IMG/VR virus record: IMGVR_UViG_2778261544_000009
Length of the DNA: 35,624 nucleotides
Strand: one strand, 5' to 3'
From: a virus
Taxonomy: Duplodnaviria; Heunggongvirae; Uroviricota; Caudoviricetes
Shown: positions 1-35,624 of the stretch, piece by piece
How the letters are laid out: the number at the start of each line of letters is the position of its first letter
How positions within the stretch are numbered: position 1 is the first letter of the stretch
Position numbers and translations under genes: made by a program
The notes under the pieces: model-generated
The model's input: the letters and a program-made list of their open reading frames with translations, nothing else
The model's database searches: none
What the model was told of the DNA's origin: nothing

Positions 1-594
1 TCAACCTGCCTTCGCTTTTAAACTGTGCGAGAGATTACTAGCTTCAATTTCTGCCAAAATCTCTCTAACTCTATCATCAGATAGATTATCTAGAAGTAGT
101 GCCGCTGCTCGTTTTCGCCCTTCTAATTGGATCAACTCTTGGTTCTCAGGTTCCAGTAAGCGCGACAAGTATTTGGCTCCATTTAGTGCCAGGAGTTTGG
201 ACAACCGCTCAGCCTCCGGTGATTCCAGGGCACTCAGAATAGCCAGGAGGCGTTGTTGTGTGATATCGAGTGGTTGGTTCTGGGCGTTGTTATCTGTTTG
301 AGGATGTAACGACTCTGCGTCTACCTTACCAAAAACAAGCCAATCAATACTTACTCCTTCTGCAAAAGCTATCTGGCTAGCTACTTGTAGAGATGGTATC
401 GCATCTTTCTCAAAATAGTTATTAAGTGTAGAGAATGGAAGCCCCCACGCTTTCGCAACAGCTGTTTTAGACCGACCACGCATTAACTTTGCCAGTCGTT
501 CCTTGATGCTTTCTTTTTGAAATGCTGGAAAAGAAAAATCACTTTCTTTTTTATCGTTTTTTTCTTTTCTCTTAACTGTATGATTCATAAGCAT
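1..594 (-). CDS. Putative immunity repressor (c-like), HTH protein
   Basis: 197-aa ORF divergent from ner at the left end of the early region, with a stop codon at window positions 1-3. Called by position; it lacks the LPGxP winged-helix motif seen at the N-terminus of the transposase, so it may not be a Mu-c-type repressor. Confidence 0.55.
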   Translation of the reverse strand: MLMNHTVKRKEKNDKKESDFSFPAFQKESIKERLAKLMRGRSKTAVAKAWGLPFSTLNNYFEKDAIPSLQVASQIAFAEGVSIDWLVFGKVDAESLHPQTDNNAQNQPLDITQQRLLAILSALESPEAERLSKLLALNGAKYLSRLLEPENQELIQLEGRKRAAALLLDNLSDDRVREILAEIEASNLSHSLKAKAG

Positions 595-728
595 TTATCC
601 TTGTGTAGATAAAAATCACCAAAGAAAGAGATTGAAGCTCTTTACTTTTCTTTTGTAGTGATCAAATATTTATCTGTAGAGATTATCCGGCGGTGTTATC
701 CGCGCAGATAACTTTTAAGGATAAACGA
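595..728. promoter_or_regulatory. Divergent early promoter/operator region between repressor and ner
   Basis: 134-bp AT-rich gap between divergent genes. It holds repeated TTATC/GATAA half-sites and a 6-bp inverted repeat GTTATC-N6-GATAAC at 695-712, just upstream of the ner RBS. Confidence 0.5.
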
Positions 729-965
729 ATGATGTCTATAAATGAAGTTGTAAAACAGGACTGGCACCCGGCACATGTTGTCGCTGCGGTGCATGTGAAA
801 GGCTTTACTTTGCGTTCGCTATCAGTTGAAGCAGGTTTAAACAAGGATTCTTTAAAGAATGCCTTGTACCGCAAATGCCCTAAGTATGAGCGCATTATTG
901 CTGATGCTATCGGTGTGGCTCCGGAGGAGATCTGGCCCAGCCGCTACGTTCGTAAGGTGGCGTAA
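729..965 (+). CDS. ner: Ner-like DNA-binding early regulator
   Basis: Small ORF directly upstream of the transposase; motif ...IIADAIGVAPEEIWPSRY... matches the Ner family C-terminus. Start chosen at the ATG at 729, preceded by AAGGA. Confidence 0.75.
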   Translation: MMSINEVVKQDWHPAHVVAAVHVKGFTLRSLSVEAGLNKDSLKNALYRKCPKYERIIADAIGVAPEEIWPSRYVRKVA

Positions 966-967
966 AA

Positions 968-3055
968 ATGTTTGTGTCTGTCAACGAACTCGTGGGGCTG
1001 CCTGGTATGCCGGGAAGTGCGCAAGGTGTGAGGTACACTATAAAAAAATTGGCCTCATCAGAGCATTTTCGACGCAAACGAGCAGGTACAAAAGCCATTG
1101 AGTACCACATTGATTGTCTGCCGGAAGCGACTCAAAAGGCGCTGCGTGAACGTTATGTGGAACAACTGGTAGCTACGGAGCACAACGTTTCCGAAGTTCA
1201 GGTCGTTACCAGGAAGGCGCGCAATCCTGATGCTGTCCAGGCAATCGAAGCATATCGCGGTTCGCCACAACTGATGGAAGAACGCCTGAATGCACTGACC
1301 GAAAATCAGCGTCGGGTATCTGAAGCAAGGGCTGCGCTGGTGGTGGAAGTGCTGAAGCTGGAAAGCGACGGTAATCTCGGGCGGCTGAAAGCCATTAACT
1401 ATCTTGTCGAAAAAGCCCGTAAAGGTGAACTACCGGAACGCCTGCAACAGGCCGCAGTTAACGCCAATGCAAAACGTGGCGCTAATCGCACCATCAGTCG
1501 TGACCCGCTTTATCAGTGGGTGCTGAAGTACAACCAGTCACTGAACGCCGCAGAACGGCTGCTGTTACTGGCACCAGGAAAACGCGACGAAATAAAACCG
1601 GAACAAATTAGCTGGCTACCTGAGTTTCTGGCGCAGTATCGCCAGGTGAATGGCAGACCTATGTCTGAAGCCTACGAGGATTTTGTCGCAGAATGGCAGC
1701 GTCGCCATGCGGACGAACCGTACATGCTGGAGGTGATGCCTTCTTACGATGTGGTTCGTTATGCCATGAAGAAATTGCCGGAAGTGGTGAAACAAAAAGG
1801 ACGCGTTACCGGCAGTGAATACCGTCAGCTTGAAGGATTCACCCGTCGCGACTGGACAGCTATGCCGGTGAATTATGTGTGGATTGGTGACGGTCACGGT
1901 ATGAAGCTGAAATGTGCGCATCCGATCCACGGGCGTCCATTCTCACCGGAAGTCACATTTGTGATCGACGGTGGAACACGGTTTGTTGTTGGCTGGAGTC
2001 TTGACCTTGCCGAGAACGTGTTCGCCGTTGCCGGTGCGATACAGCACGGCATTCGCAACCACGGAAAACCGTTTCTGTATTACTCGGATAATGGTTCTGG
2101 TGAAACGGCTGACATGCTGGACAAAGAGGTCGTAGGTATTCTGCCCCGCCTGGGGATTAAACACCCTACCGGTATTGCCGGTAATCCACAGGGGCGCGGC
2201 ATTATTGAACGCCTGAACCGGACACTGCCGATGCGTATAGCCAGGAGGTATCGCACCTATTTTGGCAAGGGTGCTGACCGGGAGTCGTTGCGTGTACTTA
2301 ACCGTGATCTGCGTTCAGCGTTTAACGCCATGCAACAGGACAAGCCTCTGAACGACCGCCAGAAAGCTGCAATGCGCGAGCTACCATCGTGGGCAGAGCT
2401 TATTGAGGCTATTCGTGAAGGCGTGGAATGGTACAACAACCGCCCGCATTCTGAGCTGCCGATGAAACCGAACGGGCGGCATTACAGCCCGGCAGAGTTC
2501 AGAAAAAAACGCCTGGCAGAAGAAGACACCGAAATTGAGTGGCTGAGTGATCTTGAGCTGCGTGACATGTTCCGCCCGATGGTGGAACGCCCGGTAAGAC
2601 GGTGCGAAATTCAGTGGCTGAACAATATTTACTACGCGCCGGAGTTGCGTGACGAACACGGTCGCAAAGTGCTTATCAGTTATGACATTCATGACGCCGA
2701 GCGAATTACGGTACGTCGCAAGGACGGTAGCTTTATCTGTGAGGCGATATGGAACGGCAATAAACGCGCAGCCTTTGCTGTCAGTGCTGAATATCACAAA
2801 CAACAGCAGCGTATTAAAGGAATGCGCAAACGTGCTGAGGAAAAAATTCGTGATGCTGAGGATGAAGGCATTCAGATTCTGGAGCACAAACAGACTGAAC
2901 CCTGGCTGGATAATGTTTATCGCCCGGTTGGTAATACGGTAACCATCCAGCAACAGGATTATGAGGAGGATTACGACGAAGATTATGAACGCGATTTCAG
3001 GCTGGGTTTGCAGAAACTTGCAGCCATACAGGAACAGGATGATCCGCTGGCCTGA
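968..3055 (+). CDS. A: DDE transposase A (MuA-like)
   Basis: 695 aa; N-terminal ELVGLPGMPGSAQGV winged-helix-like motif, central VWIGDGHG catalytic block, acidic C-terminus. Followed immediately by the B ATPase. Confidence 0.93.
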   Translation: MFVSVNELVGLPGMPGSAQGVRYTIKKLASSEHFRRKRAGTKAIEYHIDCLPEATQKALRERYVEQLVATEHNVSEVQVVTRKARNPDAVQAIEAYRGSPQLMEERLNALTENQRRVSEARAALVVEVLKLESDGNLGRLKAINYLVEKARKGELPERLQQAAVNANAKRGANRTISRDPLYQWVLKYNQSLNAAERLLLLAPGKRDEIKPEQISWLPEFLAQYRQVNGRPMSEAYEDFVAEWQRRHADEPYMLEVMPSYDVVRYAMKKLPEVVKQKGRVTGSEYRQLEGFTRRDWTAMPVNYVWIGDGHGMKLKCAHPIHGRPFSPEVTFVIDGGTRFVVGWSLDLAENVFAVAGAIQHGIRNHGKPFLYYSDNGSGETADMLDKEVVGILPRLGIKHPTGIAGNPQGRGIIERLNRTLPMRIARRYRTYFGKGADRESLRVLNRDLRSAFNAMQQDKPLNDRQKAAMRELPSWAELIEAIREGVEWYNNRPHSELPMKPNGRHYSPAEFRKKRLAEEDTEIEWLSDLELRDMFRPMVERPVRRCEIQWLNNIYYAPELRDEHGRKVLISYDIHDAERITVRRKDGSFICEAIWNGNKRAAFAVSAEYHKQQQRIKGMRKRAEEKIRDAEDEGIQILEHKQTEPWLDNVYRPVGNTVTIQQQDYEEDYDEDYERDFRLGLQKLAAIQEQDDPLA

Positions 3056-3129
3056 ATAAAAAAACAGTCCGCGGGAACGGACTGTTAAACAGGGAAGCAA
3101 AGTTAATTTTAAATAACCGAGGAAATAAT

Positions 3130-4062
3130 ATGACCGATATTAATGATGTTTTCAATACGATTAATGCGCTGATTTCCGACGGCGTAAAAACTCAGGGTGT
3201 TATTGCTAAAGAAGCGGGCGTGTCAGAGGCCACGCTATCGGAACTTCGCAAAGGTCGTTACAAAGGCGATACCGAAGGGATGCATGACAAATTACAGATG
3301 TGGCATCAGGACTGGCTGAAAAGCCAGGAATTGCCAGGCGCGCCGCAACTTGTGGAAACACAAACCCTCCGTGATTTGCGCGAGCTGTTTCAGACCGTGC
3401 GTGTTATGGGATGTATCAGCGTTCTGGTTGGTGTGCCGGGTGTTGGTAAAACCGTTGCGGCCCGCGAATACAGTAACCGTGTATCTAATACCTGGATGGT
3501 GACCCTTTCCCCTGCACACTCAACAGTGACCGAGTGTCTGCTGGAACTGGCAGACGCACTGGGAATTGATAACCCGCAAAGGAGTAAAGGCGCGCTGACC
3601 CGTGCCATTCGCAAAAAACTGAACGGCACACGCGGTCTGGTGATTGTGGATGAAGCTGACCATCTGAGCATGGACGGGCTGGAGCAGTTGCGCGCCATTC
3701 AGGATGCAACAGGCGTCGGGATGGTATTGATTGGTAACCCAAGCCAGTTAGCCAAAGCCACACACCGGGGAACGGATGACCTTGCGCGTTTGTTCAGCCG
3801 TTTCGCCAGAACAAAACAACTGCGTAAAGCCAAAAAGGCTGATGTGGTGGCAATTGCGAAAGCCTGGGGCATTGAGGGTGAAGATGAATTATCACTCATG
3901 CAGAGCATAGCGGAAAAACCAGGTGCATTACGTGTATTAACTCATACGTTGAATCAGGCATGGCTGGCAGCCAGCGGGAAAGGTGTTCCGTTATCCAAAG
4001 GCTACATTAAAGCGGCTTTTAAAGAGGTTTACAGCAACCCGAAGTTACTGAACTGGTGGTAA
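3130..4062 (+). CDS. B: Transposition ATPase B (MuB-like AAA+)
   Basis: 310 aa with Walker A GVPGVGKT and Walker B VIVDEADHL; sits directly after the transposase. Confidence 0.9.
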   Translation: MTDINDVFNTINALISDGVKTQGVIAKEAGVSEATLSELRKGRYKGDTEGMHDKLQMWHQDWLKSQELPGAPQLVETQTLRDLRELFQTVRVMGCISVLVGVPGVGKTVAAREYSNRVSNTWMVTLSPAHSTVTECLLELADALGIDNPQRSKGALTRAIRKKLNGTRGLVIVDEADHLSMDGLEQLRAIQDATGVGMVLIGNPSQLAKATHRGTDDLARLFSRFARTKQLRKAKKADVVAIAKAWGIEGEDELSLMQSIAEKPGALRVLTHTLNQAWLAASGKGVPLSKGYIKAAFKEVYSNPKLLNWW

Positions 4063-4074
4063 GGGGCATAAATC

Positions 4075-4302
4075 ATGATGTCACGGAATATCAAAATGGC
4101 GACGGAAGTAAAGACCTGGTTACAGGAGCGCGGCAGCCACGTCAACGAATCCTGGCTGGGCGTGGCCCGCCCGGTGCTTGAAATAACCTGCCCGCCACCG
4201 GAGCTGGTCAGGAACGCCATCAGGATTATGGAGCATAAATCAGGGGTTGCCCGTTCAGTATGGACGGCCCGTCTTAATGGTTGTCAGATTATCTGGCGTT
4301 AA
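4075..4302 (+). CDS. Small early protein, kil-position homolog
   Basis: 75-aa ORF immediately after B; assigned by position only. Confidence 0.4.
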
Positions 4303-4334
4303 TAACGGCTTATTTATTTGTGAGGAATAACAAA

Positions 4335-4598
4335 ATGGCAAAAGTCATTATCGAAATCAAAAATGTGACATCTGAAGTTAAAGGGCAGCATTTACGCACC
4401 AATGTTAACGTGGACCACAGCGCAGAACTGGATGGTGATGAATACACGCTTGCTGGTGCGATAGCGTTACTGGTTCTGGAAAAAAGCCGGGATATCGTTC
4501 GCGAGTCAGCCTATGAGGCCATTGAAATACTGAAAAATGATGGCGTCATTTCGGGTGGCAGTGTCACAGAAGCGACAGTTGAAGGAACACGTCACTGA
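4335..4598 (+). CDS. Hypothetical early protein
   Basis: ORF with strong RBS GAGGA upstream of the ATG at 4335; the longer track ORF begins at 4281. Confidence 0.5.
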   Translation: MAKVIIEIKNVTSEVKGQHLRTNVNVDHSAELDGDEYTLAGAIALLVLEKSRDIVRESAYEAIEILKNDGVISGGSVTEATVEGTRH

Positions 4599-4612
4599 AA
4601 GGAACGCTGACA

Positions 4613-5032
4613 ATGAACGCCAAAATCAGAAACGAAATTCAGGCATTAATTCGAATTAAAATGCGTAATAACAATCCAGGAGAATTACGCGAATTTATTT
4701 TCACCCGCAAAGTTTATGAGCATGGTGAAACTACTTATCTGATTACATTTGACCATTACAGCATTTGTGCGCGTTATTGTGGCGAAAACATCTCTAATGC
4801 CATCACGTTTGGCGGTGCGTTTAACGAGGATTTATGGGAATACGTCATGGACCGCGAATACATCAGCGCGTCAGACCCGGACGCACGGGAGCAGTGGCAG
4901 AACATCTGGCGCGATTACCGGCAAATGGCGAAAGGCTGGACGCAGGGGACGTATTCTTCCCTTGCCCTGAAAGCAGTTCAGTTATCGCTGCGGCATATTC
5001 CGGCATCACTGCGCGAACCCCTGTTGTACTGA
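4613..5032 (+). CDS. Hypothetical early protein (139 aa)
   Basis: ORF in the co-directional early operon with an AAGGA RBS. Confidence 0.55.
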   Translation: MNAKIRNEIQALIRIKMRNNNPGELREFIFTRKVYEHGETTYLITFDHYSICARYCGENISNAITFGGAFNEDLWEYVMDREYISASDPDAREQWQNIWRDYRQMAKGWTQGTYSSLALKAVQLSLRHIPASLREPLLY

Positions 5033-5332
5033 GTGGTGACCGGAATGATGTGTAATCGTAAACGCTGGTCACGCGAAGACCGGGAATTTATCGAAGCCAG
5101 TGTCGGAAAAATGACCGTTGAAGAAATGGCGAAAAAACTGAAAGTTGCCACAACCGCCCTCCGGGCACATGCCAGAAGGCACGGAATATCGTTGTGTGCA
5201 TACCGAATCAGTGAGCACGACAAATATTTGTGTCGTGAACTTTATAAAGAAGGGCTGGCTATTCATGTCATTGCCCAAAAGATGGAATTAAGCAATCGTG
5301 CTGTATCCAGCATTGTATACAGCGAATATTAA
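5033..5332 (+). CDS. Hypothetical early protein with HTH-like segments
   Basis: 99-aa ORF starting at a GTG (first ATG at 5045); contains two helix-turn-helix-like stretches. Confidence 0.45.
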   Translation: MVTGMMCNRKRWSREDREFIEASVGKMTVEEMAKKLKVATTALRAHARRHGISLCAYRISEHDKYLCRELYKEGLAIHVIAQKMELSNRAVSSIVYSEY

Positions 5333-5351
5333 TTAACAGGAGCTTTATTAT

Positions 5352-5876
5352 ATGGCTAAACCAGCAAAACGAATCAAGAGTGCCGCAGCAGCTTATGTTC
5401 CTCAATCCCGCGATGCCGTGGTGTGTGATATTCGCCGGATTGGTGACCTGCAACGCGAAGCGGCACGACTTGAAACGGAAATGAATGACGCTATCGCTGA
5501 GATTACAGAGAAATACGCCTCACAGATTGCGCCCCTTAAAACCAGTATTGAAACCCTTTCAAAAGGCGTTCAGGGATGGTGTGAAGCGAACCGCGACGAA
5601 CTGACGAACGGCGGCAAGGTGAAGACGGCAAACCTGGTAACCGGCGATGTGTCATGGCGTCAGCGCCCACCATCGGTAAGTATTCGCGGTGTGGATGCGG
5701 TGATGGAAACGCTGGAGCGTCTTGGCCTGCAACGCTTTATTCGCACGAAACAGGAAATCAACAAGGAAGCGATTTTACTGGAACCGAAAGCGGTCGCAGG
5801 TGTTGCCGGAATTACAGTTAAATCGGGAATTGAAGATTTTTCTATTATTCCGTTTGAACAGGAAGCCGGTATTTAA
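5352..5876 (+). CDS. gam: Host-nuclease inhibitor Gam
   Basis: 174 aa starting MAKPAKRIKSAAAAYVPQ... and ending ...FSIIPFEQEAGI, which matches my recollection of Mu Gam. Confidence 0.85.
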   Translation: MAKPAKRIKSAAAAYVPQSRDAVVCDIRRIGDLQREAARLETEMNDAIAEITEKYASQIAPLKTSIETLSKGVQGWCEANRDELTNGGKVKTANLVTGDVSWRQRPPSVSIRGVDAVMETLERLGLQRFIRTKQEINKEAILLEPKAVAGVAGITVKSGIEDFSIIPFEQEAGI

Positions 5877-5916
5877 TACCACCACGAATATTTAATTAAT
5901 TCACTTTCTTTTAATT

Positions 5917-6201
5917 ATGGCGCGATGCGTCAGGGGATTGCTCGCGCCTGAATCTGAAATGGTGATGTTTATGACCACAAAGAGTGAACGACAAAAAACA
6001 GAAATAACAGCAGCAACGCTGATTAAAGACAGCGTCGAATGTCTGGCATCAGTACCTGCATTGATTCAACAGGCGAATGCAAAAAATCTCCGTCGCGCAG
6101 CTTCGTTTATTCGTGCAGGCATTACCCGCCAGATGATGATTGCGCAGCTGTGTATGCGCGAAGCACAGCGTCTGGAACAGATGGAGACGAGTGGTGATTA
6201 A
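5917..6201 (+). CDS. Hypothetical early protein
   Basis: 94-aa ORF; the true start may be one of the internal ATGs. Confidence 0.45.
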   Translation: MARCVRGLLAPESEMVMFMTTKSERQKTEITAATLIKDSVECLASVPALIQQANAKNLRRAASFIRAGITRQMMIAQLCMREAQRLEQMETSGD

Positions 6202-6376
6202 GTCAATTGGCTTTGTCCTGCTGGTTGGCACCTGTGGGAATGATGCCTGTGATGCTATCCCGGTAACAGAAAAAATCTGGCCCACCGAGCAGGCATGTAT
6301 GCAGGTGATGGAGCGCATACAAAAACATTATCCCAATGAAATCTTTTATTGCGAGGAGGTATTAAGAAATGAATAA
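6191..6376 (+). CDS. Small Cys-rich putative secreted protein or lipoprotein
   Basis: GGAG RBS followed by a GTG start at 6191; hydrophobic N-terminus IGFVLLVGTC followed by a Cys-rich stretch. The lipobox match is imperfect. Confidence 0.35.
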   Translation: MVIKSIGFVLLVGTCGNDACDAIPVTEKIWPTEQACMQVMERIQKHYPNEIFYCEEVLRNE

Positions 6377-6758
6377 CGCAGAGAAAAATGAAATTAAATC
6401 CACATCCGCCAGCACCAGAAAACATCTTTATGATTTTTATGTCGCTTATAACCAGTGGTTAAAAAACGGAGCGCAAGAAACGGAAGGGGAAGGGTTTATT
6501 CGGGGAGTCGGATTATGCGCCAATGTTTATGACTATTTTGAATCAATCGGAGCAGACAGCGAGGCTGCGCTAGAACAATTACATGCGGATTTTGTCGCGA
6601 GTGGGCTGGATGAATCCCTGCCATTTAATGTAGATAACGTGCACTACCATGATGAATGCCTGCATGACAGATGCCACCTGAATTCTGCTCGTGTGGCATG
6701 GGTCGAAAAACACTGCATTAAGGAGATGGGGCAAAATGAGTCGCACATCCCTGATTAA
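6369..6758 (+). CDS. Hypothetical early protein (129 aa)
   Basis: Excellent RBS GAGGAGG 9 nt upstream of the ATG. Confidence 0.6.
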   Translation: MNNAEKNEIKSTSASTRKHLYDFYVAYNQWLKNGAQETEGEGFIRGVGLCANVYDYFESIGADSEAALEQLHADFVASGLDESLPFNVDNVHYHDECLHDRCHLNSARVAWVEKHCIKEMGQNESHIPD

Positions 6759-7287
6759 ATTAATTCATGTTGCCCGCCGGGAGTTGCACCTCGACGATGA
6801 CACTTACCGCGCCTTTCTGGTGCAGTGCACGGGCAAAACCAGTTGCCGCGAGCTGTCCGTTGCACAACTGGAACAAGTGCTCGATGCCATGAAAGAGCGC
6901 GGTTTTAAAAAGCAGAAAAAACATCCCCGCCGTCGCTTTAAGGGGCATGTCACACCGCGCGAGAAGATTTATAAAATCTGGCAGCAGATGTTTCTTGATG
7001 GTTTCGTCTCCGATATCAGCGACGCCGCGCTGGACAAATACGTTGAGCGCCTGACAGCCAGACGTAATGGCGGACAGGGTGTTTCCACGCTGGCCTGGTG
7101 TCACGGGGAATCGTTGCAGGTTGTGCTCGAAACGCTCAAACAGTGGCATATGCGCTGCATCCGGGAAGCCTTTGCCCGACATGGTGTGCCTTTACCTGTG
7201 AGCGAAACCGGGCGGGAGCTGCGCGGCTATGATGCACTGACCAGTGCATATGCCCGCGCACGAAACAGCGGGAGAATTGCTGTATGA
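6736..7287 (+). CDS. gemA: GemA-like protein (Mu gp16 family)
   Basis: Sequence MSRTSLIKLIHVARRELHLDDDTYRA... is Mu gp16-family-like and the gene sits directly before mor. Start taken at the internal ATG at 6736. Confidence 0.65.
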   Translation: MSRTSLIKLIHVARRELHLDDDTYRAFLVQCTGKTSCRELSVAQLEQVLDAMKERGFKKQKKHPRRRFKGHVTPREKIYKIWQQMFLDGFVSDISDAALDKYVERLTARRNGGQGVSTLAWCHGESLQVVLETLKQWHMRCIREAFARHGVPLPVSETGRELRGYDALTSAYARARNSGRIAV

Positions 7288-7733
7288 AACAGATGAAAGA
7301 GCAGGATTTATTCGAAGACCTTCGGGACGACAGCGTTCTGGAATATCTTCATGATTACCAGGAAAACACCGCTTATCCGGCGTTAATTTCTGAACTGAAC
7401 GCACTGCTGCGTAAAGAGCTGGCCCGGATTGGCGCAGACCCTGCCCATTCCCTTGAGCTGGTTGTGGCGATTTGTCGCCATATCGGCGGGATGCAGGTTT
7501 ATGTTCCGAGGGGGAATATTCTGGAGAATCTTGTCCGGGATATGCGTATCTGGCGTGATTTTAACGGCCATAATATTCCTGAACTGGTTCAGCGTTACGG
7601 AGTGACGTATAAAACCGTCTACAAGGCCATCAAACGGATGCGACGTCTGGAGCGTAACAAATACCAGCCGGATTTGTTTTACCACTCCCCGAACCTGCCT
7701 CACCCCGTTCGTCGTCCGCCACTACGCCCTTAA
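7284..7733 (+). CDS. mor: Mor-family middle/late transcription activator
   Basis: Mor/C-family C-terminal HTH block ...RIWRDFNGHNIPELVQRYGVTYKTVYKAIKRMRRLERNKYQ...; last gene of the early operon. Confidence 0.85.
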   Translation: MKQMKEQDLFEDLRDDSVLEYLHDYQENTAYPALISELNALLRKELARIGADPAHSLELVVAICRHIGGMQVYVPRGNILENLVRDMRIWRDFNGHNIPELVQRYGVTYKTVYKAIKRMRRLERNKYQPDLFYHSPNLPHPVRRPPLRP

Positions 7734-7739
7734 TCAATG

Positions 7740-7763
7740 AAGCCGGTAAATCCGGCTTTTTTT
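7740..7763 (+). terminator. Intrinsic terminator at the end of the early operon
   Basis: Stem AGCCGG / loop TAAAT / CCGGCT followed by seven T, beginning 7 nt after the mor stop codon. Confidence 0.75.
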
Positions 7764-7818
7764 ATGCCTCCGGCACCATGAAGCAGACCACGTTTAAATC
7801 TGCTTCACAGGTGCTTTT

Positions 7819-8415
7819 ATGGAAAATCAAAAATTCTCCCCGGCCTTTGAACATGCGCTGAATTTTATTCTGCGTCCCGATATCGAAGGCGTTTATGTCA
7901 ATGACCCCACTGACCGTGGCGGCGAAACCAAATACGGCATTTCTGACCGCCGCGACGGTGTGATTGACGGCAAAACCGATGTCAACGGCGACGGCAAACC
8001 GGATACCCGCATTAAGGATTTAACCCGCGAACAGGTTGCGCAGATTTACTGGCGCGATTACTGGCTACCTGCCGGATGTGACCAGTGGCCTGATGGCGTG
8101 GCGATGTTTGTGTTCGATGCGGCGGTTCAGCATGGCGTTAAAAAAGCCATCAGAATTTTGCAGGAAGCCGCTGATGTGGATGCTGACGGCATCATCGGCC
8201 CACGTACCCGTAAGGCTGTGAGTCTGTCCACCCCGGACTGGCTGCTGGCCCGCTGCATTGTCCGTCGTTCCCGCTTTTATGCCGACATCATCAAATCAAA
8301 ACCCGCCCAGGGCAAATACCTGAACGGCTGGTTTAACCGCATGGAAAAACTGACCGACGCCTGTCTGGAAATCATCGATACCCCTCTGGGCATCATGTCC
8401 GCCACGCGGGGGTGA
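7819..8415 (+). CDS. Endolysin, GH108-like N-terminal domain with C-terminal peptidoglycan-binding domain
   Basis: N-terminal FILRPDIEGVYVNDPTDRGGETKYGIS resembles the GH108 signature and the C-terminus ...DADGIIGPRTRKAV... is PG-binding-like. No N-terminal hydrophobic SAR segment. Confidence 0.75.
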   Translation: MENQKFSPAFEHALNFILRPDIEGVYVNDPTDRGGETKYGISDRRDGVIDGKTDVNGDGKPDTRIKDLTREQVAQIYWRDYWLPAGCDQWPDGVAMFVFDAAVQHGVKKAIRILQEAADVDADGIIGPRTRKAVSLSTPDWLLARCIVRRSRFYADIIKSKPAQGKYLNGWFNRMEKLTDACLEIIDTPLGIMSATRG

Positions 8416-8416
8416 T

Positions 8417-8644
8417 ATGGGCAAAGGCTGGGATGCCTCACTGAAAGCCGGGCGGCGTGACCGCCTGCGTCAGGAGGTTTTACACCGCATGGCCGGAGGT
8501 CCGCCCCCGAAACCGCTGGACTATACCGGCCATGACGGCACACACGCCAGCTACTACATGCGTGGCTGGAACTCCGTGGATACACGGGACATTTTCTGGC
8601 AGTGCCAGAAGTACAAGGAAAAACTCAATGCACAGAATGAATAG
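8417..8644 (+). CDS. Hypothetical basic hydrophilic protein, lysis-cassette member
   Basis: 75-aa ORF whose ATG lies 2 nt after the endolysin stop codon, suggesting translational coupling. Confidence 0.45.
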   Translation: MGKGWDASLKAGRRDRLRQEVLHRMAGGPPPKPLDYTGHDGTHASYYMRGWNSVDTRDIFWQCQKYKEKLNAQNE

Positions 8645-9038
8645 TCTTTTTGTTCGCGTTATTTACTCCCGCTTTATGTTGTGCCAGTGGTCGTTTCTGG
8701 GGCTGTCGGCAGTACTTTTTCTGGCGAGCTGTTTTGCCGGATGGCGGGCGTTTGCGGTCATGGTGCTGGCATACGGGGCGACACTCTGCCTGATTCACAG
8801 TTTCCAGCTGGGCAACGTACCTTATCGCCTGCAACCCAAAAGGCGTTTCCGGGCCGCCTCCCTTCGAATTGTCGTGTGGTCATGGGTGGTCTGGGCCGTT
8901 GGTTTTTTCATGCTGACATTCGGCATTCTTTATCTGAAGGAGCCTTATCAGCTGGCGTTCTGGCTGGGCGGTATTTTTTGCGCGGCACTTTATAAACATC
9001 AGCGCCGTTTTCATAAGGGGGATTCATGGATCCGTTAA
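8628..9038 (+). CDS. Four-TM membrane protein (holin/antiholin candidate)
   Basis: AAGGA RBS then ATG at 8628; four hydrophobic segments in about 136 aa. Confidence 0.5.
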   Translation: MHRMNSLFVRVIYSRFMLCQWSFLGLSAVLFLASCFAGWRAFAVMVLAYGATLCLIHSFQLGNVPYRLQPKRRFRAASLRIVVWSWVVWAVGFFMLTFGILYLKEPYQLAFWLGGIFCAALYKHQRRFHKGDSWIR

Positions 9039-9634
9039 CCCTTTCAGGCATCGCCTCTGTTCTGCTGAAAGCCGGGCCGGGGCTGATTCGTTCCGTCGGG
9101 CGCTGGTTTGGTGGCAGCACATCTGCCGCCGCTGACTCGGTGGCCGGTATGGTGGAAAGCGTCCGGGAAAGCCTTCCCGTTGCTGAACAGCAACGCATTC
9201 TGGAACAAAAACTGGGGATGCTGTCACCGGAGCAACTGGTGCAACTGGAAACCCTGAAAATTCAGCTGCAACAGCTGGAGGTGGAACGGCAGAAGCTGGT
9301 GCTGGCTGACCAGCAGGCCGCACACCACGAACAGCAGGAAACCATCCGCAATGGTGACAACGCCACGGACAGCTATGTGCGACAGACACGCCCGCTGCTG
9401 GCCCGCCTTTCCTGTTACAGCAGTCTGGCCTATGTGCTGTTGCTCTCCTGCGGCCAGATTGCCGGAGCCATTGCGGGTGCCAGAGGTATCACGCTGCATA
9501 TGCCATCACCGGACTGGGATATCACGCTGATGTTGCTTACCCCGGCGCTGGGCTATCTCGGCGTAAGAACCCTTGACGGCTTTGCCCGTTACAGCAAATC
9601 AAGCCGTCACAAAATGTCTGTGGGGCCGAAATGA
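9026..9634 (+). CDS. Holin-like membrane protein with central coiled coil
   Basis: AAGGGGG RBS; Q/L-rich heptad region followed by C-terminal hydrophobic segments. It resembles the prophage '3TM holin' architecture; family assignment is unverified. Confidence 0.5.
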   Translation: MDPLTLSGIASVLLKAGPGLIRSVGRWFGGSTSAAADSVAGMVESVRESLPVAEQQRILEQKLGMLSPEQLVQLETLKIQLQQLEVERQKLVLADQQAAHHEQQETIRNGDNATDSYVRQTRPLLARLSCYSSLAYVLLLSCGQIAGAIAGARGITLHMPSPDWDITLMLLTPALGYLGVRTLDGFARYSKSSRHKMSVGPK

Positions 9635-9858
9635 CCGACGAAATCGACCGCATCAGTGAAGTGGTTCTGAACGAACGTCAGAGCGTCGTTAACGCCTGGC
9701 AGACGCGGACAAAAGAAGTGCCCCGCAGTCGGGGCTTCTGCAATGACTGCGGGAACGTTATTCCGGCACAGCGCCTTGCGGCGCTGCCGGATGTGGTGAC
9801 CTGTATTGACTGTCAGCAGATGCGGGAACGCAGGAGGAAAACGTGTCCTGGGAAATGA
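9631..9858 (+). CDS. TraR/DksA-family C4 zinc-finger protein
   Basis: 75 aa with CNDCGNVIPAQR...CIDCQ, a four-Cys zinc-finger pattern typical of TraR/DksA-like phage proteins. Confidence 0.7.
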   Translation: MTDEIDRISEVVLNERQSVVNAWQTRTKEVPRSRGFCNDCGNVIPAQRLAALPDVVTCIDCQQMRERRRKTCPGK

Positions 9859-10148
9859 TCAGAGCCAACTGGCCCATTCTGTGGGCATTGCTGATGACAG
9901 GAATAAACCTGCTTCAGCTGATTCTGGCGAAAACCTACGTCAAACGTGAAGAGTTTGATTCACTCCGTTCCCGCGTGTCGGTGATGGAAAGCCAGGTACA
10001 CCATTTACCCGACCGTGATGAGTTCCACCGCCTGCAACTGGATATCAGCAACCTGCGGGGAGAAATCAAAGAACTGGGGCCATCCATCCGCCAGGTATCC
10101 CGCATCAGCGATTTGTTATTAGAGAACGAGTTAAAGGAAAAAAAATAA
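9843..10148 (+). CDS. Small membrane-anchored coiled-coil protein (releasin/spanin-like candidate)
   Basis: N-terminal TM segment WPILWALLMTGINLLQLIL followed by a predicted coiled coil. Confidence 0.5.
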   Translation: MSWEMIRANWPILWALLMTGINLLQLILAKTYVKREEFDSLRSRVSVMESQVHHLPDRDEFHRLQLDISNLRGEIKELGPSIRQVSRISDLLLENELKEKK

Positions 10149-10441
10149 TGGCGATGAAAGAGATCCTCACTGAAGACCGTCGTCTTGTGTTGCTGCGTTC
10201 CCTGCTGGACTGTGGCGACAGCGCGAATGAATCCGTGTTGCAGACCTGCCTTCAGGCCTACGGTCATAAGGTATCCCGTGATGTGGTGCGCACCCAGCTT
10301 GCATGGCTGCGCGAGCAGGGGCTGGTTCGTCTGTCTGATGTGGGCGGCTGTTACGTGGCTGAAATCACCGGCAGCGGTGAGGATGTGGCAAACGGCCTGT
10401 CCAGCGTTCCGGGCGTTAAAAAACCCCGTGCGAGGGACTGA
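10148..10441 (+). CDS. Hypothetical protein (97 aa)
   Basis: ORF in the operon with its start overlapping the upstream stop codon. Confidence 0.5.
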   Translation: MAMKEILTEDRRLVLLRSLLDCGDSANESVLQTCLQAYGHKVSRDVVRTQLAWLREQGLVRLSDVGGCYVAEITGSGEDVANGLSSVPGVKKPRARD

Positions 10442-10443
10442 GC

Positions 10444-10743
10444 ATGGCCCGAAAACTGAAGCCGTTAAGTCGCGGAGAACGGGCCGTCGTGCGGCAACTG
10501 GCGTACTGTCTTGTGCTGGCAGATATCGAGCAAAACGCCATTGTCCGTGCATACGAACAACAGACCGGAAAGCCCTGGAACCCGGATGCACCGGATACCC
10601 CCATGAAACGTGCCCTGCGTTCATCACCGGCATGTGCGCGGCTGTGGAAGCTGCTGGGTAAGGATATCCGCTCCGTTCGCGAAGAAATATACGCCGGTCT
10701 GAAAACACCGGGAACTGAAGACGGGGGCCGTCGTGAACCGTAA
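10444..10743 (+). CDS. Hypothetical protein (99 aa)
   Basis: ORF in the operon. Confidence 0.45.
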   Translation: MARKLKPLSRGERAVVRQLAYCLVLADIEQNAIVRAYEQQTGKPWNPDAPDTPMKRALRSSPACARLWKLLGKDIRSVREEIYAGLKTPGTEDGGRREP

Positions 10744-10880
10744 AAAGAATCCGATAAGTAAAGCGTCCCGTGATGAACTTCGCCGTCTGGCGCACAACCT
10801 GACATGGCGTGAAATCCAGAGTGGCGCGCTGAAATCTGCATACGAAAGTTTACAGCGTAGTGAGCAACAGGAGGGCACTC

Positions 10881-11462
10881 ATGGAAAATGAACAACGCCC
10901 CACCCGTGGCCGTCTTTCCAAAGTGGATTTACTCCCGGACAGCATCCGGGAGCAGTTGCATCAGATGCTGCGGGAAAAGCGGCACACGCAGGAAGAAATC
11001 CGCGAAGCCATCAATGCCCTGATTGATGAACACAACCTGCCGGAAGAGATGCAGTTAAGCCGGACGGGCTTAAACCGCTACGCCATCCGCATGGAAAAAG
11101 TCGGGGCAAAAATCCGCGCCTCCCGCGAAATGGCCGAAGTCTGGGCGGCAAAGCTGGGGTCCGCGCCGACGTCAGACGTCGGCAAGCTGCTGATGGAGTT
11201 TGTAAAAACGCTGGCCTTTGAAACGTCCATGTCGATGGCAGAAGACGACAAACCTGTTGCACCGAAGGCGCTGGGCCAACTGGCGCTGGTTGCCCAGCGT
11301 CTGGAAGCGGCAGCCATGACCAGCCATAAACGCGAGAAAGCGATCCGCGATGCGTTTGCGCAGGAGATGGCAGAGAAAACCGAAGAACTGGTCAGAACGG
11401 GCGGTCTGTCAGGTGGTGCGGCTGACACCATCAAACGTGAAATTCTGGGGATTAGCGCATGA
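10881..11462 (+). CDS. Terminase small-subunit-like protein (Mu gp27 position)
   Basis: AGGAGGG RBS then ATG at 10881 (the track ORF begins at a GTG at 10860); sits immediately upstream of the large terminase. Confidence 0.6.
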   Translation: MENEQRPTRGRLSKVDLLPDSIREQLHQMLREKRHTQEEIREAINALIDEHNLPEEMQLSRTGLNRYAIRMEKVGAKIRASREMAEVWAAKLGSAPTSDVGKLLMEFVKTLAFETSMSMAEDDKPVAPKALGQLALVAQRLEAAAMTSHKREKAIRDAFAQEMAEKTEELVRTGGLSGGAADTIKREILGISA

Positions 11463-12994
11463 CACAGATGAATACATTCAGTGAATACGATGTATTACTG
11501 CCGTATCAGAAACGCTGGGTGGCGGATGATGCCGACCTGAAAATCGCCGAGAAATCCCGCCGTACCGGTTTAACCTGGGCTGAAGCGGCAGATGCGGCAC
11601 TGACGGCATCACTGAAGAAGGAAGACGGCGGGCGCGATCACTTTTATATCGGTTCGAATAAGGAGATGGCCCGCGAATTTATCGACGCCGTGGCAATGTG
11701 GGCGAAAGCGTTTAATGCGGCAGCGGAAGAAATCTGCGAGGAAGTGATCACCGACGAAGACAAGGATATTCTGACGTTCGTCGTGTACTTCGCCAGCGGT
11801 TTTAAGGTCAAGGCACTGTCCAGCAACCCGAGCAACATTCGCGGGATGCAGGGGAATGTCACCATCGACGAGGCCGCGTTCCATGAAAAACTGGACGAGC
11901 TGCTGAAGGCGGTGCTGCCGCTGAAAACATGGGGCGGCAAAATTCGCCTTATTTCCACCCATGACGGCGTGGACAACCTGTTTAACCAGCTGATTCAGGA
12001 AAGCCGTGCGGGCAAAAAAGATTACAGCATTCACACCATCACGCTGGATGACGCCTGCAATGACGGGCTGTACCGGCGTATCTGTCAGGTGCGCGGCATG
12101 GTGTGGTCACCGGAAGCCGAGGCGGAATGGAAAGAAGGCCTGCTGCGAAATACCGCTACCCGCGAAGACGCACTGGAGGAATATTACTGCGTCCCGAAAA
12201 ACGGCGGCGGCACGTATATCCCCCGCTCACTGCGTGAACGTGCGGCCCGTGGCACCGGGAAAGTGTTGCGCTTTACCGGCACACCGGAATTTAACGCACT
12301 GACGGAAAGCCAGCGCCGGGCAGATATCCGGGAATGGCTGGAAACGGTGGTGCGCCCTGAACTGGAAAAACTCCCGAAGAACCTGCGCCACTGTCTGGGG
12401 GAAGACTTTGCGCGTTCGGGTGACCTGACCGTACTGGCCCCTGTGACGGTGAACGATGACACCACCCGCGAGGTGCCGTTCCTGGTTGAGCTTGCCAATG
12501 TGCCGTTTAAACAGCAGGAGCAGGTGCTTTTCTGGCTTTGCGATCGTCTGCCCCGTCGCGACGGCATCAAAATGGATGCGCGGGGGAATGGTCAGTATCT
12601 GGCAGAACAGGCTGCAGAGCGGTACGGCGATGAAGTGGAACAGGTGATGCTGTCCGTGGCGTTTTACCGCGAAAACATGCCCCGTTTCCGTGCGGCGTTT
12701 GAAGATGATGAGTTGATCCTTCCGAAGCATGAAGACGTGATCAATGACCTCGGGGCCATTCAGTTACTGCGTGGCGTTCCCGGCATTGATGATTCACGAA
12801 CCAAAGGCAGCGACGGTCACAAACGTCACGGCGACGCCGCTGTAGCCATTTTCCTGGGCTTCCTTGCCAGCAAGGATGACTGCCACCGTTACGAACTGCA
12901 CCGTCTGAACCGCCCGGCGAAACCAGAAGAACGCAACGCGCGCCGCCAGATGAAGCTGACACGCGGCCTGAAAAATGAGGGAGGTTTACTGTGA
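11459..12994 (+). CDS. Terminase large subunit
   Basis: 511 aa, preceding the portal gene, with acidic ATPase/nuclease-like motifs; Mu gp28-like by position and size. Confidence 0.8.
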   Translation: MTQMNTFSEYDVLLPYQKRWVADDADLKIAEKSRRTGLTWAEAADAALTASLKKEDGGRDHFYIGSNKEMAREFIDAVAMWAKAFNAAAEEICEEVITDEDKDILTFVVYFASGFKVKALSSNPSNIRGMQGNVTIDEAAFHEKLDELLKAVLPLKTWGGKIRLISTHDGVDNLFNQLIQESRAGKKDYSIHTITLDDACNDGLYRRICQVRGMVWSPEAEAEWKEGLLRNTATREDALEEYYCVPKNGGGTYIPRSLRERAARGTGKVLRFTGTPEFNALTESQRRADIREWLETVVRPELEKLPKNLRHCLGEDFARSGDLTVLAPVTVNDDTTREVPFLVELANVPFKQQEQVLFWLCDRLPRRDGIKMDARGNGQYLAEQAAERYGDEVEQVMLSVAFYRENMPRFRAAFEDDELILPKHEDVINDLGAIQLLRGVPGIDDSRTKGSDGHKRHGDAAVAIFLGFLASKDDCHRYELHRLNRPAKPEERNARRQMKLTRGLKNEGGLL

Positions 12995-14562
12995 ACCTGA
13001 AACAACTGGCCGGAGCCGTCCGCCGTCTGCTGAACCAGGCAACCGGTGAGGAAGACACGCTGAAAAAAGAGGCGCTCAACGAAGCACAGGCCCGTCCGCG
13101 TCATGCCGGTGTGCGTTCGGCCTCGCCGGGCATCAGCGTCGCCTCCGGGCTGAATCCCGGCAGGCTGGCAGGCATTCTGCGCAATGCCGCCGACGGCATC
13201 ACGCGTGATTTTTTTATCCTTGCTGAAGAGATGGAAGAACGCGATTTGCATTACGCCTCGGTGCTGCGCACCCGCAAGCTGACGGTGGCGGGTATCGAAC
13301 CGGTGGTGGTGGCCGCCAGTGATGACGATGCTGACGTGCAACTGGCGGACGCCATCCGTGCGCTGATGGAAGCCCCGCAAATCCCTGAGCTGATGTTTGA
13401 TTTGCTCGACGGGCTGGGAAAAGGCGTGGCGGTCTGTGAAATCCTGTGGGACACCCGCAACAACCACTGGATGCCCCGTGATTATGAGTGGGTTGATCCC
13501 CGTTTTCTGAAAGCCGAAAAACCCACGCTGCGCCAGTTCCGCCTGCTGACGGACGATGAACCGGTGGATGGCGTACCGCTGACACCGGGAAAATTCATTG
13601 TTCACCAGCCGCGCCTGAAATCCGGTCTGCCGCTGCGTAACGGTCTGGCCCGTCTGGTGGCGGTGATGTATATGCTGAAATCCTTTACCGTGCGTGACTG
13701 GTGGGCATTTGCGGAAAAGTTCGGCATTCCGGTCACGGTGGGGAAATACGGTCCCAACGCCACGGAGGAGCAAATCCGCGTACTGATTGATGCGATTGCG
13801 TCCATTGCCTCGGATGCCGGGTGTGCCATTCCGCAGTCCATGCAACTGGAGATGCAGGAAACCGCCAGCCGGAATAACGGCGGCGCACTGTTCCGTGAAA
13901 TGGCGGAATGGTGTGATGCGCAAATCAGTAAGGCTGTGCTGGGGCAGACCATGACCACGGATAACGGCAGTTCGCGTTCACAGGCGGACGTGCACAATCA
14001 GGTGCGCATGGACATTGTGCGCTGGGACGCGCGGCAACTGGCTAACACGCTGAATGAATATCTGGTGCGTCCCTATATCGAGGCCAACTACGGGCCACAG
14101 GCGCACTACCCCCGTGTTGTTCTGCGTATCAGTGAAGCAGAAGATCTGAAGGCGCTGACAGATGCTCTGGTGCCGCTGATTGACCGGGGGATGCGGGTTC
14201 AGGAATCAGAGCTGCGGGACCGGTTCGGCCTGGCTGAACCGGACGACGGGGCTGATGTTCTGCATCCGGTGTCCGCCGGGATGCCGGGTGATATGGCGAT
14301 GAACCGCGAGCGCGTCGCCCTGAACCGGGAACACCCCGACGAACTGGCACAGATGGTCGATGATGCCCTGCGTGACTGGCAGAAAACCGGCGAGGCGTTC
14401 ACGAACCCGGTGCTGACACTGGCGCAGGGATGCGACAGTTTTGATGACTTTCTGAAACGCCTGCCTGAGCTTCAGGAAACGCTGAACGCGGACGACTTTG
14501 CCCTGCAACTGGCGGAGGTGTGCTTTAAGGCGCGTGCGCTGGGGGACACTGCTCATGCGTGA
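12991..14562 (+). CDS. Portal protein (Mu gp29/H-like)
   Basis: 523 aa between terminase and the F-like gene; GTG start with GAGGGAGG RBS. Confidence 0.8.
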   Translation: MNLKQLAGAVRRLLNQATGEEDTLKKEALNEAQARPRHAGVRSASPGISVASGLNPGRLAGILRNAADGITRDFFILAEEMEERDLHYASVLRTRKLTVAGIEPVVVAASDDDADVQLADAIRALMEAPQIPELMFDLLDGLGKGVAVCEILWDTRNNHWMPRDYEWVDPRFLKAEKPTLRQFRLLTDDEPVDGVPLTPGKFIVHQPRLKSGLPLRNGLARLVAVMYMLKSFTVRDWWAFAEKFGIPVTVGKYGPNATEEQIRVLIDAIASIASDAGCAIPQSMQLEMQETASRNNGGALFREMAEWCDAQISKAVLGQTMTTDNGSSRSQADVHNQVRMDIVRWDARQLANTLNEYLVRPYIEANYGPQAHYPRVVLRISEAEDLKALTDALVPLIDRGMRVQESELRDRFGLAEPDDGADVLHPVSAGMPGDMAMNRERVALNREHPDELAQMVDDALRDWQKTGEAFTNPVLTLAQGCDSFDDFLKRLPELQETLNADDFALQLAEVCFKARALGDTAHA

Positions 14563-15319
14563 AACCCTCATCCCGAAAGAGGCGCTGGCGTGGCTGAAGG
14601 CGAAGAAGCTGCGCCCCGGTTTTGATTACCGGGATGTGTGGCGGGAAGAACACCGGAACAGCTTCACCGTGGCGAAAATGCTGCAACTGGATTTGTTGTC
14701 GGATGTGAAAGCCCTTGTGGAAGACGCCCTGCAAAGCGGGCAGACGTTCAGTGAGTTCCGGGAGGCGCTGCAACCACTGCTGATAAAACGCGGATGGTGG
14801 GGCATACAGGAGATGGATGATCCGCTGACGGGTGAAACCCGCACCGTGCAACTGGGCAGCGACCGCCGCCTCCGCACGATTTTTGACACCAACATGCGCA
14901 CTGCCCGCGCGGCGGGCCAGTGGGAACGCATTCAACGGACAAAGCGGGCCATGCCGTATCTGATTTACGAGCTGGGGCCATCCCGCGAGCACCGGGCGGA
15001 GCATGTGAAATGGGCGCGTCTGTGTCTGCCGGTAGATCACCCGTTCTGGCAGACACATTTTGCCCCTAACGGCTGGGGCTGCAAATGCACCATTCGTCAG
15101 GTCAGCCGTGGTGAGTATGCGCAACTGGCGGCACAGGGCACCATTCACACCGAAGCGCCGGAAATCAGAACTGTCCGCTGGGTGAACAAACGCACGGGCG
15201 AAGAGGAAGATGTGCCGGAAGGGATTGATCCGGGCTGGAACTACAATCCCGGCATAAACCGTGAGCAGGCGCTGGCGCGCCAGCTGGCGACAAAACAGGC
15301 CCGTTTTGACAGTGAGTAA
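14555..15319 (+). CDS. Head morphogenesis protein (Mu F-like)
   Basis: Follows the portal gene; start taken at the ATG at 14555 that overlaps the portal stop. Confidence 0.7.
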   Translation: MRETLIPKEALAWLKAKKLRPGFDYRDVWREEHRNSFTVAKMLQLDLLSDVKALVEDALQSGQTFSEFREALQPLLIKRGWWGIQEMDDPLTGETRTVQLGSDRRLRTIFDTNMRTARAAGQWERIQRTKRAMPYLIYELGPSREHRAEHVKWARLCLPVDHPFWQTHFAPNGWGCKCTIRQVSRGEYAQLAAQGTIHTEAPEIRTVRWVNKRTGEEEDVPEGIDPGWNYNPGINREQALARQLATKQARFDSE

Positions 15320-15533
15320 CCCTCCCGCCGCAAATCCCCCTGAAACGCATCAGAAACGCGTTTTTTTATTCTGATGGCGTGAATGTGCATTCTGACTTTT
15401 TTGAAGGCGCTGTGGCGTTTTTGAAGGGGTTTTGAAGGGGTATTCTTCCCGTTTTCAGTGAAGCCGGTAAATCCGGCTTTTTTTCTGCCTTCCGCATACT
15501 GACCGTCGGTAACCCCAAACGACGGAGACTGAC
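15320..15533. promoter_or_regulatory. Structured F-I intergenic region: hairpins, 3x TTTTGAAGG direct repeats, terminator-like element
   Basis: Direct repeat GAAACGC twice (15342-15360); inverted repeat CATCAGAA/TTCTGATG (15348-15377); TTTTGAAGG at 15399, 15419 and 15430; hairpin plus T-run at 15460-15484; inverted repeat CCGTCG/CGACGG at 15503-15525. Confidence 0.6.
15460..15484 (+). terminator. Terminator-like hairpin, identical to the one at 7740-7763
   Basis: Same AGCCGG-TAAAT-CCGGCT stem-loop followed by a T-run. Confidence 0.65.
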
Positions 15534-16496
15534 ATGCAACCGGAACTGCTGGCGCTGTGTTTTTCCCTGCCAGAACCCATCACTGAGCTGACACCCGCTC
15601 AACTGCCGGAATGGCTTGAACTCGTTCCTGCGGGTGAGTTCACCGGGCGTGATGGCCGGACGTGGATTAACCGCAATCCGCATGAGGTGGTTGCCCGCTC
15701 GTCCGACATCAAAATTCCGGTGGACATTGAACATGCCACCGAAATTAAAGGCCCGCGTGGTGAAGATGCTCCGGCGTATGGCTGGGTGGAAGAACTGCGG
15801 GTGACGGATGGCGGCACCATTGAAGGCCGTGTTGTCTGGAACGCGTCCGCCCGGTGGGTGCTGAGTGAGCGCCGCTACCGCTATTACAGCCCGGCGTTTT
15901 TCCATGACGCGGAGGGTGTGGTGACGCGCCTGTCCAGCGTCGGGCTGACCAACAAACCTAACCTGGATTTTCCTGCACTGAATACGGAGAAAAACCCGAT
16001 GACAGTACCTGTGCAAATCACCGGCCTGCTTGGGCTGGCTGAATCTGCCACGGTGGACGATACCGTGGCCGCCATTAAACAACTTCAGGAGAACGAACAG
16101 GTGGCGCTGAACCGCGCACAGACACCTGACCTGACGAAGTTTGTGCCGGTTGAAACCCACAATCTGGCACTGAATCGTGCCGAAACCGCAGAACAACGCC
16201 TTCAGCAACTGGAAGAGAAGGAAGCCGAGGCGCTTGTGGATGCGGCCATCGAGGCCGGAAAAGTGGCCCCGGCAAACCGTGACATGTTCCTTGCCACCTG
16301 CCGCACGGAAGAAGGCCGCAAACAGTTTGCGGAGTACACCAGAGGTGCACAGCCGCTGGTGAACAACGACAAGCCCAGCCAGGGCAAGGATAAACCCGCG
16401 CAGACACTGACCGACGCCGAACTGGCGATGTGCCGCAGCATGGGTATTACCGGGGAAGAGTTCCTCGCCGCTAAACCTAAACAGGAGAATAACTGA
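15534..16496 (+). CDS. Head protease/scaffold (Mu I-like)
   Basis: 320 aa immediately upstream of the major head gene; GGAG RBS. Confidence 0.75.
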   Translation: MQPELLALCFSLPEPITELTPAQLPEWLELVPAGEFTGRDGRTWINRNPHEVVARSSDIKIPVDIEHATEIKGPRGEDAPAYGWVEELRVTDGGTIEGRVVWNASARWVLSERRYRYYSPAFFHDAEGVVTRLSSVGLTNKPNLDFPALNTEKNPMTVPVQITGLLGLAESATVDDTVAAIKQLQENEQVALNRAQTPDLTKFVPVETHNLALNRAETAEQRLQQLEEKEAEALVDAAIEAGKVAPANRDMFLATCRTEEGRKQFAEYTRGAQPLVNNDKPSQGKDKPAQTLTDAELAMCRSMGITGEEFLAAKPKQENN

Positions 16497-17398
16497 TGGG
16501 AGCAGTCACTTCCGAAGTCCTTCACGCGCTGACCACCTGTCTGAGCGCCGCTTATACCCGTGGTCTGAGTGGTGTCACCCCACAATGGCAGCGCATCGCC
16601 TCTGAAATCCCGAGTTCGTCCGCCTCCAATACCTACGGCTGGATGAAAGATTTACCGGAGATTAAGGAATGGGTCAGCGCCCGTCAGATGGCAACGCTGG
16701 ACGGTTATGGTTACACCCTTGCGAACAAAACCTGGGAAAGTTCGATCCGCGTTAAACGCGAACACATTGAAGACGATCAGATTGGTCAGTACAGCATTAT
16801 CGCTGAACGCTATGGCCGCCAGACGTCGGAGTTCCCGGACAAGCTGTGTTACCCCCTGCTGTGTGCCGGGTTTAACACCCTGTGTTTTGACGGTCAGAAC
16901 TTCTTTGATGAAGACCACCCGCTGGGCGACGGCACCTACAGCAACGTTGTCGGCACCCCGGCATCAGACCAGGGAGAACCGTGGTTCCTGATTGATGATT
17001 CTCAGGTACTGAAACCCATCATCTGGCAGACGCGACGCGCCTTTAAGTTTGAAGCCCTGGATGATCTGAACAGCGAGCACACCTTCAAGAATAACGAGTT
17101 CCTTTACGGGGTGGACGGTCGCTGCAATGCGGGCTTCGGCTTCTGGCAGACCGCCGTCGGTTCCCGTGCGGCACTGACAGCGGAGAACTACGAGAAGGCC
17201 AGCAATCTGCTGCTGGGTATGAAGGCCACCAACGGTGAACCGCTGGGCATCCGCCCGACCACCCTTGTGGTGGGGCCGAAAAACCGTGCGGCTGCGAAGC
17301 GCATCATTGACGCCATGCTGGTTAACGGCGGCGATTCCAACATCTGGTACAAGGATGTGGACATCGTGGTCAGTCCGTTCATCACCACCCCGGCATAA
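16496..17398 (+). CDS. Major head subunit (Mu T-like)
   Basis: 300 aa; its start overlaps the stop of the upstream gene (TGATG). Confidence 0.8.
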   Translation: MGAVTSEVLHALTTCLSAAYTRGLSGVTPQWQRIASEIPSSSASNTYGWMKDLPEIKEWVSARQMATLDGYGYTLANKTWESSIRVKREHIEDDQIGQYSIIAERYGRQTSEFPDKLCYPLLCAGFNTLCFDGQNFFDEDHPLGDGTYSNVVGTPASDQGEPWFLIDDSQVLKPIIWQTRRAFKFEALDDLNSEHTFKNNEFLYGVDGRCNAGFGFWQTAVGSRAALTAENYEKASNLLLGMKATNGEPLGIRPTTLVVGPKNRAAAKRIIDAMLVNGGDSNIWYKDVDIVVSPFITTPA

Positions 17399-17427
17399 CC
17401 CGTCATCCGTAATCTGTTGTAACCCGC

Positions 17428-17475
17428 AGTTAAAAGGCGCTGTGAATGCCCTTTTAACTGCCTTTTAAAAGGCAG
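17428..17475. repeat. Two overlapping hairpins after the major head gene, including a perfect 18-bp palindrome
   Basis: AGTTAAAAGG...CCTTTTAACT stem at 17428-17459, and the perfect palindrome CTGCCTTTTAAAAGGCAG at 17458-17475 overlapping the RBS of the gene at 17480. Confidence 0.7.
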
Positions 17476-17479
17476 AGTC

Positions 17480-17791
17480 ATGAGTGAAAAAACAGGAACC
17501 AAAGGCGCGAAAGCCGCAAAGAACAGCGCAGCACAGGAAAACCCGGCACCGCTGGCAGACGTTATTGTGGCTGACGGTCAGGCGAATGAACCACGTCCGG
17601 CTGAAGACCCGGTTACTGTACAGGGTGACGCCCCTGTCCGGCTGAACGTCCGGGCCGTGTCTGAAAACGGGTTCTGGCGCTGTGGCCGTTTCTGGTCACA
17701 TGCCGGTGAGGATGTGGCGGTGACCGCTGCGGTTGCCACCCGCCTGATGGCAGAGCCGAATCTGATTGTCCGGGAAGCGGAGAAAGGCTGA
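17480..17791 (+). CDS. Hypothetical head-associated protein
   Basis: 103-aa ORF in the head-gene position. Confidence 0.5.
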   Translation: MSEKTGTKGAKAAKNSAAQENPAPLADVIVADGQANEPRPAEDPVTVQGDAPVRLNVRAVSENGFWRCGRFWSHAGEDVAVTAAVATRLMAEPNLIVREAEKG

Positions 17792-18228
17792 TGGGGTATA
17801 TCACGCAGGAAGACCTGTTACGCGCGGACGGCAATCTTGTCTGGAACATGGCGATTAACCGGGAAACCAACGAACTGGATGAAGACAAAATCCGTCAGGC
17901 CATCAGTGATGCCGAAGCGGAAATTGATTCGTTTCTGTCCCGCCGCTACCAGCTGCCGCTGGGGGTGACGGAAATCCCGCGCCCGCTGCAACGCGTGGCG
18001 GTATCGCTGGCGTTTTACTGGCTATCAGAGCGTGACAATCAAATCACGGAGCTGATCCAGAAACGCTACGACGACGCCATTAAAACCCTGCGTGAGATGG
18101 CGAACGGCACCCGCGACCTGGGCCTGCCGACGTATGCCACCCCGGCAGAAACCGACCACGGGAAAATCATTGTGGTGGGTGCCAACGCCCGGCTGTTCAC
18201 CCGTAACAACCTGAAAGGGGTGCTGTGA
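17791..18228 (+). CDS. Putative head-tail joining/connector protein
   Basis: 145-aa ORF with start/stop overlap to its neighbours. Confidence 0.5.
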   Translation: MGYITQEDLLRADGNLVWNMAINRETNELDEDKIRQAISDAEAEIDSFLSRRYQLPLGVTEIPRPLQRVAVSLAFYWLSERDNQITELIQKRYDDAIKTLREMANGTRDLGLPTYATPAETDHGKIIVVGANARLFTRNNLKGVL

Positions 18229-18770
18229 TGGGGATTTCTGTACAGGTCAGCGGTGACCAGCGGCTGGAGGATATCCGCCGCGCCGTTGAAAAGCTGGCAG
18301 ATGGTTCATTGCAGGCAGAGCTGCTGGAAAGTATCGGTGCGGTGGTGGAATCACAGACCCGTCGCCGCATCATCGATGAGAAAACCAGTCCGGGTGGCGA
18401 ACGCTGGCCGGACTGGTCTGACGGATACAAAAAGACCCGCCACGGCAACCAGAGTCTGCTGCGCGGTGAAGGCCATCTGCTGGAGAGTATCCAGTACATC
18501 GTGGAAAACCGCGTGGTGCGTATCGGTTCACCGCTGGATTATGCCCGCATCATGAATGACGGCTTTTCCGGCAGTGTGCCGGTCAGCGCCCACAAACGGC
18601 TTATCTCGCAGTGTTTCGGGCAGGCGCTGAAATATCCGGTCTGGCAGACCGTCGGCGCACATAACCGCATGATGAACATTCCGCAACGAGAATTTCTGGG
18701 GCTGTCTTCTGCCAACCAGCAGGAGCTGCAACAGGTTATCAGTCATTTCTGGAAGGAGGTTCTGCCATGA
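18225..18770 (+). CDS. Putative virion morphogenesis/tail completion protein
   Basis: 181 aa; motif ...LLRGEGHLLESIQYIVENRVVRIGSPLDYARIMNDGF... resembles the phage virion-morphogenesis family. Confidence 0.55.
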   Translation: MMGISVQVSGDQRLEDIRRAVEKLADGSLQAELLESIGAVVESQTRRRIIDEKTSPGGERWPDWSDGYKKTRHGNQSLLRGEGHLLESIQYIVENRVVRIGSPLDYARIMNDGFSGSVPVSAHKRLISQCFGQALKYPVWQTVGAHNRMMNIPQREFLGLSSANQQELQQVISHFWKEVLP

Positions 18771-19378
18771 CAGAACAACGCCCTGAACTGCGCACACCGG
18801 GGAGCACCGTTGCGGCCGCAGAGCGCATTGTGGCCTGGCTGAAAACAGCACTTCAGGGGAAAACCCCTGACCGGGCCGACGTGGTGGAGCGTCACATCGG
18901 CCAGTTCAACAGCCCGGAAGAAGTGAAGCGCTATCTGTCCGGTCGTACCGGCTGTATCCGAATAGCTGCCCTGCGTGTCCGGGATATCAACCCGCGCGGC
19001 GGACTGTCCGGTCTGGTCACCTGGGTGGCTTACATCATGGCGACGGATTCGTGGGGGTATTCCCGCGACGTGCGCTGCGAAGTGCTGGCCGGGAAGGTGA
19101 TCAAACGCCTGTTGTCGTCGGATGCCACAGCGGGCATGGGGGCTGAACGCATGGCTGCTGATGTGCGGGCAGACAACATTTACTCCGCCAGCCTCGACGG
19201 GCTGGGCGTCACCATGTGGGCGGTGACGTGGGAGCAGGAATTTCAGCTGGATGAAGAGATTGATCTCGCCGCGCTCCCGGACTTCCTGCGCCTCGGGGCA
19301 ACGCTGCGTAGCGGTGAACACACTGAAATTAACGACGTGATCCATGTACGGGGTGACGATGGAACAGAAACTGATTAA
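18767..19378 (+). CDS. Hypothetical structural protein
   Basis: 203-aa ORF between the head and tail sheath genes. Confidence 0.5.
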   Translation: MTEQRPELRTPGSTVAAAERIVAWLKTALQGKTPDRADVVERHIGQFNSPEEVKRYLSGRTGCIRIAALRVRDINPRGGLSGLVTWVAYIMATDSWGYSRDVRCEVLAGKVIKRLLSSDATAGMGAERMAADVRADNIYSASLDGLGVTMWAVTWEQEFQLDEEIDLAALPDFLRLGATLRSGEHTEINDVIHVRGDDGTETD

Positions 19379-19544
19379 GCCAGCGCGGGAAAGCGTTCGT
19401 GTCCGTAAACCGGATGGCGCGCATTTATCCCCGGAAGGGGAACGTCTCGACGTCTGCGCTTACTGGCTGCGCCGTGAAGCCGAGGGAGATGTGGAAATAA
19501 CCACACTTCCGAAAAATAACAACAAAACCAGAGGGAAAAAATAA
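19359..19544 (+). CDS. Small hypothetical protein
   Basis: Short ORF ending at the tail sheath start; start uncertain (19344 or 19359). Confidence 0.35.
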   Translation: MEQKLIKPARESVRVRKPDGAHLSPEGERLDVCAYWLRREAEGDVEITTLPKNNNKTRGKK

Positions 19545-21019
19545 TGTCGCTGGGTTCAATTCCTGATGATATCCGCGTCCCGCTTGTCTGGATCGATATC
19601 GACAATTCACAGGCGCTGGATGGTGCATCCGCGCAAAGCCGAAAAATTCTGGTCATGGGCCATGCGGTATCGTCCGGCAGCGCAGACGCCCTGTCACTGA
19701 CCCGCATCACCAGTGACAGCCAGGCAGACCAGCTTTATGGCAAAGGGTCGATGCTGGCTGAAATGCTCAAAATGCTGCGCCGTGCCAACACGTACACGGA
19801 AACCTGGGCAATGCCGGTTGCCGCGCCAGAAGGCGCTGCCGCAAAAGCCACGCTGACCGTGCTGGGTACAGCGACTGAAGCCGGAACGGTGGCGCTGCTG
19901 ATTAACGGTGTTTCCGTTCAGGTGAGCGTGAGCGCCGGGGACACGAAGGAAAACATTGCAAAAGCCATTGCTGATGCGGTGACGAAAAAGCCTGCCACGC
20001 AGGTGGCCGCTGCGGTGAAGGATGATGCCACGGATACCGTGGAGCTGACCGTGAACTGGCACGGCGTCACCGGCAACGGTGCCGACGTTCGCCTGAACTA
20101 CTACACCGGAGAAGCCTTCCCGGCAGGTGTAAAGGTGACAGCCACCGCGTTTACCGGCGGCACCGGGACACCGGAAATGGCGGATGCCGTTGCGGCCATC
20201 GGCCCGGAGTGGTTTACCGATATCATCGCCCCGTTCACCGACACGCAAAGCCTGAACACCCTGCGTGATGAACTGCTGAACCGCTGGGGGCCGCTCAAAA
20301 TGATGGAGGCGCAGCTGTGGACGGCGTTTCGTGGCACGCACGGCGAGACAGGCACGTTTGGTGAAACCCGCAATGACTGGCTGATTAGCTGTATTGGCAC
20401 CAACCTGTCACCGCACCCGGCGTGGATGTGGGCCGCGTCATACGGCGCAACGGCAGCGTATCACCTTGCCATTGACCCGGCGCGTCCGCTTCAGACGCTG
20501 GTCCTGACCGGCATTCTGCCGCCTGCGCGTAATGTTCGCTGGGATATGCCGGAACGTAACCTGCTGCTGCATGACGGCATTGCCACGCACATGGTGGACG
20601 CCGGGGATAACGTCTGCATAGAGCGTGAAATCACCATGTACCGGGTTAACCAGTACGGTGATGCGGATGTGTCGTACCTTGATGTGCAGTCACCCGCCAC
20701 GCTGGGCCGTATCCGTTACATCATCAAAAACCGTTTCACGAACCGTTATCCGCGCCACAAGCTGGCGGATGATGACGTGCTGGACTCACTGGATGCCGGT
20801 CAGCCGGTGATGACGCCGAAGCTGTGCACCGCAGAGCTGCTGGATATCTGCCAGACCGAACTTATCCCGGCAGGCCTTGTGGAGAACTTCAGCGATTACA
20901 AGGACACGCTTCAGGTGACACGCGACAGCAGCGATAAAAACCGCCTGAACTTTATCTGCCACCCGAATCTGGTGAACCAGCTGCGTGTGCTGGCAGGCCT
21001 GATTCAGTTCAAACTTTAA
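19544..21019 (+). CDS. Tail sheath protein (Mu L-like)
   Basis: 491 aa immediately upstream of the tube gene; GAGGGA RBS. Confidence 0.8.
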   Translation: MSLGSIPDDIRVPLVWIDIDNSQALDGASAQSRKILVMGHAVSSGSADALSLTRITSDSQADQLYGKGSMLAEMLKMLRRANTYTETWAMPVAAPEGAAAKATLTVLGTATEAGTVALLINGVSVQVSVSAGDTKENIAKAIADAVTKKPATQVAAAVKDDATDTVELTVNWHGVTGNGADVRLNYYTGEAFPAGVKVTATAFTGGTGTPEMADAVAAIGPEWFTDIIAPFTDTQSLNTLRDELLNRWGPLKMMEAQLWTAFRGTHGETGTFGETRNDWLISCIGTNLSPHPAWMWAASYGATAAYHLAIDPARPLQTLVLTGILPPARNVRWDMPERNLLLHDGIATHMVDAGDNVCIEREITMYRVNQYGDADVSYLDVQSPATLGRIRYIIKNRFTNRYPRHKLADDDVLDSLDAGQPVMTPKLCTAELLDICQTELIPAGLVENFSDYKDTLQVTRDSSDKNRLNFICHPNLVNQLRVLAGLIQFKL

Positions 21020-21028
21020 GGGGGCCGC

Positions 21029-21385
21029 ATGGCAAAAATTCTTGGCATGGCGACCATTCGCGTGAATGGCCGCGAAATTAAAACCGAGGGGAAATCCACG
21101 CTGAACCCGGGCGGCTTCAGCCGCACCCAGCATATGGGCGGCGGCAAGGTCTGGGGTATCTCCAGCAAGATGGCCTCGCCGTCCATCAAGGTGACCATTG
21201 CGGCGGCTGCGGATATGGACGTGATTGAAATCAGCAGCTGGGAAGACGTCACGGTGATGTTCTACGGCGACAACGGCCTGAACTACATGATGACAGGTTC
21301 AGCCACGGATAACCCGGCGGAGCTGGACGAGGATTCCGGCACCATCAGTGCCAACTTTATCGGTGAAAAATGCGTGAAGGTGTGA
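21029..21385 (+). CDS. Tail tube protein (Mu M-like)
   Basis: 118 aa directly after the sheath gene. Confidence 0.7.
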   Translation: MAKILGMATIRVNGREIKTEGKSTLNPGGFSRTQHMGGGKVWGISSKMASPSIKVTIAAAADMDVIEISSWEDVTVMFYGDNGLNYMMTGSATDNPAELDEDSGTISANFIGEKCVKV

Positions 21386-21386
21386 C

Positions 21387-21782
21387 ATGGCTGAAATGGA
21401 ATTTGAACTGAAACACGGGCTTCTGACCGGCAAAGGCACGGCAGATGAAACCCTGCATAAAACCGTGAAGCTGCGCGAGCTGACCGCCAGTGATGTGATT
21501 GATGCGCAACTGGCCGCAGAACGCGTCGTCATGGGCGAGAACGGAAAGGCGGTGGCCTACTGTTCTGAAGTGCTGATGGGGCTGGAGATGATGCGCCGTC
21601 AGGTTGCGGCCATCGGCAACATTCCCGGCCCACTGGACATGAAACAGCTGCGAATGCTCCACCCGGCAGACCTTGAGCTTATCAGCACGAAAGCCGCCGC
21701 GCTGGATGAGATGCTTGAGGAGGTGGCAACGCGGGGGCGAACTGATGCCGCTGGCGGCGGCACTGATGAACCTGCTGGTTAA
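21387..21782 (+). CDS. Tail assembly chaperone (G-like), probably with a frameshifted extension to 21882
   Basis: Located between tube and tape measure. An overlapping ORF in the +1 frame (21673-21882) ends inside the start of the tape measure gene. Confidence 0.65.
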   Translation: MAEMEFELKHGLLTGKGTADETLHKTVKLRELTASDVIDAQLAAERVVMGENGKAVAYCSEVLMGLEMMRRQVAAIGNIPGPLDMKQLRMLHPADLELISTKAAALDEMLEEVATRGRTDAAGGGTDEPAG

Positions 21783-21868
21783 CCTTTCTCAGCGATTCAG
21801 TATTCAGTACCTGGAACAGCTGCCCCTGCGGCAGCTGTTCCGCCTGATAAAGCAACTGGAGAAACAAC

Positions 21869-23716
21869 ATGGCAACAGGTAACCGTCTCAGCACGGAAAT
21901 CATGATCAACCTTGCCGGGAACCTGACCGCCAAAGCCCGGCAGTACGGCGCAAATATGTCGCAGTTCGCCCGGAACCATCAGAAGGCCATGCGCCTTGTC
22001 AAAGCCACAACGGAGGCCGCAGGACGCGGCCTTGATACGCTGGGTAACCGCTATACGGCAATGATAGCCGGGCTTGGCAGTAGCCTTACCATCAAACAGG
22101 TTGCCGATTTTGATGCGCAGATGCGCCGGATGGGTACGGATGCCCAGTTAACCACTGAACAGGTAAAGACGCTTCACGACAAAATCAGGGATGTATCGAA
22201 CCAGAAAGATATTCGTATTGATGCTTCTGCGCTTGGTCAGGGGGCCAGCGAACTTCTGGGGAAAACCGGTGATTATCAGTATGTGGTGGACAACCTCCGC
22301 AACATGGGGTTGATGATGCAGGCGTTCGGTGTTGACGGACAGGTTGCAGCCGGGCTGATGGCCCAGTTCTGGGAAAAAAACGTCCGGGGCGCTGATGCGG
22401 TCAGTAACATGATGGACAGGCTGTATTCGCAGTTCGCAGTGGGGTCTGTAAGCGTTGCCGATGTTGCCCGCGCTGCCCCGAAACTGTTTTCCATCATTCA
22501 GGATCAGGGACCGGAAGCCATTGCCCAGATGGGGGCATTTGCTCAGGTGTTCACCAAAAACAAAGGTAGCATTGATGAGACGGTAACCAGTATTCAGGCC
22601 ATGTATGCCTCCCTGTCGGACAAAAAGAACATCGAGTTTCTGAAAAAAAACGGCGTTGATGTTTTTGTCAAAGGCACAAAAGACATCAAAAAGCCCTATG
22701 AACTGATGATGGAAATCCTTAAACGGGCCAAATACGACCCGCTGAAACTTCAGGATGTGTTTGATCTGACCGGAATGCAGGGGATTAAGGCGCTGCTTAA
22801 CCCTGAAAACCGACAACTGATGGAACAAATGATTTACGGCACGATTGATCTGGGTTCCACGCAAAAGGCCGCACAGACCAATGCCGAAGGCTTTAATGCT
22901 GCAATGCAATCACTGAATAACGAATGGCAACGTTTTGCTGAAGGACAACTGGCAAAGCCCGTTCAGGACCTGGCGGATGCGCTCAACAGCGTGGACCAGA
23001 ACACTGTCCAGAACTGGTTGCAGGTCGGTAAATATATGGCGATTGCGCTGGGTGGCATTATCGCCATCAGAAAGACGTATCAGTTCGGTAAAACCATCCA
23101 CGACATCATGAATCCCAAAGGGAAAGGCAAAGGGATACCCGGTGGCATTACGGATGTTTTCGGCTCCGGTGTGATGCCGGTTTATGTGGTTAATATGGGC
23201 AGTGGCGGGATGAATGGTAATACCGGCGGTCTGCCGGATGCGCCGGATTCATCGCGCAATCCCCGCAATCCTCGGGGTCCGGGTAACCGTGGAGGAAAGG
23301 CAGGTAAAGGCGCTGGCATCATTGCCGGTGCTCTGGAATTTTACGATTTTCTGACCACGCAATACGCCCTGCCGGGTGAGGTTCACAGTCTCACTAAATC
23401 CGTTGCCGGTGATGCCAGCGCCAGCCCGTGGGAGCGCGAGTTCGCACAACAAAGCCAGGACAACCAGAAAGCACTGGAATCCGTCTGGCGTAAGGTAACA
23501 GACTGGTTCAATTCGCTTGGTGATAAGAACATTGCCGACCCGCGACCGTGGGCAGGTATGCAACCCACACAGAATTATCCTTTCCTTCCGCAGCAGTTGC
23601 AGGGGGAAATCCGTGTGGTGGTGGAAGGTGACGCCCGCGTGAAAAGTGTCAGAGTGGATCAACCCGGCGTCAGACTCAGTGCGCAGGCTGGCGTCACCAG
23701 CGTGGAGCAAGGGTAA
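21869..23716 (+). CDS. Tail tape measure protein
   Basis: 615 aa, A/Q-rich and predicted helical, with a Gly-rich C-terminus; downstream of the chaperone pair. Confidence 0.8.
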   Translation: MATGNRLSTEIMINLAGNLTAKARQYGANMSQFARNHQKAMRLVKATTEAAGRGLDTLGNRYTAMIAGLGSSLTIKQVADFDAQMRRMGTDAQLTTEQVKTLHDKIRDVSNQKDIRIDASALGQGASELLGKTGDYQYVVDNLRNMGLMMQAFGVDGQVAAGLMAQFWEKNVRGADAVSNMMDRLYSQFAVGSVSVADVARAAPKLFSIIQDQGPEAIAQMGAFAQVFTKNKGSIDETVTSIQAMYASLSDKKNIEFLKKNGVDVFVKGTKDIKKPYELMMEILKRAKYDPLKLQDVFDLTGMQGIKALLNPENRQLMEQMIYGTIDLGSTQKAAQTNAEGFNAAMQSLNNEWQRFAEGQLAKPVQDLADALNSVDQNTVQNWLQVGKYMAIALGGIIAIRKTYQFGKTIHDIMNPKGKGKGIPGGITDVFGSGVMPVYVVNMGSGGMNGNTGGLPDAPDSSRNPRNPRGPGNRGGKAGKGAGIIAGALEFYDFLTTQYALPGEVHSLTKSVAGDASASPWEREFAQQSQDNQKALESVWRKVTDWFNSLGDKNIADPRPWAGMQPTQNYPFLPQQLQGEIRVVVEGDARVKSVRVDQPGVRLSAQAGVTSVEQG

Positions 23717-24990
23717 TGACAACGAGCAAAGGCAAATGGGACGGGCTGCGCGATGCCTCGTTTCGCGGCGTCCCCTTCTTTCTGGTGGATACGGAAGGCA
23801 CCGGTGGCCGTCGTGCCATTCCCCGTGCGTATCCCCGGCGCGAAACCGCCTGGACGGATGATAACGGGGCCGTTCCGGGGCAACAGCAGATTAACGCAAA
23901 GCTGCTGGGTAAAAACTTCCAGGATGATTTAAACGCCCTTTTAGACGCGCTCAATATCCCCGGCCCCGGCGAGCTTATCCACCCGTGGTTCGGGATACAG
24001 ACCGTACAGGTTGGCAAGGTCACCCATCGCCTCAGCACGGAGGAAGACGGCATTGCGTATGTCACTTTTGAAGTGTTTGAGGCAGGCGAGCGCCTGTTCC
24101 CGTCTGCGGCGGATAACACGCAGCAGGAAGTGCTGACGGGCATTGATGCGGTGAAAGCCGCCATTGAAGATGGCGACTGGTTCGGCGCACTCGACGGGCT
24201 GGGTGAGATGGCCGACAGCTTTCTGGCCGATATGGAAAACCTTGTGGCTAACCTGCCCACGCTACCGGCAGCACTGAATCAGTGGATGGACAGGCTGAAC
24301 CATTTTAAGGAGATGGCCGGAACCATCATTGCCACACCGGGGCGTCTGGTCAGTGAGCTGTCCTCGTTCATCGACGGCGTGGTTGATCTGGTGACGGAAC
24401 CACCCGAAGCACTGGCGGTTTACACGACATTACGCAACCAGTGGGCCGGAGAACGTGCCCGACAGGTTGCCACCGGCGCACTGCCGGAAGATATCACCGT
24501 GAAGCCCGGCAGCGTGGCAGACGGTGAAATAGGCTTTGCTATCGGGCTGTCACCGGATTATCAGCCGGTATCTGACAGCCTGCAGAAGAACATTGACGAC
24601 TTCCGCCAGGTGGTTGTGCTGGAAACCCTGCTGGGACAGGCAAATGCCGTGGCCTCGATGACGTTCGATACCAGTGATGCGGCATTATCTGCCGGTGACA
24701 CGCTGGCGGCTGAACTGCATGAGCAGGCGGTGGCGGCGGTGGAAAATAACCAGCGGGCATTGTGGCGAACGCTGCGCGATTTACGGCAGGCCGTGATTAC
24801 GGATGCCCGCGAGCGTGCCGCCCGTCTGCCGGAAACCCGGCAGGTGACGCTGACCACAACCACATCTGCCGCATTGCTGGCATGGCGCGAGCATGGTGAC
24901 ACCAGCCGACGGGATGAAATCGTGCAGCGTAACCGCCTGCGCCATCCGTCATTCATTCTGCCGACGCAACCTGTGGAGATTACCGACTGA
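23716..24990 (+). CDS. DNA circularization protein N-like tail protein
   Basis: 424-aa ORF following the tape measure, as in Mu; assigned by position. Confidence 0.6.
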   Translation: MTTSKGKWDGLRDASFRGVPFFLVDTEGTGGRRAIPRAYPRRETAWTDDNGAVPGQQQINAKLLGKNFQDDLNALLDALNIPGPGELIHPWFGIQTVQVGKVTHRLSTEEDGIAYVTFEVFEAGERLFPSAADNTQQEVLTGIDAVKAAIEDGDWFGALDGLGEMADSFLADMENLVANLPTLPAALNQWMDRLNHFKEMAGTIIATPGRLVSELSSFIDGVVDLVTEPPEALAVYTTLRNQWAGERARQVATGALPEDITVKPGSVADGEIGFAIGLSPDYQPVSDSLQKNIDDFRQVVVLETLLGQANAVASMTFDTSDAALSAGDTLAAELHEQAVAAVENNQRALWRTLRDLRQAVITDARERAARLPETRQVTLTTTTSAALLAWREHGDTSRRDEIVQRNRLRHPSFILPTQPVEITD

Positions 24991-26060
24991 TGGAATCCGT
25001 GATTCTTACCGTTGACGGCAAACTGTGGGAAGGCTGGACGGAAATGTCCATCAGCCGTTCCCTGAAGGCGATTGCCGGTGAGTTTGATCTCAGTGTGACA
25101 ACCCGCTGGTCAGCGGCGGCACCGCGCGTGATTCGTGAGGGGCAACCCTGCACGGTCAGGCTGGGCGCGGATACCGTGCTGACGGGGTATATTGATGATT
25201 TTATCCCCAGCTATGACGCAGATAACGTGGAGATCCGCGTCATGGGGCGCGACAAAACCGGTGACCTGGTGGACTGCTCTGTGGTGCATTCATCCGGGAA
25301 ATGGAAAGGCGTGCGGCTTGAACAGGTGGCGGCTGATGTCTGCCGCCCGTTCGGGATAACCGTCATCACGGAAACCCCGACCGGGGAGGCGTTTGCGTCC
25401 GTTGTTCTGGAACAGGGTGAAACGGGCTTTGAACTGCTCGACCGGCTGGCAAAACAGCGCGGCGTTCTGCTGACGTCTGACGGCGCAGGTAACCTGATTA
25501 TCACCCGCGCCTCTTCCGTTCGCGCGGGTGTGTCACTGGTGCTGGGGAAAAATATCCTCGCTGCCCGTGGGCGCTTCAGCTGGCGGGAGCGTAACAGCCA
25601 GTACATCATCAAGGGCACCACCAGTGCCGGTGGCAAACTGTGGGACAGCCAACCTGCCTCGATGGTGGGTGGTCGCCAGTACATCACCGAAGACCCGGAA
25701 ATTAACCGTTACCGCCCGCGCATTCTGGTCAATGAAGACAGCCTGACCGTGGGCGGGGCCAGCATTCGCGGGGAATGGTACAAAGCCCGGATGCTGGGGG
25801 AATCCCGCACGACGGAAATCACGGTGGCAGGCTGGCGCGAACAGGGCGACAGCGGCCCGCTGTGGCAGACCAACCGCCTTGTCGATATCGACGACAGCAT
25901 TCAGAACCTGAAAACCACCTGGCTGATATCCGGGGTGACCTGGACGGATGGCGCACAGGGGCGGATGACGGTTCTGGCGCTGGTTCCACCTGAATCACTG
26001 GACATGCCGGAAATGAAAGCGAAGACGAAGAAAACAAAGGCGGTGGCCACATGGGATTAA
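24990..26060 (+). CDS. Baseplate/tail protein (Mu P-like)
   Basis: 356 aa in the baseplate block. Confidence 0.6.
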   Translation: MESVILTVDGKLWEGWTEMSISRSLKAIAGEFDLSVTTRWSAAAPRVIREGQPCTVRLGADTVLTGYIDDFIPSYDADNVEIRVMGRDKTGDLVDCSVVHSSGKWKGVRLEQVAADVCRPFGITVITETPTGEAFASVVLEQGETGFELLDRLAKQRGVLLTSDGAGNLIITRASSVRAGVSLVLGKNILAARGRFSWRERNSQYIIKGTTSAGGKLWDSQPASMVGGRQYITEDPEINRYRPRILVNEDSLTVGGASIRGEWYKARMLGESRTTEITVAGWREQGDSGPLWQTNRLVDIDDSIQNLKTTWLISGVTWTDGAQGRMTVLALVPPESLDMPEMKAKTKKTKAVATWD

Positions 26061-26587
26061 ACGCCATTGCCCGCCGTCTGCGGCTGATGGTTGACCGTGC
26101 CATTGTCCGCATGGTGTCTGACAGTCTGGAGCGGCAGAACCTGCAAATCCAGACGCTGGCAGATGCCACTGATGACGATGTGGAACGCTTCCAGAATTAC
26201 GGGTTTACTTCCGTTCCGCCGGAAGGTTCAGAAGCCATCGTGCTGGCCGTGGGCGGACGGCGTGACGGGCTGGTTGCCATCGCGGTGGAGGATAAGCGAT
26301 GTCGCCCTAAAGGCTTGTCCACCGGCGACGTCCGGCTGTATCACCAGGACGGCAAATCACATATCACGTTAAGGAAAGGCGGAATTATTGAAATCACAGG
26401 AGAACAATTAAACTTTTCAGGGAAAACGGTAAATCTCACCGCCGACGAATTGCTGAATATTATCGGTAAACAAATGAAATTCGTCGGTCCCTGTGAATTT
26501 ACTGAAGATGTCAGAATCAACGGTAAATCATTCATCGAACACATTCATAAGGACGGCGACAATGAGAATACATCACCGCCCGTATGA
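26051..26587 (+). CDS. Baseplate assembly/spike protein (V-like)
   Basis: 178 aa in the baseplate block. Confidence 0.55.
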   Translation: MGLNAIARRLRLMVDRAIVRMVSDSLERQNLQIQTLADATDDDVERFQNYGFTSVPPEGSEAIVLAVGGRRDGLVAIAVEDKRCRPKGLSTGDVRLYHQDGKSHITLRKGGIIEITGEQLNFSGKTVNLTADELLNIIGKQMKFVGPCEFTEDVRINGKSFIEHIHKDGDNENTSPPV

Positions 26588-27036
26588 CGACAGGAATCCG
26601 CTGGAATAACATGCTCTCACGGGGTGACATCACCGTCACCCATAACGGCCTCTCACTGGATGAGGGGCTGGTCACTCAGGTTCTTATCTGCCTTTTCACC
26701 GATGCCCGTGCTGATGACGATGATGTCATTCCTGACGGCTCTGGCGACCCGCGCGGCTGGCCGGGCGACACGTACAGCGATTTTTCGTGGGGTTCCCGCC
26801 TGTGGCTGCTTGAGCGTGAAAAGCTGACGGAAGATGTCCGCCTGCGTGTGGAAGATTACGCGCGGCTGTCCATGCAACCGCTGCTGCGGGCCGGTTACGC
26901 CCGTAACGCCACCGTCACGGCCAGAATCATCGTCCCTGACCGTATTGCCTTTCAGGTGGTGTTAACCCGCCCGGACAAAACCACGCTCACAATTGAAATC
27001 ACCCGCCGATGGGAGGCCACCATTAATGCCGTATGA
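26584..27036 (+). CDS. Baseplate wedge protein (W/gp25-like)
   Basis: 150 aa in the baseplate block. Confidence 0.55.
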   Translation: MTTGIRWNNMLSRGDITVTHNGLSLDEGLVTQVLICLFTDARADDDDVIPDGSGDPRGWPGDTYSDFSWGSRLWLLEREKLTEDVRLRVEDYARLSMQPLLRAGYARNATVTARIIVPDRIAFQVVLTRPDKTTLTIEITRRWEATINAV

Positions 27037-28102
27037 AATCCCCACGCTGGGCAAACTGATTGCCGACGGCGAAAAAGATATTGCGTATGAACTCGGCCTG
27101 CAAAAGCTGCCGCCTGTCAGTGTTGAGCAGGCGCTGAACGTGTCATTCAGCAGTCAGGTCCGGGATTTATACGACCATCAGAGCTGGATTAAGGACCAGA
27201 TAATCCCGTCCACCACGTCTGATGATGAAACCATTATCAAAACAGCAACGTATGAAGGGGTTATCCGCAAGCAGGCCACCTTTGCCAGCGGACCGGTGAC
27301 CTTCACCAGTCAGTCCCCCATTCCGGCAGAAACCCGGATGCAGTCCGACACGAATCAGGTGTATCAGGTGCTCACATCCGGCGAGGTACAGGACGGCGAG
27401 GTCACTGTCATCGTGCAGGCTGAAGAAGCCGGTGTGGCGGGCAATCTTGCTGCCGGTGCCGTGCTCACTCTGTTATCCCCGCTACCCGGAACGGGCAGCA
27501 CCGGCGCGGTGACTGAAAGTGGCATCACCGGTGGCGCAGATATCGAATCCATCGCAGAGCTGCTGGACCGTCTGCTGTATGTGCGCCGCAATCCCCCGGT
27601 GGGCGGTGCACTGCATGATTACGTCATCTGGGCGCGTGAAGTGCCGGGTGTCAGCCGCGCGTGGGCATGGGATGCGTGGCACGGCCCCGGCACGGTCGGG
27701 CTGGCATGGCTTTATGATGACCGTGAAGACATTATCCCCACACGGGACGACCTGAAGACAATGGAGCAGTATCTGTTCTGCCACAAACACCCGGCCACCG
27801 GCGTGATGGTGGGTAAACCGGGCGGCATCGAGGTCTGGCCGGTGCAGGTCAGGCTGAAGAAGCTCGACCTGTCCATCCGTCTGACACCGGACAGCCAGGC
27901 GAACAGGAACGCCGTCCGGGCCAACCTGACCGCATTACAGAAAACGCTGGCCCCCGGTCAGATGCTGCCGGTGTCCTCGCTGCGCACGGCCATCGGTATG
28001 ACGTCCGGCATTACGGATTACTTTCTCAACATCGGGGAAGACACCACCAGTGATGTGGATGAGCTTATCACCATCGGGGAGGTGACATGGCTCACAGCGT
28101 GA
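27026..28102 (+). CDS. Baseplate J-like protein
   Basis: About 358 aa; start taken at the ATG at 27026 (the track ORF begins at a TTG at 26993). Confidence 0.6.
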   Translation: MPYEIPTLGKLIADGEKDIAYELGLQKLPPVSVEQALNVSFSSQVRDLYDHQSWIKDQIIPSTTSDDETIIKTATYEGVIRKQATFASGPVTFTSQSPIPAETRMQSDTNQVYQVLTSGEVQDGEVTVIVQAEEAGVAGNLAAGAVLTLLSPLPGTGSTGAVTESGITGGADIESIAELLDRLLYVRRNPPVGGALHDYVIWAREVPGVSRAWAWDAWHGPGTVGLAWLYDDREDIIPTRDDLKTMEQYLFCHKHPATGVMVGKPGGIEVWPVQVRLKKLDLSIRLTPDSQANRNAVRANLTALQKTLAPGQMLPVSSLRTAIGMTSGITDYFLNIGEDTTSDVDELITIGEVTWLTA

Positions 28103-28671
28103 CGGAATGGCTGACCGCACTGCAACAGGTCATGCCACGGGGTAAGGCATGGCCGCGTGATAACGACACGGATTTAAACCGCTTTTTAAGGGCACTTGCA
28201 GCGCGTTTAACCCGCGTTGAATACGACGCCTCGCGTCTGCATGTGGAGATGCGACCGGAAACCACGCTCCAGCTGCTGCCGGAGTGGGAGCAATATCTGG
28301 CGCTGCCGGAATGCGGAATTGCCGCCACCACAACAGAAGCACGCCGCCGGGCCGTGGTGGAGAAATACCGCCGCAAAGGCGGGCTGGCAACCTGGCAGAT
28401 TGAAGCCGCTGCGGCGGCGCTGGGCTTCACCATCAAGGTGACGGCTGTTCTGCCGCACCACTGCCTGCGCGACTGTATGTATCCGCTGCATCCGGCCCGG
28501 TATCGCTGGCTGCTGAAAGTGGAAGTCCCGGACAAAGATGCCGGACGGTTTACCTGTATTGATGACGTCATGACGCCATTAATCAGCGAACGGACCCGCG
28601 AGCTGGAATGCCTGCTGAAGCATTACCGGCTGGCGGGGACGGGATATGAATATTATTACACCGGAGAATAA
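28087..28671 (+). CDS. Tail/baseplate protein (Mu gp48-like)
   Basis: 194 aa immediately upstream of the first fiber gene. Confidence 0.55.
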   Translation: MAHSVTEWLTALQQVMPRGKAWPRDNDTDLNRFLRALAARLTRVEYDASRLHVEMRPETTLQLLPEWEQYLALPECGIAATTTEARRRAVVEKYRRKGGLATWQIEAAAAALGFTIKVTAVLPHHCLRDCMYPLHPARYRWLLKVEVPDKDAGRFTCIDDVMTPLISERTRELECLLKHYRLAGTGYEYYYTGE

Positions 28672-28674
28672 TTT

Positions 28675-29670
28675 ATGTTTCATGTGGATAATCCGACGGG
28701 TGTACCGGTAATGCCACCTGTCGCGGCTGAATACAGTAAAACAACGCTTTATTTCACTGAAGGCGGGAACGGTATTCCGCCCACTTATCCGGGGCCGGAC
28801 TGGTTTAATATCATGCAGTCCGAAATGCTGGAAATTCTCCGGCAGGCAAATATCAAACCGGACAAAAACACGACCAACCAGATTATGACGGCGCTGAAAA
28901 AGCTGTTTATCACGAACAGTGGTTCAGCCGGAGCTATTGCCGGATTAACCGGTCAGAATAATACATTCCCGTATTTTACCGGCGAAGACACAATGGCATT
29001 AACGCCGCTCAGTGCTTTTGTGCGCAGTATTCTCGGGAAAACCACAGCCAGCGAATTTATTAAAGCAATTGGCCTGTCACCGGACACCCTTTTATCAAAA
29101 GGACGGGTGACAGCATTAAGCGGCACAGCACAGGGACATGCAGGGCTGCAGATGTATGAAGCGTACAACAACGGCTACCCCACCACTTATGGCAATGTTC
29201 TGCACCTGAAAGGCGCGACAGCATCAGGCGAAGGTGAACTGCTGATTGGCTGGAGTGGTACGAGTGGAGCGCATGCCCCTGTTTATATCCGTTCAAGACG
29301 TGATTCTGCAGATGCCAGCTGGTCCGAATGGGCACAGGTGTATACATCAAAAGACAGCTTCAACGCAGCAACCGCCACCAAACTACAAACCGCCCGCAGG
29401 ATTAACAATGTGCTGTTTGATGGCACCAGCGATATCACCATCAGCAGCACCGATTCCGGCGCTGTGCGTGATTTCAGATACACCAGCGAAGTGTTTCACA
29501 ATCCTGGTGGTAACGAAATTTCCTGGGTATTCCGTGCGCCTTCAGGTTGTATTTTGTCAGGTATTAACGTTCAGGATACTGGCAGAAGTTCTGCGGATAA
29601 CATCGGCGGCGTGTATTACAAACAAACTCAGATTTATATCAATGGTGGATGGCGCACGGTATCCGGCTAA
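28675..29670 (+). CDS. Tail fiber protein (first fiber)
   Basis: 331 aa; N-terminus MFHVDNPTGVPVMPP...GIPPTYPGPDWFN resembles conserved tail-fiber N-termini; followed by a fiber assembly gene. Confidence 0.7.
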   Translation: MFHVDNPTGVPVMPPVAAEYSKTTLYFTEGGNGIPPTYPGPDWFNIMQSEMLEILRQANIKPDKNTTNQIMTALKKLFITNSGSAGAIAGLTGQNNTFPYFTGEDTMALTPLSAFVRSILGKTTASEFIKAIGLSPDTLLSKGRVTALSGTAQGHAGLQMYEAYNNGYPTTYGNVLHLKGATASGEGELLIGWSGTSGAHAPVYIRSRRDSADASWSEWAQVYTSKDSFNAATATKLQTARRINNVLFDGTSDITISSTDSGAVRDFRYTSEVFHNPGGNEISWVFRAPSGCILSGINVQDTGRSSADNIGGVYYKQTQIYINGGWRTVSG

Positions 29671-29684
29671 TTAAGGAGAAAATA

Positions 29685-30215
29685 ATGGAACTCAGAAACG
29701 TCACGCGTTATTACCCGGAAGAGATGCCTTATGGTGAAAACATTCAGTATTTCCGCAGTGAAGACGGACAGGATTTTTATGAATCACTGGATAAATTCAC
29801 GAAGAAATACAAATTGTGTATTCACCCTGAAAGCGGCGTGATTTATTCAATGGCGGAAGACGTGTCCCGTCTTTATCCGGCTGGCTTCACCATTGTGGAA
29901 GTGGATGAACTGCCGGAAGGTTTTGGCATTGAAGCCAGCTGGTATTACAAAGACGGCGAAGTGCTGCCGGTTCCTGTTGATTACTCGCGACTGGCAGAAA
30001 AAAAACGCCAGAGCCTGCTGAATGAAGCGAAGGACATCACCTCCGACTGGAAAACCGAGCTGGAGCTGGGCACCATCAGCGACGATGATAAAGCCCGTCT
30101 TACGCAGTGGATGGCATATATCAAAGCGGTAAAGGCACTGGATTTAAGCACCGTTACTGACGAAGCCTCCTTTTACTCCATCAACTGGCCGGAGCGTCCC
30201 GATGCCGCAGCTTAA
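29685..30215 (+). CDS. Tail fiber assembly protein (Tfa/U-like)
   Basis: AAGGAG RBS then ATG at 29685; ends ...INWPERPDAAA, typical of Tfa chaperones. Confidence 0.7.
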   Translation: MELRNVTRYYPEEMPYGENIQYFRSEDGQDFYESLDKFTKKYKLCIHPESGVIYSMAEDVSRLYPAGFTIVEVDELPEGFGIEASWYYKDGEVLPVPVDYSRLAEKKRQSLLNEAKDITSDWKTELELGTISDDDKARLTQWMAYIKAVKALDLSTVTDEASFYSINWPERPDAAA

Positions 30216-33200
30216 AGGTGTGATTAAAACGCCCACGGGAGAACCGCTGGGCGGCGCAACAATTACACTGACCTCCCTGCACAACCGTGCAGGGATTCTG
30301 AAAAGTGTTTTCAGCCATGTCACCACACAGAGCGGGGAGTACGACTTCCCCGTTCTGCCGGGTGTGTACAGCGTTCGCCTGACACAAAGCACACAGCGCC
30401 TTTCAGAAATCGGTGTCATCCGCGTTTATGAGGATTCAGCGGACGGTTCGCTGAATGATTTTCTGGGCGCAACCGATATTGACCTGCGCCCGGAAGCCCT
30501 GAAGAAATTCGAGGAACTGGCGCAACAGGCGCAGCAAAGCGCAGAAAAAGCAGGAGAGCACGCCACCGCTGCTGAACAGGCCCGCCAGGATACAGAAACG
30601 CTCGCCTGGGAAATACAGCAGGATGCAGAAGAAATTGCGGGTAATGTGCAGAAAGCTGAAGAGCTGGCCTCTGAAACAAACCAGAATGCCGCCCGCGCAG
30701 AGCAGGCTGTCAAGGATGCTGACGCGATAGTCCAGAAAGCGGTCGATAAACTTGCTGATGCTGCAACGCTGACCGGCGAGGCAAAAGCCAGCGCCGAAGC
30801 GGCAGCAAAAAGCGAACAGAACTCGAAACAGCACAGGGACGAGGCGCAACGGATAGTTGATGACCTGAAGGGAAGCAATGCCTCCACGACGGAAAAAGGC
30901 CTGGTGCAACTCTGTAGTGATACAGACAACGACAGCGAAGAACTGGCAGCCACACCAAAGGCTGTCAAAACCGTCATGGACGAGACGAAAACAAAAGCTC
31001 CACTGGACAGCCCGGTGTTCACCGGCACGCCAACCACACCAACCCCACCGGATGATGCAGTCGGTCTGGAAACCGCGAACGCGGCATTTGTTCGCAAACT
31101 GCTCGCCGCACTGGTTGACTCGTCACCGGAAGCCCTGGACACACTGAATGAGCTGGCAGCGGCGCTGGGCAATGACCCGGAGTTCGCGACAACAATCATG
31201 AACGCGCTGGCGGGTAAACAACCACTCAGTGACGTGTTAACCGCAATCAGTAATCTGGAAGAACGGGCAGATAATCTTCTGTGCTTTAATCAGGACGGGA
31301 ATGCTTCACTGTCTCCGCTGTCAGAAAAAGCCCGGTCACTGCTGGCACAGGCCACAGTGGAAGCCATGCGCAATGAGCTTGAGCTGAAAAGCGCGGCGGT
31401 AAAGGACATTCAGACAGACCTTTACGACAGCTCGGAAGGCCGTGTTGCGCTGCCTGGTGCATTTGGTTACGGAATGACGGACGCCGGAGCGCGTTCAATT
31501 ATTGCCAGCGATATGGCGACTGTAGCCAGAACTGCGCACAACCTGCACCCGGGACGGTATTACACCTTTTCCACACAAACGGAAGAGACGACCGGAATAA
31601 CAGAAATTATCTGGCTGGATAATGGCTGGGGCGACAAAACAAGCCAGACAGCAACAAAGCTGGTTCTGTTTTTTGGAAAAGACGGACGGATTCTTATGAC
31701 CGTTCGTGGCGATAATATCTCCGCCCCGGTCACCTGGACGAATCTGACGCTACAACTGGGCAATGCAGCACAGAAGGATGCACAGGAGAATATTTACGAC
31801 CGCACCGAAGGCCGTCTGGCGATTCCCGGCATGTTTGGATTCGGGAAAGTATTTTCCAGCGGCGACAGGACCGAATTTAAAACAGAGGCCGATTTTCTCC
31901 GCTGGGTAAAAACAGCAAAACCCGGTCGTTATGTCGTTTATGGCGCAGATAAAGTGATTCCCGGAGTCCTGTTCAGCGGCACCGTTGAAATTATCTGGCC
32001 GGAACCTCAAACCAACTCCAATCCGGTATATGTGGCCAAAATCATTATTTTTTACGGTATTAACGGCCATATTTATTACAATCGCTACTGGACTACCGGA
32101 GATGGTTATCTGGTTGGCTGGGAAAACCTGAAAGTCAACGAGGCTTCACTCCGGGCACTGATTGAAACCCGCGCGCCACTGAACAGCCCGGCACTGACCG
32201 GAACGCCGTCCACGCCAACACCACCAGATGATGCAGCAGGTAATGAAATAGCCAATGCGGAGTTTGTCCGCAAACTGCTTGCCGCGCTGGTTGGCTCATC
32301 ACCGGAAGCCCTGGACACGCTGAACGAACTGGCGGCGGCACTGGGCAATGACCCGAACTTTGCGACAACAGTCACTAATGCACTGGCAGGTAAACAGCCG
32401 CTTAATGACGTGTTAACGGCTGTCAGCCAGATAACACCGGAAGAAAACACACTGCCTTATTTCAGTGAAGAGGGCCGGATTTTACTGGCGCAGCTGTCAG
32501 AAAAAGCCCGCGCATTACTGGCACTGGACACACCTGAGGCCATGCGCACGGAGCTTGAACTGAAAGCGGCTGCGACGATGGAGCCCCAGAGCGATATCCG
32601 CGACCGCACACCAGGCAGACTGGCACTGTCCGGCATGTACGGATTCGGTCAGGCATTTGCCAGCACCGACGCCCTGACATTTACCGGACAGGCTGATTTT
32701 GCTGAATGGCTGAAAGAGGCCACCCCGGGGCGTTATGCGGTCAGTATTGCGGACTCTTCCACGCTGCTGGCTGGCACCACGAAATTTAACGGCATCATTG
32801 ATGTGATGTGGTCGCCCTTTGATAACGATGAATCGGACACAACGCGTAAATTCAAAACGTTGCTGTGTTTTAACCAGTATTACGAAGGCGAACACAGCAT
32901 TCATCGCCTGACTTACCGCTGGAGTGGAAACAACTGGAATGCAACAGTAAGCCCTGTCATTTACGACGGCGATTCGCTGGCGTTCTTACTCTCCCGGACA
33001 GCAGGCTCAGGCTCATATTACAAATATCCGGCAGTTGGTGTGCCGGTTATGGCGGCATATCAGGGGGAAAGTTTTGGTGCTGATGTGTCTCTGGGACTCG
33101 GTGATATTGTGCCGGGTTCCCGTCTTGGCCCTCTGGCTATGAGTGCTTCAGTTAGCGATACAGGGACATACGTATCCACACCGCAAGTGGCAATTGGTGG

Positions 33201-33306
33201 TGCCAGTGCATACAACTTTCCCGGTCGTTATATGGCGCTTTCGGGGTCACGCAGTAATCACGATACAAAACGTGGCTATATTGGTCTTTTTGTGCGTATC
33301 GAGTAA
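30202..33306 (+). CDS. Side tail fiber protein (lambda Stf / P2 H-like), 1034 aa with internal repeats
   Basis: N-terminus GVYSVRLTQ...IRVYEDSADGSLNDFLGA matches the Stf-family N-domain; two copies of the LAATPKAVK...APLxSPxxTGTPTTPTPPDD...LVDSSPEALDTLNELAAALGNDP collar repeat; three GRLAxPGxFGFG...PGRY tip-like modules. Confidence 0.85.
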   Translation: MPQLKGVIKTPTGEPLGGATITLTSLHNRAGILKSVFSHVTTQSGEYDFPVLPGVYSVRLTQSTQRLSEIGVIRVYEDSADGSLNDFLGATDIDLRPEALKKFEELAQQAQQSAEKAGEHATAAEQARQDTETLAWEIQQDAEEIAGNVQKAEELASETNQNAARAEQAVKDADAIVQKAVDKLADAATLTGEAKASAEAAAKSEQNSKQHRDEAQRIVDDLKGSNASTTEKGLVQLCSDTDNDSEELAATPKAVKTVMDETKTKAPLDSPVFTGTPTTPTPPDDAVGLETANAAFVRKLLAALVDSSPEALDTLNELAAALGNDPEFATTIMNALAGKQPLSDVLTAISNLEERADNLLCFNQDGNASLSPLSEKARSLLAQATVEAMRNELELKSAAVKDIQTDLYDSSEGRVALPGAFGYGMTDAGARSIIASDMATVARTAHNLHPGRYYTFSTQTEETTGITEIIWLDNGWGDKTSQTATKLVLFFGKDGRILMTVRGDNISAPVTWTNLTLQLGNAAQKDAQENIYDRTEGRLAIPGMFGFGKVFSSGDRTEFKTEADFLRWVKTAKPGRYVVYGADKVIPGVLFSGTVEIIWPEPQTNSNPVYVAKIIIFYGINGHIYYNRYWTTGDGYLVGWENLKVNEASLRALIETRAPLNSPALTGTPSTPTPPDDAAGNEIANAEFVRKLLAALVGSSPEALDTLNELAAALGNDPNFATTVTNALAGKQPLNDVLTAVSQITPEENTLPYFSEEGRILLAQLSEKARALLALDTPEAMRTELELKAAATMEPQSDIRDRTPGRLALSGMYGFGQAFASTDALTFTGQADFAEWLKEATPGRYAVSIADSSTLLAGTTKFNGIIDVMWSPFDNDESDTTRKFKTLLCFNQYYEGEHSIHRLTYRWSGNNWNATVSPVIYDGDSLAFLLSRTAGSGSYYKYPAVGVPVMAAYQGESFGADVSLGLGDIVPGSRLGPLAMSASVSDTGTYVSTPQVAIGGASAYNFPGRYMALSGSRSNHDTKRGYIGLFVRIE

Positions 33307-33320
33307 CGGGGAAATAAGAC

Positions 33321-33896
33321 ATGAAAATCAGAGCGATAAAAGGCATCAGAAATGCCCATTATCTCGAAAATGGTGCGGTTGACTGCGAGGTGTTATTTGA
33401 AGGTGAAACGGAATTCGTCCCGTATACCGCCATGCAGGATGATACCGCAATGACAGGCCAGCGCATCTGGGAAGAGTTACAGAGCGGCAAATGGGGTGAA
33501 ATCGCCCCGTTTACAGTCACGCCTGAACTTATCGCAGCGGCAAAAGATGCCAAAAAGATGGAAATCGAGGCGTGGCGCACAGAACAGGAGGCGCAGCCGT
33601 TCACGTTCGAATGGAACGGCCGCCCTTGGAATGCTGGCCCCGACTCACTGGCCCGTCTTTATCCGGTAGTAATGGCGGCGAAATCCGATACGGCAAGAAC
33701 CGCCCTTGCGTGGGGTGACGCCAATAATCAACAGGTGAAACTGTCAATGTCGGAACTGGAAGAACTGGCGGTAGCAATGGCGCAGGCGCAGCTCGATCGC
33801 AATGACGGGATTTATCAGCGCCAGCGTGAAATGAAGGAGCAGCTTTCCCGGCTGTCCATACTGGACGAGGTGAGAGCGTTAACTGTCGGTGATTAA
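33321..33896 (+). CDS. Putative tail fiber assembly/chaperone protein (second)
   Basis: 191-aa ORF immediately downstream of the large fiber gene. Confidence 0.55.
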   Translation: MKIRAIKGIRNAHYLENGAVDCEVLFEGETEFVPYTAMQDDTAMTGQRIWEELQSGKWGEIAPFTVTPELIAAAKDAKKMEIEAWRTEQEAQPFTFEWNGRPWNAGPDSLARLYPVVMAAKSDTARTALAWGDANNQQVKLSMSELEELAVAMAQAQLDRNDGIYQRQREMKEQLSRLSILDEVRALTVGD

Positions 33897-34019
33897 ATAA
33901 TCAGTTTGTATAGTTTATGACGATCGATAACATCATATCGATCGTCGGTTTGCATCGGTTGTGATTAAATACCCCCAGCCCTCCGGGCGGTCATGTCTGG
34001 TTATTACACAGGGGGAATC
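33897..34019. promoter_or_regulatory. mom-operon regulatory region with GATC-containing inverted repeat
   Basis: Perfect 11-bp inverted repeat GACGATCGATA-N6-TATCGATCGTC at 33919-33946 carrying two GATC sites; CCCCC...GGGGG elements nearer the com start. Confidence 0.6.
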
Positions 34020-34205
34020 ATGGACTCTGTTCGCTGTAAAAACTGCAATAAATTACTGTTTAAAGGAGGTTTTAAGCATATAGAAATTAAATGCCCTCGC
34101 TGTAAACGTTACATTGTCATATCGAATGCCAAAGAGCATCCCACGGAGCTGTATTGTGGGAAAAGAGAAGAAATCACGCATTCTGACAAAACCCTGCGTT
34201 ATTGA
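34020..34205 (+). CDS. com: Com zinc-finger translational activator of mom
   Basis: 61 aa, CKNCNKLLF...CPRCKR zinc finger ending ...[10 protein letters not shown]; AGGGGGA RBS. An alternative ATG lies at 33993. Confidence 0.85.
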
Positions 34206-34851
34206 GTATGAAGGCCGGATTGTCGGCTATGGTTCAAAGGAGCTGCGCGTTGAAACCATATCCTGCTGGCTGGCCCGCACAATCATTCAGACAAAACACT
34301 ATTCCCGCCGTTTTGTGAATAACTCCTACCTGCATTTGGGCGTATTCAGCGGACGTGATCTGGTTGGTGTTCTTCAGTGGGGATATGCCCTTAACCCCAG
34401 CTCAGGGCGTCGTGTTGTGCTGGAAACGGATAACCGGGGCTATATGGAACTGAACCGCATGTGGCTACACGACGACATGCCCCGCAATTCTGAATCACGG
34501 GCCATCAGCTACGCGCTGAAAACCATCAGGTTACTGTACCCGTCAGTGGAGTGGGTTCAGTCCTTTGCAGACGAACGCTGCGGACGTGCTGGCATGGTAT
34601 ATCAGGCGTCGAATTTTGATTTTATAGGCAGCCACGAAAGCACGTTCTACGAACTGGACGGCGAGTGGTATCACGAGATAACGATGAACGCGATTAAGCG
34701 CGGAGGACAACGAGGCGAGTATTTACGGGCTAATAAGGAGCGGGCCGTGGTACACAAATTTAATCAGTATCGCTACATCAGATTCCTGAACAAGCGCGCA
34801 AAAAAGCGCCTAAACACTAAGCTATTCAGGGTTCAGCCATACCCGAAGTGA
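34126..34851 (+). CDS. mom: Mom DNA-modification protein
   Basis: Overlaps the 3' end of com, as in Mu. Start uncertain: TTG at 34114, ATG at 34126, or GTG at 34156. Confidence 0.8.
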
Positions 34852-34871
34852 TCCCACTTAATGAATAAAAA

Positions 34872-34896
34872 AGCAGCGGTAAATGCCGCTGTTTTA
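34872..34896 (+). terminator. Terminator-like hairpin after mom
   Basis: Stem CAGCGG / loop TAAATG / CCGCTG followed by TTTTAT. Confidence 0.5.
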
Positions 34897-34976
34897 TCTT
34901 GAATAACTTCCATATGCGCGCTTCTGGCTTATCTTGAAAGAATTCCATATCTATCTTGAATAATTTTGCGCGCTTT
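34891..34976. repeat. Right-end (attR) terminal repeats, putative transposase binding sites
   Basis: Three direct copies of ATCTTGAA(T/A)A at 34895, 34930 and 34953; GCGCGCTT at 34915 and 34969. The phage sequence ends ...TTTTGCGCGCTTT(A) against host DNA. Confidence 0.6.
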
Positions 34977-35624
34977 AGTTTCTCTGGCGCGCTCCGTAAA
35001 CCCCGGGAACAGAGGCAGCTTGATTTCCCGACACATCTGAATGGCAAAGTGTTCTGCCATCAGCATAATGTCGCTTTCGCGCTCGCGCAGGGGCGGCAGT
35101 TGCACTACATCGAAAGCCAGCCGGTCGAGCAGGTCAGCGCGAAAATTACCTTCATTGACCATCGCCGGGAGATCGGCATTCGTCGCGCATACCAACCGCA
35201 CATTCACCTGCAATGGCTGGCTGCCGCCAACGCGCTCCAGTTCACCGTACTCAATCACACGCAATAATTTCTCCTGCACCATCATCGGTGCCGTAGCGAG
35301 TTCATCAAGAAATAGCGTACCGCCGTCGGCACGTTCAAATCTCCCTGGATGACGTTTTTGCGCACCGGTAAACGCGCCCGCTTCGTGACCAAACAGTTCG
35401 GAATCCAGCAGATTTTCATTTAACGCCGCGCAGTTAAGGGAAATAAACGGCCCCTGCCAACGGGAGGAGAGATAATGCAGACGGCTGGCAATCAGCTCTT
35501 TACCTGTGCCGCGCTCGCCGATGATGAGCACCGGTTTGTCCAGCGGTGCGAGATGCGAAACCTGTTCCAGCACTTCGAGAAAGCTGTTCGCCTCACCGAG
35601 TAAATTATCTTTGTATTCTGCCAT
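34977..35624 (-). pseudogene. pspF: Host pspF (sigma-54 activator of the phage-shock operon), 3' end truncated by the prophage
   Basis: The N-terminal ~216 aa (MAEYKDNLLGEANSFLEVLEQ...GERGTGKE...GFTERARET) match my recollection of E. coli PspF; after ERARET the frame runs 15 codons into phage DNA to a stop at 34929. Confidence 0.85.

Follow-up and report, generated by a model that had tools for sequence, protein, structure and literature searches.

The window, a 35,624-nucleotide stretch of DNA from a tailed phage (Caudoviricetes; IMG/VR record IMGVR_UViG_2778261544_000009), carries four plus-strand genes between gp48 and com/mom, encoding a 331-aa fiber (fiber 1), the assembly chaperone Tfa1, a 1,034-aa fiber (fiber 2) and a DUF4376 protein. 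An ORF check of the window reproduced exactly the positions and shared strand of these genes given in a preliminary description of this DNA. The locus probably forms the receptor-recognition end of the late operon in a transposable, Mu-like Escherichia coli prophage that is inserted in pspF. Immediately upstream are genes for two baseplate wedge proteins. The gp47-type protein (26993..28102, plus strand; Pfam Baseplate_J, E 1.2e-58) is 37.6% identical to Mu gp47 and 96-100% identical among E. coli relatives, and its gene probably starts at ATG 27026, as judged against 358-aa RefSeq homologues. The gp48/YmfQ-type protein (28087..28671, plus strand; Pfam Phage_Mu_Gp48, E 1.5e-31; 31% identical to Mu gp48) is the product of the final conserved baseplate gene ahead of the variable fiber cassette. 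The four fiber and chaperone genes are close-packed, with gaps of 3-14 nt and one 14-nt overlap, the fiber 2 ATG sitting 14 nt within the 3' end of Tfa1; its start is coupled to Tfa1. No sigma-70-like promoter was found on the plus strand of the cluster and no strong terminator between its genes, which, together with the tight co-oriented packing, suggests that they are probably translated from one late transcript.

Fiber 1 (28675..29670, plus strand), a short S-type baseplate fiber, is matched end to end by phrog_1833, a tail-fiber profile of 322 positions (E 4e-113). Its N-terminal stretch (residues 1-81) matches that of Mu S (PDB 5yvq, E 2.5e-20), residues 127-248 are 65-69% identical to Sv segments of P1 and P7, and its C-terminal stretch (residues 271-331) matches that of the phiTE short tail fiber (PDB 9cuy, E 9e-14). 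Homology of its first ~80 residues to the part of Mu S nearest the virion leads us to expect fiber 1 on the gp47/gp48 wedges. The ORF is whole and is not the stranded constant part of a split fiber gene, as shown by a stop codon of its own, a family match over the full length, a C-terminal tip homologous to those of other fibers and a dedicated U-type chaperone. That chaperone, Tfa1 (176 aa; 29685..30215, plus strand), is recognized by Caudo_TAP (E 1.6e-21) and by similarity to Mu U (5yvq_B, E 9.5e-16). The mechanical ORF spans 29649-30215 and the phrog_136 alignment begins at residue 12; the true start is likely ATG 29685, which has an AAGGAG ribosome-binding site 7 nt upstream.

In fiber 2 (30202..33306, plus strand), residues 4-130 match PF08400 (E 3.7e-26) and residues 228-267 match Phage_fiber_2. 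The PF08400 N-terminal collar-type domain (aa 1-118; 30202..30555, plus strand; E 3.7e-26), here called the anchor, leads into a long alpha-helix (aa ~97-223; 30490..30870, plus strand). Single-sequence AF2 modelling returned residues 97-223 as one helix with pLDDT of 80-94; its models of the anchor and of the DUF4376 protein were of low confidence. The helix aligns to the coiled coil of XM1 gp40 and is a putative trimeric coiled coil. The Phage_fiber_2 repeat and collar copy 1 (aa 228-267 and 262-350; 30883..31251, plus strand; PF03406, E 2.5e-15) are followed by globular domains A (aa 400-520) and B (aa 524-650; together 31399..32151, plus strand), collar copy 2 (aa 654-742; 32161..32427, plus strand), and domain C (aa 792-915) with a C-terminal tip (aa 916-1034; together 32575..33306, plus strand, including the stop). 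The two collars have 72 of 88 aligned residues in common and form a direct DNA repeat (30997-31250 and 32173-32426) of 81% identity, and domains A, B and C are paralogous, scoring 103-177 in pairwise local comparisons where shuffled sequences reach at most 49-54. Neither A and B nor domain C and the tip had a relative among solved structures in the PDB. The tip is presumed to be the receptor-binding end. Collar copy 2 is ~84-85% identical at the nucleotide level to the end of Sc, the constant part of gene S in P1 and P7; in one P1 record, the features overlapping this region of the match include cixR.

Directly 3' of fiber 2 lies the gene for the DUF4376 protein (191 aa; 33321..33896, plus strand; PF14301, E 5.8e-16), whose domain occupies the C-terminal two-thirds (aa 73-177). 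The protein is 77% identical to phiP27 L57 and Rac-SA53 tail4, and phrog_11571 matches Tfa1 in its N part and the DUF4376 protein in its C part. In Alteromonas phages V22 and A5, proteins with this domain bear the annotation of tail-fibre chaperone, and one such gene is needed for a working H-fiber of Campylobacter CJIE1 (PMC10579305, PMC7289586, PMC7882524). As in the prophage, the DUF4376 gene of V22 (gp27), A5 (gp9) and CJIE1 lies directly downstream of a fiber gene; the role of the prophage protein as chaperone of fiber 2 is putative by analogy, and the fiber tip it would serve differs in lacking a characterised relative. Profile searches of both fibers and both chaperones thus yield a Mu S-type fiber with a Caudo_TAP protein and a PF08400 fiber with a DUF4376 protein. 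Fiber 2 had been described as lambda Stf-type, which holds for its N-terminus, given the PF08400 match and homology of residues 3-90 to the lambda Stf N-domain (9e7m, E 5.2e-10), and also as P2-H-like, for which nothing specific was detected. A second chaperone had been proposed as well; its gene does lie after fiber 2, but it encodes a DUF4376 protein and not a lambda-type Tfa.

In canonical Mu, host range is switched by an invertible G segment and the gin invertase, located between the fiber genes and com-mom. A tblastn search of the whole window revealed no serine recombinase (best E of 1.2 with Mu Gin and 0.86 with gamma-delta resolvase), and FimB likewise gave a best E of only 1.9 in the whole window, with no recombinase found. 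The gix consensus had zero matches in the window with up to 3 mismatches allowed, and no long inverted repeat occurs in 27500-35000, where the longest was 27 nt with 78% complementarity. The earlier observation that the window lacks a serine-recombinase ORF is therefore borne out. Nor do the flanks leave room for gin. On the right, the order is mom, a terminator hairpin, the prophage end and pspF; the hairpin (34872-34891) and right prophage end together occupy 34872..34977 (unstranded), with three ~15-nt direct repeats at 34895, 34930 and 34952, and the junction falls at ~34977/34978, E. coli pspF being 100% identical from 34978. On the left, the window edge is the stop codon of the repressor gene, beyond which relatives have only ~330 bp of attL. 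Gin is likewise absent from the closest structural relatives, Kp4866-3 and martha 12B12, and no Gin homologue occurs in seven E. coli relatives with identical gene order; this lineage is without the Gin/G-segment inversion system. Mu-like phages without gin, KS10 and BcepMu, have been published before (PMC2628397).

Comparison with Mu, D108 and SfMu places the cassette at the same position, after gp47/gp48 and ahead of com-mom. In those phages the order is Sc-Sv-U / U'-S'v within the invertible G segment, followed by gin, com and mom. The prophage differs in having no gin, gix sites, inverted alternative cassette or Sc/Sv split, the place of U'-S'v-gin being held by the PF08400 fiber and DUF4376 genes. 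Its Mu-like features are the fiber 1 N-terminus (resembling Mu S residues 1-81), Tfa1 (resembling U) and the com-mom region (~89% nucleotide identity), whereas its structural genes show only 27-50% amino acid identity to those of Mu. Where Mu has gin, the prophage has an intergenic mom-regulatory region (33897..34019, plus strand) with GATC at 33922 and 33940; the alignment to Mu picks up again at the sequence that in Mu encodes the last gin codons and bears the first GATC site, and two of the three Mu GATC sites are retained. Beyond it lie com (34020..34205, plus strand; Zn_ribbon_Com, E 3.1e-07; phrog_13819, E 7e-43), with a mechanical ORF start at 33993 and ~89% nucleotide identity to Mu from 34030 on, and mom (34114..34851, plus strand; Pfam Mom, E 2.6e-75), whose product is 96% identical to Mu Mom.

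The baseplate region of this lineage was found in 49 of 5,426 complete E. coli genomes, and the junction of Tfa1 with the anchor is kept in 43 of these 49. The same order (Baseplate_J, wedge, ~330-460-aa fiber, Caudo_TAP, PF08400 fiber, DUF4376) also occurs in phiP27 (L54-L57) and Rac-SA53 (tail1-4). The mosaic join between Mu-like and lambdoid/P2-like modules, as proposed earlier, is thus no event peculiar to this prophage, the layout being the norm of the lineage. Both phages have Baseplate_J-type baseplate genes, and phiP27 is contractile, with sheath and tube present. The shaft and collars of Rac-SA53 tail3, double collar included, are 79-93% identical to those of fiber 2, and the tip of tail1 is 77% and tail2 68% identical to their counterparts; between fiber 1 and phiP27 L54 no similarity was detectable. 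Both differ from the prophage in anchor subtype (36-44% identity), and their backbones are not of the Mu-like transposable kind and lack com/mom. Since the layout is lineage-wide, the anchor is only ~36-44% identical to lambdoid or Rac/phiP27-type anchors, and selection on it is purifying (dN/dS 0.03-0.19, comparable to gp48), the acquisition must be old.

Divergence among relatives begins at fixed positions. The first 140 aa of fiber 2 are 80-98% identical, with divergence setting in after ~aa 118, and the UMNF18 anchor is identical to that of the window to ~residue 118 bar one substitution and Rac/phiP27-like beyond, placing a breakpoint there. Fiber 1 is similarly divided into a lineage-conserved proximal part (residues 1-~125; 76-97% identical) and an exchangeable distal part (~126-331; 33-91%). 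Exchange joints thus lie after ~residue 118 in fiber 2 and after ~residue 125 in fiber 1, with further joints in fiber 2 at the collars. Fiber 2 of relatives measures 301 aa (with a separate SGNH hydrolase), 535, 749 or 1,037 aa, and its domain C and tip are 78-81% identical in ETEC1732 and 06-00048 and ~28-32% identical in Rac-SA53, phiP27 and others. Host range had been called fixed; this is correct in that there is no programmed switch, but not in that distal modules are often exchanged among relatives.

The solved homologues of the anchor bear on where fiber 2 would be seated. Homology to gp40, the collar spike of XM1 (7kjk, E 1.9e-11), extends over residues 3-187 and so covers the N-terminal domain and helix, although over the anchor alone the resemblance to tube-binding lambda StfN is at least as great. 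In Ur-lambda, twelve Stf N-domains make a collar round the gpV/gpM junction (PMC12617516), and in myophage XM1 six gp40 trimers attach to the neck proteins gp4 and gp5 (PMC10457771). Since homologues of known structure attach to the tail tube (lambda) or the neck (XM1), seating of fiber 2 on the baseplate is in doubt. Lambda Stf shares with fiber 2 the PF08400 domain, a helical shaft, Phage_fiber_2/collar motifs and an LPYF joint motif, but its anchor rings the tube junction of a non-contractile tail, a surface that is sheathed here, and it is accompanied by a Caudo_TAP chaperone in a J-lom context and not by DUF4376 next to a baseplate. In XM1 gp40, which is borne by a contractile-tailed phage, a long helix likewise comes after a homologous Ig-like N-domain; the distal part of gp40 is a Det7-like tailspike rather than a fiber, its gene number is far from the tail and baseplate genes gp5-gp18, and the neck attachment shown for XM1 would apply to the prophage by analogy. 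XM1 is the single structure that provides a precedent for neck docking. The lambda-type anchor occurs at 43 of 47 lambda-J loci and at none of the baseplate or sheath loci sampled, subtypes segregating by tail class, and one anchor subtype occurs on at least four unrelated contractile tails. Backbone proteins were 96-100% identical across relatives, leaving little variation to score in a co-variation test for docking partners. By analogy, we favour docking of fiber 2 as a ring of anchor domains round a part of the tail other than the baseplate, for example the neck as in XM1.

The explanation that we regard as likely is a gin-less lineage with two receptor-binding fibers made together and not alternately, and recombination at module joints. 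The four genes would be co-expressed from one late transcript and both fibers built into virions. Fiber 1 would sit on the gp47/gp48 wedges and be folded by Tfa1, and fiber 2 would be an auxiliary long trimeric fiber (~118-aa anchor, ~125-residue helix, two collars, three globular domains and tip), folded by the DUF4376 chaperone and attached at the predicted docking site. Fiber 2 might instead be a second baseplate-borne fiber or a branch from fiber 1/Tfa1, giving two sets at the baseplate as in T4, phiTE and further multi-fiber myophages, which was the model implicit in the preliminary description; we hold this to be rather unlikely, but a serious contender. In its favour, genes for the baseplate, fiber 1 and Tfa immediately precede that of fiber 2 in settings of the Mu-like, phiP27-like and Rac-SA53-like kinds, the fiber 2 gene is coupled to Tfa1, and a homologous distal segment of fiber 1 is shared by every phage that has the Rac/phiP27-type anchor. 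Some baseplates, such as that of phiTE, are known to bear two or three kinds of fiber (PMC11972413). Against it, the PF08400 gene of nine P2-order loci follows a gpD-like gene and lies several kilobases away from those for the primary fiber and Tfa, and every anchor with a solved structure sits on rings of the tube or neck, not on wedges or fibers. Nor does the anchor vary in step with Tfa or the C part of fiber 1: that C part is 33% identical in ETEC1732, against 97% for the first 140 aa of fiber 2, and the Rac-type C part of L055 is 48% identical, against 97% for the anchor.

It is a good deal less probable that the second pair is non-virion cargo from another prophage, unable to dock and drifting to loss. 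In STEC346, XJ34 and 54214, fiber 2 has been truncated or has become a pseudogene, which suggests that it may be dispensable, and its distal two-thirds are ~87% DNA-identical to Rac-SA53 tail3, pointing to recent exchange. The decayed prophages with a broken fiber 2 nevertheless bear other frameshifts or pseudogenes, sometimes fiber 1 too, and the 1,034-aa ORF is intact in the window; the low anchor dN/dS, the junction kept across most of the lineage and the coupled start also argue against drift. Least credible of all is a cryptic switch, operated by an invertase in trans (Pin-type, from e14, Rac or Qin) on degenerate sites, or by one-way, long-to-short recombination between the collar repeats. 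The 254-nt repeats lie 1,176 nt apart, 06-00048 has exactly the product expected of their deletion (a single collar, C and tip), and the FIKAIGL motif region of fiber 1 matches in position the Sc/Sv crossover region of Mu and P1. Yet the DNA at this motif agrees with gix at only 11 of 27 positions by our count, no inverted repeat of useful length, cix-like or gix-like sequence (up to 3 mismatches) or oppositely oriented alternative cassette is present, and direct-repeat deletion is irreversible, an outcome of ordinary recombination rather than a switch.

Two fixed fiber/chaperone pairs in place of the Mu switch are therefore the norm for this lineage, already present in phiP27, and the arrangement is largely ordinary. 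The two fibers may plausibly confer a dual host range. Among relatives, host range probably varies through exchange of modules at fixed joints, so that it would shift over evolutionary time by recombination at those joints and not by inversion.

The four open reading frames that the preliminary description had assigned to tail fibers and their chaperones were confirmed in position, and all of them lie on the plus strand. The first, fiber 1 (28675-29670), encodes 331 aa, has its start codon 4 nt past the gp48 stop codon, and is matched end to end by the tail-fiber family phrog_1833 (322 positions, E 4e-113); no Pfam family matched it. Its residues 1-81 are similar to the N-terminus of Mu S (PDB 5yvq_A, E 2.5e-20), and its last 60 residues to the C-terminus of the phiTE short tail fiber (PDB 9cuy, E 9e-14). 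The gene directly downstream on the same strand, Tfa1, encodes a protein with a Caudo_TAP domain (PF02413, E 1.6e-21) and similarity to Mu U (5yvq_B, E 9.5e-16), and its true start is probably the ATG at 29685, upstream of which an AAGGAG site is found. The pair is thus of the Mu S/U type, with an S-like N-terminus right after gp48 and a U-type assembly protein downstream. The resemblance of fiber 1 to Mu S does not extend to the tip, as phmmer matched Mu S at residues 1-81 only and the tip matches phiTE. Residues 127-248 of fiber 1 are 65-69% identical to the variable Sv/Sv' segments of the S proteins of P1 and P7, and the join at about residue 125 falls within a conserved joint motif, where the Sc/Sv boundary of Mu and P1 is likewise located. 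It had been considered that the 331-aa frame could be a mere constant part of a split fiber gene. This is ruled out by its own stop codon and full-length family match, as well as by a tip like those of other complete fibers and the adjacent cognate U-type chaperone.

Fiber 2 (30202-33306, plus strand) starts with an ATG inside the Tfa1 gene, 14 nt from its end, and encodes 1,034 aa with a PF08400 ("prophage tail fibre N-terminal") domain and a Phage_fiber_2 repeat. In a single-sequence AF2 model of residues 1-250 only the helix is confident: residues 97-223 are predicted as one helix (pLDDT 80-94), and the anchor, as we call residues 1-118, has pLDDT below 50. We used the AF2 models of this protein and of the DUF4376 protein described below for secondary structure only. 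Past the helix, the order is Phage_fiber_2, collar 1 (aa 262-350), domains A and B, collar 2 (aa 654-742), domain C and a tip of 119 aa. The two collars share 72 of 88 aligned residues, A and B are paralogous domains of about 125 aa each, and C is a third paralogue. The paralogous domains carry the motif D.YD..EGR.A.PG.FG.G, and at the DNA level the collars form a 254-nt direct repeat (within 30985-32946; 81% identity, copies 1,176 nt apart). The same double-collar build is found in tail3 of Rac-SA53, a comparison phage with the same gene order at this locus. Searches of PDB sequences found no solved-structure relatives of domains A/B or of C plus tip.

The earlier assignment of fiber 2 to a lambda Stf-type or P2 H-like module can be kept in part. 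The PF08400 domain, the helical shaft and the Phage_fiber_2 repeats are those of an Stf-type fiber. However, the gene is not located behind lambda-J (and lom) on a non-contractile tail, but in a genome with a sheath and a Mu-type baseplate; its anchor subtype is not the lambda type; and the gene downstream lacks the Caudo_TAP domain, having DUF4376 instead. The P2 H comparison is unsupported, since neither fiber showed the P2 H-type N-terminal domain for baseplate attachment (DUF3751 / PF12571) in a Pfam search with an E cut-off of 0.01; PF12571 was seen only in L083, an IMG/VR locus unrelated to the window.

The fourth gene (33321-33896, plus strand) has its start 15 nt beyond the stop codon of fiber 2 and encodes a DUF4376 protein (PF14301, residues 73-177, E 5.8e-16). 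In the Alteromonas phages V22 and A5, DUF4376 proteins carry the annotation of tail-fibre chaperone, and the function of the Campylobacter CJIE1 H-fiber needs a DUF4376 gene (PMC7289586, PMC10579305, PMC7882524). In Tfa1 the family phrog_11571 matches the N part and in the DUF4376 protein the C part, which suggests that the C-terminal domains of these two proteins are alternatives in one chaperone design. A Foldseek search with the AF2 model of the DUF4376 protein (mean pLDDT 65) returned no PDB match at E <=0.001. The description of this region as two fiber-chaperone pairs is therefore retained with a change of type: by family membership the DUF4376 protein is a well-founded candidate for the second chaperone, though of a kind without Caudo_TAP.

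By gene content, the window represents a nearly complete Mu-like transposable prophage. A repressor gene at 1-594 on the minus strand is followed by transposase genes A and B, a kil-to-gam block, the late genes and, at the right end, com and mom. The kil-to-gam block is 81-93% identical to that of Mu at the amino acid level and Mom is 96% identical, with only 27-50% identity for the structural genes. The latter include a sheath gene (19544-21019), a tube and the Mu-type baseplate, together with gp36 (17791-18228) and genes for a 181-aa Phage_tail_S protein (18225-18770), a 203-aa protein (18767-19378) and a DUF2635 protein (19344-19544); the closest sheath proteins among deposited phages are those of Klebsiella phage Kp4866-3 (76%) and then Vibrio phage martha 12B12 (56%). 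A bidirectional terminator hairpin (34872-34891) separates mom from three direct repeats of about 15 nt at 34895, 34930 and 34952 (TATCTTGAA(T/A)AA(C/T)TT), which are probably transposase-binding sites. From 34978 rightward, the sequence is host pspF, 100% identical to many E. coli genomes, and the PspF reading frame departs from the E. coli protein after ..FTERARET (window 34929-35624). The right end of the prophage abuts pspF, indicating that this gene is interrupted by the prophage.

The absence of an inversion switch was borne out by every search. In tblastn over the whole window, the best serine recombinase matches had E values of 1.2 (Mu Gin) and 0.86 (gamma-delta resolvase), a FimB-type recombinase gave no match in the window, and no Gin homologue was found in the seven lineage relatives inspected. 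Neither the gix consensus nor its degenerate core, the crossover site of the invertase, matched anywhere in the window at <=3 mismatches. Inverted repeats within 27500-35000 reach no more than 27 nt (78%), and no pair of inverted crossover sites of ~26-34 bp was found around the fibers. Oppositely oriented alternative Sv/U cassettes with a common 5' part were not found among the four genes. A hidden gin has no room in either flank, as the right one consists of the terminator hairpin, the prophage end and pspF after mom, and the left one lacks only the attL stretch (about 330 bp in one relative). We also considered a relic gix in fiber 1, where the sequence ..SEFIKAIGLSPD.. corresponds in position to the gix-encoded ..LFIQNLGLQE.. 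of Mu; at the DNA level no more than 11 of 27 positions agree with gix and an inverted partner is lacking, and we treat this sequence as a shared fiber joint motif and not as a crossover site. An invertible form of a related fiber is known from a different Mu-like phage, found inserted in Stx phages (LC727881). Its short S gene is 37% identical to fiber 1 from end to end, and behind it lie a Tfa gene and an alternative tip, both inverted, and a Gin homologue 76% identical to Mu's. Because that form is invertible and the form in the window is not, the fiber 1 type exists both invertible and fixed. A cryptic switch of host range is regarded as extremely unlikely here. In locus L006 (7001-9515), the Mu-like phage inside the Stx2c phage LC727881, the short S gene is on the plus strand, and the minus strand carries the only detectable Tfa gene and an alternative tip, right next to gin on its upstream side in the entry; with Tfa opposite to S, the expressed fiber has no co-oriented chaperone in the deposited orientation.

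The arrangement is not confined to the window. We found the baseplate and fiber 1 N region in 49 of 5,426 complete E. coli genomes, 43 of which contain the junction of the U-type chaperone with the PF08400 anchor. All of the seven relatives examined closely have genes for gp47, gp48, the short fiber, Tfa, com and mom, as well as for a PF08400 fiber, which is complete in some and truncated or split in others, and five of them also a full DUF4376 gene. They are inserted in different host genes, as is normal for transposable phages. The same six-gene order from Baseplate_J to DUF4376 occurs in phiP27 (its genes L52-L57), which has a sheath and tube, and in Rac-SA53 from rac63, a Baseplate_J protein, to tail4. 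The G region is absent from the Mu-like phages KS10 and BcepMu (PMC2628397). The closest structural relatives, Kp4866-3 and martha 12B12, are also without gin, the former having three other ORFs behind gp48 and the latter one fiber. A search of genome contigs for gp48 produced two Raoultella loci only, both cut at contig ends. With its lineage-wide occurrence and its published and deposited precedents, the arrangement is ordinary for this lineage, and the mosaic join initially proposed is not a singular event.

Within the lineage, the modules meet at defined joints. Backbone proteins of the head, neck, tail and baseplate are 96-100% identical across five whole relatives. The N part of fiber 1 is 76-97% identical and its C part 33-91%. 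Over its first 140 aa, fiber 2 is 80-98% identical across relatives, and the remainder is replaced wholesale, the whole fiber being 1,037 aa long in ETEC1732, 749 aa in 06-00048 and 535 aa in UMNF18. Up to about residue 118 the UMNF18 fiber agrees with that of the window apart from a single substitution, and it continues as Rac-SA53/phiP27 sequence, which delimits the anchor module. The 749-aa fiber of 06-00048 consists of a single collar, C and the tip, the leftover expected of recombination between the two collars, and looks like the product of such a deletion. Downstream, homology to Mu restarts exactly at GACGATCGA (window 33897-34030, Mu 35650-35780), a sequence that in Mu encodes the last gin codons and includes the first of the Dam/GATC sites in the mom regulatory region. 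Of the three Mu GATC sites, two are present in the window (33922 and 33940), the third being CATCGG. Taken with the joint at about aa 125 of the S-type fiber, this restart means that the region from there to the mom operator behaves as a single exchangeable host-range cassette. Host range is fixed, as the preliminary description had it, in the sense that there is no programmed switch, but not in the sense of being static, since relatives exchange the distal modules.

Several other features of these prophages were observed. In E. coli STEC719 (L011, 3517-6243), an anchor-only protein of 301 aa is followed in the fiber 2 slot by two ORFs of 100 aa and 456 aa, the latter an SGNH/GDSL hydrolase. 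In prophages of the E. coli 54214 type (L015/L019; 1588-3644 of L015), which are common among human isolates, gp48 is lengthened to 324 aa, an additional 352-aa ORF precedes fiber 1, and fiber 2 is truncated. The tape measure protein (21869-23716) is by far the most variable backbone protein, with 49-97% identity among the near-identical relatives. The transposition genes A and B (968-4062) are about 28-30% (A, local) and 41-44% (B) identical to the copies in the E. coli relatives, compared with 96-100% for the remaining genome, which indicates that the early transposition module was swapped; they are as distant from those of Mu as from those of the relatives, and A is 56% identical to its Kp4866-3 homologue.

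How fiber 2 is attached to the virion was approached through its anchor, which has two homologues with solved structure, lambda Stf and gp40 of the contractile-tailed Vibrio phage XM1 (7kjk, E 1.9e-11). In Ur-lambda, which carries the side tail fiber Stf, twelve Stf N-domains ring the tail tube at the gpV/gpM junction (9e7m; PMC12617516), and in XM1 six gp40 trimers are bound to the neck via the same kind of domain (PMC10457771). Fiber 2 shares with the XM1 collar spike the gp40-type Ig-like N-terminal domain (match over residues 3-187) and a long helix, which is predicted at aa 97-223 and putatively forms a trimeric coiled coil. Because the Mu-type tube is sheathed, the lambda docking site is unavailable, and by analogy with XM1 the neck would be the most plausible site for fiber 2. 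We surveyed 80 IMG/VR loci with related anchors (L022-L101). The anchor gene is located behind a lambda-J gene in 47 of them, and behind a Baseplate_J gene with a Tfa gene in between in 19; in nine, whose tail clusters have the P2 order, it comes right behind a gpD-like hub gene (sheath upstream in eight); the other five were unclassified. In those nine loci the fiber gene is away from the primary fiber genes. The lambda-type anchor is present in 43 of the 47 lambda-J loci, the Rac-SA53/phiP27 type in 24 baseplate or sheath loci, and the window type in three placeable loci of the Mu-like lineage and one of unclassified context. Two lambda-J loci, L026 and L052, apparently encode two PF08400 fibers in series, the first a lambda-type Stf and the second, from which a short ORF separates it (L026, 193 aa; L052, 102 aa), with an N-domain 66-77% identical to the Rac-SA53 type.

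That the anchor is specific to each tail lineage holds for the window subtype; the Rac/phiP27 subtype (76-97% identity over the first ~110 aa) is common to unrelated tails, occurring on at least four contractile-tail backbones with no detectable shared protein similarity outside the fiber cassette. This distribution, together with the sorting of subtypes by tail morphotype, points towards PF08400 as a portable, tail-agnostic collar anchor, which in contractile-tailed phages, this Mu-like lineage included, would form a ring around a generic part of the tail away from the baseplate, most plausibly the neck or terminator as in XM1, a reading that we put forward tentatively. If it is true, Mu-like virions would carry whisker-like long fibers beside their baseplate fibers, and the fiber and DUF4376 pair would be a plug-in host-range module able to move between unrelated tails without baseplate adaptation. 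The anchor does not co-vary with the C part of fiber 1 or with Tfa, which makes fiber 1 a less likely docking partner and favors a site that is structurally generic; that fiber 2 is attached at the baseplate or in a branched manner seems unlikely, and docking at the neck or an otherwise generic collar is possible while still doubtful. Co-variation with a docking partner was sought by comparing every protein in the five whole relatives, whose 96-100% identical backbones hold too little variation, and the apparent divergence of the anchor (80-82% identity) is in fact a recombination breakpoint after about aa 118. The second pair could also be cargo with no place in the virion, which we regard as highly unlikely. 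The anchor is under purifying selection, with dN/dS of 0.03-0.19, like gp48 (0.05-0.16).

In the picture that we favor, and regard as probable overall, the late transcript would supply both fibers and the virion would display the two at once: the wedges would bear the short S-type fiber, and another part of the tail the long one with the PF08400 anchor. Without programmed alternation, host range would diversify by recombination at the joints. The Gin/G-segment switch of Mu, D108 and SfMu is not general among enterobacterial Mu-like phages: the E. coli lineage, Kp4866-3 and martha 12B12 have fixed, differently built fiber cassettes between gp48 and the right end. For fiber retargeting, natural cut points are given by these joints, at about aa 118 in the long fiber and about aa 125 in the short one, and by the collars. 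Of wider reach is the structural question of how an Stf-type anchor, which in lambda clamps the bare tube, is fixed to sheathed tails, and how a single subtype of it can work on several contractile tails that are unrelated; its answer would offer a portable means of equipping myophages or tailocins with an additional receptor-binding protein.

Follow-up and report, generated by a model that had tools for sequence, protein, structure and literature searches.

The DNA analysed here is a viral stretch of 35,624 nucleotides (IMG/VR record IMGVR_UViG_2778261544_000009), referred to below in its entirety as the window. Its region 33,897 to 34,851 is probably a com-mom operon, carried by a transposable prophage of the Mu-like kind that is inserted in the E. 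coli pspF gene, and expression of the operon would be controlled at three levels. What lies at the prophage right end is the familiar com-mom operon of phage Mu, which serves DNA modification (anti-restriction); only its control region departs from the ordinary. What the two genes are and do is textbook Mu biology, and in hundreds of E. coli genomes RefSeq annotates them by name. The com-mom system is already known, the regulatory variant described here is modest, and the value added is likewise modest and comparative.

The com-mom cassette and its predicted translational control

The cassette and its surroundings comprise the following features.

34011..34015, + strand: Shine-Dalgarno sequence of com, GGGGG, 5 nt before the ATG at 34020 and conserved in the lineage
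34020..34205, + strand: com, 61 aa, zinc-ribbon RNA-binding translational activator of mom (Pfam PF10122)
34114-34851, + strand: open frame of mom, overlapping com
34126..34139, + strand: Com target hairpin AUGC-CAAAGA-GCAU, with the CC-AAA-GAG motif at 34129-34136
34139..34161, + strand: translation-inhibitory stem-loop UCCCACGG-AGCUGUA-UUGUGGGA, burying the mom Shine-Dalgarno sequence GGAG (34145-34148) and GUG (34156-34158)
34156..34851, + strand: mom, 231 aa from GUG (Pfam PF25680, 253 bits, E=2.6e-75)
34874..34899, + strand: terminator hairpin CAGCGG-TAAATG-CCGCTG followed by a T-tract, likely bidirectional, of the com-mom operon
34893..34977, no strand: prophage right end with TCTTGAA-type repeats, ending GCGCGCTTTA at 34977; host pspF from 34978

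Nucleotide identity to Mu, SfMu and D108 is 88-89% from 34030 onward (blastn against phages). The pspF flank matches thousands of genomes, so the host is E. coli, which possesses Dam and OxyR. The pspF reading frame is truncated in the window. The prophage end at 34977 is common to three independent insertions, directly after which the sequences diverge, and the hairpin after mom is kept in related prophages, with Mu having one at the same place. The start of com lies 123 bp after a tail-fibre assembly gene. The lineage of the window (class B) was represented by 28 loci with 21 distinct sequences and the Mu type (class A) by 24 loci; a scan of genome contigs for the locus gave three loci only.

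The presence of com and mom, overlapping as in Mu, had been stated in a preliminary description of this DNA and is borne out by Pfam matches, by alignments to Mu and by the overlap of com (34020-34205) with the mom frame (34114-34851). Com matches Zn_ribbon_Com (PF10122) with 30.5 bits (gathering cut-off 22.9), is 74% identical to Mu Com and keeps the zinc-binding residues C6, C9, C25 and C28. Mom matches PF25680 over profile positions 1-202 of 202 (253 bits, cut-off 27.1), and the solved Mu Mom structure, PDB 8BV8, at E=7.6e-155. It is 97% identical to Mu Mom and aligns to it without gaps, including over the HTH-like insertion (about 175-209). All nine residues reported to be important, namely W48, H58, Y59, R111, S124, D149, R151, Y159 and W181, are invariant relative to Mu Mom (numbered as in the 241-aa protein of PMC13219725, which is the alignment position + 10).

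Mom has been shown to be a Gly-tRNA(Gly)-dependent N6-adenine aminoacyltransferase with a GNAT fold, and an anti-restriction DNA-modification enzyme (PMC13219725). From the conserved residues and this published chemistry, the Mom of the window is predicted to modify DNA as Mu Mom does, which we consider probable as part of the overall model. It would move glycine from Gly-tRNA(Gly) onto the N6 of adenine in double-stranded phage DNA, and the product would rearrange to N6-carbamoylmethyl-adenine, shielding the DNA from many restriction enzymes. The anti-restriction role proposed earlier is supported by the same study (PMC13219725) and by residue conservation; loss of the conserved catalytic residues, which had been named as evidence against it, is not seen, as all residues important for activity are retained.

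The predicted translational layer, in which Com opens the mom stem, is strongly supported by conservation. Com targets carry CC-N2-3-GAG in a hexaloop (PMC6483171), a rule that the target in the window fits. The stem of this hairpin and its CC and GAG are invariant, and N3 takes at least six values across lineages. The inhibitory stem-loop folds as in Mu and is kept in all lineages, the Sp18 type included; sequestration of the mom Shine-Dalgarno sequence and GUG by such a stem is the model in the literature (PMC6483171). Com, from the same mRNA, would bind the CC-AAA-GAG hairpin (34126-39), and binding would open the adjoining stem (34139-61) that hides the Shine-Dalgarno sequence and GUG of mom, so that Mom could be translated. 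The RNA fold z-scores of these two small hairpins are not significant, and no Rfam family covers either of them, the search giving two sub-threshold chance matches at the phage end. The com reading frame overlaps the hairpins and so confounds their conservation.

The mom start codon, previously held not to be fixable from sequence, can be placed by cross-lineage comparison, which favours GUG 34156. This codon, inside the inhibitory stem, was found in 9/9 lineages compared. The in-frame AUG at 34126, ten codons upstream, is not universal: it is absent in two lineages and replaced by GUG in two others. Starting there, Mom would have 241 aa. The literature model also puts the start at the GUG of the stem (PMC6483171), and 241-aa and Delta10 (231-aa) Mom proteins have both been reported as active (PMC13219725).

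Predicted operator and promoter core

Upstream of com, the control region contains the features listed below.

33910..33955, + strand: predicted OxyR-type operator, two half-sites with a 16-bp spacer
33910-33924, + strand: left OxyR-type half-site ATAGTTTATGACGAT, 8/10 match to ATAGnTnnnAnCTAT
33941-33955, + strand: right OxyR-type half-site ATCGTCGGTTTGCAT, 5/10 match versus 7/10 in Mu, outer end weakened
33919..33946, no strand: perfect inverted repeat GACGATCGATA-ACATCA-TATCGATCGTC, 11+11 bp with a 6-bp spacer
33922-33925, no strand: GATC1, presumed Dam target, homologous to Mu mom GATC site 1
33940-33943, no strand: GATC2, presumed Dam target, homologous to Mu mom GATC site 2
33953..33956, no strand: CATC in place of Mu GATC site 3 (loss of the third Dam site), within the invariant block TTTGCATC (33949-33956)
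33960..33987, + strand: invariant 28-bp block TGTGATTAAATACCCCCAGCCCTCCGGGC with the dyad GCCC-TCC-GGGC, situated where Mu has its C-binding site
34002..34007, + strand: candidate weak -10 TATTAC (TATTAT in L052/L054, TAATAC in 06-00048)

The perfect inverted repeat with two GATC sites at 33919-33946, reported in the preliminary description, was confirmed from the sequence. Four places in the window have perfect inverted repeats of at least 11 bp with a spacer of at most 30 bp, whereas Markov-1 simulations predict about 0.3. GATC is three-fold depleted in the window (44 observed, about 135 expected), and GATC1 and GATC2 lie 18 bp apart, start to start. This spacing alone is not significant, because with 44 sites about one adjacent pair no more than 18 bp apart is expected (0.95). 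The case for a functional role of the repeat is convincing on conservation, not on spacing. In the 21 distinct lineage sequences the repeat arms are invariant or nearly so while the spacer varies, and the upstream ATAG, GATC1 and GATC2 are invariant across the lineage and Mu, SfMu and D108.

Rather than being a recognition unit in its own right, the inverted repeat corresponds to the inner arms (CGAT and ATCG) of two predicted OxyR-type half-sites 16 bp apart. GATC1 and GATC2 would thereby mark the inner ends of the left and right half-sites, respectively. Consensus scores are modest (13-14 of 20) and several registers are about equal: the operator scores 13/20 at the 16-bp spacer and 14/20 in an alternative spacer-12 register, and 4/678 background tiles of the window reach at least 13 at spacer 16. 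Elsewhere, the 16-17 bp arrangement is the top-scoring one (Mu 14, L016 15, L056 15, L058 13, agn43 16, Sp18 type 14). The canonical contiguous OxyR site with a 7-bp spacer was rejected; it scores 12/20 in the ATAG register in both the window and Mu, and the extended 16-bp arrangement fits all operators better. A 7-bp-spacer register spanning all three Mu GATCs gives 13 in Mu and about 9 in the window (hand count).

In blastn against phages the regulatory region has no Mu homology before 34030, and the homology of the operator was revealed by MAFFT. It begins exactly at TATAG and supports the reading that the GATC-bearing repeat and part of the Dam/OxyR operator of Mu mom are homologous. Dam and OxyR are known to govern Mu Pmom (PMC3378877). 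By homology, OxyR would bind and repress when the GATCs are unmethylated, and Dam methylation would block binding. Site 3 reads CATC in 28/28 class B loci, whereas 24/24 Mu-type loci have GATC there, 13 bp after site 2. The match to Mu Dam/OxyR control drawn in the preliminary description thus holds in sequence for the ATAG, GATC1 and GATC2, but does not extend to the third GATC, which is CATC, or to the weakened right half-site. Dissimilarity of the regulatory region to Mu had been named as evidence against that match, and alignment finds it in the promoter core but not in the operator.

The type of promoter core tracks the presence or absence of the activator gene C, which was detected in 0/10 elements of the lineage versus 10/10 of the Mu type. 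A relative of C was likewise found in 0/8 long class B contigs versus 7/7 class A contigs. Within the window, tblastn with Mu C recovered Mor only (identity 62% with Mu Mor, 33% with C), and Pfam and PHROGs scans of 20 early and middle reading frames gave no C orthologue. The RefSeq annotation of the ETEC1732 relative, a sister prophage that matches the window at 100% identity over the regulatory region, has a single Mor-family gene. The promoter itself lacks the C-binding dyad TTAT-N6-ATAA of Pmom, the T6 run and the TAAGAT -10, the aligned sequence reading TTGTGATTAAATAC. Nor does it contain a C box of the CCATAACCCC type (Plys, PI, PP), showing only a loose resemblance of AAATACCCCCAG to the PI box gcATAACCCCAG.

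As a phylogenetic footprint, we infer that the block at 33960..33987 is a candidate activator-binding site. It has no second copy in the window. Sister late promoters sharing its core were also sought and rejected: neither the core motif CCCCCAGCCCTCCGGGCGG nor ATAMCCCC recurs in a meaningful way, the match at 10595 being inside a coding region. A sigma-70 consensus promoter scan of 33700-35100 called nothing upstream of com, and a Mor box is absent from the mom promoter, its exact copies being only at 7740 and 15461, where they head late blocks. The most likely arrangement for the start of transcription is an activator-dependent one, in which the weak -10 TATTAC (34002-07) would be served by the block at 33960-87 at an operator distance as in Mu (ATAG to TATTAC 92 bp; ATAG to TAAGAT in Mu 88 bp). 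If TATTAC is the -10, com would have an awkwardly short leader of about 5-7 nt. Transcripts may also arise otherwise than from a dedicated promoter, because no convincing + strand terminator occurs between the late genes and com (15480-34019). Pairing of CCCCC (33972-76) with the com Shine-Dalgarno GGGGG (34011-15) is noted as an observation and no more, having a fold z-score of about 0 and no clean compensatory change.

Alternative readings of the control region

The cassette without C could instead be an autonomous Dam/OxyR switch like that of agn43, driven from TATAGT as -10 or by an activator on block 33960-87, although we regard this as unlikely. In the form using TATAGT (33909-33914), to which we also give little weight, the -10 would overlap the left half-site and transcription would start near GATC1 (about 33921). 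OxyR would then directly occlude RNA polymerase, Dam methylation would suffice to switch the operon on without a phage activator, and the mRNA would carry at its 5' end a stem-loop formed by the inverted repeat. Such a promoter would explain the absence of C. TATAGT matches TATAAT at 5/6 positions, A-11 and T-7 included, where Mu has TATAGA; the geometry parallels that of agn43, whose annotated IsrC/flu 5' end coincides with GATC-I, the ATAG of its left half-site being 12 bp before this; and the repeat, folded as RNA, gives a hairpin of 12 bp at about -16.5 kcal/mol (z = -2.2). However, the promoter scan made no call because there is no -35 element (2/6), four class B loci have TATAGA as Mu does, and block 33960-87 would be left unexplained save as 5' UTR. 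The Mu-typical distance from operator to TATTAC also favours the Mu-like layout. Were the switch autonomous, expression of mom could be independent of the phage late cascade. The prophage might even express it in a phase-variable way, in which case Mom would modify not only phage DNA but also that of the host.

It is similarly improbable that com-mom has no effective promoter of its own and is the tail of a Mor-dependent late operon running from the second Mor box (15461), with the conserved operator as a remnant or roadblock. The missing terminator, the mere 123 bp between com and the tail-fibre assembly gene, the two exact Mor boxes at the head of late blocks and the absence of a consensus promoter would all agree with read-through. 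Against it, the operator and the 28-bp block are invariant in the 21 distinct sequences while the adjoining linkers vary, which argues that they are functional rather than remnants. The cassette and its upstream region also recur in other settings, following an IS3 element in SA53-3 and a different fibre gene in JNE21, and combined with either of two phage end types, suggesting a self-contained regulatory unit. Least probable is that the repeat, rather than being an OxyR/Dam operator, binds some other symmetric dimeric protein, encoded by phage or host, or acts as a hairpin in RNA or DNA, for instance to terminate or insulate the upstream operon. In favour of this, its arms agree at 11/11 positions, compared with 8/11 in Mu, its RNA folds into a stable hairpin, and the right OxyR half-site is weak. 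Against it, two copies of the self-palindromic CGATCG automatically yield a 6-bp inverted repeat, and in six independent operators the arms fall on the inner elements of the OxyR half-sites. The sole arm change, G33919A in two sequences, is uncompensated. An intrinsic terminator was rejected for lack of covariation and because no U-tract follows the repeat (GGUUUGCAU).

Comparison with Mu, agn43, P22 gtr and the Sp18 type

As in Mu, D108 and SfMu, com and mom overlap at the right end of a transposable phage. The Com hairpin motif, the inhibitory stem with GUG, the ATAG with GATC1 and GATC2 at 18-bp spacing, and the terminator hairpin after mom are also shared with Mu. Unlike Mu, which has three GATCs (18 + 13 bp), the window has two, site 3 being CATC, and the C site TTAT-N6-ATAA, T6 spacer and TAAGAT -10 are exchanged for an unrelated invariant block. 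The window lacks the C gene, and upstream of its cassette both gin and the G segment are missing. In Mu the 3' end of gin includes GATC1, whereas the operator here is intergenic; the leader is shorter, and the prophage right end is not that of Mu.

The layout of half-sites about 16 bp apart is common to the window, Mu, three distant mom loci (L016, L056, L058), the Sp18 type and agn43. In agn43 (flu) two extended OxyR half-sites are separated by 17 bp (16 bp in the window), with GATCs at the ATCG/CGAT ends and the ATAG 12 bp before the first GATC. Unlike the window, agn43 has three GATCs (19 + 13 bp), better half-sites (8 + 8) and an operator overlapping promoter and transcription start. It controls a host adhesin by heritable phase variation, without a Com-type translational layer. 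In P22 gtr, GATC pairs 13 bp apart lie inside single half-sites, the geometry of a 13-bp pair being that of one OxyR half-site, and methylation of the two GATCs in one half-site abolishes OxyR binding (PMC2909390). A two-GATC operator can therefore be methylation-sensitive. P22 gtr differs in having three half-sites, four GATCs and an OxyR that is both activator and repressor, whereas the two GATCs of the window are in different half-sites.

Among natural mom operators at least three arrangements of GATC sites thus occur: Mu has 1+2+3, the lineage of the window 1+2, and the O157 Sp18 type 2+3. A common pair of OxyR-type half-sites 16 bp apart underlies them all. These operators are natural mutants for asking which Dam targets, and how many, an OxyR/Dam switch needs. 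The lineage also serves the question of how a Mu-like phage times a toxic anti-restriction gene when its transcription cascade has two tiers (Mor only) instead of three (Mor then C). The Sp18/O157 type, found in about 230 complete E. coli genomes, resembles the window in its com-mom overlap, GUG start, half-sites with a 16-bp spacer (7 + 7) and only two GATCs; its Com motif is CC-ACA-GAG and its stem CCCCAC/GUGGGG. Its GATCs correspond to sites 2 and 3 of Mu, spaced by 13 bp and both in the right half-site, whereas the window keeps 1 and 2. Its mom has no upstream in-frame AUG and shares about 71% nucleotide identity with that of the window.

The com-mom cassette and its prophage

In kind and membership the locus is a Mu com-mom cassette. 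As the preliminary description held, com and mom are present and overlap, with Pfam matches to both genes and 88-89% DNA identity to Mu, SfMu and D108 from 34030 onward:

34020-34205, com, 61-aa ORF; Pfam Zn_ribbon_Com, 30.5 bits (cut-off 22.9)
Long ORF overlapping com and ending at 34851, mom; Pfam Mom family, 253 bits, E=2.6e-75

Com shares 74% identity with its Mu counterpart, the four zinc-binding cysteines included. Mom aligns with the Mu protein at 97% identity and without gaps, and matches PDB 8BV8 (E=7.6e-155). Mom moves glycine from Gly-tRNA(Gly) onto N6 of adenine in double-stranded DNA, and a rearrangement on the base then gives N6-carbamoylmethyl-adenine, which blocks restriction (PMC13219725). 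Loss of catalytic residues had been named as grounds for rejecting the assignment; all nine important residues are conserved (W48, H58, Y59, R111, S124, D149, R151, Y159 and W181, numbered on the 241-aa form of that work, a 2026 structural and biochemical study). RefSeq already annotates both genes. It names Com a 'Com family DNA-binding transcriptional regulator', whereas the experimental literature describes an RNA-binding translational activator, and its entries for Mom in related loci (L004-L012) carry three product names and two start codons across genomes. Among 5,426 complete E. coli genomes 325 carry mom, and the exact regulatory region of the window occurs in about 49 complete E. coli genomes; ETEC1732/1734 match it at 100% identity.

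The window holds a nearly complete Mu-like transposable prophage:

1-594, minus strand, left-edge gene for a 197-aa repressor of the HTH_3 / phage CI type
Right of the repressor, transposase A and B genes, then Gam and GemA
7284-7733, Mor, 62% identical to Mu Mor and 33% to Mu C
Between Mor and the packaging genes, GH108 endolysin
Between endolysin and tail fibre, Mu gp27-like packaging genes, head and tail genes
Within 30202-33896, single tail fibre gene (1034 aa)
33321-33896, DUF4376 assembly protein, between tail fibre and com-mom
After the assembly protein, com-mom, the rightmost phage genes

Across these surroundings, DNA-level likeness to Mu or D108 is confined to the early region. The window has neither gin nor an invertible G segment, and the single tail fibre is there instead; this protein has an internal duplication of roughly 80 aa (…TGTP(T/S)TPTPPDDA…NALAGKQPL…). 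The prophage ends on the right at 34977, where the end GCGCGCTTTA is common to three independent insertions and divergence starts directly after. E. coli pspF lies on the minus strand from 34978 (to 35624), cut by the insertion after about codon 216. The right end (34893-34977, …TTTTGCGCGCTTTA) bears TCTTGAA-type repeats and has a terminal TA, as against CA in Mu.

STEC346 and VL40 have the window's right end at other insertion sites. ETEC1732, PSS15 and UMNF18 combine this com-mom cassette with an end of the Mu type (…GCGCCGCTTCA). One cassette is thus found with two types of end and of transposase, the A protein having 695 aa in the window's prophage and 663 aa in the other type. The ETEC1732 sister prophage has a MerR family protein annotated at the position of the HTH_3 / CI-type repressor, so the immunity region is also mosaic.

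A predicted OxyR-type operator upstream of com

We compared 55 loci from E. coli genomes, IMG/VR contigs and deposited phages, which gave two classes and three distant loci. The 24 loci of class A are those of Mu, D108, SfMu and their relatives; they have three GATCs, spaced 18 and 13 bp, and a Mu-type promoter core with the C-site TTAT-N6-ATAA, TAAGAT and a T6 run. The window belongs to class B (28 loci with 21 distinct sequences), where two GATCs lie 18 bp from each other, site 3 reads CATC and the promoter core is unrelated to that of Mu. In the distant loci (83-87% Mom identity) all three GATCs are still present, including the pair 13 bp apart, together with a CCATAAC C-box, so the Mu layout is apparently the ancestral one and class B a derivative. 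About 230 complete E. coli genomes carry com-mom of the O157 Sp18 type (L089, E. coli O157:H7 FRIK2455, 384-700; mom about 71% nucleotide identity). There too the operator consists of two half-sites separated by 16 bp, but of the Mu GATCs it keeps sites 2 and 3 only, site 1 being lost. Since class B keeps sites 1 and 2, two-GATC operators have arisen in two different ways.

The perfect inverted repeat reported earlier reads as such in the window: GACGATCGATA-ACATCA-TATCGATCGTC at 33919-33946, with 11-bp arms, a 6-bp spacer and one GATC in each arm, the first at 33922 and the second at 33940. The window has four places with a perfect inverted repeat of this size where about 0.3 would be expected, and one adjacent GATC pair no more than 18 bp apart is still expected by chance (0.95). 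Neither the repeat nor the GATC pair alone is strong statistical evidence; conservation and homology carry the weight. GATC is about three-fold rarer in the whole window than base composition predicts (44 observed, about 135 expected).

In a MAFFT alignment homology with Mu begins exactly at TATAG (33909) and takes in ATAG, GATC1 and GATC2, the latter two spaced 18 bp as in Mu. The aligned start in Mu lies inside the 3' end of gin, with the gin stop codon between GATC1 and GATC2. Mu Pmom is under Dam and OxyR control (PMC3378877; PMC2909390). When ATAGnTnnnAnCTAT, the OxyR half-site consensus that PMC2909390 cites, was scored at variable spacing, the best arrangement in the six operators tabulated below had a 16-bp gap between two half-sites (17 bp in agn43, a compared Dam/OxyR system). 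The window has this arrangement as follows:

33910-24, left half-site ATAGTTTATGACGAT, 8/10
33941-55, right half-site ATCGTCGGTTTGCAT, 16 bp after the left, 5/10

Table. Operator scores against the OxyR consensus (of 20)
Mu, 14
L016, 15
L056, 15
L058, 13
Sp18 type, 14
agn43, 16

The window's total is 13/20, which 4/678 background window tiles reach at 16-bp spacing. GATC1 then forms the inner end of the left half-site (…CGATc), and the right half-site has GATC2 at one end and GATC3 at the other (gATCG-N7-CGATc), which explains the 13-bp spacing of these two; the GATC pairs of P22 gtr share this geometry (13 bp). On this scoring the repeat would thus consist of the two inner arms of an OxyR-type site with two-fold symmetry, plus three further symmetric positions specific to the window's lineage. 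By itself the inverted repeat would not be a recognition unit.

Phylogenetic footprinting of class B gave invariant blocks at 33909-29, 33936-46, 33949-56, 33960-87 (TGTGATTAAATACCCCCAGCCCTCCGGGC) and 33997-34015, the repeat spacer and the linkers 33957-59 and 33988-96 being variable. A direct repeat, GTGATTAAAT(A), flanks the operator at 33889-33899 and 33961-33971 (72 bp apart); its upstream copy, which overlaps the tail-fibre assembly gene stop codon, shows weaker conservation in relatives. The repeat may be the trace of a recombination junction, or be due to chance.

The proposed match to the Dam/OxyR control region of Mu holds for homology and for the OxyR-type half-sites; it does not extend to the third GATC, the window having only two, or to the repeat as more than inner arms. 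Regulatory similarity to Mu likewise covers the operator (ATAG, GATC1, GATC2, 18 bp in the alignment) and stops at the promoter core, which is unrelated and has no C site. The overall interpretation in the preliminary description is supported with these qualifications and that of a missing C gene.

Activator and promoter

Two defining features of the Mu Pmom region are thus absent, three GATCs and a C site together with a C gene. Mu Pmom requires the late activator C (PMC4461284, PMC3378877), and Mor and C do not activate each other's promoters (PMC4287176). As a tblastn query against the window, Mu C matches Mor alone, and the fully annotated sister prophage has one Mor-family gene only. A scan whose reach ends at about 54% identity found a C relative in 7/7 long class A contigs and 0/8 class B contigs of at least 33 kb; with Mu, D108 and SfMu counted under class A and the window and ETEC1732 under class B, this becomes 10/10 versus 0/10. 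Our literature search, which was not exhaustive, found no description of the window's C-less, mom-bearing lineage. A Mor-binding dyad with terminator hairpin (AAGCCGGTAAATCCGGCTT, then a T-run) occurs in two exact copies, none being expected by chance:

7740-7758, copy 1, after mor and before the endolysin / lysis genes
15461-15479, copy 2, before the protease/scaffold gene

The two dyads and the absent C gene suggest a two-tier (Mor only) late transcription cascade.

Upstream of mom there is no Mor box, a scan of this region found no sigma-70 consensus promoter, and the mom promoter core has no second copy elsewhere in the window. A Mu-like layout is preferred, in which a putative activator at 33960-87 would serve TATTAC (34002-07) as -10, because this block occupies the position of the Mu C site and the distance from ATAG is 92 bp for TATTAC and 88 bp for Mu TAAGAT. 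The leader before com would then be very short. Alternatively, an agn43-like promoter could place its -10, TATAGT (33909-14), under the left half-site, or com-mom could be transcribed by read-through from the late operon, which is kept as an alternative because the + strand has no terminator between 15480 and com.

Within the conserved promoter block, CCCCC (33972-33976) can pair with the com Shine-Dalgarno GGGGG (34011-34015), and in the VL40 subgroup A-to-T at 34010 makes CCCCCAG/CTGGGGG perfectly complementary. The pairing has a fold z-score of about 0 and no clean compensatory change, so an anti-Shine-Dalgarno element here is putative.

Translational control and the mom start

In the published model Com recognises CC-N2-3-GAG within a short hairpin, in its hexaloop, and this hairpin adjoins a translation-inhibitory structure whose stem holds the mom GUG start (PMC6483171). 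The window has both elements, and Mu RNA folds like it here:

34126-39, Com target hairpin AUGC-CAAAGA-GCAU, carrying CC-AAA-GAG
34139-61, inhibitory stem-loop UCCCACGG-AGCUGUA-UUGUGGGA, straight after the Com hairpin, hiding GGAG and the GUG at 34156

Across lineages the stem, CC and GAG are invariant and the three free loop positions variable (AAA, UGC, CGG, GUU, UCA, ACA, UUC and others), a pattern that would be expected of a sequence-specific protein-binding hairpin; the same nucleotides double as coding sequence for the Com C-terminus, and the fold z-scores of these short hairpins are not significant.

The mom start codon had been thought impossible to fix from sequence. Lineage comparison gives an answer: the stem GUG is found in 9/9 lineages examined, and the in-frame AUG ten codons upstream is missing in two (L015 and the Sp18 type, which has the conserved GUG), with GUG in its place in two others. 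This makes GUG 34156 the conserved start, for a Mom of 231 aa. The 241-aa Mom of biochemical work and its Delta10 truncation are both reported to be active (PMC13219725).

Follow-up and report, generated by a model that had tools for sequence, protein, structure and literature searches.

Introduction

The bacteriophages Mu, D108 and SfMu have genomes of approximately 35-37 kb, which are inserted near-randomly and mutagenically into the host chromosome and carry their genes in the order repressor, ner, A, B, gam, gemA, mor, lysis, head, tail, com and mom. According to a survey published in 2021 (PMC8705779), Mu produces target-site duplications of 5 bp and B3 duplications of 6 bp, while all Mu-like and B3-like phages described until then had TG-CA ends. 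The same survey presented TA-TA ends as a novelty of Leptospira prophages, which generate 6-bp duplications, and asked whether TA-TA elements occur outside Leptospira (PMC8705779). In the literature covered here, which is incomplete, no report was found of TA tips or of a 4-bp duplication in enterobacterial Mu-like phages. Data on ends and duplications are absent from PMC5977238, PMC10434027 (Yersinia phages) and PMC7430833 (O157 Mu-like prophages), as well as from a 2026 preprint on gut prophages and from the papers on SuMu and on Mannheimia phage.

The DNA analysed here, hereafter the window, is a stretch of 35,624 nucleotides from IMG/VR record IMGVR_UViG_2778261544_000009, for which a first-pass annotation made from the letters alone had proposed a Mu-like prophage inserted in the host gene pspF. 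The prophage resembles Mu, D108 and SfMu in genome size, gene order and mutagenic, near-random insertion, and its nucleotide identity to them is about 88% in com-mom and about 84-86% in gam-gemA. Like Mu, it encodes a transposase with the MuA N-terminal HTH and a Mu-transpos_C domain, together with a MuB-like partner. Unlike Mu, it has TA...TA instead of TG...CA tips and duplicates 4 bp instead of 5 bp of its target. The coordinates of the features discussed below are given in Table 1.

Table 1. Position and evidence of the prophage and host features. Coordinates refer to the window, except those preceded by L019, which refer to the left-side locus on the source contig.
Feature	Position	Strand	Evidence or remark
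Prophage body in the window	1-34977	plus	Left end on source contig; right end from alignment break and two other insertions
Prophage repressor, CI/HTH_3 type	1-588	minus	Pfam HTH_3, Phage_CI_repr
Ner-like small DNA-binding protein (HTH_35)	729-965	plus	L019 gene table 9762-9998
DDE transposase, 695 aa	968-3055	plus	Pfam HTH_Tnp_Mu_1, rve (weak), Mu-transpos_C
MuB-like AAA+ transposition partner	3130-4062	plus	Pfam AAA_22, Phage-MuB_C
com, zinc-ribbon translational activator of mom	34020-34205	plus	Pfam Zn_ribbon_Com; Com in STEC388 and STEC346
mom, DNA modification, last phage gene	34126-34851	plus	Pfam Mom; nucleotides about 88% identical to the Mu and SfMu genes
Phage right end, 126 bp, non-coding	34852-34977	plus	Terminal TA at 34976-34977, identical in 8 insertions
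Terminator-like GC-rich hairpin, T-runs on both sides	34874-34891		Scan; minus strand CAGCGGCATTTACCGCTG then CTTTTTT
Presumed transposase-binding repeat ATCTTGAA, three copies	34896-34903, 34931-34938, 34953-34960	plus	
Chimeric ORF, PspF(1-216)+KARKIIQDRYGILSR, 231 aa	34929-35624	minus	Gene call in source assembly
Stop codon TAA of the chimeric ORF	34929-34931	minus	Inside phage end
Host pspF codons 1-216 (5' part)	34978-35624	minus	647/647 identical to wild-type allele
Target-site duplication GTTT, right copy	34978-34981		Junctions versus wild-type CAGCAATGTTTCTCTGG; left copy L019 8784-8787

Results

The chimeric pspF gene

Alignment and translation of the minus-strand open reading frame at the end of the window revealed that its residues 1-216 are those of wild-type PspF (325 aa, E. 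coli 118UI), and that these are followed by 15 codons encoding KARKIIQDRYGILSR and a stop codon. The first-pass annotation, which had described about 216 residues of PspF joined to 15 codons from the phage end, was correct to the residue. When the window was compared with uninterrupted pspF, the alignment broke exactly at 34977/34978, where the wild-type sequence is ...CAGCAATGTTTCTCTGG... and that of the window is ...GCGCGCTTTA followed by GTTTCTCTGG...; the third base of codon T216 is derived from the phage, which turns ACA into ACT and is synonymous. In a megablast search of 5,426 complete E. coli genomes, hits were obtained for the host part only, up to this break, with 100% identity in many genomes, and the annotation of the matches was pspF in every case. 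The gene was present in 5,423 of these genomes, at a median of one place per genome, and since the identity extends over the entire 647 nucleotides, a chance match to pspF is ruled out. The junction between pspF and phage was spanned in none of the 5,426 genomes.

Pfam analysis of wild-type PspF assigned Sigma54_activat to residues 9-170, AAA_lid_14 to 180-241 and HTH_8 to 286-322. In the chimera, Sigma54_activat alone was detected; AAA_lid_14 was undetected, being split between the two remnants of the gene, and HTH_8 was found in the stranded 3' remnant only (L019 8453-8782), so that the DNA-binding HTH is lost from the truncated protein, as had been proposed. Walker A, W56, GAFTGA, Walker B, R162 and R168 are all kept as in the wild type. 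The chimera lacks the NIRELKN motif, to which R227 belongs. The further proposal, survival of the sigma-54 AAA+ core, holds for the alpha/beta subdomain (9-170), which is intact, and fails for the lid, which is cut at residue 216 and has lost R227. In PspF, sensor II is R227 (PMC4132715), and the nucleotide is bound between the lid and alpha/beta subdomains (PMC7175178).

As the break at residue 216 falls inside the lid and removes both R227 and the HTH, it leaves the AAA+ domain incomplete and probably makes this a null allele. The truncated protein is likely to lack proper ATP binding and hydrolysis, hexamer formation and binding to the psp upstream activating sequence. Judging from this domain anatomy, the strain is likely to be pspF null, without inducible pspABCDE or pspG.

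A different outcome, in which the PspF(1-216) chimera is partly active, constitutive or dominant and the Psp response is altered instead of abolished, is improbable but deserves to be weighed. PspF represses its own gene through the HTH, and with this autorepression lost the fragment may be overproduced. It would retain Walker A, Walker B, GAFTGA, both arginine fingers and W56, the residue that contacts PspA. In addition, the DNA-binding-deficient PspF-deltaHTH keeps some activity when acting from solution, as cited in PMC7175178 (its ref. 10), and a truncated PspF is therefore not automatically null. These points are opposed by the anatomy of the break, as the lid, one of the walls of the nucleotide pocket, is broken and R227 is gone (PMC4132715, PMC7175178). 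The solved PspF structures are of constructs 1-259, 1-265 or 1-275, all reaching at least residue 259, whereas the chimera has a foreign tail of 15 residues in place of the lid helices. The engineered proteins PspF 1-275 and PspF-deltaHTH are likewise C-terminal truncations without the HTH, but their AAA+ domain is complete, with lid and R227, and they stay active, while the natural allele stops at 216.

The left junction and the whole insertion

The source contig was identified through the exact protein of the chimeric ORF as NLNV01000006.1 of the draft assembly GCA_002229815.1, with a length of 199 kb, and the left-side locus (L019) was found on the same contig through the exact transposase protein. 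The gene order at this locus is puuP, ymjE, puuA, puuD, puuR, puuC, puuB, puuE, a 109-aa remnant and the phage repressor. The remnant, which adjoins puuE, is the 3' part of pspF and contains AAA_lid_14 and HTH_8 according to Pfam. The left junction, sought upstream of the window as the first-pass annotation had advised, reads ...GATAATTCAGCAATGTTT followed by TATGACTAGGTAATTTATTCAAGATAA... and carries the rest of the gene: the element starts at L019 8788, which is 246 bp before the first base of the window, and has a total length of 35,223 bp. The window itself starts exactly at the stop codon of the repressor gene.

On the far side of the left phage end, the remaining 3' portion of the gene matched the wild type at 335 of 335 positions. 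The two parts of the gene sum to 982 nucleotides (647 + 335), which is the 978 of the wild type plus 4. On this one contig, the N-terminal part of pspF, the prophage, the C-terminal part of pspF and puuE follow each other in wild-type order and orientation. As the halves of pspF are in place and abut exactly with a 4-bp overlap, the locus is a simple insertion of a complete 35,223-bp element into pspF codon 216. Both junctions of the proposed Mu-like prophage are thereby mapped with a half of pspF on either side, and the PspF C-terminus is not contiguous with this N-terminus but sits where an insertion predicts it. The lack of further mutations in either half, together with their wild-type order and orientation, suggests that the event was recent.

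An open reading frame of 118 aa runs across the left junction in the same orientation as the repressor gene and consists of nine phage codons and PspF residues 216-325. It has a TTG start without an obvious ribosome-binding site, and its expression appears unlikely.

The assembly is a draft, and assemblers can be misled by Mu-like prophages, of which some genomes contain several copies; STEC388, for instance, has four copies of mom. A chimeric contig that falsely joined a prophage to pspF is nevertheless very improbable here: the junctions are reciprocal and the parts of pspF abut exactly with the 4-bp overlap that is typical of this phage, the flanking order is that of the wild type, with puuE on one side and pspA on the other, and the same contig is on record for two samples.

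Termini and target-site duplication

A duplication of 5 bp, either GTTTC or AGTTT, had been predicted for the pspF insertion, and here the prediction failed, as neither is present and only the 4 bp GTTT are repeated on both sides. Other insertions of the same phage type were collected, and six insertions had both junctions available. The duplications were GTTT in pspF (source contig), ATTC in yhfX (STEC346), CAGG in fliH (STEC388), GATA in an IMG/VR contig, CTAT in CP057408.1 and TTCC in CAXJWJ010000001.1, the last two pairs having been found through the Com protein. The duplication was thus 4 bp in all six independent insertions of this phage type. For pspF, fliH and yhfX, the empty site reconstructed with a single copy of the 4 bp matched uninterrupted genomes at 100%. 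A control element of the Mu type, with TG...CA ends, gave 5 bp (CCCAG) under the identical analysis. The exact Mom protein matched the source contig only and yielded no further junction pairs. Two loci of one genome, L026 and L031, were considered as the ends of one insertion and rejected, although they share that genome.

The left tips were compared across 22 distinct left flanks, all of which abut 5'-TATGACTAGG, and the right tips across 8 distinct right flanks, all of which follow ...GCGCGCTTTA-3'. The terminal sequence is invariant while the neighbouring host base varies, and the tips are therefore TA...TA. This assignment is supported by a 12-bp core, TTATTCAAGATA, which lies in register at positions 15-26 inward from the tip at both ends. 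Its own 8-bp core, TTCAAGAT (ATCTTGAA in the other orientation), is present in three copies at each end, with opposite orientations at the left and the right, and the distance from the tip to the outermost copy is equal at both ends. From the 4-bp scars of these prophages we infer that the transposase joins the 3' ends of the element to target phosphates 4 bp apart.

Since Mu and its close relatives make 5-bp duplications (PMC8705779), as did the control, the 4 bp in pspF could in principle be a canonical duplication of which one junction base was later lost or mutated. Such decay is highly unlikely in view of the 4 bp in six of six insertions and the perfect match of three empty sites; furthermore, when either tip was moved by one base to give 5 bp, the reading failed in four of the six pairs on one side and in all six on the other. 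As for site-specific integration with pspF as the attachment site, for which nothing speaks beyond the single case in the window, it merits practically no credence, given near-identical ends at 22 left and 8 right flanks (fliH, yhfX, flgK, fecCD, narI and others), a DDE transposase and MuB-like genes instead of an integrase, and the occurrence of the pspF junction in none of the 5,426 complete E. coli genomes. The many flanks and the presence of the other half of pspF at the left junction agree with the first-pass annotation, which had attributed the movement of the element to transposition.

The phage right end

Over its full length, the region from 33900 to 34977 of the window shared 97% identity with the prophage ends of E. 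coli STEC388 and STEC346. The corresponding right end abuts fliH in STEC388 and, in STEC346, a gene annotated as alanine racemase, which corresponds to yhfX. The GC-rich hairpin of the right end is located just downstream of the stop codon of the chimeric ORF, and its terminator-like sequence suggests that it may end transcription of mom on the plus strand, as read from the sequence, as well as that of the chimeric pspF gene on the minus strand, where the terminator scan gave its hit. Across genomes, the exact Com protein of the window was found beside three types of ends, namely the TG-CA ends of Mu and two TA types. The presence of one Com protein next to three different end types points to an exchange of the transposition cassette and its ends against a common Mu-type late region.

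The transposition module and its relatives

The transposase is MuA-like in architecture but shares only 23% identity with MuA (BLASTP). Its predicted catalytic triad, based on alignment and motif, is D308, D374 and E414, the latter within an integrase-type IERLNRTL motif. Sequence searches of the PDB matched its N-terminus to the I-alpha domain of MuA (1TNS), whereas the catalytic core was matched better by the integrase cores of RSV/ASV than by the core of MuA, and is in this respect more retroviral-integrase-like. The repressor showed no significant similarity to Mu c. Its exact protein was found in 582 blocks of the assembly collection in the 195-aa form, and the 197-aa form had no exact match there. 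The remaining middle and late genes follow the usual Mu order, and the prophage gene table contained no integrase gene. According to the same table, no invertase or resolvase lies between the tail genes and com, which means that, unlike Mu, the prophage has no gin or G segment. Its end repeats are of the TTCAAGATA type, in contrast to the L and R sites of Mu. The designation as a Mu-type element therefore stands insofar as the prophage is transposable and Mu-like, and has to be amended for its transposition module, which is not that of Mu in terms of transposase, tips, CI-type repressor and length of the duplication.

The closest transposase from cultured phages, with 84.5% amino acid identity, was that of the plaque-forming Yersinia phages vB_YpM_5 and vB_YpM_6 (MT374853, MT374854), whose nucleotide identity to the prophage was 86.5% over parts of the early region. 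More distant relatives, such as SuMu and phages of Mannheimia and Klebsiella, are at 43-57% identity. The termini of vB_YpM_5 agree with those of the prophage (5'-TATGA..AGGTAA on the left, ...TTTTGCGCGCTTTA-3' on the right), and, as this phage forms plaques, TA-tipped phages of this lineage are infectious. The vB_YpM phages differ from the prophage in their internal end repeats, which are of the TTTGATAC type rather than TTCAAGATA, and in carrying a hin/gin invertase. In IMG/VR, one left end and four right ends of the vB_YpM_5 type were found, with no left/right pair. The circularised record of vB_YpM_5 contains about 79 bp of non-phage sequence between the right and left ends (L033 995-1073), which would be compatible with, but does not demonstrate, variable host DNA at both ends of the virion DNA, as expected for headful packaging from integrated copies. 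Prophages of the WETA1 type from Leptospira, about 38 kb long (PMC8705779), are similar to the E. coli prophage in having TA at both ends and many insertion sites; they differ in their 6-bp duplication, their transposase of the B3/Tn552 family and their spirochaete host, against 4 bp and an enterobacterium here.

Discussion

Taken as a whole, the explanation that a transposable prophage of a TA...TA lineage lies in pspF codon 216 with a 4-bp duplication and a predicted pspF null allele is, in our judgement, very probably right. On this account, a complete Mu-like prophage of about 35.2 kb entered the single-copy pspF gene at codon 216 through DDE transposition, and 4 bp of target sequence (GTTT) were duplicated in the process. 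Transcription from the pspF promoter would run through the 5' part of the gene into the right end of the phage, yielding a protein of 231 aa that keeps the alpha/beta ATPase subdomain and misses half of the AAA+ lid, R227 and the HTH, while the 3' part is left 35 kb away, past the phage left end. With pspF null, the sigma-54 promoters of pspABCDE and pspG would not be activated. The phage itself would belong to a lineage common in E. coli, characterised by a distant relative of MuA, TA...TA termini and strand transfer with a stagger of 4 bp.

The disruption of pspF is ordinary insertional mutagenesis confined to one strain. This strain should be a natural pspF knockout without the inducible phage-shock (Psp) response to envelope stress, a consequence that is modest and strain-specific.

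The phage is of wider relevance. With its TA-TA ends and 4-bp duplication, it appears to represent a variant of transposable-phage chemistry that has not been described before. Whether the prophage belongs to a truly undescribed enterobacterial lineage, defined by an integrase-like DDE transposase, TA...TA tips, a 4-bp stagger and cassette swapping and including the plaque-forming Yersinia phages, is a matter of even chances; we put the probability at about one half because the coverage of the literature is incomplete.

In the model of the Mu transpososome, a central place is taken by the conserved terminal CA and by a stagger fixed at 5 bp. Where prophage-boundary tools take TG...CA ends and a 5-bp duplication for granted, the limits of elements like this one will be set wrongly. 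TA-TA elements exist in E. coli, where they are abundant, as indicated by the 582 blocks with the repressor; they leave a 4-bp scar and have infectious relatives. They offer a genetically tractable E. coli system in which to study the handling of non-CA tips by a Mu-like transposase and the factors that determine the length of the stagger.

Occurrence of the lineage and related prophages

Within the assembly collection, 582 blocks encode the exact 195-amino-acid CI-type repressor, and the left end of the window phage was present in only three of 5,426 complete RefSeq E. coli genomes; the lineage is rare among finished genomes and common in draft assemblies. In E. coli STEC388 (NZ_CP041425.1; comparison loci L021 and L002), both ends of one related prophage fall within fliH, the left at 2.852 Mb and the right at 1.939 Mb. 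Because the fliH ends are split in this way and the genome carries four mom copies, recombination between Mu-like prophage copies is indicated as the source of a large chromosomal rearrangement. In CP057408.1, a prophage of the same type as that of the window carries an IS66-family insertion (TnpA, TnpB, and TnpC) in its early region, at the position occupied by gam in related prophages.

Left-junction fusion

At the left junction on the source contig (L019), which is 246 bp upstream of the window, an ORF of 118 amino acids joins nine phage left-end codons to PspF residues 216-325, which comprise a lid remnant and the HTH. The ORF starts with TTG and has no clear ribosome-binding site. Since the repressor gene is located just upstream in the same orientation, read-through transcription from it into this ORF is conceivable.

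Transposase and right-end types

In a PDB sequence search, RSV/ASV integrase cores outscored the MuA core as matches to the catalytic core of the transposase (residues 362-424). The predicted triad is D308, D374, and E414, with a second D-to-E spacing of approximately 40 residues, whereas that of MuA is 56. The circular GenBank record of the Yersinia phage vB_YpM_5 (MT374853.1) contains approximately 79 bp of unrelated sequence bridging the right and left phage ends; this is probably host DNA that had been packaged at the ends of the virion DNA and was then assembled along with the phage.

Between the tail genes and com, neither a gin invertase nor an invertible G segment was found, and four proteins occupy their place. 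Depending on the genome, the same Com protein, accompanied by a mom region that hardly differs, adjoins one of three right-end types (window and loci L035-L044, from other records): a Mu-type end (...CGTGCGCCGCTTCA) or either of two TA types, one having CTTGAAT repeats, as in the window itself, and the other having GTATCAAA repeats, as in vB_YpM_5. The transposition module thus seems to be exchanged, cassette-like, together with its ends.

Coordinates and content of the features compared
Feature	Sequence	Position	Content
Repressor	window	1-588	
Transposase	window	968-3055	
Tail-to-com region	window	28675-33896	
331-aa protein	window	within 28675-33896	without Pfam matches
Chaperone	window	within 28675-33896	Caudo_TAP
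1034-aa fibre	window	within 28675-33896	phage_tail_N, Phage_fiber_2
DUF4376 protein	window	within 28675-33896	
com-mom and right end	window	34020-34977	
Left-junction ORF	L019	8453-8809	
IS66-family insertion (CP057408.1)	L006	1911-4499	
Bridging sequence (vB_YpM_5)	L033	995-1073

Follow-up and report, generated by a model that had tools for sequence, protein, structure and literature searches.

Mu, many bacterial DDE transposons and retroviral integrases have few features as strongly conserved as the CA-3′ terminus and the fixed target stagger. For Mu, cleavage takes place at a conserved terminal CA, and insertion generates 5-bp target-site duplications (PMC3562280, PMC3145075). Other transposable phages show some variation: D3112-like phages have TGT ends (PMC4378225), and B3 and a group of Leptospira prophages generate 6-bp duplications (PMC8705779). 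The TA-TA ends of the Leptospira group were termed ‘unusual’, and their existence in other bacteria was left to be investigated (Olo Ndela, Enault and Toussaint 2021, PMC8705779). Neither the reason for the conservation of the penultimate C nor the determinant of the stagger length is precisely understood (PMC8705779).

The closest described relatives of the element analyzed here are vB_YpM_5 and vB_YpM_6, which are isolated infectious Mu-like phages of Yersinia (PMC10434027), and Sp18 of Escherichia coli O157:H7 Sakai, whose DNA is efficiently packaged (PMC2669165). The ends and duplication of the vB_YpM phages are not discussed in PMC10434027, nor are phage ends discussed in the Sp18 paper (PMC2669165) or the CC119 STEC paper. 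Our literature searches turned up no description of TA ends in enterobacterial Mu-like phages or of a Mu-like duplication of 4 bp, and the sole trace of such a duplication that we found is a feature annotation in GenBank entry LC727895.

A Mu-like prophage in E. coli pspF

The window, by which we mean the whole 35,624-nt stretch of DNA that was analyzed, begins at the stop codon of a phage repressor and continues through ner, the transposase, a MuB-like ATPase, further ORFs, com and mom into host pspF. Its relevant features are as follows.

1–588/594, minus strand: repressor, 195 aa as called, full length
729–965: ner
968–3055, plus strand: transposase A, 695 aa, intact, assigned from Pfam and phrog matches and a DDE alignment
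3130–4062, plus strand: MuB-like AAA+ transposition ATPase, 310 aa, 44% identical to MuB
34020–34205, plus strand: com, the penultimate gene before the right end
34126–34851, plus strand: mom, the last gene before the right end
34874–34899, plus strand: mom terminator, a CAGCGG-TAAATG-CCGCTG hairpin followed by TTTTATCT
34895–34909, plus strand: R3, innermost putative transposase-binding site, TATCTTGAATAACTT, in direct orientation with R1 and R2
34916–34923, plus strand: inner GCGCGCTT motif, between R3 and R2
34930–34944, plus strand: R2, second putative binding site, TATCTTGAAAGAATT, 22 nt inward of R1
34952–34966, plus strand: R1, outermost putative binding site, TATCTTGAATAATTT, with the same core at base 18 from the left terminus
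34967–34977, plus strand: terminal 11 bp, TGCGCGCTTTA, unchanged in six insertions plus two more, then unrelated host DNA
34978–34981, plus strand: right copy of the target-site duplication, GTTT; the left junction reads ...CAGCAATGTTT/TATGAC
34978–35624, minus strand: host pspF, codons 1–215 plus 2 nt, the promoter-proximal part of the gene split by the prophage

From 34978 onward, the window matches the 5′ part of E. coli pspF (minus strand) at 100% identity. The com–mom DNA is ~90% identical to that of Mu, SfMu and D108, and in the closely related STEC346 prophage the counterparts of the further ORFs have Mu-like annotations as lysis, head and tail genes. The mom terminator hairpin was listed on the minus strand by the hairpin search, and its T-run was read directly on the plus strand. 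Signs of decay are absent from the window: the transposase, MuB homologue and repressor are full length, and the source contig carries both ends. An exact-protein look-up with the 197-aa form of the repressor ORF gave no match, whereas the 195-aa call did match. The left end, 246 bp starting with TATGACTAGG, lies just outside the window, beyond the repressor. Gene content, repeats and the pspF junction support the original prediction of a Mu-family prophage right end, and we consider it very probable that the element is an intact Mu-like transposable prophage of ~35.2 kb inserted in pspF, with 34895–34977 as its functional attR.

Repeats and terminal motif at the right end

Three direct repeats had been predicted near the right end, and three are present between 34895 and 34960. 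Direct reading and repeat finding place the 9-mer TATCTTGAA at 34895–34903, 34930–34938 and 34952–34960. These are the only three copies in the whole 35.6-kb window, where 0.23 are expected and none of 100 shuffles reaches three. The repeats extend to 15-nt units (TATCTTGAATAACTT, TATCTTGAAAGAATT and TATCTTGAATAATTT) that lie 35 and 22 nt apart. The 10-mer first proposed as the repeat unit, ATCTTGAA(T/A)A, is exact in two of the copies but not in the middle one, which has ATCTTGAAAG. On the complementary strand of R1, the core TTCAAGATA begins at base 18 counted from the terminus. R3 overlaps the T-run of the mom terminator.

Both of the predicted GCGCGCTT motifs are found at the right end, at 34916–34923 and 34968–34975. 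This sequence occurs three times in the window against an expectation of 2.69, and 51 of 100 shuffles reach three, so that by count alone there is no excess over chance. It was rejected as a second functional motif; the inner copy is probably non-functional, because it is missing from the right end of vB_YpM_5 and the sequence is not enriched.

The right junction and TA termini at independent insertions

The uninterrupted pspF gene reads ...CAGCAATGTTTCTCTGG, or ...AATTCAGCAATGTTTCTCTGGCGCG in longer form, and the window across the junction (marked by a slash) reads ...GCGCGCTTTA/GTTTCTCTGGCGCG, with a prophage 3′ end of ...CTTTA. The host base preceding GTTTC is T and that of the window is A, which identifies A34977 as the last base of the prophage and settles the 1–2 nt ambiguity that had been attached to this junction. 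The expectation that the 3′ terminus differs from CA is borne out: the end reads ...TTTTGCGCGCTTTA. The TA at 34976–34977 would then form the cleavage site and the end of the transferred strand.

The last 878 bp of the prophage were compared with 5426 complete E. coli genomes. The com–mom region is present in 97 of these, and the match continues to the very last prophage base in only six records, five of which were fetched and aligned with the window. All six aligned right ends, the window included, are identical through ...TATCTTGAATAATTTTGCGCGCTTTA and then pass into unrelated host DNA. The right flanks are pspF, fliH, an alanine-racemase-like gene, vgr, a site near a MolR-family gene fragment and one other. 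Other assemblies yielded two more right junctions of this kind (L040 and L043), for a total of eight independent sites. The STEC388 right-end copy is cut off by ISCro1/IS26, and the corresponding left junction, in fliH, lies at another place in the chromosome. The FDAARGOS_943 copy in narI is cut off by ISEc60 and was left out as a junction pair.

The left ends show a corresponding uniformity. Those from four genomes all start TATGAC(T/C)A(G/A)GTAA, and exact-protein look-ups with the window's transposase and repressor added 16 more loci. Seventeen different left flanks abut the same T of TATGAC (TATGACTAGG/TATGACCAAG), and the base preceding it varies. Two of the left-end loci, L023 (GCA_002229815.1, contig NLNV01000006.1) and L024, agree with the window at every position over 6055 bp and are flanked on the left by the 3′ part of pspF. 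The window's Mom protein was found only on contig NLNV01000006.1 (locus L035), so that L023 supplies the window's own left junction, which reads ...CCAGCGATAATTCAGCAATGTTT/TATGACTAGGTAATTTATTCAAGATAA. Taking L023 and the window together, the TTCAAGATA cores start at bases 18, 89 and 141 from the left terminus and, on the complementary strand, at bases 18, 40 and 75 from the right terminus. There are three cores per end, inverted between the ends, and the outermost is at base 18 from each terminus. The ends are therefore 5′-TA...TA-3′ in one register.

This arrangement bears directly on the proposal that the TA end marks a terminus-mutated, transposition-impaired prophage. A left end beginning with TA in the same register is what the original prediction had set against its own proposal, and the left end does begin in this way. 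An alignment to other copies had also been suggested; the eight independent insertions carry the identical ...TTTTGCGCGCTTTA terminus, which is consequently not a lesion. With eight right sites sharing this terminus and 17 left flanks abutting TATGAC, the proposal is refuted. The conserved 5′-TG...CA-3′ termini that are a hallmark of the Mu family are replaced here by 5′-TA...TA-3′, and the 17 left and eight right flanks show that the element inserts at many unrelated places in the chromosome. We conclude that this active, widespread lineage naturally ends in TA and that the terminus is not a defect. In the assembly collection, the repressor of the window is present in 582 blocks.

A right end of this type is not in itself proof of a matched, mobile element, since in strain 06-00048 it is found on a Mu-type phage, forming a Mu-type/TA-type hybrid with non-matching flanks. 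The prophage of the window has both a matching transposase and a matching left end.

A 4-bp target-site duplication

For the insertion in the window, the left flank reads ...AATGTTT/TATGAC, the right junction TTTA/GTTTCTC and the empty pspF site AATGTTTCTC. The duplicated sequence is exactly GTTT, and adding either the phage T or the phage A as a fifth base creates a mismatch on either side. The original prediction overlooked this 4-bp duplication, which is the more unusual feature of the element. The same length was found at seven other insertions, with the following duplicated sequences.

ATTC: STEC346
CAGG: STEC388, fliH
TTCA: VL40
CTAT: CP057408
TTCC: CAXJWJ01
AGAG: Mu-like insert in an Stx1 phage (LC727895), whose depositors marked two 4-bp features as ‘duplication due to insertion’
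ATTA: Sp18-like prophage in dcuC of an O157:H7 strain

The duplication is thus 4 bp in eight of eight junction pairs, and six of the eight exclude 5 bp; in the CAGG and ATTA pairs a T follows by chance in the host, so that these two would fit 5 bp as well. A real empty site was compared for the window's own insertion, and the seven other pairs are comparisons of one flank with the other. Strain 06-00048 was left out because its flanks do not match. Where Mu proper (genus Muvirus in the sense of Mu and D108) has a 5-bp duplication, 4 bp are found here. Since each site has its own 4-bp duplication, the element has transposed repeatedly with these ends. Activity, as read from repeated transposition, belongs to the lineage; the window's own copy may be inducible.

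The transposase and co-variation with the end repeats

The transposase matches Pfam PF09299 (Mu-transpos_C, 1.6e-18) and PF02316 (HTH_Tnp_Mu_1, 2.7e-9), is a full-length member of phrog_310 (6e-197) and matches the MuA domain structure 1tns at its N-terminus. A whole-length alignment gives only 23% identity to MuA and places D308, D374 and E414 opposite D269, D336 and E392 of MuA; judged by sequence alone, the catalytic segment is matched equally well by MuA and by retroviral integrase cores. The gene adjoins that of the MuB homologue, which also matches PF09077 (Phage-MuB_C). The element therefore has a MuA-type DDE transposase, an adjacent MuB-type ATPase and inverted end repeats to which binding is predicted, as is characteristic of the Mu family. 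The combination of MuA-type transposase and MuA consensus sites that distinguishes Mu proper is not found, given the 23% identity and the TTCAAGATA core.

Among relatives, identity to the window's transposase is 84.5% for Yersinia vB_YpM_5/6, 74% for the Sp18-like Stx-phage inserts, 57% for Klebsiella Kp4866-3, 43–45% for SuMu and Mannheimia 3927AP2, and 32% for D3112-like Pseudomonas phages. The sequence places the enzyme in the SuMu/Sp18-like branch of the Mu transposase family, which is not of MuA type.

In a sliding comparison of six transposases, residues 200–600 are 86–100% identical throughout, and the common catalytic region is paralleled by a common TA-3′ right terminus and by the 4-bp duplication. 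Residues ~51–200, which match the end-binding domains of MuA in position, are 88–100% identical among phages with the TTCAAGATA core (the window, STEC346 and FDAARGOS_943) and only 36–60% identical between these and phages with the core TTTGATAC. Over residues 101–200, the two TTTGATAC-core phages are 68–76% identical to each other. This co-variation of core and transposase is the best available evidence for the repeats as R1–R3 end-binding sites and, together with the three inverted copies at the left end, supports the earlier suggestion that they are bound by the transposase.

Model for the ends and alternative explanations

In the model that we favor and consider very probable, the three direct 15-nt repeats (core TATCTTGAA) would be the R1, R2 and R3 sites of the phage's own transposase, matched by three inverted copies, L1–L3, at the left end just outside the window. 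The natural termini are 5′-TA...TA-3′, in which the terminal A that provides the 3′-OH is kept and the sole change relative to Mu is a penultimate T in place of C. Cleavage would occur after TA, and joining of both ends to target phosphates 4 bp apart may account for the 4-bp duplication, here GTTT. A wider reading, to which we give a probability of roughly 60%, is that an enterobacterial branch of the Mu transposases (that of the window, vB_YpM_5/6, the Sp18-like elements and the Klebsiella relative) natively uses a TA-3′ transferred-strand end and a 4-bp stagger. In this branch the left end is either TA or TG, so that the enzyme would accept YA.

The conservation of CA as the cleavage site of Mu makes it natural to suspect that a canonical CA was mutated to TA, stranding an impaired prophage. 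We give this idea almost no weight: the same TA is present at eight right junctions and a TA at 17 different left junctions, the two ends are symmetric in register, isolated phages have the same terminus, and the clean duplication belonging to each insertion means that transposition occurred with these ends. The different 4-bp duplications at each site likewise exclude a single ancestral insertion that was moved about by host recombination. It is no more credible that the boundary has been misplaced by one base on each side (giving ATGAC...GCTTT), or that a canonical end lies elsewhere, with a 5-bp duplication and the flanking T and A reflecting target preference. The fliH pair (CAGG+T) and the dcuC pair (ATTA+T) do fit 5 bp, but six pairs have a mismatch at the fifth base whichever side it is taken from, and there is no CA in the last 30 nt of the prophage. 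The empty pspF site also lacks the extra T or A, which indicates that these two bases travel with the element.

The repeats might instead be bound by another factor, such as a host protein or a regulator of mom or packaging, or be a by-product of the mom terminator. The overlap of R3 with the terminator T-run is in keeping with this explanation, and the case for transposase binding is built from sequence comparison. We nevertheless judge it very improbable, since the same 9-mer is found three times per end in inverted orientation, with its outermost copy 18 nt from the terminus, and nowhere else in 35.6 kb. The R1–R2 spacing of 22 nt is that of Mu, and the core switches from TTCAAGATA to TTTGATAC together with transposase residues ~51–200.

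Implications

By gene content, architecture and behavior, the element is a bona fide Mu-family transposable phage and not a new kind of element, and it departs from two usual hallmarks of the family, the CA termini and the 5-bp duplication of Mu. If a branch with native TA-3′ ends is confirmed, it would be the first group of transposable phages with a 4-bp duplication and the first TA-ended group outside Leptospira, located in E. coli, where the genetics and biochemistry of Mu can be applied directly. The lineage also provides a natural comparison in this host, with transposases that are 86–100% identical in the catalytic region and act on TA/TA or TG/TA ends to give 4-bp duplications. Within one species, and sometimes within one cell, it coexists with true Mu, which has CA ends and a 5-bp duplication. 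Exchanging domains and ends between the two systems could reveal what governs the choice of end dinucleotide and the length of the stagger. On a practical level, boundary tools and annotators that seek TG...CA with a 5-bp repeat will misplace the ends of this common prophage type of E. coli, Shigella and Yersinia.

Comparison with Mu and other transposable phages

The element resembles Mu in its gene order (c–ner–A–B ... com–mom), in the late genes of closely related prophages, which are annotated like those of Mu, in its MuB partner and in its insertion at many sites. The ends are also organized alike, with three site repeats within ~80 bp of the right end, R1 and R2 22 nt apart in the contiguous arrangement of Mu, and a left end with 1+2 spaced sites. 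The terminal stretch is akin to that of Mu (TGCGCG-CTTTA in the window, TGCGCCGCTTCA in Mu), and the left ends are homologous inward of L1, where Mu has ACCGGGAGGACATTGG and the window type A(A/T)CGGGAAGAGATTGG. Unlike Mu, the termini are TA...TA instead of TG...CA, the duplication is 4 bp instead of 5 bp, the core is TTCAAGATA instead of a CGAAA-type consensus, and no gin/G segment was seen among the genes of the window. R3 is direct in the window, whereas that of Mu is inverted, as read from the Mu right end against the MuA site consensus. Between Mu-type and TA-type phages, com–mom homology stops right after the mom terminator hairpin, at ~34892. The 80-bp end thus behaves as a module that goes together with the transposase type.

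Among TA-type relatives, vB_YpM_5/6 are the nearest, with a transposase 84.5% identical and com–mom DNA ~91% identical to the window's. The vB_YpM_5 genome starts TATGAAGAGG... and ends ...TTTTGCGCGCTTTA (in longer form, TATGAAGAGGTAAATCATTTGATAC... and ...GGTATCAAATGATTTTGCGCGCTTTA), and its last 14 bp are those of the window. These phages differ in having the TTTGATAC core and in transposase residues 51–200, which are only 40–60% identical. In the circularized vB_YpM_5 record, 77 bp of unrelated DNA lie between the right and left ends, a hint that the virion DNA may carry variable host DNA at both ends, as is characteristic of the Mu family, whose DNA is packaged by the headful from integrated copies.

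Sp18 and Sp18-like elements, such as Mu_JNE122137 in Stx phages (LC727895), share the TA-3′ right end and the 4-bp duplication, and their transposase is 74% identical overall and 86–96% identical over residues 200–600. They differ from the window in having TG at the left end, the TTTGATAC core and different late and immunity regions. Right ends of the Sp18 type were found in 215 of the 5426 complete E. coli genomes, at many loci. Klebsiella Kp4866-3 similarly has TG on the left, TA on the right and TTTGATAC-type cores. For VW-6B and ST405-OXA48phi1.1, the records cover only the genes and not the ends, and they were left out of the end comparison.

The SuMu-like phages of Pasteurellaceae, SuMu (Haemophilus/Glaesserella) and Mannheimia 3927AP2, are more distant, with transposases 43–45% identical to the window's. 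Close to the right end of the SuMu record stands ...TTTTGCGAGTTTA, a sequence similar to the window terminus; this is a single record, which does not fix the exact termini or duplication. The Leptospira WETA group also has TA at each end, as found here, and is transposable, with multiple copies that argue for activity (PMC8705779). It differs from the window in its 6-bp duplication, in its B3/Tn552-like TnpA, which we compared by description only, and in belonging to hosts of a different phylum.

The right end as an exchangeable module

The com–mom module is common to Mu-type prophages and to TA-type prophages and is ~90–97% identical (comparison loci L036–L045). The Mu-type prophages with this module terminate in ...CGTGCGCCGCTTCA. 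Homology between the two types changes directly past the mom terminator hairpin, at window position ~34892, which means that the ~80-bp right end is swapped as a module.

A prophage of strain 06-00048 combines ends of both types:
NZ_CP015229.1 (locus L016), left end ~4015–4040
NZ_CP015229.1 (locus L016), transposase gene 5293–7281
NZ_CP015229.1 (locus L016), right end ~38920

Its left end is of the Mu/D108 type (TGTATTGATTCACTTGAAGTACG) and its transposase is 92% identical to MuA, and the right end is of the window's TA type and carries TATCTTGAA repeats. The flanking sequences (GCGAT and TATAC) form no duplication. This prophage is a hybrid, probably a recombinant of co-resident Mu-like prophages, and is probably immobile because its transposase and right end are mismatched.

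The window's right end also contributes one arm of a perfect 12-nt inverted repeat:
34792–34803, inner arm, AAGCGCGCAAAA, within the 3' end of mom
34964–34975, outer arm, TTTTGCGCGCTT, at the prophage terminus

In the inner arm the terminal sequence seems to recur, facing inward; a chance origin is plausible, since GCGCGC is self-complementary.

Termini in related phages

Yersinia phage vB_YpM_5 has a 'circular' GenBank record in which the two ends are separated by 77 bp of unrelated sequence:
MT374853.1, 3700–6100 (locus L013), locus positions ~946–1036, 77-bp segment with the termini on either side

The termini around this segment read ...CGCTTTA on the right and TATGAAG... on the left. The 77 bp are probably host DNA that was co-packaged with the genome and joined at assembly, so the record is probably not a true circle. 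The SuMu record (L017, NC_019455.1) contains ...GAAAATTTTGCGAGTTTATAATACC near its right end (~36880–36900), followed by an IS-like transposase fragment. The stretch TTTTGCGAGTTTA of this record resembles TTTTGCGCGCTTTA of the window, which suggests that SuMu-like phages of the Pasteurellaceae may also have the TA-3' right terminus.

Insertion sites and host consequences

In the window, the prophage interrupts pspF:
34978–35624, minus strand, host pspF part

The gene is broken after codon 215, in the sigma-54 activator (AAA+) domain, and a 231-codon ORF (34929–35624, minus strand) begins in pspF and continues into the end of the prophage. This strain has probably lost its activator of the phage-shock operon, and psp induction probably with it.

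A window-type prophage in STEC388 (NZ_CP041425.1; L007 and L009) represents a single fliH insertion in two halves, ~913 kb apart:
1,939,241, right junction
2,852,469, left junction

The right-hand prophage copy carries inserted ISCro1 and IS26. The split of this fliH insertion points to a large rearrangement of the chromosome between copies of the prophage.

Tail-fibre region and transposase

Window positions 30202–33896 contain neither an invertible G segment nor a gin invertase. In their place are a single gene for a 1034-aa tail fibre (phage_tail_N, Phage_fiber_2) and, after it, a DUF4376 gene. The region is thus unlike that of Mu, D108 and Sp18.

Comparison of the window transposase (968–3055) with those of L050, L014, L015 and L049 shows a modular protein composed of three parts. 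Residues 1–50 track immunity type (87% identical to vB_YpM_5, 38–47% to the others), residues ~51–200 track the end-repeat core, and residues 200–600 are almost invariant among the compared phages. This arrangement is analogous to the difference in the enhancer-binding domain between Mu and D108.
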